Under the pieces are notes generated by a model that was given only the letters and a program-made list of their open reading frames with translations, was not told where the DNA came from and did no database searches. The position numbers were made by a program, and so were the translations under genes. A stretch of DNA of 64,000 nucleotides from a virus: positions 1 through 64,000 of the IMG/VR virus record IMGVR_UViG_3300029959_000014. The stretch is one strand, 5' to 3'. Positions 1 through 64,000 of this stretch are shown here, piece by piece. How positions within the stretch are numbered: position 1 is the first letter of the stretch; each line of letters starts with the position of its first letter.

Positions 1-227
1 TTTATCTGGATTTAAAAATTCATCACGATAGACACCAGATGCTCCCTGTTTAAGTGGTGCCAAATTAGAATGATCATTATCATTATCAATACGAATCTCA
101 AGCACACACGGATCTGCCTGTAATACATCAGTTCCATGAATATGCTTCATCGCACCACAACCTAACACATATCTTACACCTTTTTCATAGGCTTGAGCAA
201 TACCTGAACACTTTATAACTCGCATAC
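1..227 (-). CDS. hypothetical protein, C-terminally truncated by the window edge. The N-terminus reads MRVIKCSGIAQAYEKGVRYVLGCGAMKHIHGTD.
   Basis: The minus-strand reading frame is open from ATG (rc of cat at 225-227) to the window edge. A C...HxHG motif is weakly reminiscent of the PTPS/QueD fold. It is co-oriented with the surrounding array. Confidence 0.3.
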
Positions 228-264
228 TAATCTAGTATTATAAAACTAATGTGTTATTAATCTT

Positions 265-516
265 TCACGCCGATACCATTGGTGGGAATGTCGTGGTGAA
301 TGTTGACCAACCACAATTATCACATCTATACACATACATTGGTGTTATTAGTCCCATTAAAGTTATATAAAACACCACGCGCCTTTCACCACAACACGGG
401 CAAGTCACATTGCTGTATATGTGTTGTTTATTTTGACTTCCCATGGAAATAAGCACAAATGAAATAATAAACAGTAGCAACACTAGTATACTAACCATGA
501 CCAGGTATTCTATCAT
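265..516 (-). CDS. small membrane protein with a C4 zinc ribbon (CPCC...CDNC)
   Basis: It has an N-terminal hydrophobic helix followed by two CxxC pairs. Confidence 0.4.
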   Translation of the reverse strand: MIEYLVMVSILVLLLFIISFVLISMGSQNKQHIYSNVTCPCCGERRVVFYITLMGLITPMYVYRCDNCGWSTFTTTFPPMVSA

Positions 517-582
517 ATTTAAATAATATAAGTTATATTATAAAAAGATTACGGTCCAACCACTAGTTTTATATAACGGCAT

Positions 583-662
583 GACCAATATGTATGTGCC
601 CAACAGTAATAGAATGACAACAAGGAAGAGGGATCTTTCCTTTTGTTGTTTTGTTATGATGG
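583..662 (+). repeat. dispersed ~90-nt intergenic repeat, copy A (ATGTATGTGCCCAA ... hairpin ... TTTTGTTGTTTTGTTATGATGG)
   Basis: The conserved 5' and 3' blocks are shared with copies at 29201-29288, 54587-54670, 30474-30555 (inverted) and a partial copy at 6576-6600. The central segment forms a different but complementary hairpin in each copy. Confidence 0.6.
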
Positions 663-778
663 AATTGTGGCTACGTGTTCGCTCTTTTGTTAAACTAACT
701 CATTTACAGTAGTTTGAACGATATTTATATTGACTCATATAAATATTTAAATATATAAAAGATAAATTAATAATCTAT

Positions 779-1393
779 ATGCCAAAGAAAGGTGAAAAGA
801 TGCCTGAAGAATGGAAAGAAAAAATAAGAAAAGCACATCTCGGCAGATCTCATCCATGGCAAGTCGGAATTCCTTTGAGTGACGAGCACAAAGAAAATAT
901 TAGAAAGTCTAGATTGGGTTCGTCATCGTGGAACAAAGGATTAAATTTGAGTGATGAACACAAAAGAAAGATTGGAGAGTCTAATACTGGAAAAATAATT
1001 TCAAGAGAATCTATCGACAAGGCATTAGAGACAAGAAAGTTAAATAATTATCCGGTATTAGAAAATAATCCAAATTGGAAAGGTGGGATTTCATATGGAA
1101 ATTACTGTCCAAAGTTTAATAAAAAGTTTAAAGAAAATGTTAGAAATTTCTTTGGTAATGTATGTGTAATATGTGGGAAAACTAAAGAACATAATTCGAA
1201 TTATGAATTAGCAATACACCATGTAAATTATAACCCATATTCAATGTGCGATGATAGTCCTAAAATGTTCGTTCCATTGTGTATAGGATGTCATAATAAA
1301 ACAAGGACAAATGTAGAATACTGGAAAGTGTATTTCACATCATTAATAAACGAAAAATATGAAGGAAAATGTTATGATGTAGAATTATTATAA
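779..1393 (+). CDS. HNH homing endonuclease with NUMOD3-like repeats
   Basis: It carries repeated SDEHKxxIxxSxxG modules and a C-terminal HNH/zinc motif RNFFGNVCVICGK...HHVNYNP...CIGCHNK. It is one of only two plus-strand genes. Confidence 0.75.
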   Translation: MPKKGEKMPEEWKEKIRKAHLGRSHPWQVGIPLSDEHKENIRKSRLGSSSWNKGLNLSDEHKRKIGESNTGKIISRESIDKALETRKLNNYPVLENNPNWKGGISYGNYCPKFNKKFKENVRNFFGNVCVICGKTKEHNSNYELAIHHVNYNPYSMCDDSPKMFVPLCIGCHNKTRTNVEYWKVYFTSLINEKYEGKCYDVELL

Positions 1394-2241
1394 TCTACAC
1401 TTTTTACCAAATTTATTGGAAATCCATTAGATCCTGTTGGGACATAAAACACTTCTTTTCCAGATAGTTTGTCAAGCCAATACCACTGCAAATAATGATT
1501 ACTTAAACTATCACTGATGATTCGATTTGCATCTGCAATACCTTGGGCTTCAGCGCGTTTACGATCTGCTTCAGCAACTTCTTTCTGAACTTCAAATTGT
1601 TTCTTTTGAATTTCCTGCTCCATTTGTTGTTTTGCTTCAATGGACTGTTTAACTGCTGCTGGAGGTTCTACCTGACGAAGCAGAACATCCTCGATGATGA
1701 CACCGCGAATTGATAGATATGTATCTAAACGCTGTTTGATGTCTGCACTTAAATTAGTTCGACCAGAACTGTAAAGGGTCTTTGTGTCATAAACAGCAAA
1801 CGAATCACGAATTACCGATCTGATAGTAGGATCAATCACTGTGTCTTTGTAACCTATACCCATTGTTTTATAAATCATAGGTGCTTTCATCGGATCAATA
1901 CGGTAATTGATCGACACATCGGTTGTAATGGTCAATGCGTCTGATGTGAGAACACTAGCCTGTTGTGTATCAACTTGGGTTTTTGCGTCAAATACAATGA
2001 TGTCAGTAATGAATGGCATAATGAAATGGATTCCTGCTGGAACTGGATCATCACCCACGTTTCCCCAAATATTGGTAACACCAACTTCTCCTGGATTAAT
2101 AATGATAATCGCAAATGACGCTATACATAATAGAAATGCAATCATAAACGCCAGCGTTGCTTGATTTCCATATTCTCCAAATACAAGCAATATTCCAATA
2201 ACGAATATTACTATAGCAATAATCAATAATGGTAGAAACAT
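1372..2241 (-). CDS. SPFH/band-7 (prohibitin/HflK-like) membrane protein
   Basis: There are two N-terminal TM helices, an SPFH core (GVTNIWGNVGDDPVPAGIHFIMPFITDIIVFDAKTQV...INYRI) and an A/E/Q-rich coiled C-terminus (EAKQQMEQEIQKKQFEVQKEVAEADRKRAEAQG). Confidence 0.75.
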   Translation of the reverse strand: MFLPLLIIAIVIFVIGILLVFGEYGNQATLAFMIAFLLCIASFAIIIINPGEVGVTNIWGNVGDDPVPAGIHFIMPFITDIIVFDAKTQVDTQQASVLTSDALTITTDVSINYRIDPMKAPMIYKTMGIGYKDTVIDPTIRSVIRDSFAVYDTKTLYSSGRTNLSADIKQRLDTYLSIRGVIIEDVLLRQVEPPAAVKQSIEAKQQMEQEIQKKQFEVQKEVAEADRKRAEAQGIADANRIISDSLSNHYLQWYWLDKLSGKEVFYVPTGSNGFPINLVKSVDYNNSTS

Positions 2242-2377
2242 TTTAAATTACACCTTTGAGTTGTGTCCAACTCTACAATGTAATTTGATACATGTATATT
2301 TATAATTAACTAAACGGTATCAAAACTTAACTATACACCATTTACAATAGTTAAAAATATAAGTTAATTGATAAAAC

Positions 2378-2575
2378 TTAATCGCTTTTAATGCGAGATC
2401 TCGCGAATACGCTGGTGAACCAAACCATTGCAAGATATGTCCACATGGTGAGTTCAATTGCTTTTGTGAAGAATACTCCGACGAACAAGGTATTAAGCGC
2501 CCAAATAGTGATGATTGGACATACAACAATAAAGGCTATAATCAATACAACTAACAGGATTTCCCTATCATACAA
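2378..2575 (-). CDS. small hydrophobic membrane protein (65 aa), uncertain
   Basis: It has two predicted TM segments. It lies in a 540-bp intergenic gap with overlapping alternative ORFs. Confidence 0.2.
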   Translation of the reverse strand: MYDREILLVVLIIAFIVVCPIITIWALNTLFVGVFFTKAIELTMWTYLAMVWFTSVFARSRIKSD

Positions 2576-2769
2576 TTATAAATATGTTGTTATAATATGT
2601 AAACTTAACTATAACATCCCATCCACATTTTGAATTGAATCCACTTCCAATATACAGCGGTGAATAAGTCATGTTCAGCGAGTTTAAAACGAAGGCGTAA
2701 CATATTTATATAGTGTGATTTCATCACATAAATAATTATGCTTGAAGTTATATAAAAAGAATGGGATAA

Positions 2770-2781
2770 TTTCGCGCGAAA
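2770..2781. promoter_or_regulatory. perfect GC palindrome TTTCGCGCGAAA immediately 3' of the GT47 gene stop
   Basis: This is a 12-nt GC-core palindrome in an AT-rich context. It is related to the TTTCGCGCCGA upstream element. Confidence 0.35.
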
Positions 2782-2790
2782 ATTGTAATG

Positions 2791-3705
2791 TTAAGTTTGC
2801 TTTATAATGCGGTTGATATCATCTTCATAGTAATCGAAGTGTTTTATATAGCCATCAACACTACAATATTCGTGGTAAAGTTTGACCAACTTGTCTTGGT
2901 GTTGTCTAAATGATTTGTCATCGGTGAATTGATTGTGGAAATTGTTTACATCATCACGAATGTTACGGAGATCATTGACGTTCACTATGCATTGATCCCA
3001 GTCGATTTCGTTCTCGAATGGTAGTGGGTCGCCGGTGTCAATGTGAACTGGGATGCGACCACTGGCTAACAATTCGTAAAATCGCGCGCTGTAATTGCCC
3101 CAACCACGAACAGCAAGACCATATGGATGTTGTGACATCGCATGATAATATTCACTTGGATTGAGTCGTCTACCACTGATGTGATGGAAACTTCCCTGGA
3201 TAAATTGAGTCATCCTCAAATCAATCTGGGTGTTAAGTCCACAAGTCGCTAATGACACCACGCTCATGTATCTGGCATTTTGTTGTGGAAATATCTGACC
3301 ATTTTCCATGATCACGAAATCACCAGCAAACCAAACACTCGGCTCATCATCAAAGTCAAGATGCTTCAATTGCTTTAGATGACTATAATCGGTGTATATG
3401 AATAGTAATTGATTGTCACTGACACCCTTTGTGATTGATGGTCGAAGTTCAACACCTTTGAAACCTTGTATGGGGATGTCTGGAGCATCAACAATCATGA
3501 AGAAGCCATCATACTTATTGAGATCTTTGAGTCTTGACATTGGGCCATCTTCGTTGATGTTGCCTTCGTGGTAGAATACTCCTGGATAAAAATTATATGT
3601 ATCACATATATCCTTTAACTTCAAATACAGGACATGATCGACTTCTTTTCTACCCTCTCGAATTTCATCAAGAGAACTTTTAGTTAAAATAACATTACTG
3701 GGCAT
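2791..3705 (-). CDS. exostosin-like (GT47 family) glycosyltransferase
   Basis: The C-terminal block ARFYELLASGRIPVHIDTGDPLPFENEIDWDQCIVNV matches the exostosin motif RFxEAL.xGCIPV....W.LPF.E.IDW. Confidence 0.5.
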   Translation of the reverse strand: MPSNVILTKSSLDEIREGRKEVDHVLYLKLKDICDTYNFYPGVFYHEGNINEDGPMSRLKDLNKYDGFFMIVDAPDIPIQGFKGVELRPSITKGVSDNQLLFIYTDYSHLKQLKHLDFDDEPSVWFAGDFVIMENGQIFPQQNARYMSVVSLATCGLNTQIDLRMTQFIQGSFHHISGRRLNPSEYYHAMSQHPYGLAVRGWGNYSARFYELLASGRIPVHIDTGDPLPFENEIDWDQCIVNVNDLRNIRDDVNNFHNQFTDDKSFRQHQDKLVKLYHEYCSVDGYIKHFDYYEDDINRIIKQT

Positions 3706-3729
3706 AAAATGGTGTGGGTAATGTAATAG

Positions 3730-4101
3730 TTAAACATTCGTTAACTTTTCTTTATGTTCATCATAATATCCAAGTAAGTCACTAAATGAAGCATTACTAT
3801 AAGATGAACCATCATCTAACTCTACAGGATTAGGTTCAAGTCCAATTGATTTGAACAATGGAAGTAATTTTTCAAAGAAACATTCTAAACATATATCAGG
3901 ATCCCAGTTATGTGAATCGCATGGCTCATAATACCAACGAGAGTAGAATAAAGCCATTCTAAATCCAAATTCAACAATCTCACCGTGATTATAATATTTT
4001 TGTTTAAATGCCTTTCCACAAATGTCACATGTTGTACGATCAAGTTCAACTTTAGTGTGTTCTGGAATAAGAACGTCTTTATAATACTTCATGGTTTTCA
4101 A
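3730..4101 (-). CDS. hypothetical Cys-containing protein
   Basis: It has a CDICGK...CLEC pattern and no recognised family. Confidence 0.4.
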   Translation of the reverse strand: MKTMKYYKDVLIPEHTKVELDRTTCDICGKAFKQKYYNHGEIVEFGFRMALFYSRWYYEPCDSHNWDPDICLECFFEKLLPLFKSIGLEPNPVELDDGSSYSNASFSDLLGYYDEHKEKLTNV

Positions 4102-4249
4102 GCGAATAATTCAGGGTAAAAATCAAGTAGGCTGGTCTGTGACTTGTCAACGATTCTAATAACGCTAAATTCGTTTGTCATAACAATACTTGGTCGTGAC
4201 TTTTTATAAAACTTGCGATCTAAAAATAGTTGTGTAAGATCTACAACTG

Positions 4250-5026
4250 TCACATGAACTTTTCAAGGATTTCATCCCCATCTTCACTTGATTCAGAAAG
4301 TTGAGATTGTTCATTAGGTTTGTGGTATTTATTAAGCATTTTACCAATAATGTTTTTACGTTCTCCTATGTCAGAATATTCTAATTCATGGAGAACAATA
4401 TCAGCACCAATTGCAAGAGATACTCTAGCCAAATCTTTAATCGATGCTTTGTTTCTCATACCACGACGATGGTGTCCCATTGAAGTTTCGTTTATCATAA
4501 TATTTTCTTCCATGTATCGTCTACGTGGGACTACTCCATTTTCATGATGAGATTCATAAGTATCATGAACTGCCTGCATTAATGGATAATGATTTTGTTT
4601 AGTGATTTCGCGCTGTTCATCCCAATTATCCGCAAGTAAACCACTTGCTTTTGATAGAAATTGCTTTTCATATGCTTCGCCCAATACAGTTGTTGCCCAT
4701 TTCTTAAATTTTATAATTGTTTGTCTTTTATCTTCAGGATATGATTTAGTATTAATCATAAACATAAGCCCGATTATACCATCTCTTGACAAACAAACCT
4801 GTTCTATTGGAGATCCATTCATCCGGGATACAGTGTCCCGGATGTAAAGACCGTCAAATGTGTCACTATTTCTACCTATAAGTTTCCTTATAGTATCATT
4901 TTCAACTCCGATTGCATTAGAAATGGAAGTGACGGATATATACTTGATACCGTCCTTAATTACGCATTCAACAGGAGTTCCCATGAATTCCATTTTAACA
5001 ATTTCATTACTAGATTTCTTCATCAT
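4250..5026 (-). CDS. Bro-N/KilA-N domain DNA-binding protein
   Basis: The N-terminus FMGTPVECVIKDGIKYISVTSISNAIGVENDTIRKLI fits the Bro-N pattern (F..G..V...DG..Y.....I..AIG..N...R..I). Confidence 0.45.
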   Translation of the reverse strand: MMKKSSNEIVKMEFMGTPVECVIKDGIKYISVTSISNAIGVENDTIRKLIGRNSDTFDGLYIRDTVSRMNGSPIEQVCLSRDGIIGLMFMINTKSYPEDKRQTIIKFKKWATTVLGEAYEKQFLSKASGLLADNWDEQREITKQNHYPLMQAVHDTYESHHENGVVPRRRYMEENIMINETSMGHHRRGMRNKASIKDLARVSLAIGADIVLHELEYSDIGERKNIIGKMLNKYHKPNEQSQLSESSEDGDEILEKFM

Positions 5027-5226
5027 AATTTCCTACATGTTGATTAACAAAAGAATAGAAAGACTTATAACAAATAAAAGACAACATATAGAATGTAACT
5101 TCTTTTACTTGAGATAGATCTGGAACATCTAATCTCTTATTTTTATCAACATAATATAGTTATAACTATAAGTTAATATATTTAACTATTACGATACATC
5201 GTTCTAAAAATAGAGGGTGAGTTGGA

Positions 5227-6078
5227 TTACTCACTCGATGTTGCATTAACGTTGGTAACTTCGTCTTCAACTGCTTGTTGTGAGGTTTGATTGTCCACCA
5301 CTGTTTTGTTAGATGCATATCCATCCACAGTTGTAGTGTTGAGAACTTTGTTGTAGGCATCTTTGAAACCGGTGTATGAGGTCTTGTAACCTGCCTCATA
5401 ACCACCAGTGGATGAATTAATCTGGGTGTTGTCGTGCTTGATGATGTCGTTTTCGTAGCCATATGATGTATCGGACTTGTTAAATCCTTTGATTGCACTT
5501 GAGTGGAAGTCACGATATGCATAACCCTGATCGGCAGCAACATACAGATCATTAATCATGGTGTCATCAACAGTTCCCGTAGTGGAATCCAATTGCACGT
5601 TTCCAGAGGCCATTGAACTGAACTTTCCACTAACACGCTGTTCACTTGGATACCTTGAAGTCGATAGATTGCTGTCCATAGCCACGATGTTTCCAGCAGC
5701 ATCACAAATAACATCTGGACGATTGCTTTTGAGATCGGTGATACCTGATGTAGCGTCAAAATTTATCATACCGAGTGTATCGACATTTGCCACATTCTTA
5801 TATACATTGGAAGTTGCCGCACTAACAGTTACAGATTCTGTGTGTGCTGTTCTCCCAAGTGTCAAGATTGTTTGACTGTTGCCTTGTTCATTTAATGTTC
5901 CAGCAATCTGCCCAAACTTGTAACTTCCATCCAGCGTGGAACTATACACAGCGGTTCTAGAAGTAATACTATCGCTTTGCCCATACGATTCAAATTTGGC
6001 TGCTGCAAGTGATGGCGCCACTATAATCATCAGACAAAGCGTAATGAAAGTTATGTGTTGTAAAAGTTGTAGTTTCAT
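5227..6078 (-). CDS. secreted Ser/Thr/Asn-rich protein (signal peptide)
   Basis: An N-terminal cleavable-type hydrophobic leader is followed by a low-complexity S/T/N/G-rich body, a candidate envelope or glycoprotein. Confidence 0.5.
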   Translation of the reverse strand: MKLQLLQHITFITLCLMIIVAPSLAAAKFESYGQSDSITSRTAVYSSTLDGSYKFGQIAGTLNEQGNSQTILTLGRTAHTESVTVSAATSNVYKNVANVDTLGMINFDATSGITDLKSNRPDVICDAAGNIVAMDSNLSTSRYPSEQRVSGKFSSMASGNVQLDSTTGTVDDTMINDLYVAADQGYAYRDFHSSAIKGFNKSDTSYGYENDIIKHDNTQINSSTGGYEAGYKTSYTGFKDAYNKVLNTTTVDGYASNKTVVDNQTSQQAVEDEVTNVNATSSE

Positions 6079-6336
6079 GTGATCACTTTAAAATTTGTTT
6101 TATAAAAATAAAAGGTTGCTTATTAGTTACGTTGTTCTTGATCTGTCATTTTTGGATTCCTGTTAGTGCGCAAACTTTGTTGTAAACTTTACGGACAAAA
6201 CTAACCTTTGTTTCAGCAATTACTTTATCAATTTCATTACCGGTGTTACCTTGTGGTGTCAAGTCCTTGTTGAACAGTGATGGTCGTCTCAATTTGTTTC
6301 CTCGTCTAAATTAACTATAAATTGCACAATATTCAC

Positions 6337-6492
6337 CATTATAGTTTTTCATTGCCGTCGAATGGGCAGTTTTTCTTTTCGCGTTCGGTTCGAAGATCGA
6401 CTGTTTCATCGATGATTTTATCAATCTGCTCGCTGGTATCTTCACGATCACCAGAAAGATCTTGATCTAAAAGGGATTTTCGCCTAGCCATA
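6337..6492 (-). CDS. small acidic ORF (51 aa) with its own promoter elements
   Basis: It begins with ATG (rc of cat 6490-6492). The CGCGCCGA element and a TATATAA box lie 55 and 25 nt upstream respectively. It is below the size cutoff of the ORF track. Confidence 0.3.
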
Positions 6493-6534
6493 CAAGTGGT
6501 ATGTGGTTACACTTATATAATAGTTATGGTATAA

Positions 6535-6546
6535 TTTCGGCGCGAA
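6535..6546 (-). promoter_or_regulatory. upstream GC element TTCGCGCCGAAA (gene orientation)
   Basis: This is one of at least 4 copies placed about 50-75 nt upstream of start codons. Confidence 0.4.
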
Positions 6547-6713
6547 GAATAGAAAACTGACGGATGTAGCCTAGCAACATAACAACGAAAAAGAAAACCA
6601 CAAAGAGGCATGTGGCTTTCTGTGACGTATGTTAGTAATGGGGGGGTACATACAGGTGGTTGTTCACGTTATATAAATGTTGTGTTCTAGTTGTAGAAGT
6701 CAAAAGGTAAACA

Positions 6714-9059
6714 TTAGAAGCCAAATTTTTGTAGATTGGTTTGACCTTTTATTGCTGTGTTCCATTCAATGTCAACTGCCCAGAAATATGATTCAAGTTT
6801 CTTCTTTATGGTTTTTTCAGCCATTAATTTCCAATCTACTAGATGTGATATTTGTGAGGTATCAAATCCATCATCTATACATATTGTTTCTCCATGTTTA
6901 AGGTGGACCAATCTTGGTTTTTCTCCTTCTTGGATTGTATAGTTGAAGTGTTGTAATGCATAGGTTTTCCCATCAGCCCAAGCATTCTTTTCACCATTGT
7001 AATTGGTCTTACGAAGTTCTCTAGGGATGGATATATCGTAGATATTGGCTGTTCCATCAAGAACCGATCGGTAATGATCACGGACGAATTTTGTTGCTTT
7101 TTCAACTTCACCTTTAAGTAGAGTTGTTTCTAATAAATAAGATAGACACTGTTTGGTCATTATTGAATTATCTGAACGTTTTATTTCAAGTCCCATGAAT
7201 TTAAATTCATCGCAATCTCTACCTTCTTCCCAGATGAGATGACCAGCATACTTCTTCTTACTAGCCTGTGATCTATCATTGGATTTTGGCTTAAAGATTA
7301 TACGACGAAATAATTTTTCAGATTTCAATTTGAAATGGATTTTACATCCTTGTTCATCGGACCACTTTACTAATTCTTCATTTAACCATTTTTCAAAGTA
7401 TAAACATTCGGAGCCTGTTTTGACCTCAGAAAAGAAAACGGAGTCCGTATCGCCGTAGATTACCGATTTCCCCTTCAATTTGACGAGTTCTTGAATATGT
7501 TTATTGATCTTTTGCCCAGTGGCAGTTACGAATGCTGCTTTTTCTTCATCATAACATTCAGATGACTCTGCGCCCATAATTCCATAAATAGAGTTCACCA
7601 GAGCCTTTGCTGCGGAATCACGTGCACTAGCACCGTCTAATCCACGATTCTTCTGATCTCTATAGACTTCACGCAGATCCATAAGTTTTTGAGTGGACTT
7701 GTGAATTATTCCATCGCAGTCACTAGAAAGTTCGTAGGCTAAAATTATGTGTGGGTAAAGGGAATTCAAGTCAACTGTTGCTACCCACTCATGTACACCG
7801 AGTTTTGGAGTGACAACTAATGCACCTGGAAACTTCGGTCCATCATCTTCATCGTCACCTTTGTATTTACGGCGAGGAAGGGGTTTGATGCCTTCATGTC
7901 GAACATAGGTGGCAATGATGGTGCTGTTGTGTAGACTTTCAGTAATTTTGTTCCCTGCGATAAATCGTATGGATTCAAAGAATTTGTAGAGTCCAAGTTT
8001 CTTGTCAATTACTTTGAGGGCCTTAATATCGTTTTTGCAGTATGCTATGAAATCATCCCATCGTTCAGCAACAATAATATCATTGATGATTGGCCCAAGA
8101 TCTTGATATGTGTATGCTGCTTCTTTTAGAAGTGATTTGTCAGATATGACTGATTTAAGACCATTAGATTCTCTTTGACCTTTACCAACATTGTATTTTT
8201 TGAATGCTTCCATCATATCGAGACATGCACGACCAGGAAGATAGGATCTGAATTGTTCACGCTTCTTATATATGGTTATCTTCGTTGATGGTTCAGCATA
8301 ACGACATAGACTTTTCTTTAGTGTTCCTTGGGTTCGTAGAATTTTAGCACGATTAATAATATATGGTATGTCGAATTGATCACTGTTCCATGCAGCAAGA
8401 ATATCTGGATTAAGTTCTTGGATATAAGCCATTACCATTTGGTAGAGTTCTTGTTCAGTCTCACACATGAATTGATCGGGATCATTTGATTTACCAATTG
8501 CGTAAGTGAATACGACTTCCTTGTCATTGTAGTTGTTGCCAATTTGGATAGATACGATTGGGGCAGTTGCTTCTTTTGGTCCAGTAAATCCACCAGTATT
8601 GTCCCAAGTCTCAATATCAAAATACATTACAAGGGGATCCATAGGATGATCGACTTCAACTGGAATTGGCTTATTGTCTATTACTTTGTAAGCATAACGA
8701 ATTTTATGATCGATCAGGAATCGCTTATCAAATAATACATCGCTTTCACGAGTGAACGAATATCCAAGATCTCGAACATCTCGAACATCAGTAGGAATGT
8801 TTACAATAACTTTTCTAATTTCGTTATGTTTATAGTCTAATAGGATTTCATCTTCAATTCGTTTAATTGCTGGATGAGAAAACTTTGTTGCTTCATTAGC
8901 AGGCACATATAAGTATGGTTCATATGGAAATGAATGAGTTGCAGTGACCATGGGATCTTCGTAACATCGAGAATAGAGATTTACAATTGGTATACCACTA
9001 TGTCTGTCAATGTAATAACCAGATTCCATGACCACATAAGTGCGATCATCAGCATTCAT
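6714..9059 (-). CDS. polB: family B DNA polymerase
   Basis: Exo I FDIET, motif A DLNSLYP, motif B KALVNSIYG and motif C YGDTDS are all present in order. At 781 aa it is compact. Confidence 0.92.
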   Translation of the reverse strand: MNADDRTYVVMESGYYIDRHSGIPIVNLYSRCYEDPMVTATHSFPYEPYLYVPANEATKFSHPAIKRIEDEILLDYKHNEIRKVIVNIPTDVRDVRDLGYSFTRESDVLFDKRFLIDHKIRYAYKVIDNKPIPVEVDHPMDPLVMYFDIETWDNTGGFTGPKEATAPIVSIQIGNNYNDKEVVFTYAIGKSNDPDQFMCETEQELYQMVMAYIQELNPDILAAWNSDQFDIPYIINRAKILRTQGTLKKSLCRYAEPSTKITIYKKREQFRSYLPGRACLDMMEAFKKYNVGKGQRESNGLKSVISDKSLLKEAAYTYQDLGPIINDIIVAERWDDFIAYCKNDIKALKVIDKKLGLYKFFESIRFIAGNKITESLHNSTIIATYVRHEGIKPLPRRKYKGDDEDDGPKFPGALVVTPKLGVHEWVATVDLNSLYPHIILAYELSSDCDGIIHKSTQKLMDLREVYRDQKNRGLDGASARDSAAKALVNSIYGIMGAESSECYDEEKAAFVTATGQKINKHIQELVKLKGKSVIYGDTDSVFFSEVKTGSECLYFEKWLNEELVKWSDEQGCKIHFKLKSEKLFRRIIFKPKSNDRSQASKKKYAGHLIWEEGRDCDEFKFMGLEIKRSDNSIMTKQCLSYLLETTLLKGEVEKATKFVRDHYRSVLDGTANIYDISIPRELRKTNYNGEKNAWADGKTYALQHFNYTIQEGEKPRLVHLKHGETICIDDGFDTSQISHLVDWKLMAEKTIKKKLESYFWAVDIEWNTAIKGQTNLQKFGF

Positions 9060-9079
9060 AACGATATATTTGTATTTAC

Positions 9080-9089
9080 TATTATAAAA
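9080..9089 (-). promoter_or_regulatory. TTTTATAATA promoter box 20 nt upstream of the polB ATG
   Basis: The exact 10-mer occurs at the same distance in many genes. Confidence 0.6.
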
Positions 9090-9107
9090 GAGAATGTAAG
9101 TTAAGGA

Positions 9108-9314
9108 TTATTCATCAACCAATACATAGTTATCCTTGCTGGTTTCAATCACAATAACACTACGGCATTTCTTGCACGCCGAAGTAGAACATATGGTATT
9201 GTCGTTGTGATCGGGTTCTTCCATACTAACGACCATTTGCCCACTACAAAAAATACATGGTCGATAAATGTGATTTAGGTGTTTAAATAATTTGATTTTC
9301 ATGTAAAGCCCCAT
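9108..9314 (-). CDS. small Cys-containing protein
   Basis: It is a co-oriented ORF with a CIFCSGQ...CKKC pattern. Confidence 0.35.
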   Translation of the reverse strand: MGLYMKIKLFKHLNHIYRPCIFCSGQMVVSMEEPDHNDNTICSTSACKKCRSVIVIETSKDNYVLVDE

Positions 9315-9613
9315 AGTTTAAATTCATATTTGTGACCAGTCTCATCAGAAGTAATGTATTTAAAATATCTAATTAATTCAATCCAATCATTATTAGACAT
9401 TTTCTCACTCTTTTTAGAAAAAACTTCTAGCATTATAATTAACGTTTTATGTATATTATTAAAAGCCCAAGAATTTCCATCTATACATTTCCTATCACCA
9501 TAACGTTCAAGATCTTCAATATAACTTGAAATCATATTGTATTTTAACTTTGTACATGTAGATGGTTCAGTTAAATCTAATTTAGATAATTCAGAATAAA
9601 GATTAATTTTCAT
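9299..9613 (-). CDS. hypothetical protein
   Basis: It is a co-oriented ORF preceded by CATAACTAGT at its start. Confidence 0.4.
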   Translation of the reverse strand: MKINLYSELSKLDLTEPSTCTKLKYNMISSYIEDLERYGDRKCIDGNSWAFNNIHKTLIIMLEVFSKKSEKMSNNDWIELIRYFKYITSDETGHKYEFKLWGFT

Positions 9614-9818
9614 AACTAGTAATCACCACAATAATTTACTTAAACTCAATGTTAAATTCTTCACAATATTTTTTAGCACAAACCCACAGAGCATTAGGAT
9701 AAACCCAATGATAAATGCCATATTCATCAATGGTATATTCGTCTGTCATGTTTTCCTTACAATATTCAAGGAATTTCTGATCTTTGAGTAATTCTGATAA
9801 ATTTGTCATGGTTAAACT

Positions 9819-10523
9819 TCACTGGTAACTACACCTTATTGATTCGGGAGTTATTTCAACACCAGGGTTAAGGTTCTTCACACAAAGATCCCAACGTTGT
9901 TCATGAGTCATATCATCAAAGTCACTGTAGCCTTCGTCATCAATTGGAAGTCCACTTAAACTTACATTTGGGAATCCCTCACACACTGAATATGACATTA
10001 CAATGAGATCAACGTCATCTCGTTCACACAAACTAATAACGTCATCCCAACCCATGTCTTGTCGTAGGATTTTTTTTTCTAATGCTTGTTTAATGAGGTT
10101 ACTGAACCATGTAAAGTTTTCTTTCTTGATGTGTGCGTAGATTTCCATTTGAGCAGACATTTGGCCTATTAAGCACATAACATCACTACCATACAGGGAA
10201 TTCATTGTAAGGAACCAAGGCCACGATAACAACCATTCACCCTCATATTTGATTTTATGGTTATCCATTCCAGTATGTAATGCAGTAATTATGTGTTTTA
10301 TGTCATCTGGTTTTAAATGAGATTTTGACAATACATCTTGTAAGTAATTAATTTCAATCCAATTACTGAATGGTTCATCATCTAAATTGTAGGATGATAA
10401 TTTATTATACAATATTCCAGTTCCAATTTGTTTGTCAAGGAAATGTAATAGGTGTGCTTCTCTTCCAGAAACTTCTACATCCCCAATATCAACATTCCTT
10501 GTATTAAAATAAATTCTAGACAT
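9819..10523 (-). CDS. hypothetical protein (234 aa)
   Basis: It is a long ORF in the array with no recognised motif. Confidence 0.45.
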   Translation of the reverse strand: MSRIYFNTRNVDIGDVEVSGREAHLLHFLDKQIGTGILYNKLSSYNLDDEPFSNWIEINYLQDVLSKSHLKPDDIKHIITALHTGMDNHKIKYEGEWLLSWPWFLTMNSLYGSDVMCLIGQMSAQMEIYAHIKKENFTWFSNLIKQALEKKILRQDMGWDDVISLCERDDVDLIVMSYSVCEGFPNVSLSGLPIDDEGYSDFDDMTHEQRWDLCVKNLNPGVEITPESIRCSYQ

Positions 10524-10529
10524 TAAATT

Positions 10530-10766
10530 TTACTCATCTGTATATGAATCCCACATATTTTCAACCATTTTACCAATTTCTTGTAATTCCAATCCTTGAG
10601 AATAATCTAGTTTGTTATAATTTTCTTTTAATATATCAAAAATTTCATCAATATCATTGACTCTATTTTTCAATTCTATCCAACCCTCACAGTTTTTAAG
10701 ATTTCCAGCAACACATTCAAATTCACAATCTTCAATGTTTTTAATTAATTCATTAATGGTTGACAT
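10530..10766 (-). CDS. small acidic protein
   Basis: It is a co-oriented ORF. Confidence 0.35.
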   Translation of the reverse strand: MSTINELIKNIEDCEFECVAGNLKNCEGWIELKNRVNDIDEIFDILKENYNKLDYSQGLELQEIGKMVENMWDSYTDE

Positions 10767-10768
10767 AA

Positions 10769-11494
10769 TTAATCACTCTCAATTCTAGGAGCCAGCATAT
10801 AGTAGCCAATTTCACAGCCACCAACTTGTATACTGATTTTACATGGCATGTCATTACCAGATGAAAATTCCACATCGCCCTTTAGATGTTTGAATAGACG
10901 TTTCATATAATCCATGTTATAGAGGCTACTGTTGTTGTCTACAGTTATCATGCCATTATCAATCTCGAAGGTGAGTTTATCATGATCGTTGCTAACGTAG
11001 AAGTGTGAATGGTTGTTTTGAATGTGAACACGAATTTTATCATAGTATGGTGAAGTTTTAGTCAGGAACTTACGCATGTCACTGGCCTTAATAATGGTTT
11101 TAGAAGTCCATATCATGGTTGGTTCGTTAGGTTCCTTTTTAACAACAGCATCAGCATCGTGCTTAAACACGCTACTATATTTACCACTTTCAAATTTCAA
11201 CATTGTTAATGTTTTATTTTCATCAGCAATCTGACTAATAGTTACAAATCCATAGGTGAGGTTGGCAGATGTTCGTAGGTTTTCAAGTTTAATAACAATG
11301 TCCTGTTCAGTGAGATCATAACACTCAAATACACTAGTTGGAATGGTCAGATTCACTAATGCGACATTTGCGAGATCAACAAACTTAACAATGATACCAT
11401 CAGTTTTAAAGTGCAGGGTAACTTCATCTTCACGAATAGCACACATCTGATTAATTATGTCTCTAAAGTGTAGATACTTGATAACAGTAGACAT
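10769..11494 (-). CDS. pcna: PCNA-type DNA polymerase sliding clamp
   Basis: The C-terminus GCEIGYYMLAPRIESD matches the PCNA signature (L.YYLAPKIEDE). The N-terminal DGIIVKFVDLANVALVNLTIPTSVFECYDL aligns to the first PCNA domain. Confidence 0.8.
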   Translation of the reverse strand: MSTVIKYLHFRDIINQMCAIREDEVTLHFKTDGIIVKFVDLANVALVNLTIPTSVFECYDLTEQDIVIKLENLRTSANLTYGFVTISQIADENKTLTMLKFESGKYSSVFKHDADAVVKKEPNEPTMIWTSKTIIKASDMRKFLTKTSPYYDKIRVHIQNNHSHFYVSNDHDKLTFEIDNGMITVDNNSSLYNMDYMKRLFKHLKGDVEFSSGNDMPCKISIQVGGCEIGYYMLAPRIESD

Positions 11495-11513
11495 AACTAA
11501 TAATTATATGTGA

Positions 11514-11523
11514 TATTATAAAA
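11514..11523 (-). promoter_or_regulatory. TTTTATAATA box 19 nt upstream of the PCNA gene ATG
   Basis: It has the same motif and geometry as the other copies. Confidence 0.55.
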
Positions 11524-11566
11524 AGGTGTGGAAATATCAATTACAAAACTTAACGCCGATCAACTC

Positions 11567-11938
11567 CTACTGGTATTTTAGAAAAGATCTTCGATACCAA
11601 GCATAATACTTATTATATAATTCTTCAATTTTGTATTTGGCATCTTTGTCTATGAAGTAGCGATATCCACCATATCCTGATTTTGTTTCTCCATATTCAC
11701 CATAGATTACTATCCAATCACTCAAAGTGTCAAGTGAATGATTTACATCATTTTTAGATATTAAGCCTTCAAAAACTTCACAGAGTCGTGTAAACCATAC
11801 AGGTTGACCATTCGTGTTATTGTGGTAGATTTCACAGGCAATAATTAGATCAATACTTAACTTGCGTTTGAGGCTGTCAAAATGCATTTGTTTTAAATCT
11901 TCATAAGATGGTTCACAATCACAAAAGTCAGGCATCAA
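11567..11938 (-). CDS. hypothetical protein
   Basis: It is a co-oriented ORF with a TTTTATAATA box upstream. Confidence 0.45.
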   Translation of the reverse strand: MMPDFCDCEPSYEDLKQMHFDSLKRKLSIDLIIACEIYHNNTNGQPVWFTRLCEVFEGLISKNDVNHSLDTLSDWIVIYGEYGETKSGYGGYRYFIDKDAKYKIEELYNKYYAWYRRSFLKYQ

Positions 11939-12156
11939 GTAATGTTGGTGTTAGTATTATAAAAACTAGTTGATCGGTGTATGGATTACTAATTTAGCCC
12001 TCAATCTTTTCCCAACCAATGTCGATGTGATTCCACATCCAATCATTGAGCATCTCACTTATTTCATCATCGGAAGTGTCGTCATCAACTTCCAGAGTTG
12101 TTGTTTGTTTACACTTCACTAAATTCATTCCCACGTAAAATTCAACCTTCATAACA

Positions 12157-12351
12157 TTATCGCTCCTTTGTATTTATCATTCCAAACCATACTATAACTG
12201 GAAATACTACTCCTGTTAAAATTCCAAACACTAATAAAGTTCGTTCATTGACATTGTATAAACCAGATATAGCCATTCCAATACATGCTCCATAGAACAA
12301 TAACAGACCAATCATCACACTAAATTTTTCAAATACATCCATAACATTCAC
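12157..12351 (-). CDS. small two-TM membrane protein
   Basis: It is strongly hydrophobic. Confidence 0.35.
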   Translation of the reverse strand: MNVMDVFEKFSVMIGLLLFYGACIGMAISGLYNVNERTLLVFGILTGVVFPVIVWFGMINTKER

Positions 12352-12566
12352 CGCAATGCTTTATAATTCCATTGCACGAGATTTCCACAAACTTCACATC
12401 GAGGCGAAACACCAGTAATTAGATGATCAGTGTCCATGATATTTACATTGCGTTGACAAATTGGACAGTAATATACCGGTATAACGTGTTCAGGATTCGA
12501 TGACAACTTTCTAAAGAGATCTTCACGATCTTTAAAATATTGTTCATATCGTTTTGTGTTAAACAT
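12348..12566 (-). CDS. small zinc-ribbon protein (CPICQ...CEVCG)
   Basis: It has two CxxC pairs. Confidence 0.4.
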   Translation of the reverse strand: MFNTKRYEQYFKDREDLFRKLSSNPEHVIPVYYCPICQRNVNIMDTDHLITGVSPRCEVCGNLVQWNYKALR

Positions 12567-12575
12567 AATTATACT

Positions 12576-12806
12576 TTATACCCAATCAATTCTAAATTCA
12601 TCATATATTCCAGATTCTTTCTCCAATGCTTCAATAATCATTTCATGACATCTAATTAATTCATCTTTTATATATGGTCCATATTCTCCAATAGATGGAA
12701 CAGTCGACTTATATATGATACCAATTGGTTCATTTTTATACTGGAATGAAAAATTTAATTGATATTCATATGGAGATAATCTTTCTAAATTAACATCGTT
12801 AGACAT
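12576..12806 (-). CDS. hypothetical small protein
   Basis: It is a co-oriented ORF. Confidence 0.35.
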   Translation of the reverse strand: MSNDVNLERLSPYEYQLNFSFQYKNEPIGIIYKSTVPSIGEYGPYIKDELIRCHEMIIEALEKESGIYDEFRIDWV

Positions 12807-12814
12807 AATACACC

Positions 12815-13021
12815 TTACTTGTATGATGGAATTTTACTCATGATCCATGCAATTAATTTTTCCTTGAGATCGCTATTTCGAGTGCGATGAAGGTAGACGT
12901 TATAAACGGTTGCTATACAAAGTCCAAGTATACATATGATGCCGATGATCATTGTGAGATAAGGTTCCATACTAGTATTTTGGCGTTGAGGTTTAAAATA
13001 GTTACGTTTTATTAAATCCAA
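12815..13021 (-). CDS. small TM protein
   Basis: It has a central hydrophobic helix. Confidence 0.35.
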   Translation of the reverse strand: MDLIKRNYFKPQRQNTSMEPYLTMIIGIICILGLCIATVYNVYLHRTRNSDLKEKLIAWIMSKIPSYK

Positions 13022-13653
13022 TCTATAGTATCATTAATAGATGATTTATATTCTTGTGTTATATTATCAATAATTTGAGTTTTTTCTATATCTTCATTTA
13101 ATTTTTTAATTCGAATGTTATGTTCACTTTCTATTATTTCCTTTTCTAATCTATAGTTATAATCATCAAATAACGAATTCAATCTCTCAATGGTGATTTG
13201 TTTAATTATGTCATCATAAAACCAAGTATATTTACTACATACATGAAGCAATGAATCATTTCTTGATGAATATGTAATTGGTTGTATAAATTGCAACACT
13301 AACAACTTTTTTCCATCTATTAATTCACAATTAGGAGTAAATCTATTATATTTTTGGTTAATTGTTGGGCTTTCTCCATCTATTAAATATACATTTACAA
13401 AAGTATCACAATAATATTCTTTGCTTATAAATAATTCTATATACAATTTATTTTTATAAATTATTTGTATTTTACCATCAAAATATTTTTCATAATACCC
13501 ACTATACATTATTGAGATAATGAAAGAAATGAAGTTGATAGGAAGAATATCATTAGCATCTAAATTTGGAATTTGTTCATTTCTCTCAATACTTAATGTA
13601 AATAAATCAACATGTTCCATTTCCTCGTGACTATATATGTGCTCAAATGACAT
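13012..13653 (-). CDS. hypothetical protein (213 aa)
   Basis: It is a co-oriented ORF of low complexity. Confidence 0.4.
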   Translation of the reverse strand: MSFEHIYSHEEMEHVDLFTLSIERNEQIPNLDANDILPINFISFIISIMYSGYYEKYFDGKIQIIYKNKLYIELFISKEYYCDTFVNVYLIDGESPTINQKYNRFTPNCELIDGKKLLVLQFIQPITYSSRNDSLLHVCSKYTWFYDDIIKQITIERLNSLFDDYNYRLEKEIIESEHNIRIKKLNEDIEKTQIIDNITQEYKSSINDTIDWI

Positions 13654-13704
13654 AATATAGGTATTGATGTTTGGATTTAAAATAGTTGCGGGGTTTTATA
13701 AAAA

Positions 13705-15081
13705 TTAGATGAGTATTCCTACTCGTTTTCTAATGTCTGATATGTTTTCATCAATTAGAAGTTTTCCGTTGCTGTAGACGAGTGGTAGGTTGTCGAATCG
13801 ACCTGCCTTTGATTCTTTACCTGGAGTAGTTTTATTGACATTGTGCCATACTCCATTACGCTTTACCGCGCTGCACTTCATAGCAAATCGATTGGTGTCC
13901 CTGTTGTGATTTTGAAGAAGATTTCCACCACAACCAAATATAATGTTACTTGGAGCAAACTTATGCTTGATTACAGTTTCATTGTAGATTTTCTCTACCA
14001 TTGCAATATCGACACCATCGCCAATAATTATACTGATATGAGGATCTAGAACTTTATAGCCATGATCGTTTATGGTTCCTCCATAACAATCCCAAAGTGC
14101 TTGGAGAATTACTGGGGCATTTATTTCATGGCTTCCAGAATCAGGACGACACACAATACGACCTTTGCGATTCATTATCAATGACTTTAGTTCTTTACAG
14201 AAGTATTCATTGATTGCATGTTTCCAATCATAACTATCAATGACCAGTGAAATTATACAATCATCACCATATAGTTTATCGGTGGTTTCAATGATGTGTC
14301 GATAAGCCTCTAGTTCGTGATCTTTACCCCATGAAGTGATCGTGCTGTGTTCTGCTGCAACCACAGATACTCCGATTGGGAAAGTGTTGTCTGGGTGATA
14401 ATACCAACGAATTTTGTCTATTGCTGGGTTGTTGTCAGTTCCAATGAAATTTAGAAGATGTCCGATTCCACACATTTCAGCGCTCATCAATGAACTTGCA
14501 CCACGAAGGCCAAAGTCATTGAGGTGAACTGGGCTTACATCTTCGCCCGCTAGATCACAATACCTCTTAATGGTTTTATAAAATGCATGACTGATAGTTG
14601 CAGTATTGGTCATCGCATAGCAATGCATGAGCAAACTCTCAACGTAATTAGTAAGCCATGGAACTTTCGGATCAGTGTTTTCCAGTGCTAATACAGGAGT
14701 TCCTGGTTTTACAATGGTTCCTTCTGGGAGCGCATAAATGTTTATCGGTAAGTTTCCACCATGGGCCTTTTTAATGTGTTCCCAACCTTCATAATTGAAG
14801 AATGGTTTTCCGAATATCCCATTGCTAATTATACTGGATTCTTCAATAAAATCACGATCTATATAACTATCAATGAACCCATATTCTTTGAGGACAAATT
14901 GAAGTCCACACCATACAATTTCATTGAATTGTGCTCCATTACGTGGTTCCATGTAACTATACATTACTTCAAGATCCGGTGGATACTGAAAGTGGTGAGT
15001 TTGCTTGTAAGCATCCGTCAAATTGGGAAATGATCTTTCTGGCATAGTTCTCATCAACTTATAATTGTTATAACTGCTCAT
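13705..15081 (-). CDS. NAMPT: nicotinamide phosphoribosyltransferase (NAMPT)
   Basis: There is collinear similarity to NAMPT across the whole protein: DAYKQTHHFQYPP, ALPEGTIV.PGTPVLALENTDP...WLTNY, DFGLRG, AAEHSTITSWGKDHE, RPDSG, IIIGDGVD and IFGCGGNLLQ. Confidence 0.93.
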   Translation of the reverse strand: MSSYNNYKLMRTMPERSFPNLTDAYKQTHHFQYPPDLEVMYSYMEPRNGAQFNEIVWCGLQFVLKEYGFIDSYIDRDFIEESSIISNGIFGKPFFNYEGWEHIKKAHGGNLPINIYALPEGTIVKPGTPVLALENTDPKVPWLTNYVESLLMHCYAMTNTATISHAFYKTIKRYCDLAGEDVSPVHLNDFGLRGASSLMSAEMCGIGHLLNFIGTDNNPAIDKIRWYYHPDNTFPIGVSVVAAEHSTITSWGKDHELEAYRHIIETTDKLYGDDCIISLVIDSYDWKHAINEYFCKELKSLIMNRKGRIVCRPDSGSHEINAPVILQALWDCYGGTINDHGYKVLDPHISIIIGDGVDIAMVEKIYNETVIKHKFAPSNIIFGCGGNLLQNHNRDTNRFAMKCSAVKRNGVWHNVNKTTPGKESKAGRFDNLPLVYSNGKLLIDENISDIRKRVGILI

Positions 15082-15599
15082 TACACATCATTGTTATGTG
15101 ATCGAATAATTTGTTCAACTTCATTTCTAGTGTGTTCTGTAAAGTGCATTTTATGATAATTGGAATTATAATATGATAAAACTTCCTCCCAACCGCCTGT
15201 TGGATTGGTTCCTTGTGCTCTACCAGCACCACGCCAATCAGCAAGCATCTCACGAACATACTTGTATGGCATATCAAGGCACCTAAATGTTCCATTATCC
15301 AAAGCCATTATCCAGTATTGCCAGTGGTGTTTATTGGTTCGTTGATGATAATGCCACGCCAAATCAAATAGATTGTCACCGGTTTGAGATGCATCGTAAT
15401 ATCCAGTTTTATCACGAACAAACTTACCCTTACCTTCCTTTAAGTAGAAATAATTTGCATATGCATAGAAATTTGATGGTCTAAATTTGTTGATGTCATG
15501 AAGTATGCCCTGAATGTATAGTCCATCCTCAAAGCAATATTTCATCACCCAAAACTTGTGAGTAATCACATACTTAAAATATTTATAATATTGTTTCAT
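15081..15599 (-). CDS. hypothetical protein, possible small HD-type hydrolase
   Basis: It shows an H...HD spacing (ITHKF...ILHDINKF). Its stop abuts the NAMPT start, making it a likely co-transcribed partner. Confidence 0.3.
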   Translation of the reverse strand: MKQYYKYFKYVITHKFWVMKYCFEDGLYIQGILHDINKFRPSNFYAYANYFYLKEGKGKFVRDKTGYYDASQTGDNLFDLAWHYHQRTNKHHWQYWIMALDNGTFRCLDMPYKYVREMLADWRGAGRAQGTNPTGGWEEVLSYYNSNYHKMHFTEHTRNEVEQIIRSHNNDV

Positions 15600-15603
15600 G
15601 ATA

Positions 15604-17124
15604 TCAACCTAGTAATGCACTGCCAATTATATTGCAGAACTTTTTGGCCTTGTAACCTAGCATCAAAGTTAAATGGTTGCTGGATCTGGTGGCTGCCACG
15701 TAATATATGCGATGTTCTTCAGCGATGTCGCCATCAGCATTGAATCCTGGATCATAGATGACAACGCATGGTGATTCTAAACCTTTACTAGCGTGGATAG
15801 TATCGACTATAATACTATTAGGATCTATGCGTCGTTCGCTTTTAATGGCCTTGAAGATGATTTTGTGGAGGAATTCATCACTATAACTAAATCGCATACC
15901 GTATAGATCCGTGATGGCCTTGTTGGGATTCATGTATGCAGCCTTCATAAATTGTAGCATGTCGAACTTGACCTTTCGATTGTTTTTCATAATGTAGGCA
16001 ATTGTCCACGTGTTATATCGATTGGTGAGCGAAGTATGTGGTATGCCAGCATAGTTAAGTGCCATATGAATTTGGTTCGCGCCCGCCTTGATCCTGGATA
16101 ATATCATGACTTTGCCATAACGACGATGAAGTTTGAGGATTACTTCGGCGACTTCAGCAGCGTCCTTTGGAGTTTCAATTGCTATACTACCACCATCTTC
16201 TCGTGGAGATCCATGTGATGGTTTACCAAGCATTAAATCGCCCATAGTGTGAATTCGTGAAGGATTTCTCCAAGACTTAACTCTACGTTCTGATGTGGCT
16301 CCAACATCATCATCAACGCGAGTATCAATCATTAATTTTGGATCTGCACCACGAAACTTGTAGATGCTCTGATTATCATCAAGGGCCAATATTACCGTTT
16401 CAAATATGTTGGCATCTCTCCACATCTCATATAACCTGTATTGTGCATATGAAACATCCTGACCTTCATCGAGAACTAGAAACTTACGAGATCTTGGCAA
16501 CAATCGTTTGTTATAAACTTCATTTATATAGTCATCGTGTTCATAACACCCCTTAATCAACTTGTAGGCTTTCCAAGCAGTAAACAAATCATCAGTGAAT
16601 TTTTTACATTGACTATCAATGAATTTCATCTGTTTAACTACATCAGGCCACAACGAAACGTCCAATGCACAAGTTTCGAGATAACTATTTACTTTGAAAA
16701 ATACGTTGCCAGATTTGAGTGATGAGTTGTAATTTGGATCAGTGATACCCTCATCGACTTGATATTTGAATTCATATTCAAGGCCATTGCTGTTGCAAAA
16801 TCCCTCATAATACTCTTGATTGGTTTTTGACTCGGTGATTACTTTTATACCTGAATTTGGATTTGATGACATGAAAACTTGAAGTGCAGCACTATGAATA
16901 GTTTTAACATTGTTCTTAATATCATCATCACTGGCCATTGGGAAAATATCGCTAATTCTACCCTTAACATCACTTATCTGACTTTTAGTAAATGATATAA
17001 ACAAAATGTCATCAATACTAATGTTTTCAGAATCCTTTGATTCTTTGATTATCTTTAGTAAATTGGACGTTTTTCCACTGCCTGCACAGCCAACGTAACG
17101 AATAACGCGAGTCATTATGTACAT
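15604..17124 (-). CDS. UvrD/PcrA-like SF1 DNA helicase
   Basis: Walker A GCAGSGKT, motif III LDDNQSIYKFRGA and motif VI TIHASKGLE are present. Confidence 0.8.
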   Translation of the reverse strand: MYIMTRVIRYVGCAGSGKTSNLLKIIKESKDSENISIDDILFISFTKSQISDVKGRISDIFPMASDDDIKNNVKTIHSAALQVFMSSNPNSGIKVITESKTNQEYYEGFCNSNGLEYEFKYQVDEGITDPNYNSSLKSGNVFFKVNSYLETCALDVSLWPDVVKQMKFIDSQCKKFTDDLFTAWKAYKLIKGCYEHDDYINEVYNKRLLPRSRKFLVLDEGQDVSYAQYRLYEMWRDANIFETVILALDDNQSIYKFRGADPKLMIDTRVDDDVGATSERRVKSWRNPSRIHTMGDLMLGKPSHGSPREDGGSIAIETPKDAAEVAEVILKLHRRYGKVMILSRIKAGANQIHMALNYAGIPHTSLTNRYNTWTIAYIMKNNRKVKFDMLQFMKAAYMNPNKAITDLYGMRFSYSDEFLHKIIFKAIKSERRIDPNSIIVDTIHASKGLESPCVVIYDPGFNADGDIAEEHRIYYVAATRSSNHLTLMLGYKAKKFCNIIGSALLG

Positions 17125-17405
17125 ATAAGATGTACAAAGGTAAAATAGTTTGGATTTAATAAAACTTGATTATTTAAATCTTGTTATATGTTGGTTTCCA
17201 ACATTTACATCTCCCAGTTATTTGTGGTGTAAAGAAATGCAATTTACATTCATGTTGTCTATAATGCTCACAAGTTACACAACAACCAAGTGAATTATCA
17301 ATATAATTTTCAACGTAGCCAAAAATTAATGCTCGCAGGAACATAATATACATTTATAATAGTATATTATTTAAAATGTTGTTAAAATAGAATGGTAGAT
17401 TGATT

Positions 17406-17777
17406 TTATAGTCCATCAATCATTTGTTTGAGTTCATCGATAGATTTACCCTTGAGATCATCATTCTGTTTTTCCTTGAGAATTGATAGTAGATATTGTT
17501 TCTGTTCAGATCGTTCTTTTGATTTTACACGTGCTTCTTTTTCAGCAAGTTTCGTGTTGAATATATACATTACAATATCAATTTTACTCTGAACTTCTTT
17601 ATCAACCTCATTGATAGTGATAAGTAGGCTATCTTCTGTTACTTCTTTAAGTTCAAATTTAAGTGATTTGTATACATTGTCTAGTTGTTCAATTGAAAGA
17701 TCCCAGAGATCTTCTACACCAATCATCCCAACAGTTGATGGAAATCTATACTTGTTTCTAATTGCTGTTTCAAACAT
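17406..17777 (-). CDS. hypothetical coiled-coil protein
   Basis: It is K/E-rich and co-oriented. Confidence 0.4.
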   Translation of the reverse strand: MFETAIRNKYRFPSTVGMIGVEDLWDLSIEQLDNVYKSLKFELKEVTEDSLLITINEVDKEVQSKIDIVMYIFNTKLAEKEARVKSKERSEQKQYLLSILKEKQNDDLKGKSIDELKQMIDGL

Positions 17778-17809
17778 TTTTAATCACCTATATAATATAA
17801 TTTTAAAGT

Positions 17810-19849
17810 TTAAAAAGTTATTTTCATAACTCTTTCTGTTGCACCCTTAACCTTCACAGTTACAGAAGATCGCTTGGTAGTAGAAAATCCTAGACCACTT
17901 AACTGATCTGTTGTTGATTTTACTGCTGACTTGCTAGACAAGGCTTCAAATACTCGTTTATGTTCATATAATTCTTGCTTTAGATACTCGTTGTAAAACC
18001 CTGATGGACTTTCAATGTTTATACAGTCCTTAAGCATGAAGAATACATGTCTATGACCAATTCCATCCTGTTCATCCCAGTAATTTGGTGAATACATTAT
18101 AACACTTACTGGAATAAACTGATTAGTTTTTATGTTCCACACATCTCGCGATGACATTTGAGATGATAACTTCTCCTGTATACTAAATCCATTACTATCT
18201 AATGTTACTTCTGCAACTACTACATTTTCTCCCGGTCGAAGTTCTTTATTATAAATAAATTCAAAGATCTGTCCATCAAATTCAATTTCTGCTTTGAAAC
18301 CTTCTTTACCACCTCGATTATTATACTGATGAACAAAGAACTTGTATACACCGTGAGACATACTTCGTAGATCAGTGTAAATGATGTTCTCTACTGCTGG
18401 AACACCTTCACGTGGTTGAGTAATATCCACATCGAGTATCCCACTACTTTTGTGTTTATATCCTTTATTGCTAAAGTAAATATGATTATTGCTTGGTTCT
18501 ATGCAATGAGCATCAAGATCATTGGGATCATGTTTACTGTTGTCATTCCACTGAATTGAAAATCGCAGGACTCCATCTACATTTCCACCAGCCATTTTTA
18601 CATTGGCTTTCATAGTAGAATCAGTGATGTTACCTGTGTATGCCCATGAGAATGCATTGTTCCACTTAAACATTGATTTACTATCAGCCTTTGCTGGTGC
18701 AATCAATGATACCATATTAGATGATAGTTTATTCTCAAATAACACTTCAATTTCGCGCACAGATGGCAACATATCACTTATGAATTTAGATACTGGGATT
18801 TCTTCTACTTTTGAGAACTTTTTAGGATCTACAGCAATATCTGATTTCAGACTTTCAAATATATCAGAACTTCCAGTAATACGCTTTGCTGCATCACGAT
18901 TACTAAACAGTATATTGTTGACTGTTATGTCATCAAGCGTTGCATATCTTCTACCAAGTGATGGTAGATATCCAAGTTCCTCTACTGTTTTTTGAGCATC
19001 TTCAAGCATTTTCTTTGTAAAGATTGCTTTAGGGCGCTTGTAATTTGTAGGGGCAACCACCTTCTCGTATCGTTTTACTGCTTCATCGAGTTCCATACCG
19101 GAGGTTATGTCAATTAGAAGTGTCCCTATACTGTGATTACGGATTTTACCAATTACCGGACCTGCTTCAACTGAATATTCCCAAGCAAACACATCATGAT
19201 CTGTTGCTGAACTATACAACAATTTATAGTGTTTAAACTTCTCAAGAACTGATTTCCATTCTTCACCTTTATACAATGTATTGGAATTTATAAGTTCAAG
19301 AACTGTGTCAATACTTTCACTGGACAGTTCATCAAGTGATCGCTTAAATACATCTTTAACTGCCTGATAATTACCTTTAACTGTGTCTAGAGTTTCACGA
19401 CCACTATAAACAAATCTAGATGGAAGATCAACATACAGGTGTTGCCATTCTTTTGCAATACCATCAATAAGTTCAAGATTTTTATCAACCACAACCTTAC
19501 TTTCTTTTGTTACAAATACACCGGAGATTGATTTACTCTTAATATATTTGTGTAGCGCATTAATTACTGTCTGGAATGTTAGATCATTTACTTGGAAATC
19601 CCAAATAGTAGATACCTTACCATCTTTAAGAATGACTACATTTCCAAGATTCTTAATGAATCTTCTACAACATGAACAATCATATTCTCGTCGCTTACGA
19701 TAGATTTCATTAGTTCCCACAGGAAATGCATCAAGATATACATTCCACATTTCATCGAGATCTACATCTACTGTGAACAGATGATTGATGTTAGATGTTT
19801 TGACTTCAAAATTTTTCTGAAGTGCTTTTTTAAATTCTACAAATTCCAT
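17810..19849 (-). CDS. large hypothetical protein (679 aa)
   Basis: It is the longest orphan. It has a CSCCRRF cluster and a DVDLD acidic motif, with no confident family match. Confidence 0.5.
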   Translation of the reverse strand: MEFVEFKKALQKNFEVKTSNINHLFTVDVDLDEMWNVYLDAFPVGTNEIYRKRREYDCSCCRRFIKNLGNVVILKDGKVSTIWDFQVNDLTFQTVINALHKYIKSKSISGVFVTKESKVVVDKNLELIDGIAKEWQHLYVDLPSRFVYSGRETLDTVKGNYQAVKDVFKRSLDELSSESIDTVLELINSNTLYKGEEWKSVLEKFKHYKLLYSSATDHDVFAWEYSVEAGPVIGKIRNHSIGTLLIDITSGMELDEAVKRYEKVVAPTNYKRPKAIFTKKMLEDAQKTVEELGYLPSLGRRYATLDDITVNNILFSNRDAAKRITGSSDIFESLKSDIAVDPKKFSKVEEIPVSKFISDMLPSVREIEVLFENKLSSNMVSLIAPAKADSKSMFKWNNAFSWAYTGNITDSTMKANVKMAGGNVDGVLRFSIQWNDNSKHDPNDLDAHCIEPSNNHIYFSNKGYKHKSSGILDVDITQPREGVPAVENIIYTDLRSMSHGVYKFFVHQYNNRGGKEGFKAEIEFDGQIFEFIYNKELRPGENVVVAEVTLDSNGFSIQEKLSSQMSSRDVWNIKTNQFIPVSVIMYSPNYWDEQDGIGHRHVFFMLKDCINIESPSGFYNEYLKQELYEHKRVFEALSSKSAVKSTTDQLSGLGFSTTKRSSVTVKVKGATERVMKITF

Positions 19850-20127
19850 GATACTATACCTAATGTTTAATTTTCATAAAACAATGCTAGTTTTCCTGTT
19901 TGTGTATATTAGATATAAGATGTAATTTTATTTATAAATTACTAATTCATGAAAAGAATGTATTTAAATGTTACTAATGTTGTAAGTTTTGTTCAACCTC
20001 ATAAGCAACTAGTTCTTAATCTTCCTTACTTTTATATGGTCAAGCACCTTACAATCATAACTGGATTGTGTATCATCAATGTAGTTGATACGATGACCCA
20101 ATAATGAATGGTTGTGTTCAAACATTA

Positions 20128-20376
20128 CTATACCTTTGTAGTTACAACAGTTATATCAATTGATAACCATTTATATATTCTAAAACTTTTCCTTTTTATC
20201 ACTTCATCTACAATTTCATCATTGAAGTCTACTCCAATATATTTATAAGACTCTCCATCATGTCTATCAGAAACATCCAAGATTTCTACAATTACTAAAG
20301 TAACATAATGATCCCATGATATTCTTTTATAATTGACATGATCACCTAAATTAAACGCCGACATATTGGTTACCAA
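20128..20376 (-). CDS. hypothetical small protein
   Basis: It is a co-oriented ORF. Confidence 0.3.
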   Translation of the reverse strand: MVTNMSAFNLGDHVNYKRISWDHYVTLVIVEILDVSDRHDGESYKYIGVDFNDEIVDEVIKRKSFRIYKWLSIDITVVTTKV

Positions 20377-20548
20377 CTATCATAATCGGATATTTCCAAA
20401 GATTCTCCACAACCTAGACACTTCACATATACATTAGTGCCGATGCCACCTGGATGGAATATCACTTCAATTTGTCCACAATGATTAGACTTGAATTCTT
20501 CATATCGCTGCTCTTCAACATCATTAAGTTTGAATGCCCACGCCATAA

Positions 20549-21175
20549 TTAACTTCCTCTATTAAACTTTGTAACTTCATTGCCATATTGATCCCAACCA
20601 TCTACTACTTCTCTAGCAAATATTTCAATACGAGATACATCACCATATAACAATTCTAATCTTCTTCTAACTTCATCTGGTTTGCGTGAATGCTCTCTAA
20701 CCTTTGCTTCTACAACGCTATGAACTGATGCTGATACACGCTTAACTCCTTTACCTTTTATACCTAATATCACATATTCTGGATTTGATCGTGTTGATAC
20801 AGCACCCATACCCCAAAATAATTTATCATTTTTAGTCTTCTTAATCCATACGAAAGCAACCACTTTAAATTTAAATCCCCAATAATTCATTAATTCAATA
20901 CTATCTTGCATCATTGGACCAGTTGTCCACATATACATTACAGAATTTAGATTTGATATCTCATCGATATATAATTTCATATCTTTTAATTCTGGTAATG
21001 TCATACATGGATATTTAAATTCAGCACCACGATTACCAGCAGTTGCCTTATCATTATACGACCACGGTGGATCGATATATATTAAATCATACATCAATGT
21101 CAACTCCCTTATAAGTTTTAAAATATTCTTTATCTGATATGTAACATTTCCAATTAGTTTCTTTAAGCATTTCAA
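20549..21175 (-). CDS. MT-A70 family N6-adenine methyltransferase
   Basis: It has the IYIDPPW catalytic motif in a family-typical context. Confidence 0.7.
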   Translation of the reverse strand: MKCLKKLIGNVTYQIKNILKLIRELTLMYDLIYIDPPWSYNDKATAGNRGAEFKYPCMTLPELKDMKLYIDEISNLNSVMYMWTTGPMMQDSIELMNYWGFKFKVVAFVWIKKTKNDKLFWGMGAVSTRSNPEYVILGIKGKGVKRVSASVHSVVEAKVREHSRKPDEVRRRLELLYGDVSRIEIFAREVVDGWDQYGNEVTKFNRGS

Positions 21176-22126
21176 TAAACATTTCAGTATATTTTATTTT
21201 AGTTTCTTTATTTTTCATTCTCGAATGACATGAATGACACATAGTTATAAATAATTTAGAACTATTATCACACAATGATTTTGGATTCTCCATTACATGA
21301 TGGACTGTCATTTTTTCTTTATTCTCATCTTCAGTTTTACCACATAATACACATTTCTTCCCCAAAATATTCTCACACGTTCTTTAAAACTATCGCGTTC
21401 AAATCTATGACAATACCCAGTATTTCTTAATGTTACACCATCATTCCAATGTGGATGTTTTGAATCTCGCAATGAAACATTTCTTAATATAGTATTTTTT
21501 CTAACAATACAACCACAAGATTCTTGTTTTCCATTAATTAAACTAGTTGTTTTTATCCATTTTTCATTACCACAATCACATTTACATTTCCAGTAACAAT
21601 TATTATTATTTCTAATTTCATATTCACTAGATGTTGTAAGTTTTCCAAATCTTTTATTTGATATATCAATTATCCTAGATGGTTTTTTGATACAACCACA
21701 TGAAACATACTTATTTTTTAATTTTTTACATGACAATAATACCATATTACCACAATTACATTGACACATCCATTTTACTTTAAAATTAGTAGTTTCATCA
21801 CAAATTGAATATAGACATTTAACATTACCTATTAATTTTCCAGTATAATCTAGTGACATTTTTAAATAATTTTGATTCATTTTGGTTGTAACTTGTTTAC
21901 AATTTATACTCTCCATTCTAATATTATTATTTAAATGATATGTATTTCTATAAACTTCAGTTTCACAAACAACACATTTACATAACCACCTTATTTTTAA
22001 TCTATCATTATCTCCATAATATTCCCATGAAATAATATCATAGTCATTAACAGTTTTCCCAGTATAATCAATTTTAGGACCATAGTGATAGTTTTTGTCA
22101 CTTGACATAACATTAGCAACGTTCAT
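21087..22126 (-). pseudogene. frameshift-disrupted HNH endonuclease (two overlapping ORFs, 21308-22126 and 21087-21365)
   Basis: The upstream ORF has triplicated W.C.C.CG zinc modules and ends ...RVRIFWGRN in the wrong frame. The downstream ORF resumes CVLCGKTEDENKEKMTVHHV...CHSCH, which is the HNH core of the paralogs at 779 and 23820. Confidence 0.5.
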
Positions 22127-22148
22127 TACTAGTGTAGTATGTGAGTAA

Positions 22149-22158
22149 TATTATAAAA
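22149..22158 (-). promoter_or_regulatory. TTTTATAATA box 22 nt upstream of the ATG
   Basis: It shares the motif with the other promoter boxes. Confidence 0.55.
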
Positions 22159-22164
22159 TACATG

Positions 22165-22635
22165 TTACACCTTGTTTGCATCAAACACCAGTGATTGACT
22201 TCTATCTTGAAATGTCACCACCTTGTGACCAATGTAATGATCGCCAACTTTTGTAGCATCCACTTCCATTTGTATTGGATAAATTTGTCCACCATACTTG
22301 AAGTTCACAATACTAGTTGCTTGTAATCGATCACCCACTATATTGCCGGTGAGATTTCCATGCAACTTAATCGTCCATCCATCATCAATGACTTGATAAG
22401 TAACATTACCTGTAATAACATCACCTGTATCATCAAAAATTATTATGGAAGTAACATCCACACCACCCACATTGGTGTTGTAGGTTTCTAGATATTCAGC
22501 ACTGACTTGACACATTACTACCATTAATATAATTACTAGTTTTATATATAACATGATATAGAAATGTGGCACATTCGTTATATATAAAATGATTTTGTGT
22601 AGTGCATGGATAGAGTTTCGCGTGAAAAATTCCAC
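22165..22635 (-). CDS. secreted/membrane-anchored beta-rich protein
   Basis: It has an N-terminal hydrophobic leader and then a G/T/V-rich repeat-like body. Confidence 0.45.
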   Translation of the reverse strand: MEFFTRNSIHALHKIILYITNVPHFYIMLYIKLVIILMVVMCQVSAEYLETYNTNVGGVDVTSIIIFDDTGDVITGNVTYQVIDDGWTIKLHGNLTGNIVGDRLQATSIVNFKYGGQIYPIQMEVDATKVGDHYIGHKVVTFQDRSQSLVFDANKV

Positions 22636-22673
22636 TTATGCACTACGGTAAAAATAGTTAAGTAAAGTAAACT

Positions 22674-22970
22674 TTATGCGGTGGATTCTTCGACTTTAGA
22701 CGCCGAATACTCTTCATTCATTGGGCCTTCAATACTTACAAGCCAATCAATAGTTGCCTGTGAATCTTCCTGTGATACATGCTTCATCATTTCAATTGCA
22801 TCATAAAGTTGAAGGCGAGCCTTATCAATTGCAGACTTTTTATCTTCTTCTGATAGAGTAGTATCATTGTTAATTATATCAAGATCGATCATTGATGCAA
22901 AAAGATAGTTGTTCCACGTTATGAGCGTTGCAGCGACTTCCTTGCTTAATTCAACGTTGAAGGTCATCAC
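22674..22970 (-). CDS. small acidic protein
   Basis: It is a co-oriented ORF. Confidence 0.35.
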   Translation of the reverse strand: MMTFNVELSKEVAATLITWNNYLFASMIDLDIINNDTTLSEEDKKSAIDKARLQLYDAIEMMKHVSQEDSQATIDWLVSIEGPMNEEYSASKVEESTA

Positions 22971-23071
22971 TATAAGGTGTGGTGTTAGGATATATAAGCG
23001 TTATTATCTGCAATGGTATTATAATCAATGTTTAAATGTAAGGTTAAAAAGAAATGTTTTTAAATGTATGA

Positions 23072-23809
23072 CTAGAAAAACCCATCTGGAAATAACTCTA
23101 CATTTCTATCATACATTCCACAATCATCTAAACTACACAATTGACAGTAAGGATATTTGCCTTCGCTACAAGTTCTTTCAAAGTTTCCAGTTCGTTTCGA
23201 TTCCCGTAAATTCTTCAAAACCTTTACTATGGTAGATTCTTTAGAAGGTGCCATATATTCAACTTGACACAGTCTTGGATTAATAACACGCCCAAGTGTA
23301 ATATTCCATTCATCATATGGTGGTGTATGATTTAATAGATATTTATAGAAACCAAATTCCTTTTGAAGTGATGGTTTATAAATCGATTTACTAGTCTTAT
23401 ACTCCACGATAATATACTCATCATTTACTTTGTCCACTCGATCGATGATACCACGCAACCCCAATTCCTCATTAACCACCATAGTTTCGCGCATAATAGG
23501 CATCCACAAATCATAATTATTATTGAACTTCTTGAGTCTACTCCATTCGTAGTCCATGAAACATCTGATCATCTTTTGTTCATATGGACTAAAGCCAGGA
23601 TGTATCAAACCATACCAATCTTCAGGAGCCACTTCTTTTGCCACTTCAAAAAACTTATCGTAGAACTCATGTATCCTAGATCCTATAGCCAGCGTCGGAT
23701 TAGTTTCACTCTTAATACCGTCAACATATCTGAACTTGTATTGCATTGGACAATACGAATACGTGCTAACTTGGCTCTTGGAAATCAATTGTTTTGTTAA
23801 TTCATCCAT
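23072..23809 (-). CDS. Cas4/RecB-family PD-(D/E)XK nuclease with a 4-Cys cluster
   Basis: It has an N-terminal YSYCPMQY, GIIDRVD...IIVEYKTSK (D...ExK), a QKEFGFYKY (Q..Y) motif and C-terminal CSEGKYPYCQLCSLDDC. Confidence 0.75.
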   Translation of the reverse strand: MDELTKQLISKSQVSTYSYCPMQYKFRYVDGIKSETNPTLAIGSRIHEFYDKFFEVAKEVAPEDWYGLIHPGFSPYEQKMIRCFMDYEWSRLKKFNNNYDLWMPIMRETMVVNEELGLRGIIDRVDKVNDEYIIVEYKTSKSIYKPSLQKEFGFYKYLLNHTPPYDEWNITLGRVINPRLCQVEYMAPSKESTIVKVLKNLRESKRTGNFERTCSEGKYPYCQLCSLDDCGMYDRNVELFPDGFF

Positions 23810-23819
23810 AATTTAACCT

Positions 23820-24710
23820 TTAAATAAAACATACCCCACCCATATAATTCTCAATCAATTCAATGAAATATGGTGTCCAATAATCCCATTCATTTTTATC
23901 ATGGTGCAATTTTGCATGACATGGCCTACATACACAAACATATTTCGTTTCTTCAAAAGGTAGTGTTCTTTCTTCTGGATAGATATGATGAATTATTGCA
24001 TCTTCATCGTTTTCTCCATGAACTTTACCACACATTATACAAGTATTTTTAAAGAAGTTTCTAACTCTTGCTTGATTATGTTTTTGTATAAATGTATGAT
24101 GATAACCATGATAATTTATAACATTTTTAAATACTGGATGATTTTCACCTTTACAATGTTCTCCAAACCATGTACCTTGACATTTAGTGCTGCAAAATGA
24201 CTTTTTATATATGTCAATAGAATGTTGAGTTCGAATTAATTCAACTCCACATTGAGCACAAACTGTTTTCACTCTTGGTATGTAAGTTGATCGCTCTTCA
24301 CCTTTTTTACCATGTTTCTTATACCAAGCACCAAAACACTTTTTAGAACAAAACTTTCCTCTACCCTCATTGATTACTCTAGAACGAGAAGATTCAAACT
24401 TAACACCACATTCTAGGCAAGTCATTTCAATATTTCCACCTTTCCATTGCGGACTTCCTGGACCTTTCATACGTTTAGACTGGGCAGTAAATTGACATTC
24501 TTTTGAACAAGTCTTATTATGCCCATTTCTAATTCGATAATATGTAGTTTTAATTTCTTTTCCACACTCCATACAAATTACTGTAAGTCTTCCATCATGA
24601 AACTCACCACGATCCAACATCGTTTTACATTCTTCAGAACAGGCATCTAACTTTTCATCACTTTCAAAATTAGATCCACAAATAATACATCTATTAAGCA
24701 TAGAAATCAA
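23820..24710 (-). CDS. HNH endonuclease with multiple zinc-ribbon modules
   Basis: It has repeated C..C...C..C units, then RNFFKNTCIMCGK...HHIYP...CRPCH, which is paralogous to 779-1393. Confidence 0.75.
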   Translation of the reverse strand: MISMLNRCIICGSNFESDEKLDACSEECKTMLDRGEFHDGRLTVICMECGKEIKTTYYRIRNGHNKTCSKECQFTAQSKRMKGPGSPQWKGGNIEMTCLECGVKFESSRSRVINEGRGKFCSKKCFGAWYKKHGKKGEERSTYIPRVKTVCAQCGVELIRTQHSIDIYKKSFCSTKCQGTWFGEHCKGENHPVFKNVINYHGYHHTFIQKHNQARVRNFFKNTCIMCGKVHGENDEDAIIHHIYPEERTLPFEETKYVCVCRPCHAKLHHDKNEWDYWTPYFIELIENYMGGVCFI

Positions 24711-24742
24711 AAAGAAAAATGAAGATTACAAAACTGTAACCT

Positions 24743-25594
24743 TTATTCGAACTTTACACCGGATTTATCAGTAAGATACTGACGAAGTTCATCAAAGTTA
24801 ATATTGCTCTTTTCTTCGTATGTATCACCAAATCTACCACCATGAATAATAAACACGTGGTTATTTACAACTCTACGAAGTTCCACATTGAGATCGAGCC
24901 AATGGAAAGTGTTCTTCTGCCAATCTGGATCAAAGATACCAAGACGCTCACCTTTGGAACCAAATTTCTCCTTGGCCTTAAACGTCAAAATGACATTCCA
25001 ATTTGAAGCCTGTAGAAGCCTCATAAACTGTGTCCAACGTTTATTTGCGCGTCCCCACTCCGTTGACATCATATCACCAGTAGATTTCACAGTTTTAAGA
25101 TCAGTCTGTTCTTGGAGCCAAGCCTTCAAGAAATCCCAAAGGTCACTACAAGAATCCACAATAATAGTACCAACCTGTTCAGATTCACTAACTGCATCAA
25201 TCAACTGACCAATGACATCAAATGCAACTTCCATTGAAGATACAACATCCAAATGGTTACCTTTCTTCTCTGCGTATTCAACAAGATCCACAATGAAAAT
25301 CTCTCGTTGAACATCTTCCGGTAACTGTTTAACCAGAATGTTTGCAGATTTTTCAGTGTCAAGGAAATAGATAGGTCTCTTCGCTGTGAGGCAGAAATGC
25401 GTTTTGCCGCATTTTGCGGGCGCAAATATGCCCATGCGTAGACATTTGACCGCCGGTATATCAATAGCAGGTTTAAACATCGCGAGGAGGTTTTCAGATG
25501 GTTTCTTCATAGATTCCTTTGTATTCTTCTTTGGAGTTTCTACAACCGTAGATTCCACTTTAGGTTCAATAACTTCTGTTGTATCCCAAGACAT
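24743..25594 (-). CDS. Sak4/AAA_24-like RecA-fold ATPase
   Basis: Walker A is GIFAPAKCGKT, followed by YFLDTE and Walker B IIVDSCSDLW. Confidence 0.5.
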   Translation of the reverse strand: MSWDTTEVIEPKVESTVVETPKKNTKESMKKPSENLLAMFKPAIDIPAVKCLRMGIFAPAKCGKTHFCLTAKRPIYFLDTEKSANILVKQLPEDVQREIFIVDLVEYAEKKGNHLDVVSSMEVAFDVIGQLIDAVSESEQVGTIIVDSCSDLWDFLKAWLQEQTDLKTVKSTGDMMSTEWGRANKRWTQFMRLLQASNWNVILTFKAKEKFGSKGERLGIFDPDWQKNTFHWLDLNVELRRVVNNHVFIIHGGRFGDTYEEKSNINFDELRQYLTDKSGVKFE

Positions 25595-25697
25595 ATTTTA
25601 AAACCTCTTTGGATGGTTTAGTTTTAACATTGCACTACAATATTAACTTTTAACATTTATAAAAGTATGCATTAAAAAAGTTACGATAAAAATTGAA

Positions 25698-25886
25698 TTA
25701 TTTAGAATTAGATAAGTTACGAAATCTTAACATCTCTGCAAGAACATTCCTCATCTGATCCATTATAAATGCAACCCTATCATACACATAAGGATCATTC
25801 TCTTGTTTATCAACCATCGAATTAAGTTTCTCCTTATAGAAACCAAATGATTCATATAAAATATTTAGATATTCATCATTATCCAT
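25698..25886 (-). CDS. small hypothetical protein
   Basis: It is a co-oriented ORF. Confidence 0.3.
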   Translation of the reverse strand: MDNDEYLNILYESFGFYKEKLNSMVDKQENDPYVYDRVAFIMDQMRNVLAEMLRFRNLSNSK

Positions 25887-25895
25887 AATACACCA

Positions 25896-26108
25896 TTAAT
25901 TTGTAGTTTCGGCATTGACCTTACCAGTAGATTTCAATTTTATATTACCAGTCGGACTACCAATATCTGATAAATTTTGAAACCTTCCACAATCATGATT
26001 CTCTGGGAAGTCATCGATATCCACCCACACAGGTTCAAACTTACACTTAAATCGCTTACTTCCCTTCTTTCCATTTACATTAAATTTACATTCTAAACAA
26101 CATACCAT
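25896..26108 (-). CDS. small Cys-rich protein
   Basis: It carries CCLECKF...CKF...C motifs and is preceded by TTTTTAACGCGGAG. Confidence 0.35.
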   Translation of the reverse strand: MVCCLECKFNVNGKKGSKRFKCKFEPVWVDIDDFPENHDCGRFQNLSDIGSPTGNIKLKSTGKVNAETTN

Positions 26109-26211
26109 GATAATTTCTCCGCGTTAAAAATTAATTTGTATTATTTACCATTTCCAAACAATTATTGAAATAATAGCATCAATCAAATCCAATAACCATT
26201 TAAGCATTATT

Positions 26212-26394
26212 CTATACTCGCTCGCTCATTAAATCAGCAGTAACATACAGTGTATTCTCAATATACTTCAATACACTTAATGCCGCTTCAATGCTTTCAA
26301 CACTCGATTCTTCTTCAATGACAATGTTGCCAAGTTCACTTTTTAGTTCACTGTATCGACCAATCGCATCCTTTAATTGTATACTCATAAACAT
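26212..26394 (-). CDS. small hypothetical protein
   Basis: It is a co-oriented ORF. Confidence 0.3.
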   Translation of the reverse strand: MFMSIQLKDAIGRYSELKSELGNIVIEEESSVESIEAALSVLKYIENTLYVTADLMSERV

Positions 26395-26421
26395 TCACCA
26401 ACTATAAAATTGTGTGGGACT

Positions 26422-27678
26422 TTAGATTAGTCCTGCTTCCTTGAGACGCTTTTTGGCTTCAGCACCAGTTACATCCTTGCTAGCGATTACTCCCCAAAGT
26501 TCATAGTAAGGCATCTTGATGGTTGGTTTCTCTTTGTCTGGAGCAAATGACATCTTACGACCAAACACAATAACCTCATCATGAACACCCATCTCATCAG
26601 CGACATCTGCAATCACCGGGGCATATCGAGATTTCATACTGATACCAGTTGTGACATCAGCATCTCCAACCTTGATCTGAATAACCTGATTACGTTCTTT
26701 CTCACTACCAGTAAGTTTCTTATACTGAAGAGTTCCTTTTGCACTGAAAGTCTTGTAAGCATCCAAATCTTCGAATTCACAAAGATCACGCCAAATCATA
26801 TCAAGATCTTTCTCACCACTTCCCTGCTTGGACATAATGGTCAATGCAACGTCATATGACTGATCAAATACACCAAAGTCCTCATATGCATCCTTACTAA
26901 TTGAGAGACCCTTGCCTGCAAGTCTTCCATACACTCTTGATTTGCGACCAATTGCTGGAAGATTCTTCACACCATTGCCATGTCGATCCTCACAACGCAT
27001 GGTTCCCATCTTGAACTCATTGACAGCCTTGCCAACATTTTCAGCACCAGGAGTCTGATCAAATTTATCATACACTTTGCTGACGATCATTGGCACCTTG
27101 AAAGACCATGCCTCGGGAATGTCCTTACCAAAGTTTGGATTCTCTTTCTCTTCAACTACCTGACCATCATCACCCTTAATCTTAATAGTGCGTTCAGAGT
27201 CAAGTGCAATAGCATAATCCTTGCCTTCCTTGGATTTCGCAAGTCTCACGATCTTATTGGTAAGCATTGCATTTGCTACTTCAAGATCAGGTGCATGGTC
27301 GACAGGTTCGCCCCAAGTTCCATCTTCATTCTTTTCGGCCCACTTTCCACCATTAAGTGCCCGGTAATATTTCATAGTGATCTGGCGTTTCTTGTAATCA
27401 TTACCATCTTCTGGCTTTCCAGCACCAAGAATGATAACATCAAATGTCTTGAGTCCACCTTTTGCTGCCTGATCCTTCGCATACTCTAGACCCGAGAGTG
27501 AAAACATGTCACCAAGACTGCCTACAACAAGTTTCTCAACTTCTGCATCGATCTTATCAGCAGAATACAGGTCGCCAATCTTCAACTTAATTGCGTTCGT
27601 CTTATCATTAATCTTCTTACTTACTTCTGCTTCAGTCAGTTTATACTTTTCAGCCAGTGCCTTTACATCAATAGTCAT
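26422..27678 (-). CDS. abundant-type K/G/D/A-rich protein (418 aa), function unknown
   Basis: Its composition and GC content are distinct from neighbours. It has a ~70-nt leader with AAGGA 9 nt before the ATG. Confidence 0.5.
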   Translation of the reverse strand: MTIDVKALAEKYKLTEAEVSKKINDKTNAIKLKIGDLYSADKIDAEVEKLVVGSLGDMFSLSGLEYAKDQAAKGGLKTFDVIILGAGKPEDGNDYKKRQITMKYYRALNGGKWAEKNEDGTWGEPVDHAPDLEVANAMLTNKIVRLAKSKEGKDYAIALDSERTIKIKGDDGQVVEEKENPNFGKDIPEAWSFKVPMIVSKVYDKFDQTPGAENVGKAVNEFKMGTMRCEDRHGNGVKNLPAIGRKSRVYGRLAGKGLSISKDAYEDFGVFDQSYDVALTIMSKQGSGEKDLDMIWRDLCEFEDLDAYKTFSAKGTLQYKKLTGSEKERNQVIQIKVGDADVTTGISMKSRYAPVIADVADEMGVHDEVIVFGRKMSFAPDKEKPTIKMPYYELWGVIASKDVTGAEAKKRLKEAGLI

Positions 27679-27887
27679 TTCAATTATTCCTTAACAACTG
27701 AAGTGTGTTAGTTGTCTATACACATATTACACTTGACATTATATAAAACCATGAGAAATTTAAAAGAAGTATTTAAGGGTTTGCCTTTTATACAATCACT
27801 TTTATAAAAACTAGTTAATCGGCGTTAATAATTCACTTATTGCCGAATTTACGCCATACCATACATATATTATAAATCCAAAACACC

Positions 27888-28316
27888 TTATACCCCTTTA
27901 CTAAATTCACAACATTTTCCAAGTTGCATGACCATGAAACCATGATACTGACAATATGCCATGTCATAATACCGATGTTCACTATACATCACAGTATCCA
28001 ATGGTAAGGCATATCCACATTCCATACAACAAGATACTGATGATGTAGATTTAGATTTCTCTCTAGCGTATTTACTATTAAATTGCTCTAATGAAGATTT
28101 ACCCATTACAGGCTTATCATCCTTACACTTGCACCCGTCACCACACTTCTTACTAGTAAATACACTACCAACTTTATCATCAATACCCTTTACTTTAATC
28201 TGTTTACCATTTACCCATACAGTAAAAGTTTCAGGATCCCATCCACGTTTAGCCAGCATCTCATTAATGTAATCATAAACACTACAAATTACATCTAAAT
28301 TATCATCATGCTTCAT
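27888..28316 (-). CDS. Cys-rich protein
   Basis: It has CGDGCKCKDD and CCMEC clusters. Confidence 0.4.
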   Translation of the reverse strand: MKHDDNLDVICSVYDYINEMLAKRGWDPETFTVWVNGKQIKVKGIDDKVGSVFTSKKCGDGCKCKDDKPVMGKSSLEQFNSKYAREKSKSTSSVSCCMECGYALPLDTVMYSEHRYYDMAYCQYHGFMVMQLGKCCEFSKGV

Positions 28317-28319
28317 ATT

Positions 28320-28520
28320 TCACCTCATGTAAACAAACTGTAAAACTTCATCAGGATTCAAGAACATAACTTCCTGTAAATAATCACCTTTATAACAACT
28401 AATCACATAGAATCTAGTAACTTCATCAGTATCAATCAAAATTCTAGTATAATTCTCTAAATCAAACGGATCTCTTTCATAGTCTTTATAAATAATTAGA
28501 ACATGTTCCAAATAATTCAC
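28320..28520 (-). CDS. small hypothetical protein
   Basis: It is a co-oriented ORF. Confidence 0.3.
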   Translation of the reverse strand: MNYLEHVLIIYKDYERDPFDLENYTRILIDTDEVTRFYVISCYKGDYLQEVMFLNPDEVLQFVYMR

Positions 28521-28607
28521 CTTATATTTTATAATTAAACTTTTATTTTATATAACAATATTGTTACTAATTTAATAGTGTGAAGATCCATAAATCTTAA
28601 CACCAAT

Positions 28608-29123
28608 CTATTCCGTAGGCATTTTACCATAATGTTCGATTACAATGCCACCATAAGTTAAACTACCAATCAATCGCATGTTGTCCTTAGTCTTCTTAAA
28701 ATAATACGATTTATTATAGCGTTTAACCCGAAAGCAAACCTTTTCCTTGCGAACAAGTATATCGAACAAATAGTGCCGCGCCAAATGTCTAGTAATATTA
28801 TAACGATCAGTAAAGTCAGTGGTAAAGTACACTTCATTATTCTTCCAATCATTCTCAAAAAACTCCATGAATAACCTATATAGACTTGAATCGTAATGTT
28901 GACAGGTATTCAGGCACTCAATCATCGGATCATCTAAAAACTTCCTACGCTTCTTACATCGATTATGTTCCACATCAACATACTTACAAATATTACAATG
29001 AAAACTAGGTGATAGTGTTTTTCGTGTTAATTGATCCTCATTATATTGTTCTATATTCTCAATAACTAAACCACTAGCATTACCAAGATCACTAACTTTA
29101 TTATGATTATTAATATTATCCAT
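28608..29123 (-). CDS. Cys-rich protein
   Basis: It has a CNICK...CKK...C..C cluster. Confidence 0.4.
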   Translation of the reverse strand: MDNINNHNKVSDLGNASGLVIENIEQYNEDQLTRKTLSPSFHCNICKYVDVEHNRCKKRRKFLDDPMIECLNTCQHYDSSLYRLFMEFFENDWKNNEVYFTTDFTDRYNITRHLARHYLFDILVRKEKVCFRVKRYNKSYYFKKTKDNMRLIGSLTYGGIVIEHYGKMPTE

Positions 29124-29200
29124 TACTATTTATATAAGTTAATTTTATAATATATAAAACTAACTGTTTAACACGATCAATATCTTTATATAGTGTTAGT

Positions 29201-29288
29201 GACCAATATGTATGTGCCCAAAGTAACACAACGATAGAGAGAACCAAATGCACGTTGTTTGGTTTTCTTTGTTGTTTTGTTATGGTGG
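29201..29288 (+). repeat. dispersed repeat family, copy B
   Basis: It reads GACCAATATGTATGTGCCCAAAGTAAC, then an ACAACG...CGTTGT hairpin, then TTTGTTGTTTTGTTATGGTGG. Confidence 0.6.
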
Positions 29289-29328
29289 TCTTATTCTGTA
29301 ACCACTTGCATTTACGCCGAGAAAATAG

Positions 29329-29658
29329 TTATGGTAGTTCAAACACTTCATACAATGGATGTGATGAATTTGAAACCAGTGATTTATCATATTCTCGTTT
29401 AAGCATCATACCGCTGTTAATTGTTGTATAGACTTTTAATCCTGCAATTTTGATTCTATAAACTTGTTTGTCTTTAACCAATTCTTTCAAAACATGTAAT
29501 ATACAATGTCTCTTATGTTGTGGGAATGTTTCTTTCAAGGCATCTAAAGAATATAGATGGTCATTATGAGTCATCAAAAATATCATTACATCACTTTCGA
29601 TCGACATATAAAAGAATAGTTGAATTTGATTTATTCTTTCTTGATGTTTGCGCAACAC
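29329..29658 (-). CDS. hypothetical protein
   Basis: It is a co-oriented ORF. Confidence 0.35.
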   Translation of the reverse strand: MLRKHQERINQIQLFFYMSIESDVMIFLMTHNDHLYSLDALKETFPQHKRHCILHVLKELVKDKQVYRIKIAGLKVYTTINSGMMLKREYDKSLVSNSSHPLYEVFELP

Positions 29659-29870
29659 TCAATGTTATACAGAATCAATGGAGAATTGTCAACTGGATGG
29701 TTATACCTACTTGATGATATGTCAACTCGTGAAAGTTCATGAACATATTCTTTTCTAGTATCAAGCATAATTTGAGTAATTTTGCCGGTAGAAACTCTAC
29801 TACAATCTCCAGTTTTTGGATAATGTGTTACATCAATTATATAACGTTCATGGATTTCTTGATTTTCCAT
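29631..29870 (-). CDS. hypothetical small protein
   Basis: It is a co-oriented ORF. Confidence 0.3.
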   Translation of the reverse strand: MENQEIHERYIIDVTHYPKTGDCSRVSTGKITQIMLDTRKEYVHELSRVDISSSRYNHPVDNSPLILYNIECCANIKKE

Positions 29871-29897
29871 AAAATTATATTAATTTAAAAGTATATA

Positions 29898-30212
29898 TTA
29901 TTGTTGCTTTTTAATCCTGCCCTTCACGTAAATTTGATCACTGATGGTTACTATCGTGGATTTTGGGTTGGTTTGTGATTTGGTTTTGAAAGCCCTGGAT
30001 ATTACGGTGTGAAAATAATTACGGGTGATAAGTTCTTCGATGCCGGGGAATTCGACAAGAAACGCGGCATATAAACTGTCTTCAGGAGCAACATCTAAAA
30101 AGTTTTGTTCACCATACGTTCGCACGAAATCACGGATCTTTTCAGATTTGTGAGAAGGATCCATCCTAATTTCGCTTTTGAATTGTGCGTGAACATCATA
30201 TATATATTCCAT
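29898..30212 (-). CDS. hypothetical protein
   Basis: It starts CATACTAGT and has the GC element 70 nt upstream. Confidence 0.4.
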   Translation of the reverse strand: MEYIYDVHAQFKSEIRMDPSHKSEKIRDFVRTYGEQNFLDVAPEDSLYAAFLVEFPGIEELITRNYFHTVISRAFKTKSQTNPKSTIVTISDQIYVKGRIKKQQ

Positions 30213-30266
30213 ACTAGTATATAAGTATTAATATAGAAGTATTTAAATGTTCCCACTAAATTTATA

Positions 30267-30278
30267 TATTAGTATGTC
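30267..30278 (-). promoter_or_regulatory. upstream GC element TTTTCGCGCCGA (gene orientation)
   Basis: It belongs to the same element family. Confidence 0.4.
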
Positions 30279-30473
30279 GGCGCGAAAATCATTAGTTGGT
30301 TGAATATTGAGCAAATCGATTAATACTATTGTATTCCTGTTCAACCACACCAAAAGGTTACGATTACCATTATATAAATCTAGTGCACATGTTAGTTCGA
30401 AGTGCGAACAATTCCAGTTATGAACTAATAAGCAATATTAAATGGTTGCAATCGAAGAATAGGACGAAACACT

Positions 30474-30555
30474 CGCCATAACAAAACAACAAAAAAGAAG
30501 AAAGAACGAGCCTTTCAACTTTGTATTGTTTCGCTACTTGGGCACATACATATAA
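30474..30555 (-). repeat. dispersed repeat family, copy C (inverted orientation)
   Basis: Its reverse complement reads TATATGTATGTGCCCAAGTAGC...TTTTTTGTTGTTTTGTTATGGCGAG. Confidence 0.55.
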
Positions 30556-30703
30556 GATGTTGACATTATAAAAGCATTATGTTGGTGTGAAAATAAAAAA
30601 TTGATTTGTAGGAGGATCATTGTGAGGATATTTCTAGAGAGGACATTTAACTAGTAACAAACTGATCGTCTACATTACCCATATATAAAACTATATGGTG
30701 ATA

Positions 30704-31357
30704 TTATACATCAAATTTTTTCCTAGTGTGTTTGTTGAATCCTTCAAAGCACGTTGAATTTTCTAGCACGTTATGCCAGGGTGGACAATACTTGTGACAT
30801 TGCGGTGATATGTAGTATGCACAGTTATAACATACATTGAGTTCTTGATTAGATTTGTTAGTGTCATAGAAGGTTTTTACTACATTAGTTATGAGATCTG
30901 GTGTAGATAGTTTAGTGTCTTCGTAATTTGCAGGTTTATCAAATAATGATGATTTCTTTACATTATGGGTGCGCGATGGAATGAAAGTATTGTTGATGCG
31001 TTCTAATGCTTTAGTTTTCATTTCGTTGTATTCTTTTAAGGTAGTGTCAATTTCAACGGGTTCTATTTTAATACTTGATGCATCTTTAACACGATCATTG
31101 CTGATCTTACTCCTAAACATTCTAACTTTGCCATTATCATCCTTACGGCGAATGTTTAGGTTATGGCGCCGGTAATATATGTTGTGAGTTGGTGCAAATT
31201 TATCGAATTCACCGGTGTCAATTTCAATGTAGTGATCCATGTTTGGTAATTCATCACTGATGATAAGGTTGGTGGGATAGTTGTTGTTCTTGAATTTCTT
31301 GATGAGATGAGTCGGCTTTGGGAGTTTAGGATCCAAATTGGCGTAGGATACATACAT
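30704..31357 (-). CDS. hypothetical protein with a C-terminal Cys/His cluster
   Basis: It has a CYNCAYYISPQCHKYCPPWH motif. Confidence 0.45.
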   Translation of the reverse strand: MYVSYANLDPKLPKPTHLIKKFKNNNYPTNLIISDELPNMDHYIEIDTGEFDKFAPTHNIYYRRHNLNIRRKDDNGKVRMFRSKISNDRVKDASSIKIEPVEIDTTLKEYNEMKTKALERINNTFIPSRTHNVKKSSLFDKPANYEDTKLSTPDLITNVVKTFYDTNKSNQELNVCYNCAYYISPQCHKYCPPWHNVLENSTCFEGFNKHTRKKFDV

Positions 31358-31397
31358 AACAATGATGTATGTGTGGGGTTATATAAAATAGTATGGA

Positions 31398-31637
31398 TTA
31401 GTTGTGGGCTAAATATTCCTCGATGAAATATTTGAGCATAAAGTTTACTTCTAGATTATGATCATTATAACGTAGAGTTGTTCCATAGGGAGATGATATG
31501 ACTAAATCACAGAACGATGGGATTATAATTTCATTAAGATCTTCAATGCCAAGAGTTTCATATAATCGTCGTTTCTTAATCAAGTAGATTTTATGATCAT
31601 GATCAAGTTTGGTGTCATCTATAACTGTGATTGTCAT
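31398..31637 (-). CDS. hypothetical small protein
   Basis: It is a co-oriented ORF. Confidence 0.35.
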   Translation of the reverse strand: MTITVIDDTKLDHDHKIYLIKKRRLYETLGIEDLNEIIIPSFCDLVISSPYGTTLRYNDHNLEVNFMLKYFIEEYLAHN

Positions 31638-31660
31638 AATTAAATGTTTAAATTTACCAG

Positions 31661-31852
31661 TTAATATTTAATTGTAGGATTGTCGTATTCCGTGGTATAT
31701 GTATTGATATTAGTTTCTTGGTGGATTTCGCGTAATAGTTCATTTTGTTCTTGTAATAATTTAATTATGGTGGTAAGTTGTTTATTTATTAATGTATCAC
31801 GCGATGACAACTTGCCTTGTAATTCAATGTGATTTGGTGCAGTACAGATCAT
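31661..31852 (-). CDS. hypothetical small protein
   Basis: It is a co-oriented ORF. Confidence 0.3.
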   Translation of the reverse strand: MICTAPNHIELQGKLSSRDTLINKQLTTIIKLLQEQNELLREIHQETNINTYTTEYDNPTIKY

Positions 31853-31936
31853 ATAACTAATATTATGTTTTTACAATTATAAAATAGTAATGGTTACTAG
31901 GATCTTGGCGTCAAAATAGAAATTGTTACGCGAAGA

Positions 31937-32134
31937 TCACATTTGACTTATTTTGAAATCTTTCTTGTCCACCACGTTAACGTAGACGAATGCTCGCTTG
32001 TGGCATTTGTTACATTCAATGGCGATTTCTAGATAGTTGTCATCGATACCAATAAAATGAGTGCGTGTTGTGATATCCACGCTCTTACAATGCTTACAAG
32101 CAATTGCCAAATTGATGGTCATATAACACATCAC
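31937..32134 (-). CDS. small zinc-ribbon protein (CKHCKS...CNKCHK)
   Basis: It has two CxxC pairs. Confidence 0.4.
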   Translation of the reverse strand: MMCYMTINLAIACKHCKSVDITTRTHFIGIDDNYLEIAIECNKCHKRAFVYVNVVDKKDFKISQM

Positions 32135-32454
32135 AACATAATGACGAATAATGCTACAATGGTGATTGCTTGTATAATGCCTATTGCCATGAGGAGTTTG
32201 TAAGAATTGTTGATCCTGTTGTGTAATGATGATAGTTCATAATCCAGGGTTGATAGATCTTTATCAATTTCGTCTATATCGTTACAAATTTGAGTTTGAT
32301 TGATAGCAAGTTGTTCCACAGTTTCAATTACTGTGCTTACAACGGTGGAATTTGCTTCGTCTTCAAGTTGCTGTACAGTTTCAAGATTGTCAATGATTTC
32401 CTGTTCGGTGATGCGATCATTTTCAATGTATCGTCCTTTAATGAACTTTCCCAT
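32131..32454 (-). CDS. tail-anchored coiled-coil membrane protein
   Basis: It has an acidic coiled N-terminus and a C-terminal TM helix. Confidence 0.4.
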   Translation of the reverse strand: MGKFIKGRYIENDRITEQEIIDNLETVQQLEDEANSTVVSTVIETVEQLAINQTQICNDIDEIDKDLSTLDYELSSLHNRINNSYKLLMAIGIIQAITIVALFVIML

Positions 32455-32511
32455 ACTAGTATGTTAGCGTTAGTATTATAAAATAGTTATTATAAAGAAT
32501 AGGTGGTGTGG

Positions 32512-33102
32512 TCATTCACCAATTACTTGTTCGATCACCCTAGACGCTATATATGTGCTGTTGTCAAGGTTGTGCTGATCGGTGTTAATGATAGTGTATG
32601 GGTAGTTGAACATTTCTAGAATCATTTCGTAGCGGGACTGGATCATGGTAGCATACTGTGTGGTCATTTTTTCATTACGTTTTTGGCAACGTGCTGTTAG
32701 GGTAGTAGGATCGGCCTTGGTGAAGATTACGTGATCAATCCAGAGGGTGGGTGGTTGGTGACGTTCGATGTAATCGATTGCTTCTAGGGTTGTCCATCCA
32801 TATTGATCTTCAATTGCAAGTGATTGATAGACAAAGTTACAGATCATGGAACGATCACTAATGATGAGATCGCGCTTATCTGGTATGATGACTTCATTGT
32901 AAAGTTGTTCGCGATCTTTTGCAAACAATTCAATTAACTTTAATGCATCATCACATTGTTTAATAAGTGCAATGTTGTGTGCATAATATGGTTCTTTGAC
33001 GAATAGAGCATTGGTGAATAATGGATCACTGGATAATCTACGATGCATTGATGATTTACCACTAGCATCACAACCAGCCAGTGTTATTAATTTGCGTGTC
33101 AT
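32512..33102 (-). CDS. P-loop deoxynucleoside/deoxynucleotide (thymidylate-kinase-like) kinase
   Basis: It has Walker A LAGCDASGKSS, a VKEPYY block and an ERS-like ISDRSMICNFVY block. Confidence 0.5.
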   Translation of the reverse strand: MTRKLITLAGCDASGKSSMHRRLSSDPLFTNALFVKEPYYAHNIALIKQCDDALKLIELFAKDREQLYNEVIIPDKRDLIISDRSMICNFVYQSLAIEDQYGWTTLEAIDYIERHQPPTLWIDHVIFTKADPTTLTARCQKRNEKMTTQYATMIQSRYEMILEMFNYPYTIINTDQHNLDNSTYIASRVIEQVIGE

Positions 33103-33393
33103 AACTAGTATATTTGGTATGATGTTTTATAAAACTATTACATGTAAAGTTGATGTGATCACTAATTTTATATACGGACAATCACAACTATGTATTGTTA
33201 CTACTACTTTGACGGGCGGTATGTGACAAGAACCCCGCTTCAATTCTTGAAGCAAGAGTCTTCATAGCAAGAAACGCGCTTTATAGGTATAAACCTATTT
33301 AAGCGGCACTTGCGATTTAATGCTCTTATTTGTTAGGTGGTGTTTTGCTCCCATCACTTAACCATTAGTTTAATTGGCGTGAAGAATACATTC

Positions 33394-33407
33394 TTTCGCG
33401 CCGAAAT
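33394..33407 (+). promoter_or_regulatory. upstream GC element TTTCGCGCCGAAAT, 10 nt before the promoter box
   Basis: It is centred about -52 from the ATG of 33451. The same element lies upstream of several minus-strand genes. Confidence 0.45.
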
Positions 33408-33417
33408 ATACAATTAG

Positions 33418-33429
33418 TTTTATATAATA
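33418..33429 (+). promoter_or_regulatory. TTTTATATAATA box 21 nt upstream of the plus-strand gene ATG
   Basis: It is the plus-orientation copy of the motif. Confidence 0.55.
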
Positions 33430-33450
33430 TTACGCACATATAATACTGCT

Positions 33451-33810
33451 ATGGATGAATTTATTGATTATGAGAATATTTCTGATATGAATGATATTGT
33501 GGAAGATATAGAATCTGCTGAATGGGAAAGAAAAGTTCGATATGTTCGCGGTGTGGTGAAAGCCAAGATCATTGAAAAGGAGAGAGCAGCCGAAGCATTA
33601 TTGGAGGCCAATGAAAATTACGATAAGGTTGAAGAAGAATATAATGATTTGATTGCTAGAGATATTGATGATTTTGAAGTTCCAGTAGATTTTGAACGCA
33701 ACACATTATCCTCTGTCACAGTTTCTAAATATAATGGTAGAACTATTATTCCAAGTGGGTGGTCAGCGGTTTTTAATTCTGATGGATCTTCCTGGTCAGC
33801 AATTTACTGA
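33451..33810 (+). CDS. acidic hypothetical protein
   Basis: It is the second plus-strand gene and has its own promoter box and GC element. Confidence 0.5.
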   Translation: MDEFIDYENISDMNDIVEDIESAEWERKVRYVRGVVKAKIIEKERAAEALLEANENYDKVEEEYNDLIARDIDDFEVPVDFERNTLSSVTVSKYNGRTIIPSGWSAVFNSDGSSWSAIY

Positions 33811-34235
33811 TCACAACATTCTATCACTTTTATTTTTAAATCATTTCTAGTAACCATATAGATCATGGTTTCTATTAGAGTGCTATGATCATTGAATATT
33901 AATGCATGGGTGGCGCGTCGAATCATTGCAAATTGAGAACTGATAATTGGAAGTGCACCACAATTTCTAGTAGGCATTTCAACTTCGATTGGGATCTCTG
34001 TTAAAGATAACATACTGATTAAGGCAATATCACCCGTAGTATAATTGGTGATTAGGATTTTAGATATGTCGTGATCGCAGAGGTAGTCGATGAGTATATC
34101 TTGAGCAAATTTGTAATTGATTGTGTTGCTAGAAATGATATGTAAGTTGCTGGGTTTCATCACGATAATATTGTAATGTTTACAATTAAAAAATAGAAAG
34201 GTAAATCCTAGTAATTTATACTTTGGTGATCTCAA
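33804..34235 (-). CDS. hypothetical protein
   Basis: It is a co-oriented ORF. Confidence 0.4.
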   Translation of the reverse strand: MRSPKYKLLGFTFLFFNCKHYNIIVMKPSNLHIISSNTINYKFAQDILIDYLCDHDISKILITNYTTGDIALISMLSLTEIPIEVEMPTRNCGALPIISSQFAMIRRATHALIFNDHSTLIETMIYMVTRNDLKIKVIECCDQ

Positions 34236-34542
34236 TTATATTGGGAAAGAAACTCAATGGTGGAAATCTCATACCAGTTACGTTGATGTTGTAAGTTTCA
34301 TTTAATTTTATCTTTGCATAGCGATTTGATGCATCAACTTTTCCAACAAGCCAATTGTCACTTATAATGTAGACGTTATCTTCCATATCAACAATTTTGT
34401 ATGGAGTTGTAGGTATTTTTTCTTGTATAGTGATAGTTTTAGATGTTATGGTTACTGAAGAAATCAACATTAAAATTCCAAGTATAATTATAATTAGAAG
34501 TGCAAATACCACTTCAAACATTTCAGCATTATCACGTTGCAT
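34216..34542 (-). CDS. small TM protein
   Basis: It has an N-terminal TM helix. Confidence 0.35.
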   Translation of the reverse strand: MQRDNAEMFEVVFALLIIIILGILMLISSVTITSKTITIQEKIPTTPYKIVDMEDNVYIISDNWLVGKVDASNRYAKIKLNETYNINVTGMRFPPLSFFPNIIEITKV

Positions 34543-34686
34543 ATAATTTTATATGTAAGTGATAGTATAAAAATAAGATGTTATTCTAATGTGATATTTT
34601 GTTATTATAGTGAACAATATCAAGTTCACTTTGTCAGATGGATGAACAAGTTCTTGTGGTTATCATCGATCGTCATGTGGTGGTTA

Positions 34687-35046
34687 TCAAACTACAGCAA
34701 GTGTGACTTCATTGAGTTTAGAAATCAATCTCACGCTATTGTCAATTTTCTTTTTGTTGTATTGTCGTTCACGGAGTTCTTTGGCGATCACCTCGGGAGT
34801 TTTACTTAATCGGTAGACGTTGGTAGGTCGCCCGATATTGTTTTTAATTCGTTCGCTGATGGCAATGAAGTTGTCCTTGGTAAAGTCACTGATGATGTGG
34901 CTTACAACAGGCTGCTGGAGATCAGTCGCGCGTTCAAGTTCATGTTGAGTGAACTGTTTACGGGTTAAAATCTCTGTGAGAACTTCAGCCTTTTTGGGGT
35001 TGAGACCTAGGGTTTCAAGCGCCTTTATAATTTCTACTTGTTCCAT
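34687..35046 (-). CDS. winged-helix (MarR/TrmB-like) transcription regulator
   Basis: LGLNPKKAEVLTEIL..TQHELERATDLQQPVVSHII...IAISERI..GRPTNVYRL fits a wHTH. The likely start is the internal MEQVEII, which has ACTAGTATG and a TATA-like box at -22..-32. The 22-codon 5' extension in the ORF track is probably spurious. Confidence 0.4.
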   Translation of the reverse strand: MEQVEIIKALETLGLNPKKAEVLTEILTRKQFTQHELERATDLQQPVVSHIISDFTKDNFIAISERIKNNIGRPTNVYRLSKTPEVIAKELRERQYNKKKIDNSVRLISKLNEVTLAVV

Positions 35047-35234
35047 ACTAGTTAATATGATGTAATGAGATATATAATTATCGATTAGAAGGTAGTATAT
35101 ACTCAATGCCATTTACGAGGTGACTTGAATGTTTTACATTCGCATACAAGGTTGAATGTTGTATATAAGGCTTTAAATGCAAATGAAAGTGATTTTGGCG
35201 TGATTATTATATGTATGCGTATATAAAATAGAAG

Positions 35235-36122
35235 TTAAGTTGAATTCATATCTTCTAATTTGTTCTGGTAATAGGTGAAGATTGAACGTGGTGGAGACAT
35301 GAAATGTTTACGGGCTTCAGTGCTTACTTGTTTGGCAATTATCGGCATTGCGATCTTGACGTTTTTGAATTGTTCGGGGCCGATATCAGCAAGAACTTTA
35401 TCCAATGCCCCATAAATTTCACTGTCAGAAAGTGGTGGTAGTTCGACTTTATTGGGATCTATATCCTTTGGGATCTTATCAAGTTTTAAAGTATCGTGCT
35501 TTTCCTTGACGGCTAACAATCCATTGTTGTATGATGGTTTGTATGACTTGATTACAAAGCCCTCGATGTCTTGATGATCACGAAGCATACTGTCTCTGTA
35601 GGTGTAGAGATCTTCGATGCTGGTGTGTCTGGTGATTACCTGAACATCGATACATGGGATGTTACTGTGATGGCATTGTTGATGAAGGAAGTTATAGTGG
35701 GTGAATTGCTGGGTCTTGGAAGTCCATAGATCGAATGCTACGAATGATGGTTGATCATAGGTTTTAATACGGGTGGGAGATCGTCCTTTGGCCATCAACT
35801 CACCATAAAGGATGTAGTTATTACTCCAGTTACGAGCATCGAGTAATAGTTCCTTGATATTTTCTAGAAGTTGACCATCATCAATGCTTCGCGCAATACT
35901 CAAAAATGATGGATCTGCAATTGGTTGATTACGAGATCCCATTATGAGATTGTCTTCGTTGTCAAGATAGAAGCGAACATTGCTACCATCATGTTTAGGT
36001 TGCCAGAGAAGTTCTTCACCTAATATCATACCGGGACCAGGATACAATAATGCTATGCGATTGAGATGTGGATAAGTGATGTCACCGAGATTTAATGATA
36101 CTTGTTCTTTAACGTTAAACAT
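35235..36122 (-). CDS. ATP-dependent nucleotidyltransferase ligase (RNA/DNA ligase family)
   Basis: Motif I KHDGSN, motif III YILYGEL, motif IV EGFVIKSY and motif V LAVKEK are present in canonical order. Confidence 0.55.
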   Translation of the reverse strand: MFNVKEQVSLNLGDITYPHLNRIALLYPGPGMILGEELLWQPKHDGSNVRFYLDNEDNLIMGSRNQPIADPSFLSIARSIDDGQLLENIKELLLDARNWSNNYILYGELMAKGRSPTRIKTYDQPSFVAFDLWTSKTQQFTHYNFLHQQCHHSNIPCIDVQVITRHTSIEDLYTYRDSMLRDHQDIEGFVIKSYKPSYNNGLLAVKEKHDTLKLDKIPKDIDPNKVELPPLSDSEIYGALDKVLADIGPEQFKNVKIAMPIIAKQVSTEARKHFMSPPRSIFTYYQNKLEDMNST

Positions 36123-36640
36123 TAAGTGAACAAATATAATTTACCATATATAAAGAAAGAGATAAAAGTTATATAATAGAAATGTTAAAAAGGTGTCAAA
36201 TAGTTTGTTATAATCGTGTGATGGGATTGATCCATCAAATGATTTAGTGTGGTAATAAGAGAAAATCACGAAAATAATTATACATACATGTAACTCACCG
36301 GCTTCATTACTAGAATTATCCGGCCAAAAATATTAGATGGTGATGAACCAAGTCTACTATCAACGTGTGGATGGTTTGGAAATTTAATGATGGAGTCCAC
36401 ATCAGCCCATCGTATACCGCCATTCCATTAAGCGGTCAAGTTTGTTGTAATGTGATCATTGTGGAAGACTATTCATTGTTTATCCACATGTTTTAAACTT
36501 CTACCCGTGATAGCCGTAAATAACTCAATTGTTATCATTGTGGTCATCTATCTACCGTTTGTTTATTGACCAGCAGGGAAGTTCTAGTCTTGCATGAAGT
36601 TACCTTCATTCTGCACATTACATAACTTGTTTGCATTCTC

Positions 36641-36700
36641 GATATCACTCCCATGCCTGAATGCTAGGCCGAACGTCACGTTTGATATCCAACGTCAACC
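36641..36700. repeat. ~60-nt direct repeat unit 1 (GATATCACTCC...GTCACGTTTGATATCCAACG)
   Basis: A second copy lies at 36860-36915 and flanks the tRNA-like element. Confidence 0.45.
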
Positions 36701-36768
36701 GCTTATACTGTTTTTATCGGTTGAAATATCCTACAGGGCATCCATAATAAATGGTTGCTCAAGTTAGC

Positions 36769-36849
36769 AGTGGATTGATGATGGTGAAAGGAATTGAACC
36801 TTCGTTAACCAACATTAGACGATAGCAAACCGGTCAGACTATCGTAGTA
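36769..36849 (-). ncRNA. tRNA-like element a (7/7-bp acceptor GATGGTG/CACCATC plus T-arm GAAGG-TTCAATT-CCTTT, 81 nt)
   Basis: It has a perfect acceptor helix and a canonical T-loop, but the 49-nt interior (containing a 7-bp ACGATAG/CTATCGT stem) does not give a canonical D-arm and anticodon-arm fold. Confidence 0.4.
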
Positions 36850-36859
36850 ATACACCATC

Positions 36860-36915
36860 AATACCTTCTGATATCACTCCTACGGCGAAGGCAACCTGCG
36901 AGTCACGTTTGATAC
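36860..36915. repeat. ~60-nt direct repeat unit 2
   Basis: It pairs with 36641-36700. Confidence 0.45.
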
Positions 36916-37187
36916 CCAACGCACCAGATCGAGCGGTTTCACCTGGTGAATCACATTCCAACTTAATGGACTTGCCGCAGTGCTGATAACCAGCAATAGG
37001 AATTGCACCTATATCTCCACCAGGAACGATGGTGAGATTCTGTTACTCCATGCTGGTTAGAACTCTTTGTTCGGTCACCCAATTTGTTTCCATGATAACG
37101 CTCGTGGATAATCGCAGTAAACTTCCAAGCGGTAAATTCTGTTTATTCGTGCACTAATAAACTTATTGGTGGGTTTACTTCCACCTA

Positions 37188-37251
37188 TAACTGATGGGTG
37201 GATTCGAACCAACCCGTTGCACACCCATTGTGTCATCGGTTACGGTTGCCA
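37188..37251 (-). ncRNA. tRNA-like minihelix b (acceptor AACCGAT/ATCAGTT, T-arm GGTTCGAATCC)
   Basis: It has a T-loop TTCGAAT and a 6/7 acceptor pairing. Only ~19 nt separate the 5' acceptor strand from the T-arm, so the D and anticodon arms are absent. Confidence 0.4.
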
Positions 37252-37290
37252 CATTTGCGCAGATGTGGTTTACAACCATTTTATCAGGTT
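37243..37290. repeat. 48-nt direct repeat, copy 1
   Basis: It contains a CCACAT-loop8-ATGTGG hairpin and supplies the 5' acceptor strand of minihelix b. It is 47/48 identical to 37551-37598. Confidence 0.6.
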
Positions 37291-37403
37291 TTGGATTTGT
37301 TCCTGGGAAATTAAACCTGCAAAACGCCCACGGTTAACGAGCGTGCCTCGGCGGTTTAACAACTTTGATAATGGGGTTCTAAACCTGCTGAATTGAGACC
37401 CAC

Positions 37404-37461
37404 ATAACCAGTAGTGGATTCGAACCACTCCTCTTTCTCTTCCACCCGTCTGTGGCTGGTT
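37404..37461 (-). ncRNA. tRNA-like minihelix c (perfect T-arm AGTGG-TTCGAAT-CCACT)
   Basis: It has a 5/5 T-stem, an acceptor AACCAGC/ACTGGTT (6/7) and an internal CCAC-AGACGG-GTGG hairpin. Confidence 0.4.
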
Positions 37462-37510
37462 ACTCTCCTTACTCTCGCCTGGGATTTTTATCTCGCAGAG
37501 GATTTCAGGG

Positions 37511-37559
37511 ATAACCGATTGGGGATTCGAACCCCTTAATTCCCATTTGGTTTATCGGT
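37511..37559 (-). ncRNA. tRNA-like minihelix d (acceptor AACCGAT/ATCGGTT 7/7, T-arm GGGG-TTCGAAT-CCCC)
   Basis: It has a perfect 7-bp acceptor and a 17-nt linker to the T-arm. Its 5' strand lies within the 48-nt repeat copy 2. Confidence 0.45.
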
Positions 37560-37598
37560 TACGGTTGCCACATTTGCGCAGATGTGGTTTACAACCAT
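37551..37598. repeat. 48-nt direct repeat, copy 2
   Basis: It is a near-identical copy of 37243-37290. It is followed by a GNRA-capped hairpin GTTGGGATT-GCAA-AATCCAAC. Confidence 0.6.
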
Positions 37599-37784
37599 TT
37601 ATCCGTTTGTTGGATTTGCAATCCCAACCAGGCGTCTTACATTCCCTGTCACCTGCATTCCATCGTCGTAAAGACTTGCCTGCAGGGAAACCATCATACA
37701 AGATTTGACCTTGCACGATGGCTAATTCACTTACCGGGTCATCACTCCCGTATACATTATATTACACGTAATATTATTTAATAG

Positions 37785-38033
37785 TTACGAAATAATACTA
37801 GTAACCTCACCGTTATTGTGAAACGTATCAACGGCTTGATCATTGTATTCAATTACTTCGGCAAATACTTGATCACTTGGCACATAATCAGCCATAGCAT
37901 ATTTCATGGTCTTAAGACATTGTTTGACACTTTTGAATACAATGGCTTCCTCACGGTGATGAGCAAATCCTTTACGACCATAATAGATGGTATTGTTGTT
38001 TTCAGTGATCCACATAATTACTAGTGATGTCAT
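37785..38033 (-). CDS. hypothetical small protein
   Basis: It has a TTTTTATAATA box 20 nt upstream. Confidence 0.45.
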   Translation of the reverse strand: MTSLVIMWITENNNTIYYGRKGFAHHREEAIVFKSVKQCLKTMKYAMADYVPSDQVFAEVIEYNDQAVDTFHNNGEVTSIIS

Positions 38034-38053
38034 GATTAATTGTTTGGTGTTAG

Positions 38054-38063
38054 TATTATAAAA
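38054..38063 (-). promoter_or_regulatory. TTTTATAATA box
   Basis: It lies 20 nt upstream of the ATG of 37785-38033. Confidence 0.55.
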
Positions 38064-38160
38064 AGATGGTTATTATAATCTATACAATTATACATCCAGA
38101 TCGTGATCTCCTGATAGGTTCATTACAACGTAAGTGTTACCAGCCTTGATTTCACTATGT

Positions 38161-38637
38161 TTAATGATTATCATTGTCCAATACTATTTTACTATCGTTA
38201 CAATAAATCCATTGTTTCAATGTTTCTTTGTCTTTGAACATTTCAATGTTTCGATCTTCATCAGCGCGACTTTGATGATCAATGTAGGCACCTGAAGGAA
38301 GTTTCCAAATTAACTGGAGGTCTGATACTTCTTTAATCACTTCTATAAGCATTTGTCCTTCGGGAGTTTTCCACCCTTTAAATTCATCATATCCATATGG
38401 GTTTCTAATCATTGCCTCAACTTGTATCATTGTAAATACAATACGTGCTTGAACATCTTGTACAGTGTATGGACCCCATCCAAATTCAATGAAATCTGAT
38501 TTTGTTATGAGAGATGGATCAAATGTATTACTGTTTCTGTTGTATAATGGATCAAGTCTATCATAAGAAGAATTTCCAATTATGATATAGGAACTACTAG
38601 AACTATTACTTATGAAGCCATGTCGATACTTTACCAT
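38161..38637 (-). CDS. paralog 1 of the RHGFISNSSSSS family
   Basis: Its N-terminus MVKYRHGFISNSSSSSYIIIG is shared with the adjacent gene. Confidence 0.5.
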   Translation of the reverse strand: MVKYRHGFISNSSSSSYIIIGNSSYDRLDPLYNRNSNTFDPSLITKSDFIEFGWGPYTVQDVQARIVFTMIQVEAMIRNPYGYDEFKGWKTPEGQMLIEVIKEVSDLQLIWKLPSGAYIDHQSRADEDRNIEMFKDKETLKQWIYCNDSKIVLDNDNH

Positions 38638-38652
38638 TTTAATAAACCTTTA

Positions 38653-39033
38653 TTAATTGCTATAGCCACCATCGAATACCATGGGATTTTTAATTTCTAG
38701 AAAGTCCAATACTGATTGAAGTTCTTCCATCTTGTATGGTTTCTCACTTATATCATCGTCAAAGATAATTCCACCCCAACCAATGTAAGTATCGCCATCG
38801 TTATTTACTGTGTTGTATGGTGCTTTGCTAGAGATGTTTGGCCACCAAGTCACGATTTGCCAAGGATCGTCTTCAGTATCATAATCATCAATTAGTTCTT
38901 GCATATCATCATCACTGATCAGTGATTTGATTTTAGGCCATACAACTTCAACTATCTCATCAGTAAGTTTTGCACCAATAATTAAAAATGATGAACTTGA
39001 ACTGTTACTAATAAAACCATGTCTAACTTTCAT
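38653..39033 (-). CDS. paralog 2 of the RHGFISNSSSSS family
   Basis: Its N-terminus is MKVRHGFISNSSSSSFLIIG. It is a tandem duplicate with a diverged C-terminus. Confidence 0.5.
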   Translation of the reverse strand: MKVRHGFISNSSSSSFLIIGAKLTDEIVEVVWPKIKSLISDDDMQELIDDYDTEDDPWQIVTWWPNISSKAPYNTVNNDGDTYIGWGGIIFDDDISEKPYKMEELQSVLDFLEIKNPMVFDGGYSN

Positions 39034-39091
39034 ATGATAATATACGAGTTAATATTATAAAATAGTTACTAGTAGATCTAATACTGAAATC

Positions 39092-39337
39092 CTAATAATA
39101 GATTTCCCAGGTTTCACCTCTAAATTCTCTCTCGATGTAGATTTTAAGTATGTGTGGAAGTAGTTCATTGAATAACACTACAGATCCTCGATGTGACCAA
39201 TTACAATGAGTTATGACATGAATGTAACCAACATTTGATTTATATTCATACCAAATTATCATTCCATCGCACAATTCACCAAATTCAAAGCGTCGTGGTT
39301 TTGCATATTCTAAAAACTGCTGATAGGTTAGATTCAT
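39092..39337 (-). CDS. hypothetical small protein
   Basis: It is a co-oriented ORF. Confidence 0.35.
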   Translation of the reverse strand: MNLTYQQFLEYAKPRRFEFGELCDGMIIWYEYKSNVGYIHVITHCNWSHRGSVVLFNELLPHILKIYIEREFRGETWEIYY

Positions 39338-39352
39338 AATACACTACTAGTA

Positions 39353-39613
39353 TCATTTCTTCCTTGGTGGGGTGTCACAGAGTTCACCTTCAATATATCC
39401 GTATGTATGATTACATACAATTGCTAGACCCGTTGAACCATCTTTATCTATGAACTGTTGAACACATTTAATTGGATCATAACATTCCATACCAGCACAA
39501 TTTTTGTGACCTTTTGGTCGATAAAATTCATTGATGTAGTTAACTTCTACATCGATATCACCAAGTTCTTCAAGTTGCCATTGCAATTCTTCAATAATTT
39601 CACTAATTTTCAT
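39353..39613 (-). CDS. hypothetical small protein
   Basis: It is a co-oriented ORF. Confidence 0.35.
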   Translation of the reverse strand: MKISEIIEELQWQLEELGDIDVEVNYINEFYRPKGHKNCAGMECYDPIKCVQQFIDKDGSTGLAIVCNHTYGYIEGELCDTPPRKK

Positions 39614-39891
39614 AACATTATCACCTTGTTGCCGCGTTCATTTAAGTAGTAGCCATTATATTTGTTAATTACGTAACTAATTGCTGTATCGCTGATTATG
39701 TAGATGTTGTTTAATCTTTTGGAATTTACATTATCGTTTTTGCACCCAACAATTTTTATATAACTCATTCGTTTGAGATTGCCGATACCGAAGCCATCGA
39801 TTCCTAATGCTGTTATGTCATTACTGGTGAATTGATTACTGCCAAAGTTTTTGTACAATTTTAATAGAAGGTTGTAAGTGCTGGTTTTCAT
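39610..39891 (-). CDS. hypothetical small protein
   Basis: It starts CATTACTAGT. Confidence 0.35.
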   Translation of the reverse strand: MKTSTYNLLLKLYKNFGSNQFTSNDITALGIDGFGIGNLKRMSYIKIVGCKNDNVNSKRLNNIYIISDTAISYVINKYNGYYLNERGNKVIML

Positions 39892-40128
39892 TACTAGTAT
39901 ATCAGCGTGGAGATTTATAAAACTAACGAATCAGAGTATTGGTGATATTATTTATATTTTATAAAATAATCTCTGATTAGTTTTTCAGCACAGGTTTCAC
40001 AATATATACATTCATGAAAGAGAAATTCATGACTTTTCCATTTAACTGCCATGTGGTCATAACCAACATCAATAATTTCTTGTTCACAAATTCTACATTT
40101 CATAATATCATCACTTACACGATGTTAC

Positions 40129-40314
40129 CTATATAATGTGAATACCATTACCGTGCATAAGTTTACGTAGGTAATACTCGCGTTCATTTTTGTGATCTTG
40201 TGCATCAATAATAGTATTACATAATGATTTGTATAATTCACTATCATCTGTGTCACTAAATACAAAATTCTTAAGCATTTCAAATTCTTGATCTGTGAGG
40301 ACTAATTGATACAT
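40129..40314 (-). CDS. small acidic ORF immediately downstream of the radical-SAM gene
   Basis: It is separated by 6 nt from 40321-41397. Confidence 0.35.
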   Translation of the reverse strand: MYQLVLTDQEFEMLKNFVFSDTDDSELYKSLCNTIIDAQDHKNEREYYLRKLMHGNGIHII

Positions 40315-40320
40315 GACGAA

Positions 40321-41397
40321 TCATCCCCCTACACATAAATTAAATAGTGGACATTCTCGATTATTTGTTAGTAATTTTTTGCGGAACGAAGTGAAAGTTT
40401 CTGATTGCCAGAGATCATCTATGTTGGTTATGTTATTGATGTGAATTCCTTTGCATTGATCATTACTAAATGAGCAAGGATAGAAATTTCCAGTAGTATC
40501 TAAATATGCACTGAATAGTGTTGATTCACAAGATTCAATAACATCTTTAAATTGTTCCATTTGTTTATTGCATAGACACATAGGTGATGAACAAGAATCA
40601 AACCCTATACTGATGTTATTTGATAACGCATAGGATATAAAGTCGTCAAGCATCGATTGGGTGATGGGATGGAAATTGTCCTGTGCACGACCTTTTGGTT
40701 TTACCCAAAGGAATACAATTGCATTGGGATTGAAGTATGAGTTATCTTTGACTTCTTGGAGAATTTTCATTGCGTCATTGTAAGTTTCCATTGAAAGAAA
40801 TTGGTGGACATTGACTTGTGCTAATTTACTTGGAACATTATTCATATCACACTGCATGTAGTCAACCATCAGTATAGTATCTTCTAATTTGTAATTGCTA
40901 ATTGCTACTGCACCACAATGATTTCGAATAGCATGAAGTTGATCATCGACACCCATACCATGTAAATATTCGTGTGAAGCAATTGTTATGTTTGGTATGA
41001 TATTTTTACTTCTAGTGTATTTTAGGATGTCTTCCAGATGTGGAATGTAATTAAGACTTCCAACACCATATGCAATCTGCATCAATATGGGATTCATTGA
41101 TTTGATTTTATCAAGACTAGATTTGAATGTATCAATGTCAATTGTATCATTTGATGGCATACATGACTTGTAACACCAAGGACAACAATGATCACACGAT
41201 GAAGAAAGTTCCCAATCGAGATGTTCAAACATCGGTGCAACTTGTGGATCATTACTATGGTTGAATCCTTTACGTTCCATGTAACCATTCAATTTATTAA
41301 ACCTCACATTATACTGATCATTAGTAATGATCTTGTATTTACTATTTTCTTTGATGGTTAGTTTCAATTTATTCATACTATACACCAACATATACAT
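40321..41397 (-). CDS. radical-SAM-like enzyme with a Cys-rich (SPASM/twitch-like) C-terminal region
   Basis: CDHCCPWCY fits CxxxCxxC(Y). C-terminal CSSPMCLC...CES...CSF...C...CPLFNLC is a candidate auxiliary-cluster region. The glycine-rich SAM motif is not clear. Confidence 0.4.
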   Translation of the reverse strand: MYMLVYSMNKLKLTIKENSKYKIITNDQYNVRFNKLNGYMERKGFNHSNDPQVAPMFEHLDWELSSSCDHCCPWCYKSCMPSNDTIDIDTFKSSLDKIKSMNPILMQIAYGVGSLNYIPHLEDILKYTRSKNIIPNITIASHEYLHGMGVDDQLHAIRNHCGAVAISNYKLEDTILMVDYMQCDMNNVPSKLAQVNVHQFLSMETYNDAMKILQEVKDNSYFNPNAIVFLWVKPKGRAQDNFHPITQSMLDDFISYALSNNISIGFDSCSSPMCLCNKQMEQFKDVIESCESTLFSAYLDTTGNFYPCSFSNDQCKGIHINNITNIDDLWQSETFTSFRKKLLTNNRECPLFNLCVGG

Positions 41398-41577
41398 TTT
41401 AATATTTTACAACAGCGATACTTACAAATGATTCACCTTGGAAATTGTGTGTTCGTTCTATAACCTTATACACACAATAATCATGGATAATAAAGTCTCC
41501 AACTACTGGAGGAACTTCAAAATCCATGAAAGTGTCTTTATCACTGTTCCCCATAAATTCAACATTGATTTTCATAA

Positions 41578-41760
41578 CTAGAGTTTACACCCCATACAAA
41601 TTATTTCTTCTACTAATCCATTTACGTATAATTCACATTTCTTTTCAGCAATGTAATCATTAAGGTAGATGCATTCTCCACCAAAATTACATTGGTTGGT
41701 GTTGTCATCAAGTTCCAGACAGTGATTACTAGTATGTTTGTAGTTTGGATTATTTAACAT
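41578..41760 (-). CDS. small Cys-rich protein (60 aa)
   Basis: It has 7 Cys in 60 aa and starts CATAACTAGAGTTTACACC. Confidence 0.4.
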   Translation of the reverse strand: MLNNPNYKHTSNHCLELDDNTNQCNFGGECIYLNDYIAEKKCELYVNGLVEEIICMGCKL

Positions 41761-41961
41761 TTACTGTTGCTTCCATTCATTTAATTTTGTCTTCAATGCA
41801 TTAAATGCAGAATTTACACCTCTACGAAATTGATAATTATCATTGAACTTTTTAGTATTGTCATCTGATAACTCATCAATAAGATCACACATATAGTCAA
41901 TTGAAATAAAATTTCCGAAATTCGTTTTAATTAATTCTAATTTAGATTCTTTAGTGGTCAT
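41761..41961 (-). CDS. small hypothetical protein
   Basis: Its stop abuts the next start, suggesting an operon. Confidence 0.35.
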   Translation of the reverse strand: MTTKESKLELIKTNFGNFISIDYMCDLIDELSDDNTKKFNDNYQFRRGVNSAFNALKTKLNEWKQQ

Positions 41962-41969
41962 TTATATCA

Positions 41970-42293
41970 TTAATCCTCCCAAGGAATGTTTCCAATGTCA
42001 TTAAGTCCATACCATGCATAATCTTGACTTGTATAGCAATCAGCGAATTGACAGGCATATGCAATATCAGTGAAGTCACCGAGCAATTCAACGTAATCAT
42101 GATGAACTTCTTCTACAGCCCAAAACTGTGTATGGGTTTGATCATCGTAGTGACTTGGGTGCACAACGACTTTTGTGTATGAAAAATCATCATTTTTATA
42201 TGTTTCAGGAAATGTTGCTTGAAAATTCCTTATGAAATCATAACAGTTGAATTGAGATTTAAAACATTTAAACATAACTAGTGATCTCCACAT
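41970..42293 (-). CDS. hypothetical protein
   Basis: It is preceded by GGAGATCACTAGTT before the ATG. Confidence 0.4.
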   Translation of the reverse strand: MWRSLVMFKCFKSQFNCYDFIRNFQATFPETYKNDDFSYTKVVVHPSHYDDQTHTQFWAVEEVHHDYVELLGDFTDIAYACQFADCYTSQDYAWYGLNDIGNIPWED

Positions 42294-42299
42294 TAAAAT

Positions 42300-42482
42300 T
42301 TATTCAATTCCATGATCATAAAACATCACGATATCTTCATATAACTGTGTTACTTCTTTCATGTTGTCAAAATACTGTAAAGATGGATTATTTTCAATTG
42401 TAAATGATAATACATCCTTTATTATATTAACTTCATCTAGTGTTAATTTCCAAATGTGTTCACAATTAATTCCGATTTTCAT
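42300..42482 (-). CDS. small hypothetical protein
   Basis: It is preceded by TTTTAATGCGGAGGAGTTAGTA before the ATG. Confidence 0.4.
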   Translation of the reverse strand: MKIGINCEHIWKLTLDEVNIIKDVLSFTIENNPSLQYFDNMKEVTQLYEDIVMFYDHGIE

Positions 42483-42513
42483 TACTAACTCCTCCGCATT
42501 AAAATTTTACTAT

Positions 42514-42786
42514 TCACATTATGTAGGGATCGTAAATTTGATTAAATTCATCGATGGTGAGATTCCATAGACATGGTTCAATACTGTCTTCGTAATCACG
42601 AATTTTATCACGGTCATTTAGATACATACAAAAGTAATCAGTATTAAGATCGTCGCTATAGAAAATACAAACACCACATGAACGAACTTGTCGTTCCAGT
42701 ATACTAGGGATATCAGCAATTCGAGTTCCTTGTTTACATAATCCTTCTAATTTTAAATTTGTACATATGTTTTCATAATAGTTCAT
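42514..42786 (-). CDS. small Cys-containing protein
   Basis: It is preceded by GGTGTAAACTCTAGTT before the ATG. Confidence 0.4.
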   Translation of the reverse strand: MNYYENICTNLKLEGLCKQGTRIADIPSILERQVRSCGVCIFYSDDLNTDYFCMYLNDRDKIRDYEDSIEPCLWNLTIDEFNQIYDPYIM

Positions 42787-43016
42787 AACTAGAGTTTACA
42801 CCGCCATAATTTTATAGACAAGTAATATACAGAATAATATGACGACTAATAATATAAATTGTTTGTATTTTTCATCATTAGTCACTAACAACCTCCGTGT
42901 AAGGTTTTGTGAAATATTCAGTGGCACACTTCATGTGAAAGTTGTGGCATGTAATCCAATTGGAAGTTTCACCGCGCTGGATAGGTTTTCCACAATAATA
43001 ACAGTGAATGTCTACA

Positions 43017-43271
43017 TTACTGGTGCTCATCATTATATCCTCTGTAGTTGCAAACTATTTCATTAAGTTGTTCTGATGATTCATAAATCTTATTATCTAA
43101 ATATGTTAAAAGTAACATGAAAGATGAAAAAACACACAAATAAAAAGATCCTTGTAGTATTATTGAACAAATATAATAATTATCATCGATAATAAGTCCT
43201 CTTACAATCCCAACTATTCCTATTAACAATAATATTAAATATACTCCAAATTTCTGTTTATAATAATGCAT
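43017..43271 (-). CDS. small TM protein
   Basis: It has two hydrophobic helices. Confidence 0.35.
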   Translation of the reverse strand: MHYYKQKFGVYLILLLIGIVGIVRGLIIDDNYYICSIILQGSFYLCVFSSFMLLLTYLDNKIYESSEQLNEIVCNYRGYNDEHQ

Positions 43272-43273
43272 CT

Positions 43274-43474
43274 TTAGAATCCTTGGAATTCATCACGAAT
43301 TTGCTCCTGTAAGATTTTCATTCTATCCATAAATCCATCATTATCTATGGAATCATTTACATAATATGTTCGTAGATAAATCAAGTATCTAATTTTGGAA
43401 TAAACTTCTTCACTCGTCTTGATCATCTCAAATAACATGTAATCGGTATTGGTGAGATCTCTAATTCTAATCAT
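43274..43474 (-). CDS. small hypothetical protein
   Basis: It is co-oriented and tightly packed. Confidence 0.3.
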   Translation of the reverse strand: MIRIRDLTNTDYMLFEMIKTSEEVYSKIRYLIYLRTYYVNDSIDNDGFMDRMKILQEQIRDEFQGF

Positions 43475-43710
43475 GATACAAATTCCTCATTATCATTGAT
43501 ACCTTCATCACAAGGGACTTGAGTATCGTAAATCGTTCTAATTGGTTTACCATTATGATCAATAATCATCATTCTACCAATAGTATATACTTTGTAATAT
43601 GGTGGATAATGTTTTAAAATGTCGATTAGATCGTGTATGTTAATTGTCATTACCAACCTCATCACTACATTTCTTATATAAATCATAGAAATACCATACG
43701 AATATCCCAA
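43471..43710 (-). CDS. small hypothetical protein
   Basis: It overlaps its neighbours in an operon-like way. Confidence 0.3.
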   Translation of the reverse strand: MGYSYGISMIYIRNVVMRLVMTINIHDLIDILKHYPPYYKVYTIGRMMIIDHNGKPIRTIYDTQVPCDEGINDNEEFVS

Positions 43711-43957
43711 TAACTATACAAATTACAAGCAATATAAATGTGATCTGTATAATGAAACATGCAAATGCTCCAATAATATTACCTATAAAGGTAATTACAA
43801 TACACAAAAATACTAGAAGTAACATTGCTCCGACAATAATTGATACGGTGCAGATCATACCAAATATTGCTTGTAAACTAGTCCATACATCAGATTTGAT
43901 GTGTTTTATAAAACAAGATTTATTTAACTTCATAATATACATTCCTCTAATGGACAT
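43640..43957 (-). CDS. multi-pass small membrane protein
   Basis: It has three hydrophobic segments. Confidence 0.35.
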   Translation of the reverse strand: MSIRGMYIMKLNKSCFIKHIKSDVWTSLQAIFGMICTVSIIVGAMLLLVFLCIVITFIGNIIGAFACFIIQITFILLVICIVIGIFVWYFYDLYKKCSDEVGNDN

Positions 43958-44075
43958 CCATCTGGTATTGTAATATAATTCCTGACGTTAGATCCTGTTA
44001 TCATACAATCTCCATAAATATCATGATATGGACATAATTTACAATTCTCTACTTTTATAATGATTTGTTTCATTA

Positions 44076-44285
44076 CTAGAGTTTTCCTTTTAATAATGGG
44101 CAATTATCAGGTGGTTCATCTTCCCAATTTACATAGGTTGTTACGTCATCATACGTCAGATCACACCAATATTTATCTTGGTAGAGACTTACATCTTCAC
44201 CTTCTGATTCATATTGATGTGGACACCCATTACAATGAACAATATTGTTAGTTATCATATTTACCAATTGTCTAATGGACACCAT
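44076..44285 (-). CDS. small Cys-rich protein (CNGCP...WCD...DNCPL)
   Basis: It is a member of a WC/CPL small-protein family. Confidence 0.4.
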   Translation of the reverse strand: MVSIRQLVNMITNNIVHCNGCPHQYESEGEDVSLYQDKYWCDLTYDDVTTYVNWEDEPPDNCPLLKGKL

Positions 44286-44467
44286 TTTGGGATGTCACCG
44301 GTTGTGTCATCAAATGGTTTTCCATCATCAGGAAATTTACCGAATACCGGGTGATTACATGAACAATAATCTTCGGAGTGTGTTTCTAATCCACTTGAAT
44401 GATAGCACCATCGACATGAATCAATTACATAACTTGGGACAATTTTCATAACTTGTTTAGACTTCAT
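44261..44467 (-). CDS. small Cys-rich protein (CRWC...CSCNHP...KWCPLDNW)
   Basis: It is paralog-like to 44076-44285. Confidence 0.4.
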   Translation of the reverse strand: MKSKQVMKIVPSYVIDSCRWCYHSSGLETHSEDYCSCNHPVFGKFPDDGKPFDDTTGDIPKWCPLDNW

Positions 44468-44759
44468 AACTAGTGTTTTCCTTTTTAGTGTTTGCCTTTT
44501 TAGAATTTGCCTTTTGATTTTTCTTTAAACAATACATGAGATTTATTACATTTATATCATAACCAATCACCATCATACAACCGTCTTCAGAACGAGCAAA
44601 ACCAGGTATAGATTCATCGGTTATGCATTCATAGGCATATCGACGCTTACCATGATCGCTAATGTAGGTTCTAGAATTGATCCAGAGATCTCCGGTTGGT
44701 GATATACAAGTTATGTAAGGATCATTACCTGTTATGAAGTCAAATATGGTATTGATCAT
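44457..44759 (-). CDS. hypothetical protein
   Basis: It is a co-oriented ORF. Confidence 0.35.
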   Translation of the reverse strand: MINTIFDFITGNDPYITCISPTGDLWINSRTYISDHGKRRYAYECITDESIPGFARSEDGCMMVIGYDINVINLMYCLKKNQKANSKKANTKKENTSYEV

Positions 44760-44771
44760 ATTAACACATTT

Positions 44772-45176
44772 TTATTCTTCCCATTGTTCGATCCATTCAA
44801 CATAGATGCCTTCATTATCAAATGTTATTATATATTTATCACCAGTGTAACATTTAAGTTGTTCTATAAAATGAGGAACTGTAACACCTGAATCTAAAGT
44901 TTTATATTTAAAACGTTTGAATTTATTAGTTGGATTGTATTTATCAAGATAAAACTGTTGAAGGTTTCCATCAACACGTTTCCAATATCCTTCTAGTTTA
45001 AACGGAGGACATTCATCAAGATATAAATTTTTTCTTGTTCTATCAGTTGTAAAACTTTTATATGCTGTTCCAATTACCATATCACCAAATCGAGACACTT
45101 GAAGTATTCCATTAAGTCCAACGATAACGTAGTCTCCTGGTTCTACATTATCATCAAAAGCACAATTCATCTGCAT
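44772..45176 (-). CDS. hypothetical protein
   Basis: It is a co-oriented ORF. Confidence 0.4.
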   Translation of the reverse strand: MQMNCAFDDNVEPGDYVIVGLNGILQVSRFGDMVIGTAYKSFTTDRTRKNLYLDECPPFKLEGYWKRVDGNLQQFYLDKYNPTNKFKRFKYKTLDSGVTVPHFIEQLKCYTGDKYIITFDNEGIYVEWIEQWEE

Positions 45177-45409
45177 AATTCATCATCTATCTTAAATTCA
45201 TTTATAATTGTTTGTGCATATTTTAATTCTGTTCGCAATTCAAATATCTCTTTAATATAATACTTTGATTGTTCTTCAAGTTGATTGTTTAATCGTTGCA
45301 AATTTTCATAACGTCGCTTATAATCATGTAATTGTTCTTCAGTGGTAGGTTTATACTTATGATCGTCACCAAAACTTGCATCAATTGCCATTAATTTCCT
45401 CACATTCAA
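45167..45409 (-). CDS. small coiled-coil protein
   Basis: It has E/Q/L/K heptads. Confidence 0.35.
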   Translation of the reverse strand: MNVRKLMAIDASFGDDHKYKPTTEEQLHDYKRRYENLQRLNNQLEEQSKYYIKEIFELRTELKYAQTIINEFKIDDELCR

Positions 45410-45725
45410 TATGCACTATTCCATCACGTATTGTAGTGATGAATTCCTTGGCTTCACTGTATGCATGATCGTCGTTTTCAGTTGAAAATTCCTTGAGGAC
45501 GATATCAGTGTTGTTTACTATGACTTTATAGATTTCAACCTTTCGTTTTATATAGAATCTACAGATGTGTTCAGCAAACCTTACACTGTAATTTGAATTT
45601 GCAAAGGGACAAACCACGTAATCGTTTTCTTTGTATCCAAGGAGTGTTTTTAATTCTTTACACCCACAAGCCTTATCACCATATCGGTATTGACCCATAA
45701 CTAGGGTAAATTTATTACTATCCAT
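45381..45725 (-). CDS. hypothetical protein
   Basis: It starts CATAACTAGGG. Confidence 0.35.
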   Translation of the reverse strand: MDSNKFTLVMGQYRYGDKACGCKELKTLLGYKENDYVVCPFANSNYSVRFAEHICRFYIKRKVEIYKVIVNNTDIVLKEFSTENDDHAYSEAKEFITTIRDGIVHIECEEINGN

Positions 45726-45734
45726 GACTTATCA

Positions 45735-46067
45735 TCATCCATCACACAATTTAGATATCCGCTTCCATATATTTGATATGATTTTAGATTTTTCTAATTC
45801 TTGTTCGCTTAATCCAAGATGCCTCCAAAGCGGGCGTCCGTTTTCTGCTTCTAGAATTTTTACTAACTGATCTCTCGTAATGGTATTTTTAATCGAAGCA
45901 TACATTTTCAATTTGCGAATTTCTCGCTTTAAGTAGTATGTATCATCCACCTTTTTAAGAAATGAACGAGGACATCTCTTATATTTAAGTTCACCATCTT
46001 TCTTATAAAGTAAAATAACATCACTGTCATCATTACCAAAGTTAAATAAATTAAATTCATTAAACAT
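45735..46067 (-). CDS. hypothetical basic protein
   Basis: It is a co-oriented ORF. Confidence 0.35.
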   Translation of the reverse strand: MFNEFNLFNFGNDDSDVILLYKKDGELKYKRCPRSFLKKVDDTYYLKREIRKLKMYASIKNTITRDQLVKILEAENGRPLWRHLGLSEQELEKSKIISNIWKRISKLCDG

Positions 46068-46069
46068 AA

Positions 46070-46297
46070 TTATAACCTACTTGAATTAATTATTTTTACA
46101 CCTAGGCATTGCACTGGGAATCCATCATCCTTGATAGCATCAACTTGGATGTCTTTGTGTAGACTCCCACAATAAAAGGTTTCTTCACTAGAATCTTCTT
46201 CCTCATAATGTGGACAATCCCTACATTTTTGAACATAAATTTTGATGATTCTAACGTCATTAATACTTGCGATTATAACCACGTCCTTCATAATCAT
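46070..46297 (-). CDS. small Cys-containing protein
   Basis: It has a CRDCPHY...C motif. Confidence 0.3.
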   Translation of the reverse strand: MIMKDVVIIASINDVRIIKIYVQKCRDCPHYEEEDSSEETFYCGSLHKDIQVDAIKDDGFPVQCLGVKIINSSRL

Positions 46298-46544
46298 GAC
46301 TCGTGTAACTGTTCATTCTAGTAGATATTTCGTCACGTAATCGGCTTTGCATTTCAATAATGGCATTACTGTAACGATCTGAACGAACATTCCTGTTGTC
46401 TATGTAGATTTCTAGTATCGCTAATGCCTCATCATTAATTTCAATAGATTTCATTTTGGATCTTGTATAAGATTCATCTAAATTTGATTCAACTACCTTG
46501 AGATCATCGAGTAAATTTTGAAGATTAAACATCGTTAATACCAC
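46260..46544 (-). CDS. hypothetical small protein
   Basis: It is a co-oriented ORF. Confidence 0.3.
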   Translation of the reverse strand: MVLTMFNLQNLLDDLKVVESNLDESYTRSKMKSIEINDEALAILEIYIDNRNVRSDRYSNAIIEMQSRLRDEISTRMNSYTSHDYEGRGYNRKY

Positions 46545-46740
46545 TTTGTATATGATAATGTGATCCGGCAGGAATCCATAAAGCGCGATATGACTGTTCT
46601 AAAAATTCATTGAATTTTCTAAAATCATGATAACATTTAATTCCAATTTCTGGCATGTATTCAGTTGTATGCATCATTGCTCGGTAACTTCGATGACGAA
46701 AGGCATAACGACCCCCATCGATTATAACAACCAATTTCAT
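46525..46740 (-). CDS. hypothetical small protein
   Basis: It is a co-oriented ORF. Confidence 0.3.
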   Translation of the reverse strand: MKLVVIIDGGRYAFRHRSYRAMMHTTEYMPEIGIKCYHDFRKFNEFLEQSYRALWIPAGSHYHIQSGINDV

Positions 46741-46988
46741 TTCGGAACATAATTACTTATTACCTCATTAAATTTTTCTATTCCAAGATCTGTTAACCAT
46801 GCTCCTCTCACAGATGTTCCATAGTCTATATACCCTTTATTAGACCATTTATACAAAGTTGCATAAATTTGTTTTTCAGCAACACCACATCTATTACATA
46901 ACTCATCTATTTGATCTGGTAGCCATATTTGATAATTAACAGAATTTAAAAAGATATTCATTAAAAATTTTTCTGCATCTAGATTCAT
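46737..46988 (-). CDS. hypothetical small protein
   Basis: It is a co-oriented ORF. Confidence 0.3.
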   Translation of the reverse strand: MNLDAEKFLMNIFLNSVNYQIWLPDQIDELCNRCGVAEKQIYATLYKWSNKGYIDYGTSVRGAWLTDLGIEKFNEVISNYVPK

Positions 46989-46997
46989 AATACAAAT

Positions 46998-47312
46998 TTA
47001 GACCTTTACGTTTGATCCTACGTGATAACACCCACACTTTACAATTCCATTATTTTTGAATGTAAAGACCATTGGAGAGCCATCATGTGTGCATTCCCAC
47101 CCTAGACGACGAATAAACCTTTTCAATTTCGTGATTCTCTCACCATCAGAATCATCATTACCAAATACATTGGATTGACTACCATAACCATCATATTCAT
47201 CGATCATTTCAACACCACTAACGATGTCATCAACAATGTCATCATTAATTTGTATGCCGTTATCAGCCAATATTTCCTTGACTGTATTACGTTTAACTTC
47301 TTCAAGACTCAT
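46998..47312 (-). CDS. hypothetical acidic protein
   Basis: It is a co-oriented ORF. Confidence 0.35.
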   Translation of the reverse strand: MSLEEVKRNTVKEILADNGIQINDDIVDDIVSGVEMIDEYDGYGSQSNVFGNDDSDGERITKLKRFIRRLGWECTHDGSPMVFTFKNNGIVKCGCYHVGSNVKV

Positions 47313-47335
47313 AAATATCGATATACCCCGTATTG

Positions 47336-47581
47336 TTAAGCCATTTTACATGAAAACTTTCTACTTCTTGCCTCTTCTATAGCAATCGATTCTAAATATT
47401 CTTTATGAACGTTGCAAAAATATTCATAGAGTCGTTCACTCAAGTCATAACTTGAAAAATTTAATTCTAACATTGTAATAAAATCATATATGGTATCTTC
47501 ATCAAAACCATATGAAATTTTAATTAAAATATCTTCAAGATCAACTTTAACATTAAAATCCACTTCATGTTTTTCATTCAT
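47336..47581 (-). CDS. hypothetical small protein
   Basis: It is a co-oriented ORF. Confidence 0.3.
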   Translation of the reverse strand: MNEKHEVDFNVKVDLEDILIKISYGFDEDTIYDFITMLELNFSSYDLSERLYEYFCNVHKEYLESIAIEEARSRKFSCKMA

Positions 47582-47880
47582 AACATATCTCCAACATTAT
47601 CATTTTCATAACATACACATTCTTTATATGCATCATACCAACTACCTTGATGATAGTTACAAATTTCATCGTAAACATCATAATGCTCTTTTATACATCT
47701 ACGTTTATAAACATCACAATGATGATATCCAGATTGGTGATTACATTTAAATTTATCAAATTTCTCACAATGTAAAACCCCATCTTCATTACACGACTCC
47801 TTATATATTTTTGAGTAAACATCTATGTTAAATTTCATTCTATCACAATACCTTTTTCTTTTTAGTTTGTCCATCAACAT
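47578..47880 (-). CDS. Cys/His/Tyr-rich small protein
   Basis: It has a CNHQSGYHHCDVYKRRC...CNYHQG...CVC cluster. Confidence 0.4.
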   Translation of the reverse strand: MLMDKLKRKRYCDRMKFNIDVYSKIYKESCNEDGVLHCEKFDKFKCNHQSGYHHCDVYKRRCIKEHYDVYDEICNYHQGSWYDAYKECVCYENDNVGDML

Positions 47881-48127
47881 ATAATGTCAATTGAAAGTTA
47901 TAATCTTCCCACAACTCTTTATATAATTCTCCCTTTTTACCACAATCGTGTAAATGAGACTTAACATGAATTTCAAAATCCATGGTAGAATTAATTATTT
48001 CATCATAAATTTCAGATGAAATTTTCCTGGCATTCTTTGAAGTGTAAACTCTTCCAAGCCCCAATACTTTCACCTGTCTAATTAATCGTTTACACAACTC
48101 CATTTTATATTCATCATATTTGTTCAT
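47843..48127 (-). CDS. hypothetical basic protein
   Basis: It is a co-oriented ORF. Confidence 0.35.
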   Translation of the reverse strand: MNKYDEYKMELCKRLIRQVKVLGLGRVYTSKNARKISSEIYDEIINSTMDFEIHVKSHLHDCGKKGELYKELWEDYNFQLTLYVDGQTKKKKVL

Positions 48128-48504
48128 TCTATCACAATCCCTTTACCCCTTAAATTCTCCACGCATTCCTTATAATAAGCGTCGTCGTGTTCTGGGTAGA
48201 TGATATCTAGTTCGGTTGCATCACACAGTATATCATAATCAATTACCCATGAATTATCACATGTTTTACCACGATATGATGATCTAAACCATGATGTGTC
48301 AACTTTATATCCCCTATCATCCATTTCCATCATTACTACATTGTGATATGCAACCAACCACTCCACCGGATACTTAAACACATAATCCACAGTGCTATGT
48401 TTCTTACCCCATCCAAGACCCCTCAATGCTGCGCATTCGCGATGCTGCCCGAGCAACTGCTGCCTTGGGAGTTTGGGAATTAATTTTTGATGCCATAATC
48501 TCAT
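48124..48504 (-). CDS. possible pyrimidine-dimer DNA glycosylase (DenV/Pyr_excise-like)
   Basis: KLPRQQLLGQHRECAALRG aligns with the endonuclease V block ELADQHLMAEYRELPRV. The N-terminal MR (not MT) leaves the catalysis assignment uncertain. Confidence 0.35.
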   Translation of the reverse strand: MRLWHQKLIPKLPRQQLLGQHRECAALRGLGWGKKHSTVDYVFKYPVEWLVAYHNVVMMEMDDRGYKVDTSWFRSSYRGKTCDNSWVIDYDILCDATELDIIYPEHDDAYYKECVENLRGKGIVIE

Positions 48505-48660
48505 AACAATACACCTAAAATTATAGAGGTTCCTCGCTATTTGCTAATACAAAAAATTCGCCAGGCCATACATGAATACATATATAGTTTTCATTTATAT
48601 CACCATGCACTCTAATCTCATGATCTCCATACGTTTCTATAAATCCTTCTAATTTTTTAA

Positions 48661-48826
48661 CTAATTCGCTTGTTTGCATTTCCATTCTCCATTTTCATAC
48701 CAATATAACGCATGACATAGTTCACAATGTCCAGTATCTTTACAATCATCAATACCATAAAGTAAAATGTTGCCATTACAATACTTACAGTTCATTATTA
48801 TTAATTTCTGATGCCACAATCTCATA
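48661..48826 (-). CDS. small Cys-rich protein sharing the MRLWHQKLI start with the neighbouring gene
   Basis: The likely start is the internal ATG (MRLWHQKLIIMNCKYCNG...CELCH...C). The longer track ORF 48661-48918 overlaps the TM gene 48822-49031. Confidence 0.35.
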
Positions 48827-49031
48827 TTACACCATACATTTCTAAAACTGCTCCGATCGCCAATATGATAAATATCCACATAAATATGAGACATATAATC
48901 GGAAGTTTGAACCCCCACACTTTATAATCATACCATGCGGAAATTGTCATGGAAATCATAGCATACGAACCACCAATCCCAATTGCAATAACAAATAGGA
49001 TTATTAAACAAATTAATAACTCAACAAACAT
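48822..49031 (-). CDS. small two-TM membrane protein
   Basis: It is strongly hydrophobic. Confidence 0.35.
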   Translation of the reverse strand: MFVELLICLIILFVIAIGIGGSYAMISMTISAWYDYKVWGFKLPIICLIFMWIFIILAIGAVLEMYGVI

Positions 49032-49414
49032 TTTAAATCACCACAAATTCAAAAATAAGCGTCAGCAACATTGCTGTAAAAAACCCAATTACAGCACTAA
49101 TTATATATGATTTTAAGTTTTCAGTCATTTTTCACCATGCCATATAATTTCAACTGGGAGTTCATGTCGTTCCTCAATAGCAATACCATATATGAAGCAA
49201 GCAATGTAATTCAATACAATATCACTCATTTCCTATGCCTCAATTACATGAATTGGTATCATGGTTATTCACCGGTGCATTCTGGCTCTGAACCATATAC
49301 TGGGCACTCTGGGCCACACCATCCAGATATCCCACATATTTCACAATCAGTCATACCACGCCCATAATCTAGTAACGGGTCGTGACTTACAAACGGACTG
49401 TATAAGTTACCCAT

Positions 49415-49624
49415 TTACTTCACTCCATGCAAAATACATTTGATATATTTTGCATATTCCGTTTCATTTTCTGCTGTGATTTCATCCCCATATTTGTATG
49501 ACTCTACATCACACCCAAGCAATTTATGATATTTACCCGTCTCTGGATTTTTAAGCAAATCCAAAGATAGGAAAAATGTGTAGCAAACATGTAATGAATC
49601 ACATGTCACACACTCGGGGCACAT
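49415..49624 (-). CDS. small Cys-containing protein
   Basis: It is a co-oriented ORF. Confidence 0.3.
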   Translation of the reverse strand: MCPECVTCDSLHVCYTFFLSLDLLKNPETGKYHKLLGCDVESYKYGDEITAENETEYAKYIKCILHGVK

Positions 49625-49846
49625 TCAGTCCACCCCCTGCACGACGATGATACGGGCCGGACCATCAAATAAAAGATTATATTCTCTAACCTCTCTACAA
49701 TTTAATTCTTCAATGCATTCATCCCGTTTCACCAGTTCATCCACCAATTCATTAACACTTGCATCATGTAAATATTGCAATCTAGTTATATCTTCCAATC
49801 GTTTCATTTTCATCTCAATTGTTGGAAATCCAAGTCGTTCAGTCAT
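49625..49846 (-). CDS. hypothetical small protein
   Basis: It is a co-oriented ORF. Confidence 0.3.
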   Translation of the reverse strand: MTERLGFPTIEMKMKRLEDITRLQYLHDASVNELVDELVKRDECIEELNCREVREYNLLFDGPARIIVVQGVD

Positions 49847-50029
49847 AATTTAACTTCCTCCATAACTTTACCACAAACATATGTAAATGGGTGAGTTGCC
49901 TTTGGATGAGCCTCTTGTGAAATTCATATAATTTGAGCAATTCATCTGTAACTGGTTGTTGACATCCACATCGAGGGCATTTTAAAATAACCATACTAGT
50001 TTATATTCTCCTGGTTTCACAAGTCATGA

Positions 50030-50257
50030 TTATTCATTCAACACTTTAACCAAATGATAATTCACATCATCAATCTGCATTAAATTTTTACTCAAATCAC
50101 AAGCAATGACAATATGCTTGGGAATCATCACTGTATCTTCATTTAATGTCTGCCAATTTACAAGTCTAACATTATAATAACCATCTTTATCTAAACATTC
50201 ATCAAATGAGTTGTATTCACGTTTCATTGAATCTGGAATAAGTAGATTAATAATCAT
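50030..50257 (-). CDS. hypothetical small protein
   Basis: It is a co-oriented ORF. Confidence 0.3.
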   Translation of the reverse strand: MIINLLIPDSMKREYNSFDECLDKDGYYNVRLVNWQTLNEDTVMIPKHIVIACDLSKNLMQIDDVNYHLVKVLNE

Positions 50258-50263
50258 ACTAAC

Positions 50264-50554
50264 TTACATTCTCCTCGTTTTATACTTACTATTATTCATT
50301 TCAATTTCTTCTTCAGTTAAAAATTTATAGGCATCACTAACCTGTTGGCGTTTTGCTTCTTCGTATGCTTCAGGCCACAACACAGCGAAGGTGATTGTAA
50401 CGTAACACACAACGTAGGCTGCTGGAAGATACAACCATGGAAATGGAATACTGGTGTAATGGAAGTGATTACCAAGTAATATGGTGATTTGTGCTACTAT
50501 GGCAATTCTAAAACTCCACTTAAAGATGCTGGTGATAAAAATATTAAATTCCAT
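50264..50554 (-). CDS. small multi-TM membrane protein
   Basis: It is hydrophobic. Confidence 0.35.
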   Translation of the reverse strand: MEFNIFITSIFKWSFRIAIVAQITILLGNHFHYTSIPFPWLYLPAAYVVCYVTITFAVLWPEAYEEAKRQQVSDAYKFLTEEEIEMNNSKYKTRRM

Positions 50555-50561
50555 AACAACC

Positions 50562-50978
50562 TCATTTCAATCTATTAATCTTTTTCAATTCCTTGCGTAA
50601 AATCTGATCAGCATAAAACTTTTTTCTATCTTGCATTTTTTGACATTTAATTTCATAATACTGAATGTTTTGTTGAATTTCTTGATATAACCGTTCTTTA
50701 AATTCTTTCGTTACCCAATCTTCCCATCGTTCATTTGCATATACCCATATAGTATCATTCCATGTAAATGGATTCCACCACATACTGCAATTATGTTGTA
50801 TAGAACTTATATACCATGTAACTGAATACATAGATATATTTATAATAAAATTATCAAAATTAAATGTAAATGTAGTTAACCTATTATCATTATTAATTAA
50901 ATTTAAATACCTAATTTTACAATCAACTAACTCTCTAGCAATGCATAAAATATTTTTAGTTAATTCATCATCAATCAT
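50562..50978 (-). CDS. hypothetical protein
   Basis: It is a co-oriented ORF. Confidence 0.35.
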   Translation of the reverse strand: MIDDELTKNILCIARELVDCKIRYLNLINNDNRLTTFTFNFDNFIINISMYSVTWYISSIQHNCSMWWNPFTWNDTIWVYANERWEDWVTKEFKERLYQEIQQNIQYYEIKCQKMQDRKKFYADQILRKELKKINRLK

Positions 50979-50979
50979 A

Positions 50980-51162
50980 CTAATCCTGTTCAGTTACTTC
51001 GTAATCATGCCAATCGATGATATCATCAACTTCCCAATTGTGCATATGTTCCATTTGTTCATCAGCAATATCCATGGCATCATCTTCATTTTCGGCCTCT
51101 ATAACCTTTTCATAGGTAATATATGCTGTGGCAATGCGTGTAATTTTAAACTTTTTCATCAT
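50980..51162 (-). CDS. small acidic protein
   Basis: It is a co-oriented ORF. Confidence 0.3.
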   Translation of the reverse strand: MMKKFKITRIATAYITYEKVIEAENEDDAMDIADEQMEHMHNWEVDDIIDWHDYEVTEQD

Positions 51163-51470
51163 CGAGATCCACCCTGAAAATACATAGACGGTGTTACATC
51201 ATTTCTCATTTTTGAATTATACCAAGTGTCTATATCCACCTTTTCAATTTTGTGTTGACCATACTGATTTTGATATGTTATGAAATATACAATGCCATAC
51301 CATCCAACATCCTGTGAATGATAACTATCATATACCCAACATTTATCAACTGGAGTCCATACATCACCACTAACTGGTGTTGGATCTGGTCCAAAAATTT
51401 CAGCACTAACAACAGGTAATGTGATCAATGATACAAACACTGTCATTATAATTACATTTTTAATTTTCAT
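51159..51470 (-). CDS. small secreted protein (signal peptide)
   Basis: It has an N-terminal hydrophobic leader. Confidence 0.4.
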   Translation of the reverse strand: MKIKNVIIMTVFVSLITLPVVSAEIFGPDPTPVSGDVWTPVDKCWVYDSYHSQDVGWYGIVYFITYQNQYGQHKIEKVDIDTWYNSKMRNDVTPSMYFQGGSR

Positions 51471-51484
51471 AATTAATAATCCTC

Positions 51485-51793
51485 CTACTCATTATTTAAA
51501 TGACACCAAGATGGTCTACTAGTCAAATCACCGATAATGTTATGTGTGAACATTATACTATCTTTAAAGTTAGTTGTTTCTCGATATGGATGCCCACAAT
51601 AATAACACTTTAGGTTATCACTGTAGATGTATTCTTTGTGTAAGTAACAACCTGAACATCCATGCCCATCAATTCGTTTTATGGACAAAATTTCATTCTC
51701 CCTCGTTGTAATGGCACCAATCTGGTATTTTATCATTATACATAACATCATCAATAATATTATAAGTAAATGACAACTTTGTTTTAGATTCAT
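51485..51793 (-). CDS. Cys-rich WCH-motif protein (paralog A)
   Basis: Its C-terminus ...FTHNIIGDL...PSWCHLNNE is paralogous to 51693-51905. Confidence 0.4.
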   Translation of the reverse strand: MNLKQSCHLLIILLMMLCIMIKYQIGAITTRENEILSIKRIDGHGCSGCYLHKEYIYSDNLKCYYCGHPYRETTNFKDSIMFTHNIIGDLTSRPSWCHLNNE

Positions 51794-51905
51794 AGAGTGA
51801 AAGAACTACTTCATGATCACAATAACGTAGAGATGAATCAAATCCAACAGATTTACAATAATCACATTCTTTACATGAAACACATTTAACCATGATTATT
51901 ACCAC
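51693..51905 (-). CDS. Cys-rich WCH-motif protein (paralog B)
   Basis: It has CVSCKECDYC... and ends ...FTYNIIDDV...PDWCHYNEGE. It overlaps paralog A by about 100 nt. Confidence 0.4.
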   Translation of the reverse strand: MVIIMVKCVSCKECDYCKSVGFDSSLRYCDHEVVLSLYESKTKLSFTYNIIDDVMYNDKIPDWCHYNEGE

Positions 51906-51917
51906 CTACATACACTA

Positions 51918-52178
51918 TTATCGTCTCCTATATAAACTTCTAATGCATTTTTGTTCTTCAGTAAATTTCTTTTTAGATTCTATATTATCAACTTCATTCA
52001 TTTTCATTTCATGTAACTGCATTTTGAAATTTTCAATGGCTTTATCACATTGCTCCTTGATATTATCAAAAGATTGAGATAAGGCTAATAAAATTTCATT
52101 TATAGAACATGAATCATTTAAACACTTATTTAAGTGTTGTTCCCGGTAATATCTTTCTAAATCATCGAGATTTGGCAT
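51918..52178 (-). CDS. hypothetical small protein
   Basis: It is a co-oriented ORF. Confidence 0.3.
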   Translation of the reverse strand: MPNLDDLERYYREQHLNKCLNDSCSINEILLALSQSFDNIKEQCDKAIENFKMQLHEMKMNEVDNIESKKKFTEEQKCIRSLYRRR

Positions 52179-52456
52179 CTAAATTATCACACCATTAACT
52201 TACAGTTCGCCATATTTTCCATAATCATCATATGATTTTCGTTCTCTACATCCTCTTTTATACCATGCCCAAATATCATTCATTGGAACTAAATTATACA
52301 TTACATATTACATTGGAGTTTGTATCATAAAATAATTTTTTAACTTTGAACGTTTCAACACTAAAAGATATATTACCATAACTTAATCCAAACTCGATAT
52401 ATCTTAAATGATCTTTAAGTGATGATTCATCATGATCACACATTGTGCCTCACTAA

Positions 52457-52834
52457 TTAGCAATTTCCCGTAAACATTTTGTCCATTAATTTCCAATTAG
52501 TTGGTGGAAACCTAAAGTTTTTCTCTAGTATCGTTACACTTAAAACGTAACTATCGAATTTTTCTTGGGCTTCGAAATCCCATGGGGTGTTGTCTATTGA
52601 TTTGGTTAATTGCAGAATGTAGGCTGCATAAATCATTTCATCTTTGAATTGTTCAGCAATATTACGACATTGGATATATGTGTCACTTGTAGTTTTAGAA
52701 CCCTGTAACTTGATGATATCAGTAATCTCATTGAATTGATCATTATAATCTGTGATGCGATCATTCAGTGCTGTTATGTGATCTAAAACTTCATCGTGTG
52801 GCATTGTTAATAGCACACTACTAAACTGTTGCAT
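52457..52834 (-). CDS. hypothetical protein
   Basis: It has a promoter box 21 nt upstream. Confidence 0.45.
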   Translation of the reverse strand: MQQFSSVLLTMPHDEVLDHITALNDRITDYNDQFNEITDIIKLQGSKTTSDTYIQCRNIAEQFKDEMIYAAYILQLTKSIDNTPWDFEAQEKFDSYVLSVTILEKNFRFPPTNWKLMDKMFTGNC

Positions 52835-52855
52835 ACTAGTAATGTATGTGCGTTA

Positions 52856-52865
52856 TATTATAAAA
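52856..52865 (-). promoter_or_regulatory. TTTTATAATA box
   Basis: It lies 21 nt upstream of the ATG of 52457-52834, with CATACTAGTA at the start. Confidence 0.55.
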
Positions 52866-53070
52866 TAGGTTGGTTTTGTTATTAGATACGCTCATCAATG
52901 AATTTCATCAAATGATCTTTATTGCAAAAATGATGAGTTACATCCATATGAAGTCTTTTATCCCCCCACCAATAATGACATCTTCGCCCATACTTACATA
53001 GTAATAACTAATATTGACATCGGGGATCACTTCCCCACAATAGTCACATTTAGTTACATACATTGTATGC

Positions 53071-53370
53071 TCAATCATTTTTACCCACACGCAAAGTTAA
53101 CACCGCACCGATCGGTATTAATTTCAACAATTCATTATTGCGAAGTTCTACCTCTAAATTATGATCACCGTAGTAAATGATCATTCGATGTTTGACAAAT
53201 TCCACATTAGTAACATTAGTATTATCAACTAACTTACACAATGCGTTGTAACATGATGTCCAATTACGATACTTGGATGTATAGGTGGTGGTTGAAATGT
53301 CACCGATGTTGTGGTAATGTTTAGTTAATGTGAACATAATCAGAGTCCTCCGCGCGACATTAACATGCAT
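53071..53370 (-). CDS. hypothetical protein
   Basis: It is a co-oriented ORF. Confidence 0.35.
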   Translation of the reverse strand: MHVNVARRTLIMFTLTKHYHNIGDISTTTYTSKYRNWTSCYNALCKLVDNTNVTNVEFVKHRMIIYYGDHNLEVELRNNELLKLIPIGAVLTLRVGKND

Positions 53371-53546
53371 ATTCCATCATCTGCTGTATCAGTGTCATCA
53401 ATTGATGCGTATTTCTTGTATGCAGCACATTCTTCACCACGACAAAACACCTTCATAAGTTGTACACCACGAACATAATTATGATCAATGTAGATTGATC
53501 GTGACATAAATGGACAGATCTTATTAGTAATAGCATCATTGGTCAT
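53340..53546 (-). CDS. small Cys-containing protein
   Basis: It is a co-oriented ORF. Confidence 0.3.
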   Translation of the reverse strand: MTNDAITNKICPFMSRSIYIDHNYVRGVQLMKVFCRGEECAAYKKYASIDDTDTADDGICMLMSRGGL

Positions 53547-53876
53547 GTTTAATCACCTTTATTCATGGCATTAATCCAATTCTTTGTAAAAATGTTAACT
53601 TATTTACTTTATTACAATTATCCATAACATTCATTTCCTTTCTAGTTTTTTCTAAATTTTTAAAGTATAAATCTAAATTTTCAATTACCCAATCTTCATA
53701 TGTCATATCTAATCACTTAATCCATAATAAATCTCAACAGCAATACATAAAAATACAATGGCTGTAACATTAATTACTCTAACCTAATCATGTAGATTAA
53801 ACATAGCACTAAATATATTAATAGTAAGCACAATACCAATGAATACATAATATCTATCAAATGATGTCATAATTAA

Positions 53877-54350
53877 TCACACGAAAAATAATTTAAACCA
53901 GATATTCACTGCCCATATCAAGAAAAATACAGAGATAATAAACCCAAATAGTGGTAACATTATTGTAATGAACGAAGCGATCATTAGTATAATCGCGACA
54001 ACAGTTAACGATATAGTAGATCCTGTCATTATATATGCTGAATCAAATGTTACTTCATTACCCTTTTCATACCATATACAATCAACATCGTCAATATTAC
54101 CTCCTGATAATGTATATCCAAACATCTTTACATGATGTCTCGGTGCATTTATAAAACAAGAACTAACCATAATAACTTTATTCTCCGTAGGGATCTGTAT
54201 TATCCCAAAAATATTCACAGGTGTTAGTATTGGCATTAAATTCCTTATACATGTCAGCATATGATTGACCATAATGTGCTGCTCGTGCCGTATAACGATA
54301 ACATTTAGATTTGATAGTGCAATTGATACCAAGACATTTAGTAATATCAC
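53877..54350 (-). CDS. membrane protein with a C-terminal TM pair
   Basis: It is hydrophobic at its C-terminus. Confidence 0.4.
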   Translation of the reverse strand: MILLNVLVSIALSNLNVIVIRHEQHIMVNHMLTCIRNLMPILTPVNIFGIIQIPTENKVIMVSSCFINAPRHHVKMFGYTLSGGNIDDVDCIWYEKGNEVTFDSAYIMTGSTISLTVVAIILMIASFITIMLPLFGFIISVFFLIWAVNIWFKLFFV

Positions 54351-54586
54351 TCATGATTATACACCTATTTCAATAAAATGCTGAATCATCATAATGTCTA
54401 ATAAACATCAAACTATATGAATCAGCAAAATGTTCACTAGGACTTTCAAGTTCATCTATCAATCTCTTTAATGCAAATATAATAATTTGCTTATCTCGTA
54501 TGTCATCTAATTTTAAATCTGGCATTAAAGTTTACCTTTTTAATTTTGATAGTAATCCATAAGTTTTTATAACGTGAAAAATTTAC

Positions 54587-54670
54587 CTGTATGTGCCCAT
54601 AAGTAACTTAACGAAAAAGAAAACATGGACACGATCCTTGTTTTCTTCTTTGTTTTGTTATGAAGTTGCT
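54587..54670 (+). repeat. dispersed repeat family, copy D
   Basis: It reads CCTGTATGTGCCCATAAGTAAC, then an AAAGAAAACA...TGTTTTCTT hairpin, then TTTGTTTTGTTATGAAG. Confidence 0.55.
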
Positions 54671-54686
54671 GTTGTTATCGTCGATT

Positions 54687-54884
54687 TTATTCAACACCTA
54701 CTATACAAGAAATGTCGAAGACTTCATCGTTGATTGCATGAATCACTTTTACTGTTCGATGCATAATCATACGAATGTCCTGAATGTTTAGATCACTATC
54801 ACCAATACCCGATTCAAGATAATCCTGGATACAAGCAAGGTCAGCATGAAGTTGATCAAAAGTTTCATCATCAATTATGTTCAT
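54687..54884 (-). CDS. small hypothetical protein
   Basis: It is a co-oriented ORF. Confidence 0.3.
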   Translation of the reverse strand: MNIIDDETFDQLHADLACIQDYLESGIGDSDLNIQDIRMIMHRTVKVIHAINDEVFDISCIVGVE

Positions 54885-55064
54885 TTTTGCCTCTCAAATT
54901 CACAATCGCACCATAAGCACTTAAATCCAGTTATCCGGATATTTCGACCATGATAAATGTCATCATATTCATAGAGCATTTCCAGATCTTGACTTTTGCA
55001 AGACTTAATGGGACAAGTAATAGGAGATGGTTTTTGTTTTTTAATTTAAATCACCTACAAGTAG

Positions 55065-55080
55065 ATCGGCGCGGAAAATT
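55065..55080 (-). promoter_or_regulatory. upstream GC element (TTTTCCGCGCCGAT in gene orientation)
   Basis: It is a variant of TTTCGCGCCGA. Confidence 0.35.
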
Positions 55081-55358
55081 TAGATGTGGTTGTTTTCAAT
55101 TGCTTTTGTTACTGATTTGTAAATTTCATAATAATCGGCATTACGATGTTTATATAGTAATGCAGCAAGTTCAGTAGCATGGATGAATTGCTCAATTACT
55201 TTATGATTTTTGTTATCCCAAATACGCAGCGAAATTGATCCACAATTACTTACCCTAATATTTATCCAAGAAGCATTTATGTTACTCGGATCTCCTAAAT
55301 CTACTTTAAATTCAGTAGACATTACTAGATTAGTTGTAAATGTTGCCATAATAATCAA
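55080..55358 (-). CDS. hypothetical small protein
   Basis: It is a co-oriented ORF. Confidence 0.35.
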   Translation of the reverse strand: MIIMATFTTNLVMSTEFKVDLGDPSNINASWINIRVSNCGSISLRIWDNKNHKVIEQFIHATELAALLYKHRNADYYEIYKSVTKAIENNHI

Positions 55359-55364
55359 ACCAAT

Positions 55365-55649
55365 TTAATATTTACCAACTACATCGATGTTACGAGGTTC
55401 TGTCTGATAATTACGACAACATTTTGCAACACATTCAAGACTTATCCAAACATTTGGAGTTTTTCCAGTGTCGTGATTATCTATGGTTTCTTCATCAATC
55501 ATGGTGCAAAAGCATGGCTCTGGATAACCACCCATTCTATGAAAATAATCCTGTTCATCTGGTTTATAATCACCTTTATAACAAGATTGATCACTTTCTT
55601 CAAAATGCACACATTTAATGTCATCAAATTTTACATACATAATAATCAC
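55365..55649 (-). CDS. Cys-rich small protein
   Basis: It has 8 Cys. Confidence 0.4.
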   Translation of the reverse strand: MIIMYVKFDDIKCVHFEESDQSCYKGDYKPDEQDYFHRMGGYPEPCFCTMIDEETIDNHDTGKTPNVWISLECVAKCCRNYQTEPRNIDVVGKY

Positions 55650-55689
55650 AAATAGTTAAAATAAAATTAAGGCTTACGTAACGCTCCCC

Positions 55690-55859
55690 CTACTTGTAAT
55701 ATTCATTGGGATCGTGGCCATACTGAACGATGTATTCGTTGAATCGTTCTGAATCATAGGTTTTCATGTGATCCATGATTTTGTTGTAACCATATAGACC
55801 AATCATAACGGTGAGTAGTTTACTAAACTTCTCTTCTGATATAGGCATACATGTATGTC
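55690..55859 (-). CDS. small hypothetical protein (probable start at the internal Met MPISEEKF)
   Basis: TTTTTATAATA and TTTTATAAT boxes plus a CGCCGACATAC element fall inside the longer track ORF 55690-55917 and sit at promoter distance from the internal ATG. The end coordinate is approximate (within ~6 nt). Confidence 0.3.
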
Positions 55860-56062
55860 GGCGTATAAGATTATAAAAGTTACTATTATAAAAATGGTTG
55901 ATTAACGTGAAGATCATGGATCGTTGCGTAACAAGTTAATTGCGTAGTCGTGGAATTGTCCCGGATCTTCGTTATACATAAACTCTATTATTTCACTATA
56001 TCCATAGTCTTTAATGAGTTTAATCATTTTAGTTGTAAAATCGTAGTCATATACACCATATC

Positions 56063-56311
56063 TCATGATTTATGTCTCCATTTCATTTTATCTTCATCAA
56101 TTACACTTTCTAATGCGTGTCCACGTTCTACAGGGTTGTCTAAATCATGTTCATTTCGAATTATAGATTCAAGATAACCAAGATTTAATCCAACATTATA
56201 CATGTTGACATTTTCAAATTCATGAGGATTTGCCTTTTGGATATTGGCTTGGATGTCAGTGATACATCGTAAGCAAAATTCCCGATAGGTGTTGTTAAGT
56301 TTCATGATCAC
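56063..56311 (-). CDS. hypothetical small protein
   Basis: It is a co-oriented ORF. Confidence 0.35.
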   Translation of the reverse strand: MIMKLNNTYREFCLRCITDIQANIQKANPHEFENVNMYNVGLNLGYLESIIRNEHDLDNPVERGHALESVIDEDKMKWRHKS

Positions 56312-56504
56312 TCCATTTTCTTTGTGTAATCTTTATACATATCAGATACCATGCACTTTATCTGACAATCAATACTATGTTCACGTGAACTATATAATGC
56401 GTATTCCATGATGTATTTAAATGCATACATTTCATTACTAGATAGTTCAATAGTGTAAGTTTTAGTTTCATTAATTTTCATAACTAGTATTTACCTTTTA
56501 AGTT

Positions 56505-57173
56505 TTATTCATCATCGCTATTGTCTAGATAATAGATTTTGGGTTCGCCATCTTCAGTTGTTACAATTGCATACATTTCGCGAAGGCCACTCCCTGAATC
56601 GATGTATGGTTTTATCCAATCAAGGAACAGTTCAATTTCATCGTAGTTTTTGAGATTGCTACGAGTAGATATCTGCCAACAATGCCTAATATCGTCATAC
56701 CAGATTTTAGCCATTGGTTCATTCACACCAAAGTAGTATGATGCGCATTGAAATATCCAACGCCATCTTGTATCACTAAATAGTGGGTGATCTGGCAACC
56801 ATGGTTCTTTTGAATTATTATCTATTATTTCATCCCAAGTTTTAAATTCACTTGAATCAACCATAAATTTCAATAATCGTATGATTTCATGTGGTGTATC
56901 TTCCCCGAGGCTGCACCCAAATATAAGTTCTGTATAATATCCCATGTTAGTGTTTGCCTTTTCATTTATGAGTTCAACTAAATCCAATGCATAATACCAG
57001 ATTTCTGATGCTCCATAGGTATGACTAAGATCATATGCAATTGCATACAATTTACCTGCTTTTGGATGATCCTTGATATTAAGTTCATCGAAAATGTCAT
57101 CACGAAGTTCATTGAAATGGGTGCTATAGTAATCATTATCAATTCCTCCATATTCTAATTTTTTAATTCCCAT
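56505..57173 (-). CDS. hypothetical protein (222 aa from the internal ATG; the track ORF starts at an upstream GTG at 57200)
   Basis: The ATG at 57171-57173 is preceded by AAAAAGGTGAACATTAGT, with GGTGA 9 nt upstream. The 16-nt unit AAAAAGGTGAACATTA is tandemly duplicated. Confidence 0.45.
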   Translation of the reverse strand: MGIKKLEYGGIDNDYYSTHFNELRDDIFDELNIKDHPKAGKLYAIAYDLSHTYGASEIWYYALDLVELINEKANTNMGYYTELIFGCSLGEDTPHEIIRLLKFMVDSSEFKTWDEIIDNNSKEPWLPDHPLFSDTRWRWIFQCASYYFGVNEPMAKIWYDDIRHCWQISTRSNLKNYDEIELFLDWIKPYIDSGSGLREMYAIVTTEDGEPKIYYLDNSDDE

Positions 57174-57227
57174 ACTAATGTTCACCTTTTTAATGTTCAC
57201 CTTTTTATTTTAAGATGATTACAACCG

Positions 57228-58166
57228 TTACTTGTTTGCACTGTATTCCATTGCCAACTGAAATCCTTTTTCATCGAGAGCACGACCATTTGAACTTTTG
57301 AAAATGTAACCAGCACGGAGAAGGTGAGGTTCAACTGTGCGTATTAGAACTTCTTTTTCTACTTGCAGTTGTAGGGCGATGCTTTCCACACCAGTTTTTT
57401 CACCATTAAATACTTCGAATAGTGTTGTAATGTATGCTCTATCAATTGTGTTAAGGCCATGTTCATCTATACCATTGAGAGCCAATGCATCAATTACAAT
57501 TTGTTCACTAATTTCATTGTAGTTGCTATAATGCATTTTGATATGGTCACGGACTCTTCTGATGAGATTTTGGCTATCACGAGGAACTCCTTTAGATGCA
57601 CGAGAAATTACAGTGATGGCATCATGAGTTAGATTGAGATTTTCGCTGATGACATTATTGATTACGATGGTGTCCAGTTCATCACTAGTGTAATTTTCAA
57701 GTCTAATTTGAATGGGGAATCTATTGTAGAATGGTGTTGCTATTTTTGATATCTCGGTGGTGGCACCTATGAGTGTGATTTTTTTAGCATCGAGAAGTAT
57801 AGGTGCTTTACCTGGAAAATTAAACTGGACTTGTCCCTGATCAAAGAATTTGTAGAGTCCTTCGGCTTGATCAGTAACCAAATTGTGAATTTCATCCATA
57901 AGAAGGATTGAAAAGTCCTTCATCTTCATTAACTTGATGTTTAACTTACCGATGTTTTTACCGCTGCAAAGAATTTCCTCAAATTCAACGCCCATTTCAT
58001 TAGCAATGACTTTGGCGAGTGTGGATTTTCCAGCACCGCTAAATCCAGATATGAATACATGATCTAATGGTTCATTACGTGATTTTGCTGATGCAATGGC
58101 CTCTCGAAGCATAGCCTTAACATCTTCATTACCGATGTAGTCATCAAATGTGTTAATAATTTTCAT
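57228..58166 (-). CDS. ruvB: RuvB-like Holliday-junction AAA+ ATPase
   Basis: It is collinear with bacterial RuvB. DYIGNEDVK...ASAKSRNEPLDHVFISGFSGAGKSTLAKVIANEMGV matches EYVGQ..V...AAK.RGE.LDHVLL.GPPGLGKTTLA.IIANEMGV. LMDEIHNL, ITLIGATT...NRF, KGVPRDSQNLIRRVRD and EPHLLRAGYI also align. Confidence 0.85.
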   Translation of the reverse strand: MKIINTFDDYIGNEDVKAMLREAIASAKSRNEPLDHVFISGFSGAGKSTLAKVIANEMGVEFEEILCSGKNIGKLNIKLMKMKDFSILLMDEIHNLVTDQAEGLYKFFDQGQVQFNFPGKAPILLDAKKITLIGATTEISKIATPFYNRFPIQIRLENYTSDELDTIVINNVISENLNLTHDAITVISRASKGVPRDSQNLIRRVRDHIKMHYSNYNEISEQIVIDALALNGIDEHGLNTIDRAYITTLFEVFNGEKTGVESIALQLQVEKEVLIRTVEPHLLRAGYIFKSSNGRALDEKGFQLAMEYSANK

Positions 58167-58262
58167 TTCTAGTTACCTCCGCGTTAAAATTTTGAACTGT
58201 GATGTTTGGAACGTTTTGAACCAAACCACCACACTAGAGTTTACATTTTTAGTTTTGAAATA

Positions 58263-58634
58263 TTACAATACTGGTTTGTCGTTTAGGTCATTTATAACTT
58301 TCTCCAAAGCATGAGTATATAATGTATCAATGAGCCACATAGAAGGAGTCATTTCAACGTCCTTTATGAATTTAAGTATTGCATTCCACACTTCAGTGTC
58401 ATTGTATTTGGCAAGGAATTCATGACCAGTCCATGTAAGATTATACACCACATTTGTATTATCGACAGTTCTTTCCTTTGTGATGAATCCACCATCAATA
58501 CAAAGTGCAATGTGACAATGTTTAGGATAGTCGTATTCTTTACCATTTGGAAAATTGTTAGAAATGTCTAGGAGAATTTCCCTGATGAGATTCATATCAC
58601 GTTTCATAATAGTTGACCTGTAAAATATTTTCAT
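58263..58634 (-). CDS. hypothetical protein upstream of the ruvB-like gene
   Basis: It is a co-oriented ORF, likely in the same transcription unit. Confidence 0.4.
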   Translation of the reverse strand: MKIFYRSTIMKRDMNLIREILLDISNNFPNGKEYDYPKHCHIALCIDGGFITKERTVDNTNVVYNLTWTGHEFLAKYNDTEVWNAILKFIKDVEMTPSMWLIDTLYTHALEKVINDLNDKPVL

Positions 58635-58691
58635 TACCTTTTAAAATTTACTATGTTAGCACTGATCAACTAGTTAGCACCAATCAACTAG

Positions 58692-59048
58692 TTACCAACC
58701 TGTTTTATACTTCTTAATGATATTTGTAATCATTTCTATGTCACCCGGTTCGTTGTGTGGAGTTATTCCCTGCATACGGAGCATAAGGGTGCTAAAGATG
58801 AAGGATTGTTCCTTATCAGTTAGGTGGGTGGCGTTAATTTCATAATGTAATGCACTTCCCTGTATTCTTTTTACAAAATCACAATATCTTTTATAGTCAT
58901 CAATTGATAATTTTAAGAAGTATTCACTTTTCTTTGATTCTAAAACTCTATTAAGTATTTGATAATCAAATTCAGATATTTTTATCTCCATAGGTATCCC
59001 TCCCTCACAACGCTGGCATAAATTACAATCATCACCGGGCTGACACAT
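58692..59048 (-). CDS. hypothetical protein with an N-terminal CxxC pair
   Basis: It has a CQPGDDCNLCQRC motif. Confidence 0.4.
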   Translation of the reverse strand: MCQPGDDCNLCQRCEGGIPMEIKISEFDYQILNRVLESKKSEYFLKLSIDDYKRYCDFVKRIQGSALHYEINATHLTDKEQSFIFSTLMLRMQGITPHNEPGDIEMITNIIKKYKTGW

Positions 59049-59159
59049 AAATGTTAACTCATTCTTAATGATTCTTCATTTCATCAATACAATATGTAAA
59101 TAATACCCTCATTGAATTTATTAATAGCATACAATGATCTTCAGTGATCTTCAGTGATC

Positions 59160-59555
59160 TTAATTGTAATTAATGCTATCCTTGATAATTTCATAATCAT
59201 GTATGTTTTTAACTGTTTTAAGATTGCGATCGACATTCTCCTCTATGAATTCTAATATTTCAAAATCTTCACATCCATATTCAACATCAATGTCATTTGT
59301 TATAGTGATTATCAATGACCAATTAAAATATTCATCATCCACACCTTCATAGATCAGATTATCAATGACATTATATGATATACTGCTATTAGGAATGTGA
59401 AGTCTAGCAATATCAAGTAAGATACTTTCTACAGTATCACTAGACGAATAAATTTTAACATCGCAATCATAAGATATCGTTATGTCGCGATCCCCTGGAA
59501 GACTTGTAACTCCCGGAGGATATTCCCATCCAAAATTTGATTCTCTTAATGCCAT
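59160..59555 (-). CDS. hypothetical acidic protein
   Basis: It has GAGGAATAATC before the ATG. Confidence 0.4.
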   Translation of the reverse strand: MALRESNFGWEYPPGVTSLPGDRDITISYDCDVKIYSSSDTVESILLDIARLHIPNSSISYNVIDNLIYEGVDDEYFNWSLIITITNDIDVEYGCEDFEILEFIEENVDRNLKTVKNIHDYEIIKDSINYN

Positions 59556-59756
59556 GATTATTCCTCGATACCCAACACTATTTTCATCGCATTGATGATT
59601 TGCATGGCACTGTCACTTGGCTCTGATACATAATCCTTGATATAAGTTTCAAGAGCACCTGCAACAAATTTAAATTCTTCGTATTCAAATATAACTACAA
59701 TTCTTTCAGATGCTAAATATTTCCCAATACTAACCATAACAATAATTACCTCCTGT

Positions 59757-59948
59757 TTAATATAAAAATTGCCTATCCACTGCTGTCATGTTGACTTCAT
59801 TGAACAGCAACATTTCATGATTGTCCAATTTGCCTTTGATGTAGACTTCATTGGCAGTATCTTCGTTATCACCCATGTAAAGGATGATAGGTTTGGTCAG
59901 TGTTCGATCTAGAACTTTATATGGTTCCAATTGAATTACTAAATACAT
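59757..59948 (-). CDS. small hypothetical protein
   Basis: It is a co-oriented ORF. Confidence 0.3.
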   Translation of the reverse strand: MYLVIQLEPYKVLDRTLTKPIILYMGDNEDTANEVYIKGKLDNHEMLLFNEVNMTAVDRQFLY

Positions 59949-60187
59949 AACGATTGATTCCTCACATTTATTCCAAGTTTGCGTAACTGATCAGGATCTT
60001 TATATGTTCGTTGTAAGCGATCACATGATAGCACTGAACACGTGTTGATGAAACATGGTAGTGATGGACTGTAGATACATGTGCCTTTGGTTTTAATGTG
60101 TTTTGGATTTTTATCAATGTCATAATTAATGTTTTCACGAACCTTGCTAATATTTAGTTTTTTATTAAAGATTACTATAAAATTCAA
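59939..60187 (-). CDS. small Cys-containing protein
   Basis: It is a co-oriented ORF. Confidence 0.3.
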   Translation of the reverse strand: MNFIVIFNKKLNISKVRENINYDIDKNPKHIKTKGTCIYSPSLPCFINTCSVLSCDRLQRTYKDPDQLRKLGINVRNQSLCI

Positions 60188-60250
60188 CTCCTGTTACATA
60201 ACTTTTCCAAATTCAATCAAAATTAAATTTATTAAATATATTTAATAAAT

Positions 60251-60475
60251 TTAAATCATTTTAATGATATCATTTTCAATGGTAAACGTATATGGATACT
60301 TGTTTACAATTACCTGTGGATCATGATTAATATACTGACGTAGTTTATTGATTGGTAGGCCATTCACACCATGTTTGCTGTTGTGTTTCATGAGTTTTTC
60401 CCGTAGAGTTAGTGCACATTCATAAGTATCCATGTGCTCACGGTGAAATTGCTTTAAAATTTTGTTTGTTGGCAT
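60251..60475 (-). CDS. small hypothetical protein
   Basis: It is a co-oriented ORF. Confidence 0.3.
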   Translation of the reverse strand: MPTNKILKQFHREHMDTYECALTLREKLMKHNSKHGVNGLPINKLRQYINHDPQVIVNKYPYTFTIENDIIKMI

Positions 60476-60489
60476 TTTATCACTATCAT

Positions 60490-60915
60490 TTATTTTATGT
60501 TGTGTTTACTCTTCAATGTTTCCATACCGGCTATGGTGTATTCAAGGCTGTCAAGGGCATTATCAATGCGAAGTTTTGTTAGTGTCATGTCATCAAAATC
60601 AACGGGGATGGTAAGTTTGCCTTCTTTACTAGCACTGCCAATTTCCACTACACTATTCTTGCTAATAGTGAAAGTGTCATGGGATGGCAATTTCGTCGTT
60701 TGTTCACTACGGGACTTCCACCGATCAGTGAATTCATCGTAGACGAGATTGGTTTCACCTAAATTAAAGATGAATTTTGCTTTGTTACCTGAATGGTGTG
60801 GGCAGTCTCTTGGTGGTATAGGCTCCTGATCTTGAAATTCATCAGGTTCATAATCTATGTATTCACAGGGATATCGTGGATCACATACTTCACATCTAAA
60901 TGTTATTCGCATCAT
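60490..60915 (-). CDS. hypothetical protein with an N-terminal CxxC...C..H motif
   Basis: It has CEVCDPRYPCEY and GAGGTAAACCCTAGT before the ATG. Confidence 0.4.
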   Translation of the reverse strand: MMRITFRCEVCDPRYPCEYIDYEPDEFQDQEPIPPRDCPHHSGNKAKFIFNLGETNLVYDEFTDRWKSRSEQTTKLPSHDTFTISKNSVVEIGSASKEGKLTIPVDFDDMTLTKLRIDNALDSLEYTIAGMETLKSKHNIK

Positions 60916-61073
60916 ACTAGGGTTTACCTCTTAATCTTCATCGTATGCACACATCACACGATCTTTGTCATGTGTCTGGAAATGTTCACAACCTTCACAT
61001 CGTTCAATACGGACTTGATGCCGCATTTCAGGACAATCAACAACGATAATAGTTTGAATGATTCTTGTCATAT

Positions 61074-61337
61074 TTAGTAATTCTCCTTCATGATCATTTT
61101 ATCGTGGATACCAGGATTGTAGTCAAGGGTAAACAAATTATGGTTATAATCATCTACAGTTTTTCCTTTGATTGTTTTATCATATTCCCATGATAATTTA
61201 CCATCAATTACCACAGGTTCGTAAATACTTACTCCAGTCGGAGTATCACAAATTTTACACCACCTGCAGTGTGGTCCATCATCAGTTATCCACTTGAATC
61301 TTACAATGTAAAAATAACGTTTTCCAATTTTAACCAT
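61074..61337 (-). CDS. small Cys-containing protein
   Basis: It has HCRWCKIC and AGGTAAACTCTATT before the ATG. Confidence 0.35.
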   Translation of the reverse strand: MVKIGKRYFYIVRFKWITDDGPHCRWCKICDTPTGVSIYEPVVIDGKLSWEYDKTIKGKTVDDYNHNLFTLDYNPGIHDKMIMKENY

Positions 61338-61573
61338 AATAGAGTTTACCTCTTGGTTTTAGAAATGTTCTGTAATCGATTCTAAAAATGTTAGGAAGGT
61401 GTGAACTTCGCTAACATTAAATATCTCATTGGATATTTTGTCGGGGCACGTAACGGATGAATATCTTGCAGTAAAAGATGAGAAAGGATTACAAGGTTTG
61501 TTTGGTAGTTGTTTACGATGTTACCAGCATACCAAGATAATGGATAGATTTGACCTATCCAACTATTAAAATG

Positions 61574-61780
61574 TTAACTAAATTCAAATTTCACAACTTC
61601 AGAAATATTGTATCCAACCTGTCTTACGATATCTGTATTCTCATCATACCACTGAATTAATATTCTTGATGTTTGATTCGTTTCATTCATATCATAAGCA
61701 TGAAGTTTGTACCCATCAGGAGTGTAAACTTCTTTACTTCCATCCTTAAGATAGATTTCAACCTTTTTGTAATCTTTCAT
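61574..61780 (-). CDS. small hypothetical protein
   Basis: It is a co-oriented ORF. Confidence 0.3.
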   Translation of the reverse strand: MKDYKKVEIYLKDGSKEVYTPDGYKLHAYDMNETNQTSRILIQWYDENTDIVRQVGYNISEVVKFEFS

Positions 61781-61784
61781 GGTG

Positions 61785-61982
61785 TCACTTGATTTTAATT
61801 CCGAAGGATTCCATCATACATTGTTTGTATTCTTCGTGTGAAAGATATGTATTAGTAGATAATGATTCAACATTTTCAATTTGTTCGTTATTTCCAACCT
61901 GAATTACATAATCATATGCTTCGACAATAGCATCATCTTCAAATTGATTAAGAAATTCTTTTACTTCTTTAACAGTTACCAT
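61785..61982 (-). CDS. small acidic protein
   Basis: It has GGAAAACCCCTAGTT before the ATG. Confidence 0.3.
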   Translation of the reverse strand: MVTVKEVKEFLNQFEDDAIVEAYDYVIQVGNNEQIENVESLSTNTYLSHEEYKQCMMESFGIKIK

Positions 61983-62648
61983 AACTAGGGGTTTTCCTTT
62001 TTAATTTAGTGTTCTGAAAACTTTACTGGAAGATAATGAGATGGAATGAACCAACTCACTACCAGTATATTGAAAGGAGATAACCATGAGGAGACAAACA
62101 TGAGGATTTCGTTTACCCGGATCGGATGGAATGTGTCTATGCCAGAATTAACCCGGTTTGGTAGTTTTTTACATTGATACCAGCAATCATGAGTATGGCA
62201 GGAGTTGCACCTGCGTAGGACTGACCACTTGAGTTTGAATCAAGCCCGGTTTCTGCTTCGGTACATACTCAATTAGTAATTTTACCGTGAGCAGTTTAAC
62301 GATCATTATGATCTTGAAACTGTCACGTGGTAAATACACGTTCACTGATCCTTGGTGTTTGGCCTATGTAGATTAGAGTCCGGGCGATCAGTTTCCCTTT
62401 CTACTCAATCCCATTATTGTTACAAGATTTTAGGTGTAAAAGTTTTAGGCATTTTTGCACCTGTTACCTTGCTACACTATAAGATTGATCTGCTGACTAT
62501 ATAATGATTTTGTTTTGATAGTTTTAGAAGTAGTGGATCAATGATCAGAGTTATATACTATTGCTTTTGTTATGAAAAATGTAACGGAAAGATTGTTAGT
62601 GCGCAAGAAAAGAGTGGTGGTGATTACAAGGGAATTTAAGCACTGAAA

Positions 62649-63098
62649 TTACTCTGCACTGCATTCCATTGGATTAGGGATAATCTCTACTGTGAACTTT
62701 GGAATCTCCTCACGGGTATTTGCTTGGAGTGCATCCATAAACCACTGTTCAAGTTCTACGTGCTTGGCTTTCTCGGCCTGACAGATTGCCTTTTCTTGTG
62801 AGCGACATGAAGTAATGATTGGATCAGCATTATATTGTTCATCGAAATCTGGAAGTTTCATGATATCTCGAAGATCGCCTTCGCTTATTTCTTTTCGTTC
62901 ATGAACTGGAAGACCCGTTGCCTGAAGTTTTTTATAAATATCACCATAAGTAGCACTCTTAATCTGCTTTTTACGATCATTCTTCTGTGCAACGATTGGT
63001 GTGCGAACGTTGCTGTAGTAGGTTGATACCTTGGAACTGTAGATGTTGCGAAGTTCCTTGATCTGGGCTACTGATAGCCTTGTTTTGCTTGCTGTCAT
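62649..63098 (-). CDS. hypothetical basic protein
   Basis: It has a promoter box 21 nt upstream. Confidence 0.45.
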   Translation of the reverse strand: MTASKTRLSVAQIKELRNIYSSKVSTYYSNVRTPIVAQKNDRKKQIKSATYGDIYKKLQATGLPVHERKEISEGDLRDIMKLPDFDEQYNADPIITSCRSQEKAICQAEKAKHVELEQWFMDALQANTREEIPKFTVEIIPNPMECSAE

Positions 63099-63118
63099 AA
63101 CAGTAATGTTAGTGTGGA

Positions 63119-63128
63119 TATTATAAAA
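63119..63128 (-). promoter_or_regulatory. TTTTATAATA box
   Basis: It lies 20 nt upstream of the ATG of 62649-63098. Confidence 0.55.
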
Positions 63129-63154
63129 GAGTTTTGATAGTCAATCTACTAGTA

Positions 63155-63559
63155 TTATATTATACCTTCTAGAACTAGATCACAAAGAGCATCACATCGT
63201 TTAAGCATGATATGTTCACGCGGGGACCATTCAAAGTTTATGGTATTGAATTTTTTAATGATGTATTGAACTTGAGCATGTAAAGGTTTTAAATGTTCAC
63301 TTTTAACCTGATATTTTCCTGTGATTTGGAATATAGTTAACTGACTATCACTTGTTAATGTAAGATCTTTAATTCCTCCTGCTAATGCCGATGTAAGACA
63401 TAGGATGATACTAGTATATTCAGACTGATTATTACTATAGTTCCCAAAATAAAAGGAGTTGCTATATACCTCTTCATTTTTATCATTACAAATTATAAAG
63501 GCTCCAGCACCATGAGAATTATTCATTCTACTTCCTCCATCAGCGTATGCATAAAACAT
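63155..63559 (-). CDS. rnhA: RNase H1-type ribonuclease H
   Basis: The DEDD residues sit in YADGGS, NNQSEYTSII, LTSDSQ and CDALCD, with RNase H1-like spacing. Confidence 0.8.
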   Translation of the reverse strand: MFYAYADGGSRMNNSHGAGAFIICNDKNEEVYSNSFYFGNYSNNQSEYTSIILCLTSALAGGIKDLTLTSDSQLTIFQITGKYQVKSEHLKPLHAQVQYIIKKFNTINFEWSPREHIMLKRCDALCDLVLEGII

Positions 63560-63633
63560 AATGGTATTGTATGTTTGGGATTTTATTTATACATTGGTAA
63601 TGGTGGAATTTTAAATATTTATAATTACCTGTT

Positions 63634-63762
63634 TGTGCACATCCCAGACAGAATCGGGTTTCCTGTCAATTCTCTTCTGTTTGAGGTGAATTGTTGATGG
63701 AAGTATACCGAAATGTTTATATAATAGTAGTTACATATATTATTGTGCACATCCCAGACAGA
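63634..63762. repeat. pair of 20-nt direct repeats TTGTGCACATCCCAGACAGA spaced 109 nt apart in an ORF-free terminal region
   Basis: Exact copies occur at 63634-63652 and 63743-63762. Each is preceded by a TATA-like AT stretch. Confidence 0.5.
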
Positions 63763-64000
63763 TGAAGGTTATACTTCAATAACTCTCACTGTTTGTTGGA
63801 ATGGTGTTCTATTCTAGTTAAATTGTCAGTGTTTTATATAATTAGTTTTATAATATACGGCAACGTATCTTACTAGTGGTGATCATCATTAGTTTTGATA
63901 TTTACACTAGAAGGGAAGATTGCCCTGCTTGGATTACTCATGAGATGGTAGAGATTGGGGTGATTACGCCAAGGAACAATGAGACAATTATTGATACTGA

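Follow-up and report, generated by a model that had tools for sequence, protein, structure and literature searches.

RuvB is regarded as a cellular motor dependent on RuvA, and the bacterial ruvA gene usually sits beside ruvB. The interface between the two proteins has been described: domain III of RuvA binds helix α3 and the presensor-1 hairpin of RuvB, and a network of Arg21, Glu128 and Asp129 executes the RuvA-triggered cycle (Wald et al., 2022; PMC9477746). There is precedent for diverged RuvB function; the RuvB proteins of Mycoplasma are reported to have helicase activity and no branch-migration activity (PMC3364216). Jumbo phages carry phage/poxvirus RuvC-type resolvases, so that RuvC is present without a RuvB-like ATPase (Iyer et al., 2021; PMC7824862). 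The locus described here also uncouples one component of RuvABC and is the mirror image of the jumbo phage case; RuvB is encoded and no recognised resolvase accompanies it. A virus-borne RuvB without the partner genes for RuvA and RuvC is unusual for a virus.

The gene is found in a 64-kb stretch of DNA from a large uncultivated tailed virus; the stretch is hereafter called the window. Its coordinates, and those of the other features discussed, are listed in Table 1. The GC content of the gene is that of the virus and it is embedded in a same-strand viral operon. No TTTATAWW promoter-like box was detected in the 96-nt gap upstream. Hence, RuvB is probably an internal gene of this operon. The identical protein is encoded by six contigs, which come from different samples. 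In a 135-kb relative from IMG/VR (IMGVR_UViG_3300044712_001062), orthologues are found at the syntenic position (RNase H ... RuvB ... MarR-Tmk).

Table 1. Positions of features in the window.
Feature	Position	Strand	Basis or remark
Replication and repair genes	6714..17124	(-)	PolB 6714-9059, NAMPT 13705-15081, UvrD-like helicase 15604-17124
Archaeal-type PCNA	10769-11494	(-)	phmmer
Recombination module	23072..25594	(-)	Pfam, PHROGs; colinear in the 135-kb relative
PD-(D/E)XK/Cas4-like nuclease	23072-23809	(-)	Pfam
HNH-like ORF	23820-24701	(-)	Part of the recombination module
Sak4-type AAA_24 ATPase	24743-25594	(-)	Pfam
Gene downstream of RuvB, 222 aa (231 aa if begun at the upstream GTG, 57200), phrog_4334 domain, ferredoxin-like fold	56505..57173	(-)	
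RuvB-like gene (clade A viral RuvB)	57228..58166	(-)	312-aa ORF, ATG start; Pfam, NCBIfam, PDB and AlphaFold
C-terminal winged-helix (head) domain of RuvB, residues 235-303	57258..57464	(-)	Pfam RuvB_C 1.1e-16
Small ATPase (lid) domain of RuvB, residues 159-234, sensor 2 P195-R196	57465..57692	(-)	Pfam AAA_lid_4 2.1e-9
Large ATPase domain of RuvB, residues 6-156	57699..58151	(-)	Pfam RuvB_N, alignments and DSSP on the model
Shine-Dalgarno GGAGGT	58175..58180	(-)	8 nt 5' of the RuvB ATG; context AACGCGGAGGTAACTAGAA-ATG
Upstream neighbour, 123 aa, DUF2513 protein	58263..58634	(-)	Pfam DUF2513 1e-13

The product of the gene is clearly a RuvB-family protein, as the initial annotation had stated. 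Three Pfam domains were identified, RuvB_N (1.6e-28), AAA_lid_4 and RuvB_C, all above gathering cut-offs. The sequence blocks quoted in support of the original assignment were located at residues 53-60 (VIANEMGV), 132-137 (LIGATT) and 203-208 (RRVRDH). Among NCBIfam models the RuvB equivalogs ranked top, ~200 bits over DnaX/RFC. Both equivalog cut-offs were missed (237 versus 282 bits for NF000868 and 215.7 versus 299.05 bits for TIGR00635) and the protein is thus filed as a RuvB-family homologue rather than an equivalog. Every PDB sequence match (18/18) was to RuvB, with end-to-end alignment and ~30-35% identity over the full length. The AlphaFold (AF2) model had a pLDDT of 94.4 and, in Foldseek searches of the PDB, the best 46 matches were all RuvB (TM 0.8-0.87).

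The best PHROGs matches were to clamp-loader families (PHROG 168/5846, 8.4e-19) because PHROGs v4 contains no RuvB family. A clamp-loader identity (RFC, DnaX or gp44) was rejected. The best NCBIfam clamp-loader score, 41 bits, fell far short of the 250-bit cut-off, and the AF2 model matched RuvB with a TM of 0.85 compared with 0.53 for the E. coli clamp loader. The AAA+ core is held in common with clamp loaders (RFC, DnaX and T4 gp44), but the window protein has no collar domain and has the RuvB-specific head domain. A TIP49/RuvBL identity was also rejected; no TIP49 family was among the best 25 of 29 Pfam families at E<=0.1, and no RuvBL chain was among the 50 Foldseek matches listed. Grouping with clamp loaders or TIP49, which had been named as the outcome that would count against a RuvB, was therefore not seen by profiles or fold.

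The closest relatives of the window RuvB are four virus-borne metagenomic proteins (41-53% identity). We refer to the five as clade A, which was monophyletic in 100 of 100 neighbour-joining (NJ) bootstraps. The catalytic motifs and the G-R of the head domain are kept at 41-53% identity, which indicates that an active ATPase is under purifying selection. No cellular RuvB was more than 39% identical to the window protein, and the best identity in a phage-record collection was no more than 36%. The annotated RuvBs in phage records look like host DNA, from records that are prophage-derived, contaminated or unusually large for a 'phage'. The top-scoring cellular relatives were RuvBs of the Babeliales (Dependentiae) type, with 35-39% identity. 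A Babeliales-type donor lineage was considered and set aside; these proteins did not join clade A in the NJ tree.

The window RuvB has the three-domain architecture and fold of bacterial RuvB (E. coli, T. thermophilus, T. maritima and S. thermophilus; 1IN4, 1HQC, 7PBL and 8EFV). Also in common are Walker A and B, sensor 1, the arginine finger, sensor 2, the presensor-1 hairpin insert and the G-R hairpin of the head. In the large domain, Walker A spans G41-T49 (GFSGAGKST), Walker B is D91-E92, sensor 1 is T136/T137 and the arginine finger is R149. Residues K47, D91/E92, T136/T137, R149 and R196 were invariant in alignments of clade A and bacterial RuvB. The DNA-contacting β-hairpin of the head reads K290-S-S-N-G294-R295, where the bacterial counterpart is RTPRGR. 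Hence, the first arginine is replaced by lysine and the second by asparagine, whereas G294 and R295 were invariant in alignments. The role of the three hairpin arginines has been described for P. aeruginosa RuvB (PMC10071043). Further differences from bacterial RuvB are that the window protein begins at the 'RP' position, without the ~20-residue N-terminal extension, and that it is virus-encoded, with no adjacent ruvA and no ruvC.

Residues that couple subunits in the nucleotide cycle of bacterial RuvB are altered. The signature motif, MEDY in bacteria, is FDQG (D109-Q110-G111), and K2 occupies the position of the N-terminal arginine (E. coli R24). Thus, neither the trans-acting signature (E. 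coli E131-D132) nor the cis-acting N-terminal arginine is present. Across clade A, R24 is replaced by lysine or isoleucine in 4/5 proteins, D132 by glutamine, serine or asparagine in 5/5, and the next aromatic residue by glycine or cysteine. Approximately 20 cellular RuvBs also have neither R24 nor D132; the signature and arginine are therefore characteristic of the family rather than universal, and their loss marks a variant within it and not exclusion from it. The presensor-1 hairpin (residues 112-126) is present in the AF2 model, with DSSP strands at 112-115 and 123-126 and pLDDT >90. The hairpin region has 23 residues in the window RuvB and 22-24 in clade A, compared with 26 in 177 of 267 RuvBs. 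In clade A the hairpin is shorter by 3-4 residues; that of the window RuvB, 3 residues shorter, is not lost and keeps its amphipathicity. Exposed positions of helix α3 are A-A-(I/M) in bacterial RuvB and the polar N-(I/T)-K in clade A. The elements lost in clade A all belong to the RuvA-regulated nucleotide cycle.

Every called ORF of 50 aa or more was scanned with Pfam and PHROGs. Neither the 64-kb window nor the 9.6 kb beyond it yielded RuvA, RuvC, RusA, endonuclease VII or any further recognised resolvase, and the same was true of the 70 kb inspected of the colinear 135-kb relative. In phmmer searches of all six-frame ORFs with E. coli RuvA and RuvC, the best E-value was 0.62. A 91-kb contig (ENA ERZ27247097 k141_387203) overlaps only the window from ~56 to 64 kb. 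The genome is thus at least ~147 kb, and the absence applies to ~74 kb of it and to 70 kb of the 135-kb relative. Within these limits, the description of RuvB as standing alone, without RuvA or RuvC, was borne out; a RuvABC system, comprising a cognate RuvA and a RuvC, RecU or RusA resolvase, was not found in the sequence inspected. A domain-III-only HMM, which recovers E. coli RuvA, found nothing significant in the window. Its best match (9.1 bits) was a 50-aa ORF at 55914-56066, 1.2 kb downstream of RuvB, and was rejected with only 15 residues aligned. Small tandem ORFs downstream of RuvB, in the window and at locus L013, were also rejected as adaptors; hhalign probabilities were ~1%, both mutually and against the adaptor of the group described below.

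The initial annotation saw no RuvA or RuvC features in the ORFs flanking RuvB, and comparison with the E. coli proteins by hhalign agreed (probability <1% for RuvA and RuvC). It also proposed that these ORFs might be novel analogues of RuvA or a resolvase. Synteny, wide distribution, fold and hhalign all contradict this. Neither ORF is conserved beside RuvB in the four clade A relatives. The C-terminal domain of the downstream neighbour is 50-60% identical to ~130-aa proteins of Cellulophaga, Caulobacter, Bacillus SPbeta-type, Clostridioides, Salmonella and Mycobacterium phages, none with RuvB. For the upstream neighbour, there was no informative PDB match.

A second set of virus-borne RuvB-like proteins in IMG/VR (group B; loci L014-L054) offers a comparison. 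Like the window RuvB these are short (296-310 aa), and they have the full RuvB domain set (RuvB_N 1.5e-46, RuvB_C 3.4e-16) with no canonical RuvA or RuvC nearby. In the NJ tree, group B clusters with clade A and other short RuvB-like proteins. Identity to the window RuvB is 30-33%, and group B keeps the N-terminal RP and MED(F/Y). Unlike the window gene, group B RuvB is always preceded, with overlap, by a gene for a ~140-aa zinc-ribbon protein. The last ~45 residues of this protein resemble RuvA domain III (Pfam RuvA_C E=0.0026; hhalign to E. coli RuvA 158-200 E=3.7e-4), and an HMM of the domain alone recovers E. coli RuvA. A Volactin-like actin gene follows RuvB in group B. HMMs of nine conserved group B neighbour families, the domain-III-like adaptor among them, gave no match in the window or the clade A loci at E<=10. 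Babeliales-type RuvBs (e.g. P0038 and P0014) resemble clade A in the joint loss of R24 and D132 (D to Q/H) and, as for the window RuvB, ruvA is not adjacent. They differ in length (334-368 aa), in having a 26-residue hairpin region and in their chromosomal ruvB-yebC-yicC context.

Other genes of the virus concern DNA metabolism. UvrD, Sak4 (AAA_24), a PD-(D/E)XK/Cas4 nuclease and an SPFH/Band 7 protein, all reported earlier, were found by Pfam, and the clamp is PCNA-type as described. The viral PCNA matched Haloferax PCNA over its full length (phmmer 3.9e-16; residues 6-241 versus 7-247) and A. fulgidus PCNA (2.7e-15), and its tblastn matches in the phage collection were to archaeal viruses only. 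Pfam gave no match to this protein at E<=1e-3, and no close homologues were found in 5.8 billion proteins. We detected no clamp loader among the genes of the window. SPFH proteins are common in prokaryotes and phages. The eukaryote-like flavour given to the genome was therefore overstated: the prohibitin (SPFH/Band 7) is present, but the exostosin (GT47) match was below threshold (29.3 bits against a cut-off of 33.4). An ARAGORN tRNA-Leu prediction is doubtful. Most small ORFs in the inspected sequence are orphans.

As noted originally, the genes of the window do not single out a host domain; PCNA is archaeal-like and the terminase of the 135-kb relative favours bacteria. This terminase most resembles the terminases of bacterial myoviruses (Microcystis Ma-LMM01 type and Thermus TMA). 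Many genes of the window have homologues, 50-60% identical, in phages of bacteria. Together, the terminase and these homologues make a bacterial host with RuvA plausible. PolB is closest to the PolBs of haloarchaeal viruses, TATA-like boxes lie at a fixed -28 to -32 relative to start codons without a Shine-Dalgarno, and the relative has a histone-fold gene. Scans for σ70 promoters and intrinsic terminators showed no enrichment. With PolB, a GTDB scan gave no match and an IMG/VR scan gave only relatives at 24-28% identity. The related scaffold has no entry in the landfill study's CRISPR-host tables. In the 135-kb relative, the putative portal and capsid genes had no Pfam match, and a 559-aa ORF had no phage match.

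We favour a reading in which the protein is a functional RuvB motor that acts on viral joint molecules, probably without canonical RuvA, and give it a probability a little below one half (about 0.45). The protein is predicted to be an AAA+ ring translocase on double-stranded DNA. It would form part of a toolkit for recombination-dependent replication and repair that includes the Sak4-type ATPase, PD-(D/E)XK nuclease, UvrD-like helicase, PolB and PCNA. The recombination module is the likely source of joint molecules, and RuvB would most likely drive their branch migration or the remodelling of forks. The motor may be autonomous, or may work via a partner that shares no homology with RuvA. Independence from RuvA is suggested because clade A has lost the N-terminal arginine, the second acidic residue of the signature and residues of the hairpin, elements by which RuvA domain III governs nucleotide exchange and hydrolysis in bacterial RuvB. 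Three points temper this. About half of each genome was inspected, and a RuvA-like or resolvase gene may lie in the rest. The hairpin is shortened rather than lost and still amphipathic, so it may still bind host RuvA. Babeliales-type RuvBs also lose R24 and D132, so both changes can occur in a cellular RuvB that is presumably coupled to RuvA.

The viral RuvB might instead join host RuvA (and RuvC), adding extra or altered motor subunits to host RuvA-Holliday junction complexes and so speeding the processing of viral intermediates. The presensor-1 hairpin and helix α3 are present in the predicted structure, complementation between RuvA and RuvB of different species is established (PMC9477746), and the relative's terminase and the phage homologues make a bacterial host with RuvA plausible. 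We nevertheless consider this rather unlikely: helix α3 carries N-(I/T)-K, the hairpin tip is 3-4 residues shorter and the Arg/Asp pair through which the RuvA signal passes is missing, while an archaeal host, if PCNA, PolB and promoter geometry are a guide, offers no RuvA. A cognate RuvA, a resolvase or both may be encoded elsewhere in the genome, in which case RuvB is not truly stand-alone. The extent of coverage, ~74 kb out of at least 147 kb for this virus and 70 kb out of 135 kb for the relative, leaves room for this, most small ORFs are orphans, and the cryptic domain-III-like adaptor of group B is missed by standard annotation. Against it, the inspected sequence takes in the sites where such genes are expected, namely all of the early region, the modules for recombination and replication, and the beginning of the packaging/structural module; Pfam, PHROGs and phmmer found none there. 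Furthermore, the domain-III-only HMM found nothing significant, and a RuvA-like gene adjoins ruvB in bacteria and in group B, whereas the flanks vary in clade A. We judge this quite improbable.

Repurposing away from Holliday junctions is very improbable, whether to load or unload the viral PCNA, to serve as a translocase in replication or packaging, or to poison host RuvAB as a decoy. Such a role would suit the altered RuvA-coupled control residues, the clamp-loader families among the best PHROGs matches, and the fact that, in a window with PolB and PCNA and no RFC/gp44-type loader, no AAA+ ATPase other than RuvB was detected. However, the PHROGs result reflects the missing RuvB family, RuvB models score ~200 bits over clamp loaders with a TM of 0.85 versus 0.53, the winged-helix head and its DNA-contacting hairpin are kept with no collar domain, and the gene is 46 kb from that for PCNA. 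Recent capture of a cellular gene with no viral role, or contamination of the assembly, is brought to mind by the GenBank 'phage' records, in which RuvB is mostly host DNA. This is scarcely credible here; identity to cellular RuvBs does not exceed 39%, the gene has viral GC in a same-strand viral operon on six independent contigs, and the syntenic orthologues in the 135-kb genome, with the depth of the clade, effectively refute it.

A narrower version of the favoured reading, a RuvA-independent motor for branch migration or fork remodelling, sets clade A RuvB in a virus with archaeal-like replication and transcription signals. In this full form it is unlikely. Were the host archaeal, a bacterial-type junction motor would operate in a cell without RuvA or RuvC, with the control of its nucleotide cycle rewired, and might cooperate with PCNA or an archaeal resolvase. 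Whatever the host, a virus-only RuvB clade that keeps the catalytic core and has lost the RuvA-relay residues is a natural experiment on a RuvB ring without RuvA. Clade A RuvB is also a compact candidate for RuvA-independent branch migration or fork reversal. Clade A and group B, with its mini-adaptor of zinc ribbon and RuvA domain III, together suggest that viruses have repeatedly dismantled and re-wired RuvAB. The carriers of this RuvB type, which come from landfill leachate and wetland soil and have AT-rich genomes of 135-150 kb, are a poorly known group of viruses that combines archaeal-type and bacterial-type genes of DNA metabolism.

The 312-aa protein in the window belongs to the RuvB family by its domains, motifs and fold. 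The gene is preceded, 8 nt upstream of the ATG, by a GGAGGT Shine-Dalgarno sequence, and its surroundings are a long series of close-set small genes on one strand (~33% GC). Three RuvB Pfam domains were detected. The best NCBIfam matches were two RuvB equivalog models (237 and 215.7 bits) and the next families, DnaX and RFC, scored at most 41 bits. All 18 sequence matches in the PDB were RuvB and aligned end-to-end. An AlphaFold2 model (mean pLDDT 94.4; input of 50 sequences) was compared with the PDB using Foldseek. The best 46 matches were RuvB chains (E 1e-33 to 1e-14), and the full-length chains among them gave TM scores of 0.8-0.87; the first match to any other protein was to the E. coli clamp loader (TM 0.53). 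Hence, the RuvB assignment of the initial annotation is borne out, and neither NCBIfam nor Foldseek placed the protein with clamp-loader or TIP49 families. Domains, motifs and fold predict that it works like RuvB. Both equivalog scores are below their cut-offs (237 vs 282 and 215.7 vs 299 bits) and, by this criterion, the protein is not an equivalog.

Coordinates of features in the window, in the 135-kb relative (IMGVR_UViG_3300044712_001062, of which L123 is one locus) and in other RuvB loci
Feature	Position	Strand	Remarks
RuvB-like ORF	57228-58166	minus	ATG start, 312 aa
RuvB_N	residues 6-156		Pfam 1.6e-28
AAA_lid_4	residues 159-234		Pfam 2.1e-9
RuvB_C	residues 235-303		Pfam 1.1e-16
DUF2513 protein	58263-58634	minus	Pfam; upstream of RuvB
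SPFH/Band 7 protein	1372-2241
PolB	6714-9059
PCNA, archaeal-type	10769-11494	minus	full-length, 3.9e-16 to Haloferax PCNA
NAMPT	13705-15081		NAPRTase 7.3e-38 + NAMPT_N
UvrD-like helicase	15604-17124
679-aa protein, function unknown	17810-19849	minus	phrog_1735, E=7.8e-259
PD-(D/E)XK/Cas4-like nuclease	23072-23809
Sak4-type AAA_24 ATPase	24743-25594
Rnl2-type RNA ligase	35235-36122
SPASM-domain (radical SAM-type) protein	40321-41397
RNase H	63155-63559
TTTATAWW boxes	9088-9081 (PolB), 11522-11515 (PCNA), 33133-33126 (Tmk), 52864-52857, 63127-63120	minus	examples of 17 sites
GGGCACATACA(TAT) motif	591-601, 29209-29219, 54588-54598	minus
GGGCACATACA(TAT) motif	30540-30550	plus
T-arm-like GTTCRAWTCC, four copies	36790, 37200, 37416, 37523	minus	in ORF-free stretch
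Exact 46-nt direct repeat	37235-37280 and 37554-37599		in ORF-free stretch
tRNA-Leu(CAA), doubtful	62189-62271	minus	ARAGORN; under Rfam tRNA gathering score
Relative: histone-fold protein, 82 aa	L123:7916-8164 (contig about 88.07-88.31 kb)	plus	IMGVR_UViG_3300044712_001062
Relative: packaging/structural module	L123:12212-20278 (contig about 92-100 kb)		very divergent
Relative: large terminase, 460 aa	L123:12212-13594
Group B cassette, example L037	6132-6545, 6538-7434, 7735-8736, 8787-9563		group B loci range L014-L054
Third RuvB-like lineage	12801-13718 in L112/L113		305 aa, 36% identity

The same protein, identical in sequence, is present on six contigs of different samples. When 1.84 billion cluster representatives were searched exhaustively with HMMER, only four relatives were closer than the rest (53, 48, 44 and 42% identity); the remaining matches were at most 39% identical. 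The relatives are found in phage-like contexts and one contig, of 135 kb, is also in IMG/VR. In a neighbour-joining tree (305 columns, no outgroup) the five sequences, here clade A, were monophyletic in 100 of 100 bootstraps. Nearest to them were further metagenomic RuvB-likes, also short (~310 aa) and encoded on small contigs that look phage-like; a second viral group came next. No match in the phage records reached 36% identity, and those that carry an annotation resemble host DNA. Only clamp-loader families were matched in PHROGs v4, and the mentions of 'RuvB' found in the phage literature were unrelated or marginal matches. The reverse case, phages with RuvC-type resolvases and no RuvB-like ATPase, has been described (PMC7824862). 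We expect clade A to be a moderate surprise to a specialist.

Invariant across clade A are K47 (Walker A), D91 and E92 (Walker B), T136/T137 (sensor 1), R149 (arginine finger), R196 (sensor 2) and G294-R295 of the head domain. This suggests that selection maintains a functional ATPase and DNA-binding protein. The window protein departs from the RuvB family in lacking the typical Arg/Asp relay. Three changes, at the N-terminus, in the signature motif and in the presensor-1 hairpin region, are specific to clade A. The window protein starts exactly at the conserved 'RP' position, and E. coli R24 is replaced in four of the five clade A members (K2 in the window protein). The signature MEDY has become FDQG, LESG or LENG; D132 is Q, S or N in all five, and the next aromatic residue is G or C. 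Helix α3 reads N-(I/T)-K in place of the bacterial A-A-(I/M). The presensor-1 hairpin, retained in the AlphaFold2 model, lies in a region of 22-24 residues, compared with 26 in 177 of 267 RuvBs. Given a constant +3 numbering offset, R24 and D132 would correspond to S. thermophilus Arg21 and Asp129. Arg21 binds the ATP α-phosphate and, like Arg218, is sensed in trans by Glu128 and Asp129, which also place the attacking water; branch migration is impaired when Asp129 is substituted (Wald et al., PMC9477746). RuvA domain III, a nucleotide-exchange factor and ATPase activator, docks on helix α3 and the presensor-1 hairpin (Wald et al., PMC9477746).

A scan of IMG/VR, with the clade alignment as the query, returned 59 loci. 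Canonical RuvA was present in just one, and 32 form a syntenic lineage, group B. The group B RuvB-like proteins (~300 aa; RuvB_N 1.5e-46, RuvB_C 3.4e-16; 30-33% identity to the window protein) retain the N-terminal RP and the MED(F/Y) signature. Directly upstream of ruvB, and overlapping it, is a gene for a two-part protein of ~140 aa. This has an N-terminal Cys/His zinc ribbon and ends in a segment of ~45 residues that matches domain III of RuvA (Pfam RuvA_C E=0.0026; hhalign E=3.7e-4 to E. coli RuvA 158-200). An HMM made from that segment alone recovers E. coli RuvA (18 bits), and the protein is a candidate 'mini-RuvA' adaptor. After RuvB, the cassette continues with a Volactin-like actin (Pfam 4.1e-65) and then a trypsin-like protease. 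No domain-III-like adaptor was found in the window's lineage. Thus, group B keeps both adaptor and relay, whereas the window's lineage has neither.

The third RuvB-like lineage, with the signature MQDR and no N-terminal Arg, is from landfill contigs of 29% GC: L112 (ENA k141_2303915, 133 kb) and L113 (JGI Ga0376279_0000039, 136 kb). The contig, binned at NCBI in a Dehalococcoidales MAG, is probably a mis-binned virus. Its genome shares genes for the phrog_4334 domain, DUF7167 and DUF7249 with the window's virus.

Unlike RuvABC systems, the window virus has no cognate RuvA or RuvC in the sequence inspected. All called window ORFs of at least 50 aa were compared with Pfam and PHROGs, and the E. 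coli RuvA and RuvC sequences served as phmmer queries against all six-frame ORFs. None of RuvA, RuvC, RusA, endonuclease VII or Hjc was found in the 64 kb; the best RuvC phmmer match had E=0.62. The window is less than half of the genome, as a 91-kb ENA contig overlaps it at ~56-64 kb and runs on for ~83 kb. In the 9.6 kb reached beyond the window there was nothing relevant. As a proxy, we walked a contiguous 70 kb of the 135-kb relative (contig 30,554-100,719). The relative matches the window in gene order (RNase H, RuvB, MarR-Tmk, a 400-aa protein, Sak4 and PD-(D/E)XK nuclease) and has many small ORFs in common with it. The walked region takes in the terminase and the beginning of the structural module, and no gene for RuvA, RuvC or a resolvase turned up there. 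The evidence therefore favours describing RuvB as stand-alone across roughly half of each of two related genomes, regions where partners are expected included, and falls short of genome-wide proof.

The ORFs flanking RuvB, the DUF2513 gene and 56505-57173 (minus strand, phrog_4334 domain), had been proposed as analogues of RuvA or a resolvase. This proposal did not hold up; neither is kept beside RuvB in the four relatives. In the landfill genome, a homologue of a flanking-ORF domain is 2.4 kb upstream of the RuvB-like gene, so the association is loose co-residence in the early region and not fixed pairing. Searches with the remaining ORFs upstream of RuvB gave nothing.

Clade A RuvB could use host RuvA, a non-homologous partner or no partner. 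Of these, we favour activity without RuvA, or with a partner that is not homologous to it, over the use of host RuvA, mainly because adaptor and relay go together, both in group B and neither in clade A; this argument is correlative. The substitutions alone are not proof of RuvA independence, since R24 (to V, N, I or H) and D132 (to Q or H) are lost jointly in ~20 full-length cellular RuvBs (P0003-P0038 and others, including loci L115 and L116; one named MAG, Babeliales). In these, the cis-Arg/trans-Asp pair apparently covaries. Their genes have chromosomal ruvB-yebC-yicC synteny and no ruvA within 6 kb. For the window protein, the recombination and replication set of Sak4, PD-(D/E)XK nuclease, UvrD, PolB, PCNA and RNase H, together with a T4 endonuclease V-type glycosylase, suggests a ring translocase that would migrate or regress branched viral DNA. 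The setting may be recombination-dependent replication of a large linear genome.

The PCNA-type clamp is real, and matches Haloferax PCNA over its whole length. Searching 50,697 phage records with it by tblastn found archaeal viruses only, and in a 5.8-billion-protein collection nothing but the PCNA itself matched at E<=1e-5. Alongside PCNA and PolB, the window yielded no clamp loader of the RFC or gp44 type. Clamp loading by the RuvB-like protein is very unlikely given its scores, fold and retained RuvB head domain.

Over its full length, PolB is most similar to sequences of haloarchaeal tailed viruses (~26% identity). Also in favour of an archaeal host, a TTTATAWW box (mostly TTTTATAATA) starts 27-33 nt 5' of the ATG at 17 of 129 minus-strand genes; random placement gave a mean of 0.8 and a maximum of 5 in 2000 trials. 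A Shine-Dalgarno-like motif accompanies 1 of the 17 genes with a box compared with 44 of the 112 others, and the spacing is equal at two genes of the 135-kb relative. This geometry resembles archaeal TATA-box, leaderless first genes with Shine-Dalgarno-led internal genes. Alternatively, the box may be a promoter specific to the phage, its leader fixed at 14 nt; a σ70 -10 element on leaderless mRNAs would not give the spacing seen. The relative's histone-fold protein (Pfam CBFD_NFYB_HMF 9.6e-7, 29.4 bits, above cut-off) also favours an archaeal host; no homologue of it was detected among the window's proteins or in the further clade loci compared. Conversely, the 679-aa protein is 59% identical, at full length, to Bacillus Herelleviridae phage proteins, and Cellulophaga phages have proteins with 52% identity to the phrog_4334 domain. 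The relative's large terminase is nearest to those of Microcystis Ma-LMM01-type, Thermus TMA and Pseudomonas myoviruses, matching only their ATPase half (20-27% identity), and no archaeal virus matched it. Archaeal-type PCNA, PolB and boxes are set against bacterial-phage-like proteins and terminase, a mosaic consistent with the initial annotation, and we estimate the odds of a bacterial host at about two in three. The relatives were sampled in landfill leachate wells and in rice-root plaque.

The ORFs that come after the terminase in the 135-kb relative, of 559, 374, 316 and 312 aa, had no match in Pfam, and the 559-aa ORF had none in the phage collection. The 679-aa protein has homologues in 557 phage records, among them Salmonella, Klebsiella and Caulobacter phages, a strikingly high conservation within an otherwise orphan-rich genome. 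An ORF-free stretch of 1.6 kb (36123-37784, 40% GC) has a single Rfam tRNA match (36779-36859, 32.3 bits), whose anticodon loop carries an insertion of 14 nt. The stretch may be a cluster of odd or intron-bearing tRNA-like RNAs. It is doubtful that the tRNA-Leu(CAA) is a true tRNA, its T-loop being non-canonical and its D-arm weak. A second conserved intergenic motif, GGGCACATACA(TAT), is followed ~12-20 nt later by a TATA(T/A)AAA element, and the two may define a further promoter class.

Follow-up and report, generated by a model that had tools for sequence, protein, structure and literature searches.

A virus-encoded tRNA-Leu(CAA) gene and a T-arm-type hairpin with a shared trailer flank a two-gene cassette

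Results

Layout of the locus

Read along the minus strand, the locus consists of a 149-aa gene, a hairpin-rich leader of 377 nt, a tRNA-Leu(CAA) gene, a conserved trailer of about 35 nt, a 170-nt spacer, two genes encoding 65 and 68 aa (the cassette), a T-arm-type hairpin with an acceptor-like strand, a second copy of the trailer, a 160-nt spacer and an 87-aa gene. All positions refer to the 64,000-nt stretch of viral DNA that was analysed (the window) and are collected in Table 1. The trailer that follows the tRNA is called copy 2 and the one that follows the cassette copy 1.

Table 1 Features of the locus and the evidence for each, with positions in the window
Feature	Position	Strand	Evidence or remark
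Promoter-like motif ACTATTTTATAATA, nearest strong copy	63119..63132	minus	upstream of 149-aa gene
Non-coding leader between 149-aa gene and tRNA-Leu	62272..62490	minus	MFE -54.8 kcal/mol, z -3.8
tRNA-Leu(CAA) gene, no encoded CCA	62190..62270	minus (62270->62190)	ARAGORN, Rfam RF00005
Anticodon arm CTTGA-TTCAAAC-TCAAG of tRNA-Leu	62228..62244	minus	tRNA-model alignment, ARAGORN drawing
T arm GCAGG-TGCAACT-CCTGC of tRNA-Leu	62198..62214	minus	tRNA model, T-arm scan, ARAGORN drawing
Trailer copy 2: TGAT-TGCTGGTATCAATGTAAAAAACTACCAAACC	62154..62189	minus	repeat family D1, pattern test, register alignment
65-aa ORF, first cassette gene	61785..61982	minus	ORF list; gene-called on independent assemblies
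68-aa ORF, second cassette gene	61574..61780	minus	ORF list, HMMER
Orphan minihelix-like hairpin	61537..61566	minus	strict T-arm scan, fold energy, terminator scan
Trailer copy 1: T-TGGTA-TGCTGGTAACATCGTAAACAACTACCAAACAAACC	61495..61535	minus	repeat family, pattern test, register alignments
Predicted 5' region with several hairpins, between trailer copy 1 and 87-aa gene	61373..61494	minus	suggestive

The locus had first drawn attention as two ORF-free blocks around a pair of tiny genes, and both blocks (61340-61573 and 61983-62648) were indeed free of ORFs of at least 60 aa on either strand, the longest being 46, 43, 52 and 50 aa. The same sequence-only reading had described both blocks as richer in G and C than their surroundings. 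This held for the second block (GC 0.377, 86th percentile) and failed for the first, which was not enriched: its GC is 0.342 (55th percentile), and the mean of the window is 0.337. What raises the second block is the tRNA-Leu gene, with a GC of 0.50, together with some 150 nt on its upstream side (0.40); the distal 228 nt of the block have a GC of 0.32.

The sole family match of the 65-aa ORF was a weak one to PHROG 14647 (E 0.0017). Exhaustive HMMER searches with the 68-aa ORF found the relatives P0007 (E 2e-47, 34 repeat stretches) and P0009 (E 3.5e-7), and the ORF is therefore a real coding sequence rather than the decayed 5' half of a tRNA. Neither ORF had a Pfam match at the curated threshold, and no recombinase domain was found in them. 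The promoter-like motif ACTATTTTATAATA, with up to two mismatches allowed, had 14 matches, all on the minus strand, compared to 3.7 expected. The transcript reaching the tRNA-Leu probably starts at the copy that lies upstream of the 149-aa gene. A weaker look-alike of the motif, ACTATCAAAAC...CATTATAT, was seen at 62499-62522 (repeat family D2).

The structured-RNA gene is a tRNA-Leu(CAA)

The locus holds a real, slightly odd virus-encoded tRNA-Leu(CAA) gene, which belongs to a standard RNA class. ARAGORN at default settings placed tRNA-Leu(caa) at 62189-62271, and the gene matched Rfam RF00005 over the full model (positions 1-71) with 48.9 bits (gathering score 29) and an E-value of 6.7e-9. 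A run at the gathering threshold over the whole window left it unlisted, presumably through loss at a speed filter. The cloverleaf of the Rfam tRNA was complete, with a 7-bp acceptor stem (GAGTATG/CATACTC), a D arm, 5-bp anticodon and T stems and 7-nt loops. Identity as a tRNA-Leu was indicated by the anticodon CAA (62237->62235), the discriminator A and a 14-nt variable region, the last with a stem of just 2 bp.

The elbow of this tRNA was atypical. Its D loop, AGCAGAAA, contains no GG and lacks G18G19, and its T loop, UGCAACU, has G instead of U at position 55 along with the expected C56 and A58; the set of conserved elbow nucleotides (G18, G19, U54-U55-C56 and A58) was incomplete in both the Rfam alignment and the ARAGORN drawing. 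Because G18G19 and U55 are missing, a decoding function of the tRNA-Leu is not certain.

Both hairpins of the sequence-only reading are present and are arms of this tRNA. The stem-loop CTTGA-TTCAAAC-TCAAG, which had been taken for a T-arm-like structure at about 62235-62255, is the anticodon arm and lies where Table 1 gives it, and GCAGG-N7-CCTGC is the actual T arm. The wider proposal of a structured-RNA locus was correct in that an RNA gene exists, which is a known kind of feature and not a new structured RNA. Group I/II introns, tmRNA, 6S and RNase P, the classes suggested for a search, had no Rfam match; tRNA was the only family found at E<=10 on either strand of 61000-63200, and ARAGORN found no tmRNA. 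The annotation is thereby corrected: what looked like a mysterious, hairpin-bearing, GC-rich gap is a tRNA gene of the virus, its tail present in duplicate.

The repeated element is the trailer of the tRNA

The repeated element of the sequence-only reading was genuine, and its coordinates were right to within a few bases. The two copies, GTTTGGTAGTTGTTTACGATGTTACCAGCA at 61500-61529 and GTTTGGTAGTTTTTTACATTGATACCAGCA at 62156-62185, are 30 nt long, 87% identical and lie 656 nt apart in direct orientation, and a degenerate form of the repeat matched twice in the window compared to 0.00 times in 100 shuffles. The core is spaced CTGGTA-N5-GTAAANAACTACC. Trailer copy 2 begins right behind the discriminator base of the tRNA-Leu, which puts the 30-nt repeat 4 nt past the tRNA 3' end. 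No further copies were found in the 81.7 kb examined (the window and 17.7 kb of flanks). The repeated element is the 3' trailer of the tRNA, duplicated with a T-arm/acceptor-like piece, and not an independent stable RNA motif.

We also folded the repeat, as had been suggested. The hairpin TGGTA-N14-TACCA within the trailer was rejected as a stable fold, with z-scores (-0.05 and -0.5) that do not set it apart from shuffled sequence, and no U-tract follows it in either copy.

Local alignment lengthened the repeat to 58 nt covering T loop, acceptor strand and trailer, with a score of 42 compared to 20.2 +/- 2.6 for shuffles (maximum 34). The part beyond the 30-nt core contributed only about 2 score units of this, and the homology of the T arms therefore rests mainly on structural register and not on sequence identity. 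The two copies were identical at 25/29 positions of the trailer core and at 13/25 positions of the tRNA-derived part (Fisher p=0.008), which argues that hairpin and trailer have been maintained and not left to decay, with the proviso that two copies are too few to tell selection from recent gene conversion. The better conservation of the trailer hints at a function, for example in processing, termination or recombination.

A link to other tRNA-like sequences of the genome was found at the start of the trailer. Allowing one indel, the first 13 nt of copy 2 correspond to the 3' acceptor strand of a tRNA-Asn-like element at 36997 together with its flank, the sole other match to the trailer start in the window (0.27 expected). 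This element and the tRNA-Leu have the unusual T loop UGCAAYU in common.

An orphan T-arm-type hairpin precedes trailer copy 1

Ahead of trailer copy 1, and starting 7 nt past the stop codon of the 68-aa gene, lies a hairpin whose central stem-loop is GATAG-GTCAAAT-CTATC (61559->61543). Pairing of AAUAG with AUUAU extends the stem into a 13-bp minihelix (-10.1 kcal/mol, z -3.6). The arrangement follows the tRNA register without gaps: a stem of 5 bp with G-C as its closing pair, the 7-nt loop GTCAAAT and then the acceptor-like strand CATTATC (61542->61536), which stands in the place of CATACTC in the tRNA-Leu. The T stems of the two copies differ by three compensatory base pairs. A strict T-arm scan gave 6 matches in 128 kb (the window on both strands) compared to 0.67 +/- 0.79 expected, and every one of the 6 lies on the minus strand within one of the two tRNA-like loci. 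The hairpin was also flagged by a terminator scan, its tail TTATCTTGGT being U-rich only weakly; no U-tract stands behind the T arm of the tRNA-Leu, its counterpart at copy 2.

No tRNA 5' part was found upstream of copy 1, and ARAGORN reported no second tRNA at this site even with introns allowed and thresholds down to 80-90%. Pairing with CATTATC of copy 1 would be possible for a GGTAGTG that lies in the spacer upstream. A split or intron-containing tRNA around both genes was nevertheless rejected, there being no D or anticodon arm after GGTAGTG; an intron-type tRNA enclosing the two genes also had no match, either to the Rfam intron models or in ARAGORN runs that allowed introns. The locus contains a real tRNA, a real repeat and, at copy 1, a T-arm-type hairpin that stands in tRNA register with no 5' part.

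Non-coding folds around the tRNA and the cassette

Two further stretches may fold into structured RNAs of their own. The leader between the 149-aa gene and the tRNA-Leu (219 nt in the part folded) would then be a stable small RNA co-transcribed with the tRNA, and an approximately 120-nt multi-hairpin element before the 87-aa gene would be a regulatory 5' UTR. Predicted folding energies are in favor of this: z was -3.8 for 62272-62490 and -3.3 for 61338-61500 on the minus strand, with 0/200 shuffles as stable in either case, the long leader hairpins at 62405-62488 and 62277-62335 (the latter ending 5 nt short of the tRNA-Leu) reached z-scores of -5.2 and -5.5 individually, and the element ahead of the 87-aa gene was strand-specific (-3.3 vs -1.6 on the plus strand). 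Against it, z<=-3 was also reached by 6/128 background windows of the genome (about 5%), Rfam had no match, and homologues for covariation were not found in the collections searched. The leader moreover folded better in antisense (z -4.7 on the plus strand), so its fold may belong to either strand. On balance, additional new RNAs of this kind seem unlikely.

The locus has no close relatives in the collections searched

No similar phage tRNA was found among 50,697 phage records (blastn of the tRNA-Leu against INPHARED), blastn of 2.3 kb of the locus against the same records gave nothing useful, and tblastn with the 149-aa protein had no match. Scans of viral contigs and genome contigs with the trailer pattern returned 0, 2 and 11 matches, all of them chance matches with neither the flanking bases nor the hairpin. 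No relatives emerged from scans with GGTTCGAATCC-N6-GGTTAT and with a tRNA pattern, and related-locus searches based on the 149-aa protein, a RuvB-like protein and alignment A1 found none. In homologous-protein searches the 149-aa protein had a single relative, at 50%, on a contig of 1.4 kb; RNase H gave only short contigs, and the 87-aa protein only itself. All other contigs carrying proteins of the locus were 100% identical to the window. Nothing in cultured phages has more than about 26% identity to the PolB of the virus. The virus belongs to a deep-branching lineage with an unusual set of reduced tRNA-like elements, and relatives were absent from the public collections searched.

Discussion

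A proposed duplication of the tRNA tail around a gene cassette

We propose, with a probability of somewhat over one half (roughly 55%), that the locus is a two-ORF cassette between a tRNA-Leu(CAA) gene and its orphan paralog of the composition "T arm + acceptor + trailer", that the arrangement arose by duplication and that the module was retained as RNA punctuation. Both copies would trace back to tRNA genes, or tRNA-like ones, that belong to the genome's own family and were duplicated, and the 5' part of one copy would have been lost or replaced as the two-gene cassette came between them. The hairpin-plus-trailer may have been kept at both sites because it acts on the RNA, either as a signal for 3'-end formation or processing that tRNA-maturation enzymes recognise or as a weak terminator; behind the tRNA it would end the tRNA precursor and at copy 1 the cassette mRNA. 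As a pair of direct repeats, the two copies could in addition allow the cassette to be gained or lost by recombination. If the module is functional, the virus would have put a piece of a tRNA to new use, as a signal for RNA processing or recombination on either side of an orphan-gene cassette.

A more specific version of this proposal is rather doubtful. Copy 1 would here be a working tRNA-derived "minihelix + trailer" that punctuates a polycistronic transcript, with host RNase P, RNase Z or similar tRNA-maturation enzymes cutting the T-arm/acceptor mimic and the trailer marking where processing occurs or where the downstream message begins, and it would be part of a wider family of reduced tRNA-like elements. 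Such elements do occur elsewhere in the genome: a 12-bp minihelix with the GUCAAAU loop of copy 1 lies at 37721->37683, and three acceptor and T-arm elements at 37.2-37.6 kb adjoin an RNA ligase gene. They might also serve as decoys or spare parts versus tRNA-targeting host defences.

Alternative explanations

The PeSLs of T4-type phages have been described as "small, composite terminator/promoter sequences" that accompany ORFan indels (PMC4122927), and the locus could be a mobile regulatory cassette of a similar kind, in which modules of a terminator stem-loop followed by a promoter shuffle the ORFan pair by homologous recombination. In each module here a conserved box does come after a stem-loop, and two ORFans among tiny genes of unknown kind lie between the modules. 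On the plus strand both copies carry TTTAC(G/A), with GATAAT or GAGTAT 17-18 nt further on, and a promoter scan listed the copy 1 site. On the gene strand, however, the scan found no sigma-70-like promoter in either trailer and manual -10 fits reached at best 3/6; the trailer is also unlike the recurrent promoter-like motif of the genome. Start codons are about 150-170 nt away and not at the 3' end of the element with a Shine-Dalgarno sequence, there are just two copies in the sequence examined, and the hairpins are tRNA-derived. We therefore regard such a regulatory cassette as improbable.

The geometry, in which a direct-orientation copy of T arm, 3' acceptor strand and flank follows an intact tRNA at a distance of 0.6 kb, is also that of site-specific insertion at the T loop or 3' end of the tRNA-Leu, with the incoming element restoring the gene and displacing the original 3' fragment. 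The content of the interval speaks against such a footprint. It encodes no integrase or recombinase, only the 65- and 68-aa ORFs, and is about 10 times smaller than typical islands. The displaced fragment would be just 13/25 identical in its tRNA-derived part, and copy 1 has both T-stem strands with compensatory changes, which a crossover in the T loop would not yield. This origin is slightly less plausible still than a regulatory cassette.

Base composition offers a reading at the level of DNA, in which the ORF-free blocks mark a replication origin or similar site, the repeat is a protein-binding site with TGGTA/TACCA half-sites 14 bp apart and the long inverted repeats are origin structure. 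Over an extended window of 73 kb, the cumulative G-C curve reaches its lowest point at 61985, with a skew of about -0.15 leftward and +0.3 to +0.48 from 64 kb on while gene orientation is mostly unchanged. The inverted repeats of the leader fold as well or better on the plus strand, as DNA-level palindromes would, and TGGTA-N14-TACCA occurs 3 times compared to 0.08 expected. The minimum is, however, flat from 59.7 to 63 kb, the steep rise falls near 63.75 kb in another intergenic region, and a similar skew reversal is found at 29-36 kb. Two repeats 656 bp apart with genes between them do not form an iteron cluster, an initiator gene was not recognised nearby, and tRNA ancestry explains the repeat. 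An origin at this site is very unlikely.

Least credible of all, and rejected on comparing the frames, is a family of short ORFs (micro-peptides), the rival that the sequence-only reading had itself named: plus-strand frames at 61429-61569 (46 aa) and 62046-62177 (43 aa) do read FGSxL over the repeat, minus-strand frames give AGNIVNNYQTNL and AGINVKNYQTGL and plus-strand AGGAG-N6-ATG motifs occur at 62075-62102 (repeat family D13), but the shared residues are limited to those from repeated DNA, the plus-strand frames end inside the repeat in copy 2 vs 40 nt past it in copy 1, the minus-strand frame of copy 1 has no start codon and 3 of the 4 differences in the core are non-synonymous in that frame.

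Comparison with known systems

The tRNA-Leu itself resembles the tRNA genes of other phages, such as the T4 cluster and the arrays of large phages, in being a cloverleaf among small genes of a large virus genome, in lacking an encoded CCA, in its co-orientation with the flanking genes and in matching the general tRNA model. It differs from them by its atypical elbow and its orphan 3'-part paralog.

Repeats downstream of tRNA genes at E. coli tyrT reiterate the tRNA 3' end. The present locus likewise reiterates a tRNA 3' end and downstream sequence in direct orientation; it differs in having one extra copy beyond two protein genes, no tandem units and much lower identity.

tRNA-like structures are used as punctuation and processing signals in several settings, including mitochondrial tRNA punctuation and the 3'-end signal of MALAT1 (mascRNA), and minihelices made of acceptor and T arm are substrates of RNase P, RNase Z and the CCA enzyme. 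Copy 1 is alike in placing a coaxial hairpin of acceptor-like and T-arm parts directly after a coding sequence, where a tRNA-processing enzyme could cut. It differs in that its acceptor part is bulged and no longer than 5 bp.

Islander tDNA islands (PMC4383910) share with the locus a direct-orientation tRNA 3' part and flank beyond inserted genes. Here there is no integrase, the insert is about 0.6 kb and the fragment is strongly diverged with a complete, self-complementary T arm.

The modules described here differ from the PeSL cassettes of T4-like phages (PMC4122927, PMC2839356) in having no recognisable gene-strand promoter, no adjacent Shine-Dalgarno sequence and start codon, only two copies and a stem-loop that comes from a tRNA T arm. 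The two have in common a stem-loop and conserved box on both sides of ORFans and a plausible recombination substrate for the gain or loss of gene cassettes.

Results

A tRNA-Leu gene at the locus

The locus is best read as a tRNA-Leu gene and an orphan paralog of its T arm, acceptor strand and trailer, in direct orientation, which together bracket a two-ORF cassette. ARAGORN reported a single tRNA in the window, tRNA-Leu(CAA), and a focused Rfam search of 2.2 kb recovered it at 48.9 bits (gathering score 29, E 6.7e-9) with no other family at E<=10; the structured RNA proposed for this region by the sequence-only reading was thus borne out for the tRNA and for nothing else in Rfam. When applied to the full 64 kb at the gathering threshold, Rfam missed this gene, probably due to speed filters, and ARAGORN at default settings missed a 32-bit tRNA at 36779-36859.

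Both hairpins described from the sequence are present, but the one called T-arm-like is actually the anticodon arm. Neither ORF-free block has an ORF of 60 aa or more, as had been observed, while the claim that both are GC-richer held for block 2 (0.377) and not for block 1 (0.342, where the whole window averages 0.337); the excess in block 2 came from the tRNA (0.50) and the part of the leader closest to it (0.40). The locus had, in part, been mislabelled. The tRNA has discriminator A73, a variable region of 14 nt and no encoded CCA, and its elbow is atypical, with a D loop (AGCAGAAA) lacking GG and a T loop that has G at position 55. In the larger ORFs, 15% of Leu codons are UUG.

Positions of features in the window
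Feature	Position	Strand	Remarks
tRNA-Leu(CAA), ARAGORN	62189-62271	minus	
tRNA-Leu, Rfam	62190-62270		
Anticodon arm CTTGA-TTCAAAC-TCAAG	62228-62244	minus	anticodon CAA; Rfam alignment and ARAGORN drawing
T arm GCAGG-TGCAACT-CCTGC	62198-62214	minus	Rfam alignment and ARAGORN drawing
Repeat, copy 1 / copy 2	61500-61529 / 62156-62185		
68-aa ORF	61574-61780	minus	
Inverted repeat, 14 nt	61462-61475 / 62022-62035		13/14 complementary
Tandem duplication, 14 nt, AGGAGATAACCATG / AGGAGACAAACATG	62075-62102	plus	
Direct repeat, 20 nt, TTGTGCACATCCCAGACAGA	63633-63652 and 63743-63762	plus	perfect; 110 nt apart
ACTATTTTATAATA, example sites	63119-63132, 52856-52869, 39053-39066, 32474-32487, 37772-37785	minus	
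tRNA with 17-nt anticodon loop	36859->36779	minus	Rfam, 32.3 bits
tRNA-Asn-like element	37058->36987	minus	weak
Acceptor+T-arm minihelix, loop GUCAAAU	37721->37683	minus	perfect, 12 bp; z -6.2
Three reduced elements, GUAACCNNN...T arm...NNNGGUUAU	in 36500-37790	minus	
Direct repeat, 89 nt	37211-37299 / 37530-37618		holds two of the three reduced elements
RNA ligase gene	35235-36122		

An orphan copy of the tRNA 3' end

The repeated element noted from the sequence proved real, its copies being 87% identical across 30 nt and its degenerate pattern occurring twice in the window against 0.00 times in shuffles. The conserved box begins 4 nt past the tRNA-Leu discriminator, read on the minus strand. 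Local alignment of both copy regions extended over 58 nt (score 42 vs 20.2 +/- 2.6 in shuffles), spanning the T loop, 3' T stem, acceptor strand and box. When the segments were compared in tRNA register without gaps, the T stems differed by three compensatory pairs and the tRNA-derived part was identical at 13/25 positions (P=0.009 vs composition), significantly less than the box at 25/29 (Fisher p=0.008). A possible box hairpin, TGGTA-N14-TACCA, was not stable (z ~0).

Segments of the two repeat copies in tRNA register
Segment	Copy 2 (tRNA-Leu)	Copy 1 (orphan)
T stem 5'	GCAGG	GATAG
T loop	TGCAACT	GTCAAAT
T stem 3'	CCTGC	CTATC
Acceptor strand	CATACTC	CATTATC
Discriminator position	A	T
Linker	TGAT-T	TGGTAT
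Conserved box	GCTGGTATCAATGTAAAAAACTACCAAAC	GCTGGTAACATCGTAAACAACTACCAAAC

A strict scan for T-arm-type hairpins (5-bp stem, G-C closing pair, loop [TG][TG]C[AG]ANN) found six in the whole window on both strands, compared with 0.67 +/- 0.79 in simulations. All six were on the minus strand at 61.5-62.2 kb or 36.8-37.7 kb, and this excess, confined to two loci, argues that copy 1 is tRNA-derived. It is not itself a tRNA, since ARAGORN with relaxed thresholds and introns allowed reported none there. Directly upstream is the end of the 68-aa ORF; the copy 1 hairpin starts 7 nt past its stop codon, extends to a bulged minihelix of 13 bp (z -3.6) and was flagged by a terminator scan. Taken together, the compensatory hairpin changes, the stronger conservation of the trailer than of the tRNA-derived part and the position right after a stop codon suggest that the hairpin-plus-trailer module is maintained. 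Such a module may act as RNA punctuation, in 3'-end formation or processing, and might also be a recombination substrate.

An exhaustive HMMER search matched 30-40 residues at the C terminus of the 68-aa protein to two relatives carrying the matching unit as repeats: P0007 (3427 aa, 34 repeats) and P0009 (708 aa, 6 repeats, Listeria-Bacteroides repeat domains). Within a single minus-strand transcript, the arms of the 14-nt inverted repeat (~0.4 pairs expected by chance in the stretch) could base-pair so as to span the entire cassette. The tandem duplication, whose strand is opposite that of every neighbouring gene, resembles a pair of ribosome-binding sites plus start codons; the second of these opens a 25-codon frame that ends within trailer copy 2.

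A second tRNA-like locus

With one indel, the trailer's opening 13 nt (ATTGCTGGT-ATCA) reappear at 36997, the only other match in the window (0.27 expected), where they make up the 3' acceptor strand of the tRNA-Asn-like element together with its flank. This element and tRNA-Leu also have an odd UGCAAYU T loop in common. From these sequence likenesses, the whole repeated unit appears to be made of the genome's own tRNA-like sequences. The surrounding minus-strand block (36500-37790), ORF-free over 1.3 kb and crowded with tRNA-like pieces, adjoins the RNA ligase gene.

Flanking sequence and rival explanations

Over the window and L001, which extends it to ~73 kb, the cumulative G-C curve bottoms out at 61985 within a flat stretch from 59.7 to 63 kb, and strong positive skew sets in near 63.75 kb. 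This broad minimum would suit a replication origin, but the locus lacks the iterons that would define one. Additional novel structured RNAs could lie in the flanks: the 219 nt ahead of tRNA-Leu hold two long hairpins (z -3.8; plus strand z -4.7), and the 163 nt past trailer copy 1 scored z -3.3 when folded as the minus strand, compared with -1.6 for the plus strand. As 6/128 background windows reached z<=-3, these scores are suggestive, not decisive, and the candidate RNAs lack homologues. A PeSL-type cassette would need a promoter on the gene strand, which is missing. An integrated island would have left this footprint with an integrase, which the locus lacks, and a micro-ORF family behind the repeat fails on both frame and start codon, neither being consistent.

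The promoter-like motif ACTATTTTATAATA has 14 matches in the window, all on the minus strand (3.7 expected), that at 63119-63132 preceding a 149-aa gene; block 2 holds only a weak look-alike. The motif lies ~29 nt ahead of start codons without a Shine-Dalgarno sequence, often in the context CTAGTTATG; this spacing is also compatible with a TATA box and leaderless transcripts, so the host may be bacterial or archaeal.

GC skew switches strongly without a change in gene orientation (59700-64000 and L001, window-equivalent 64001-73098), from about -0.15 leftward to +0.3 to +0.48 past 64 kb. A second reversed-skew block, 29.4-36.4 kb, ends at the other tRNA-like locus. The 20-nt direct repeat is intergenic, between two divergent genes: that for RNase H and one on the plus strand that runs off the window.

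The genome and the standing of the locus

The window belongs to a virus-like genome from metagenomic data, and nearly all genes are on the minus strand. The genome encodes PolB (~26% identical to its best match among 50,697 phage records), a UvrD-type helicase, NAMPT, a RuvB-like ATPase, RNA ligase and RNase H. Identical pieces occur in ENA ERZ27247097 (k141_387203, 91 kb) and ERZ27247099, JGI 3300027419 and 3300030493, and Logan SRR5248198. The ENA contig k141_387203 maps only to positions <=7931 and >=55954, indicating that the assembly behind the window is more complete, and the contig's coordinates imply a circular or permuted genome, of ~139 kb if circular. Nucleotide, protein and pattern searches found no relatives in the collections searched. 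The significance of the locus is low to moderate, and would be higher only if the tRNA-derived module is functional; the feature is of a known kind, a viral tRNA gene whose 3' fragment is duplicated.
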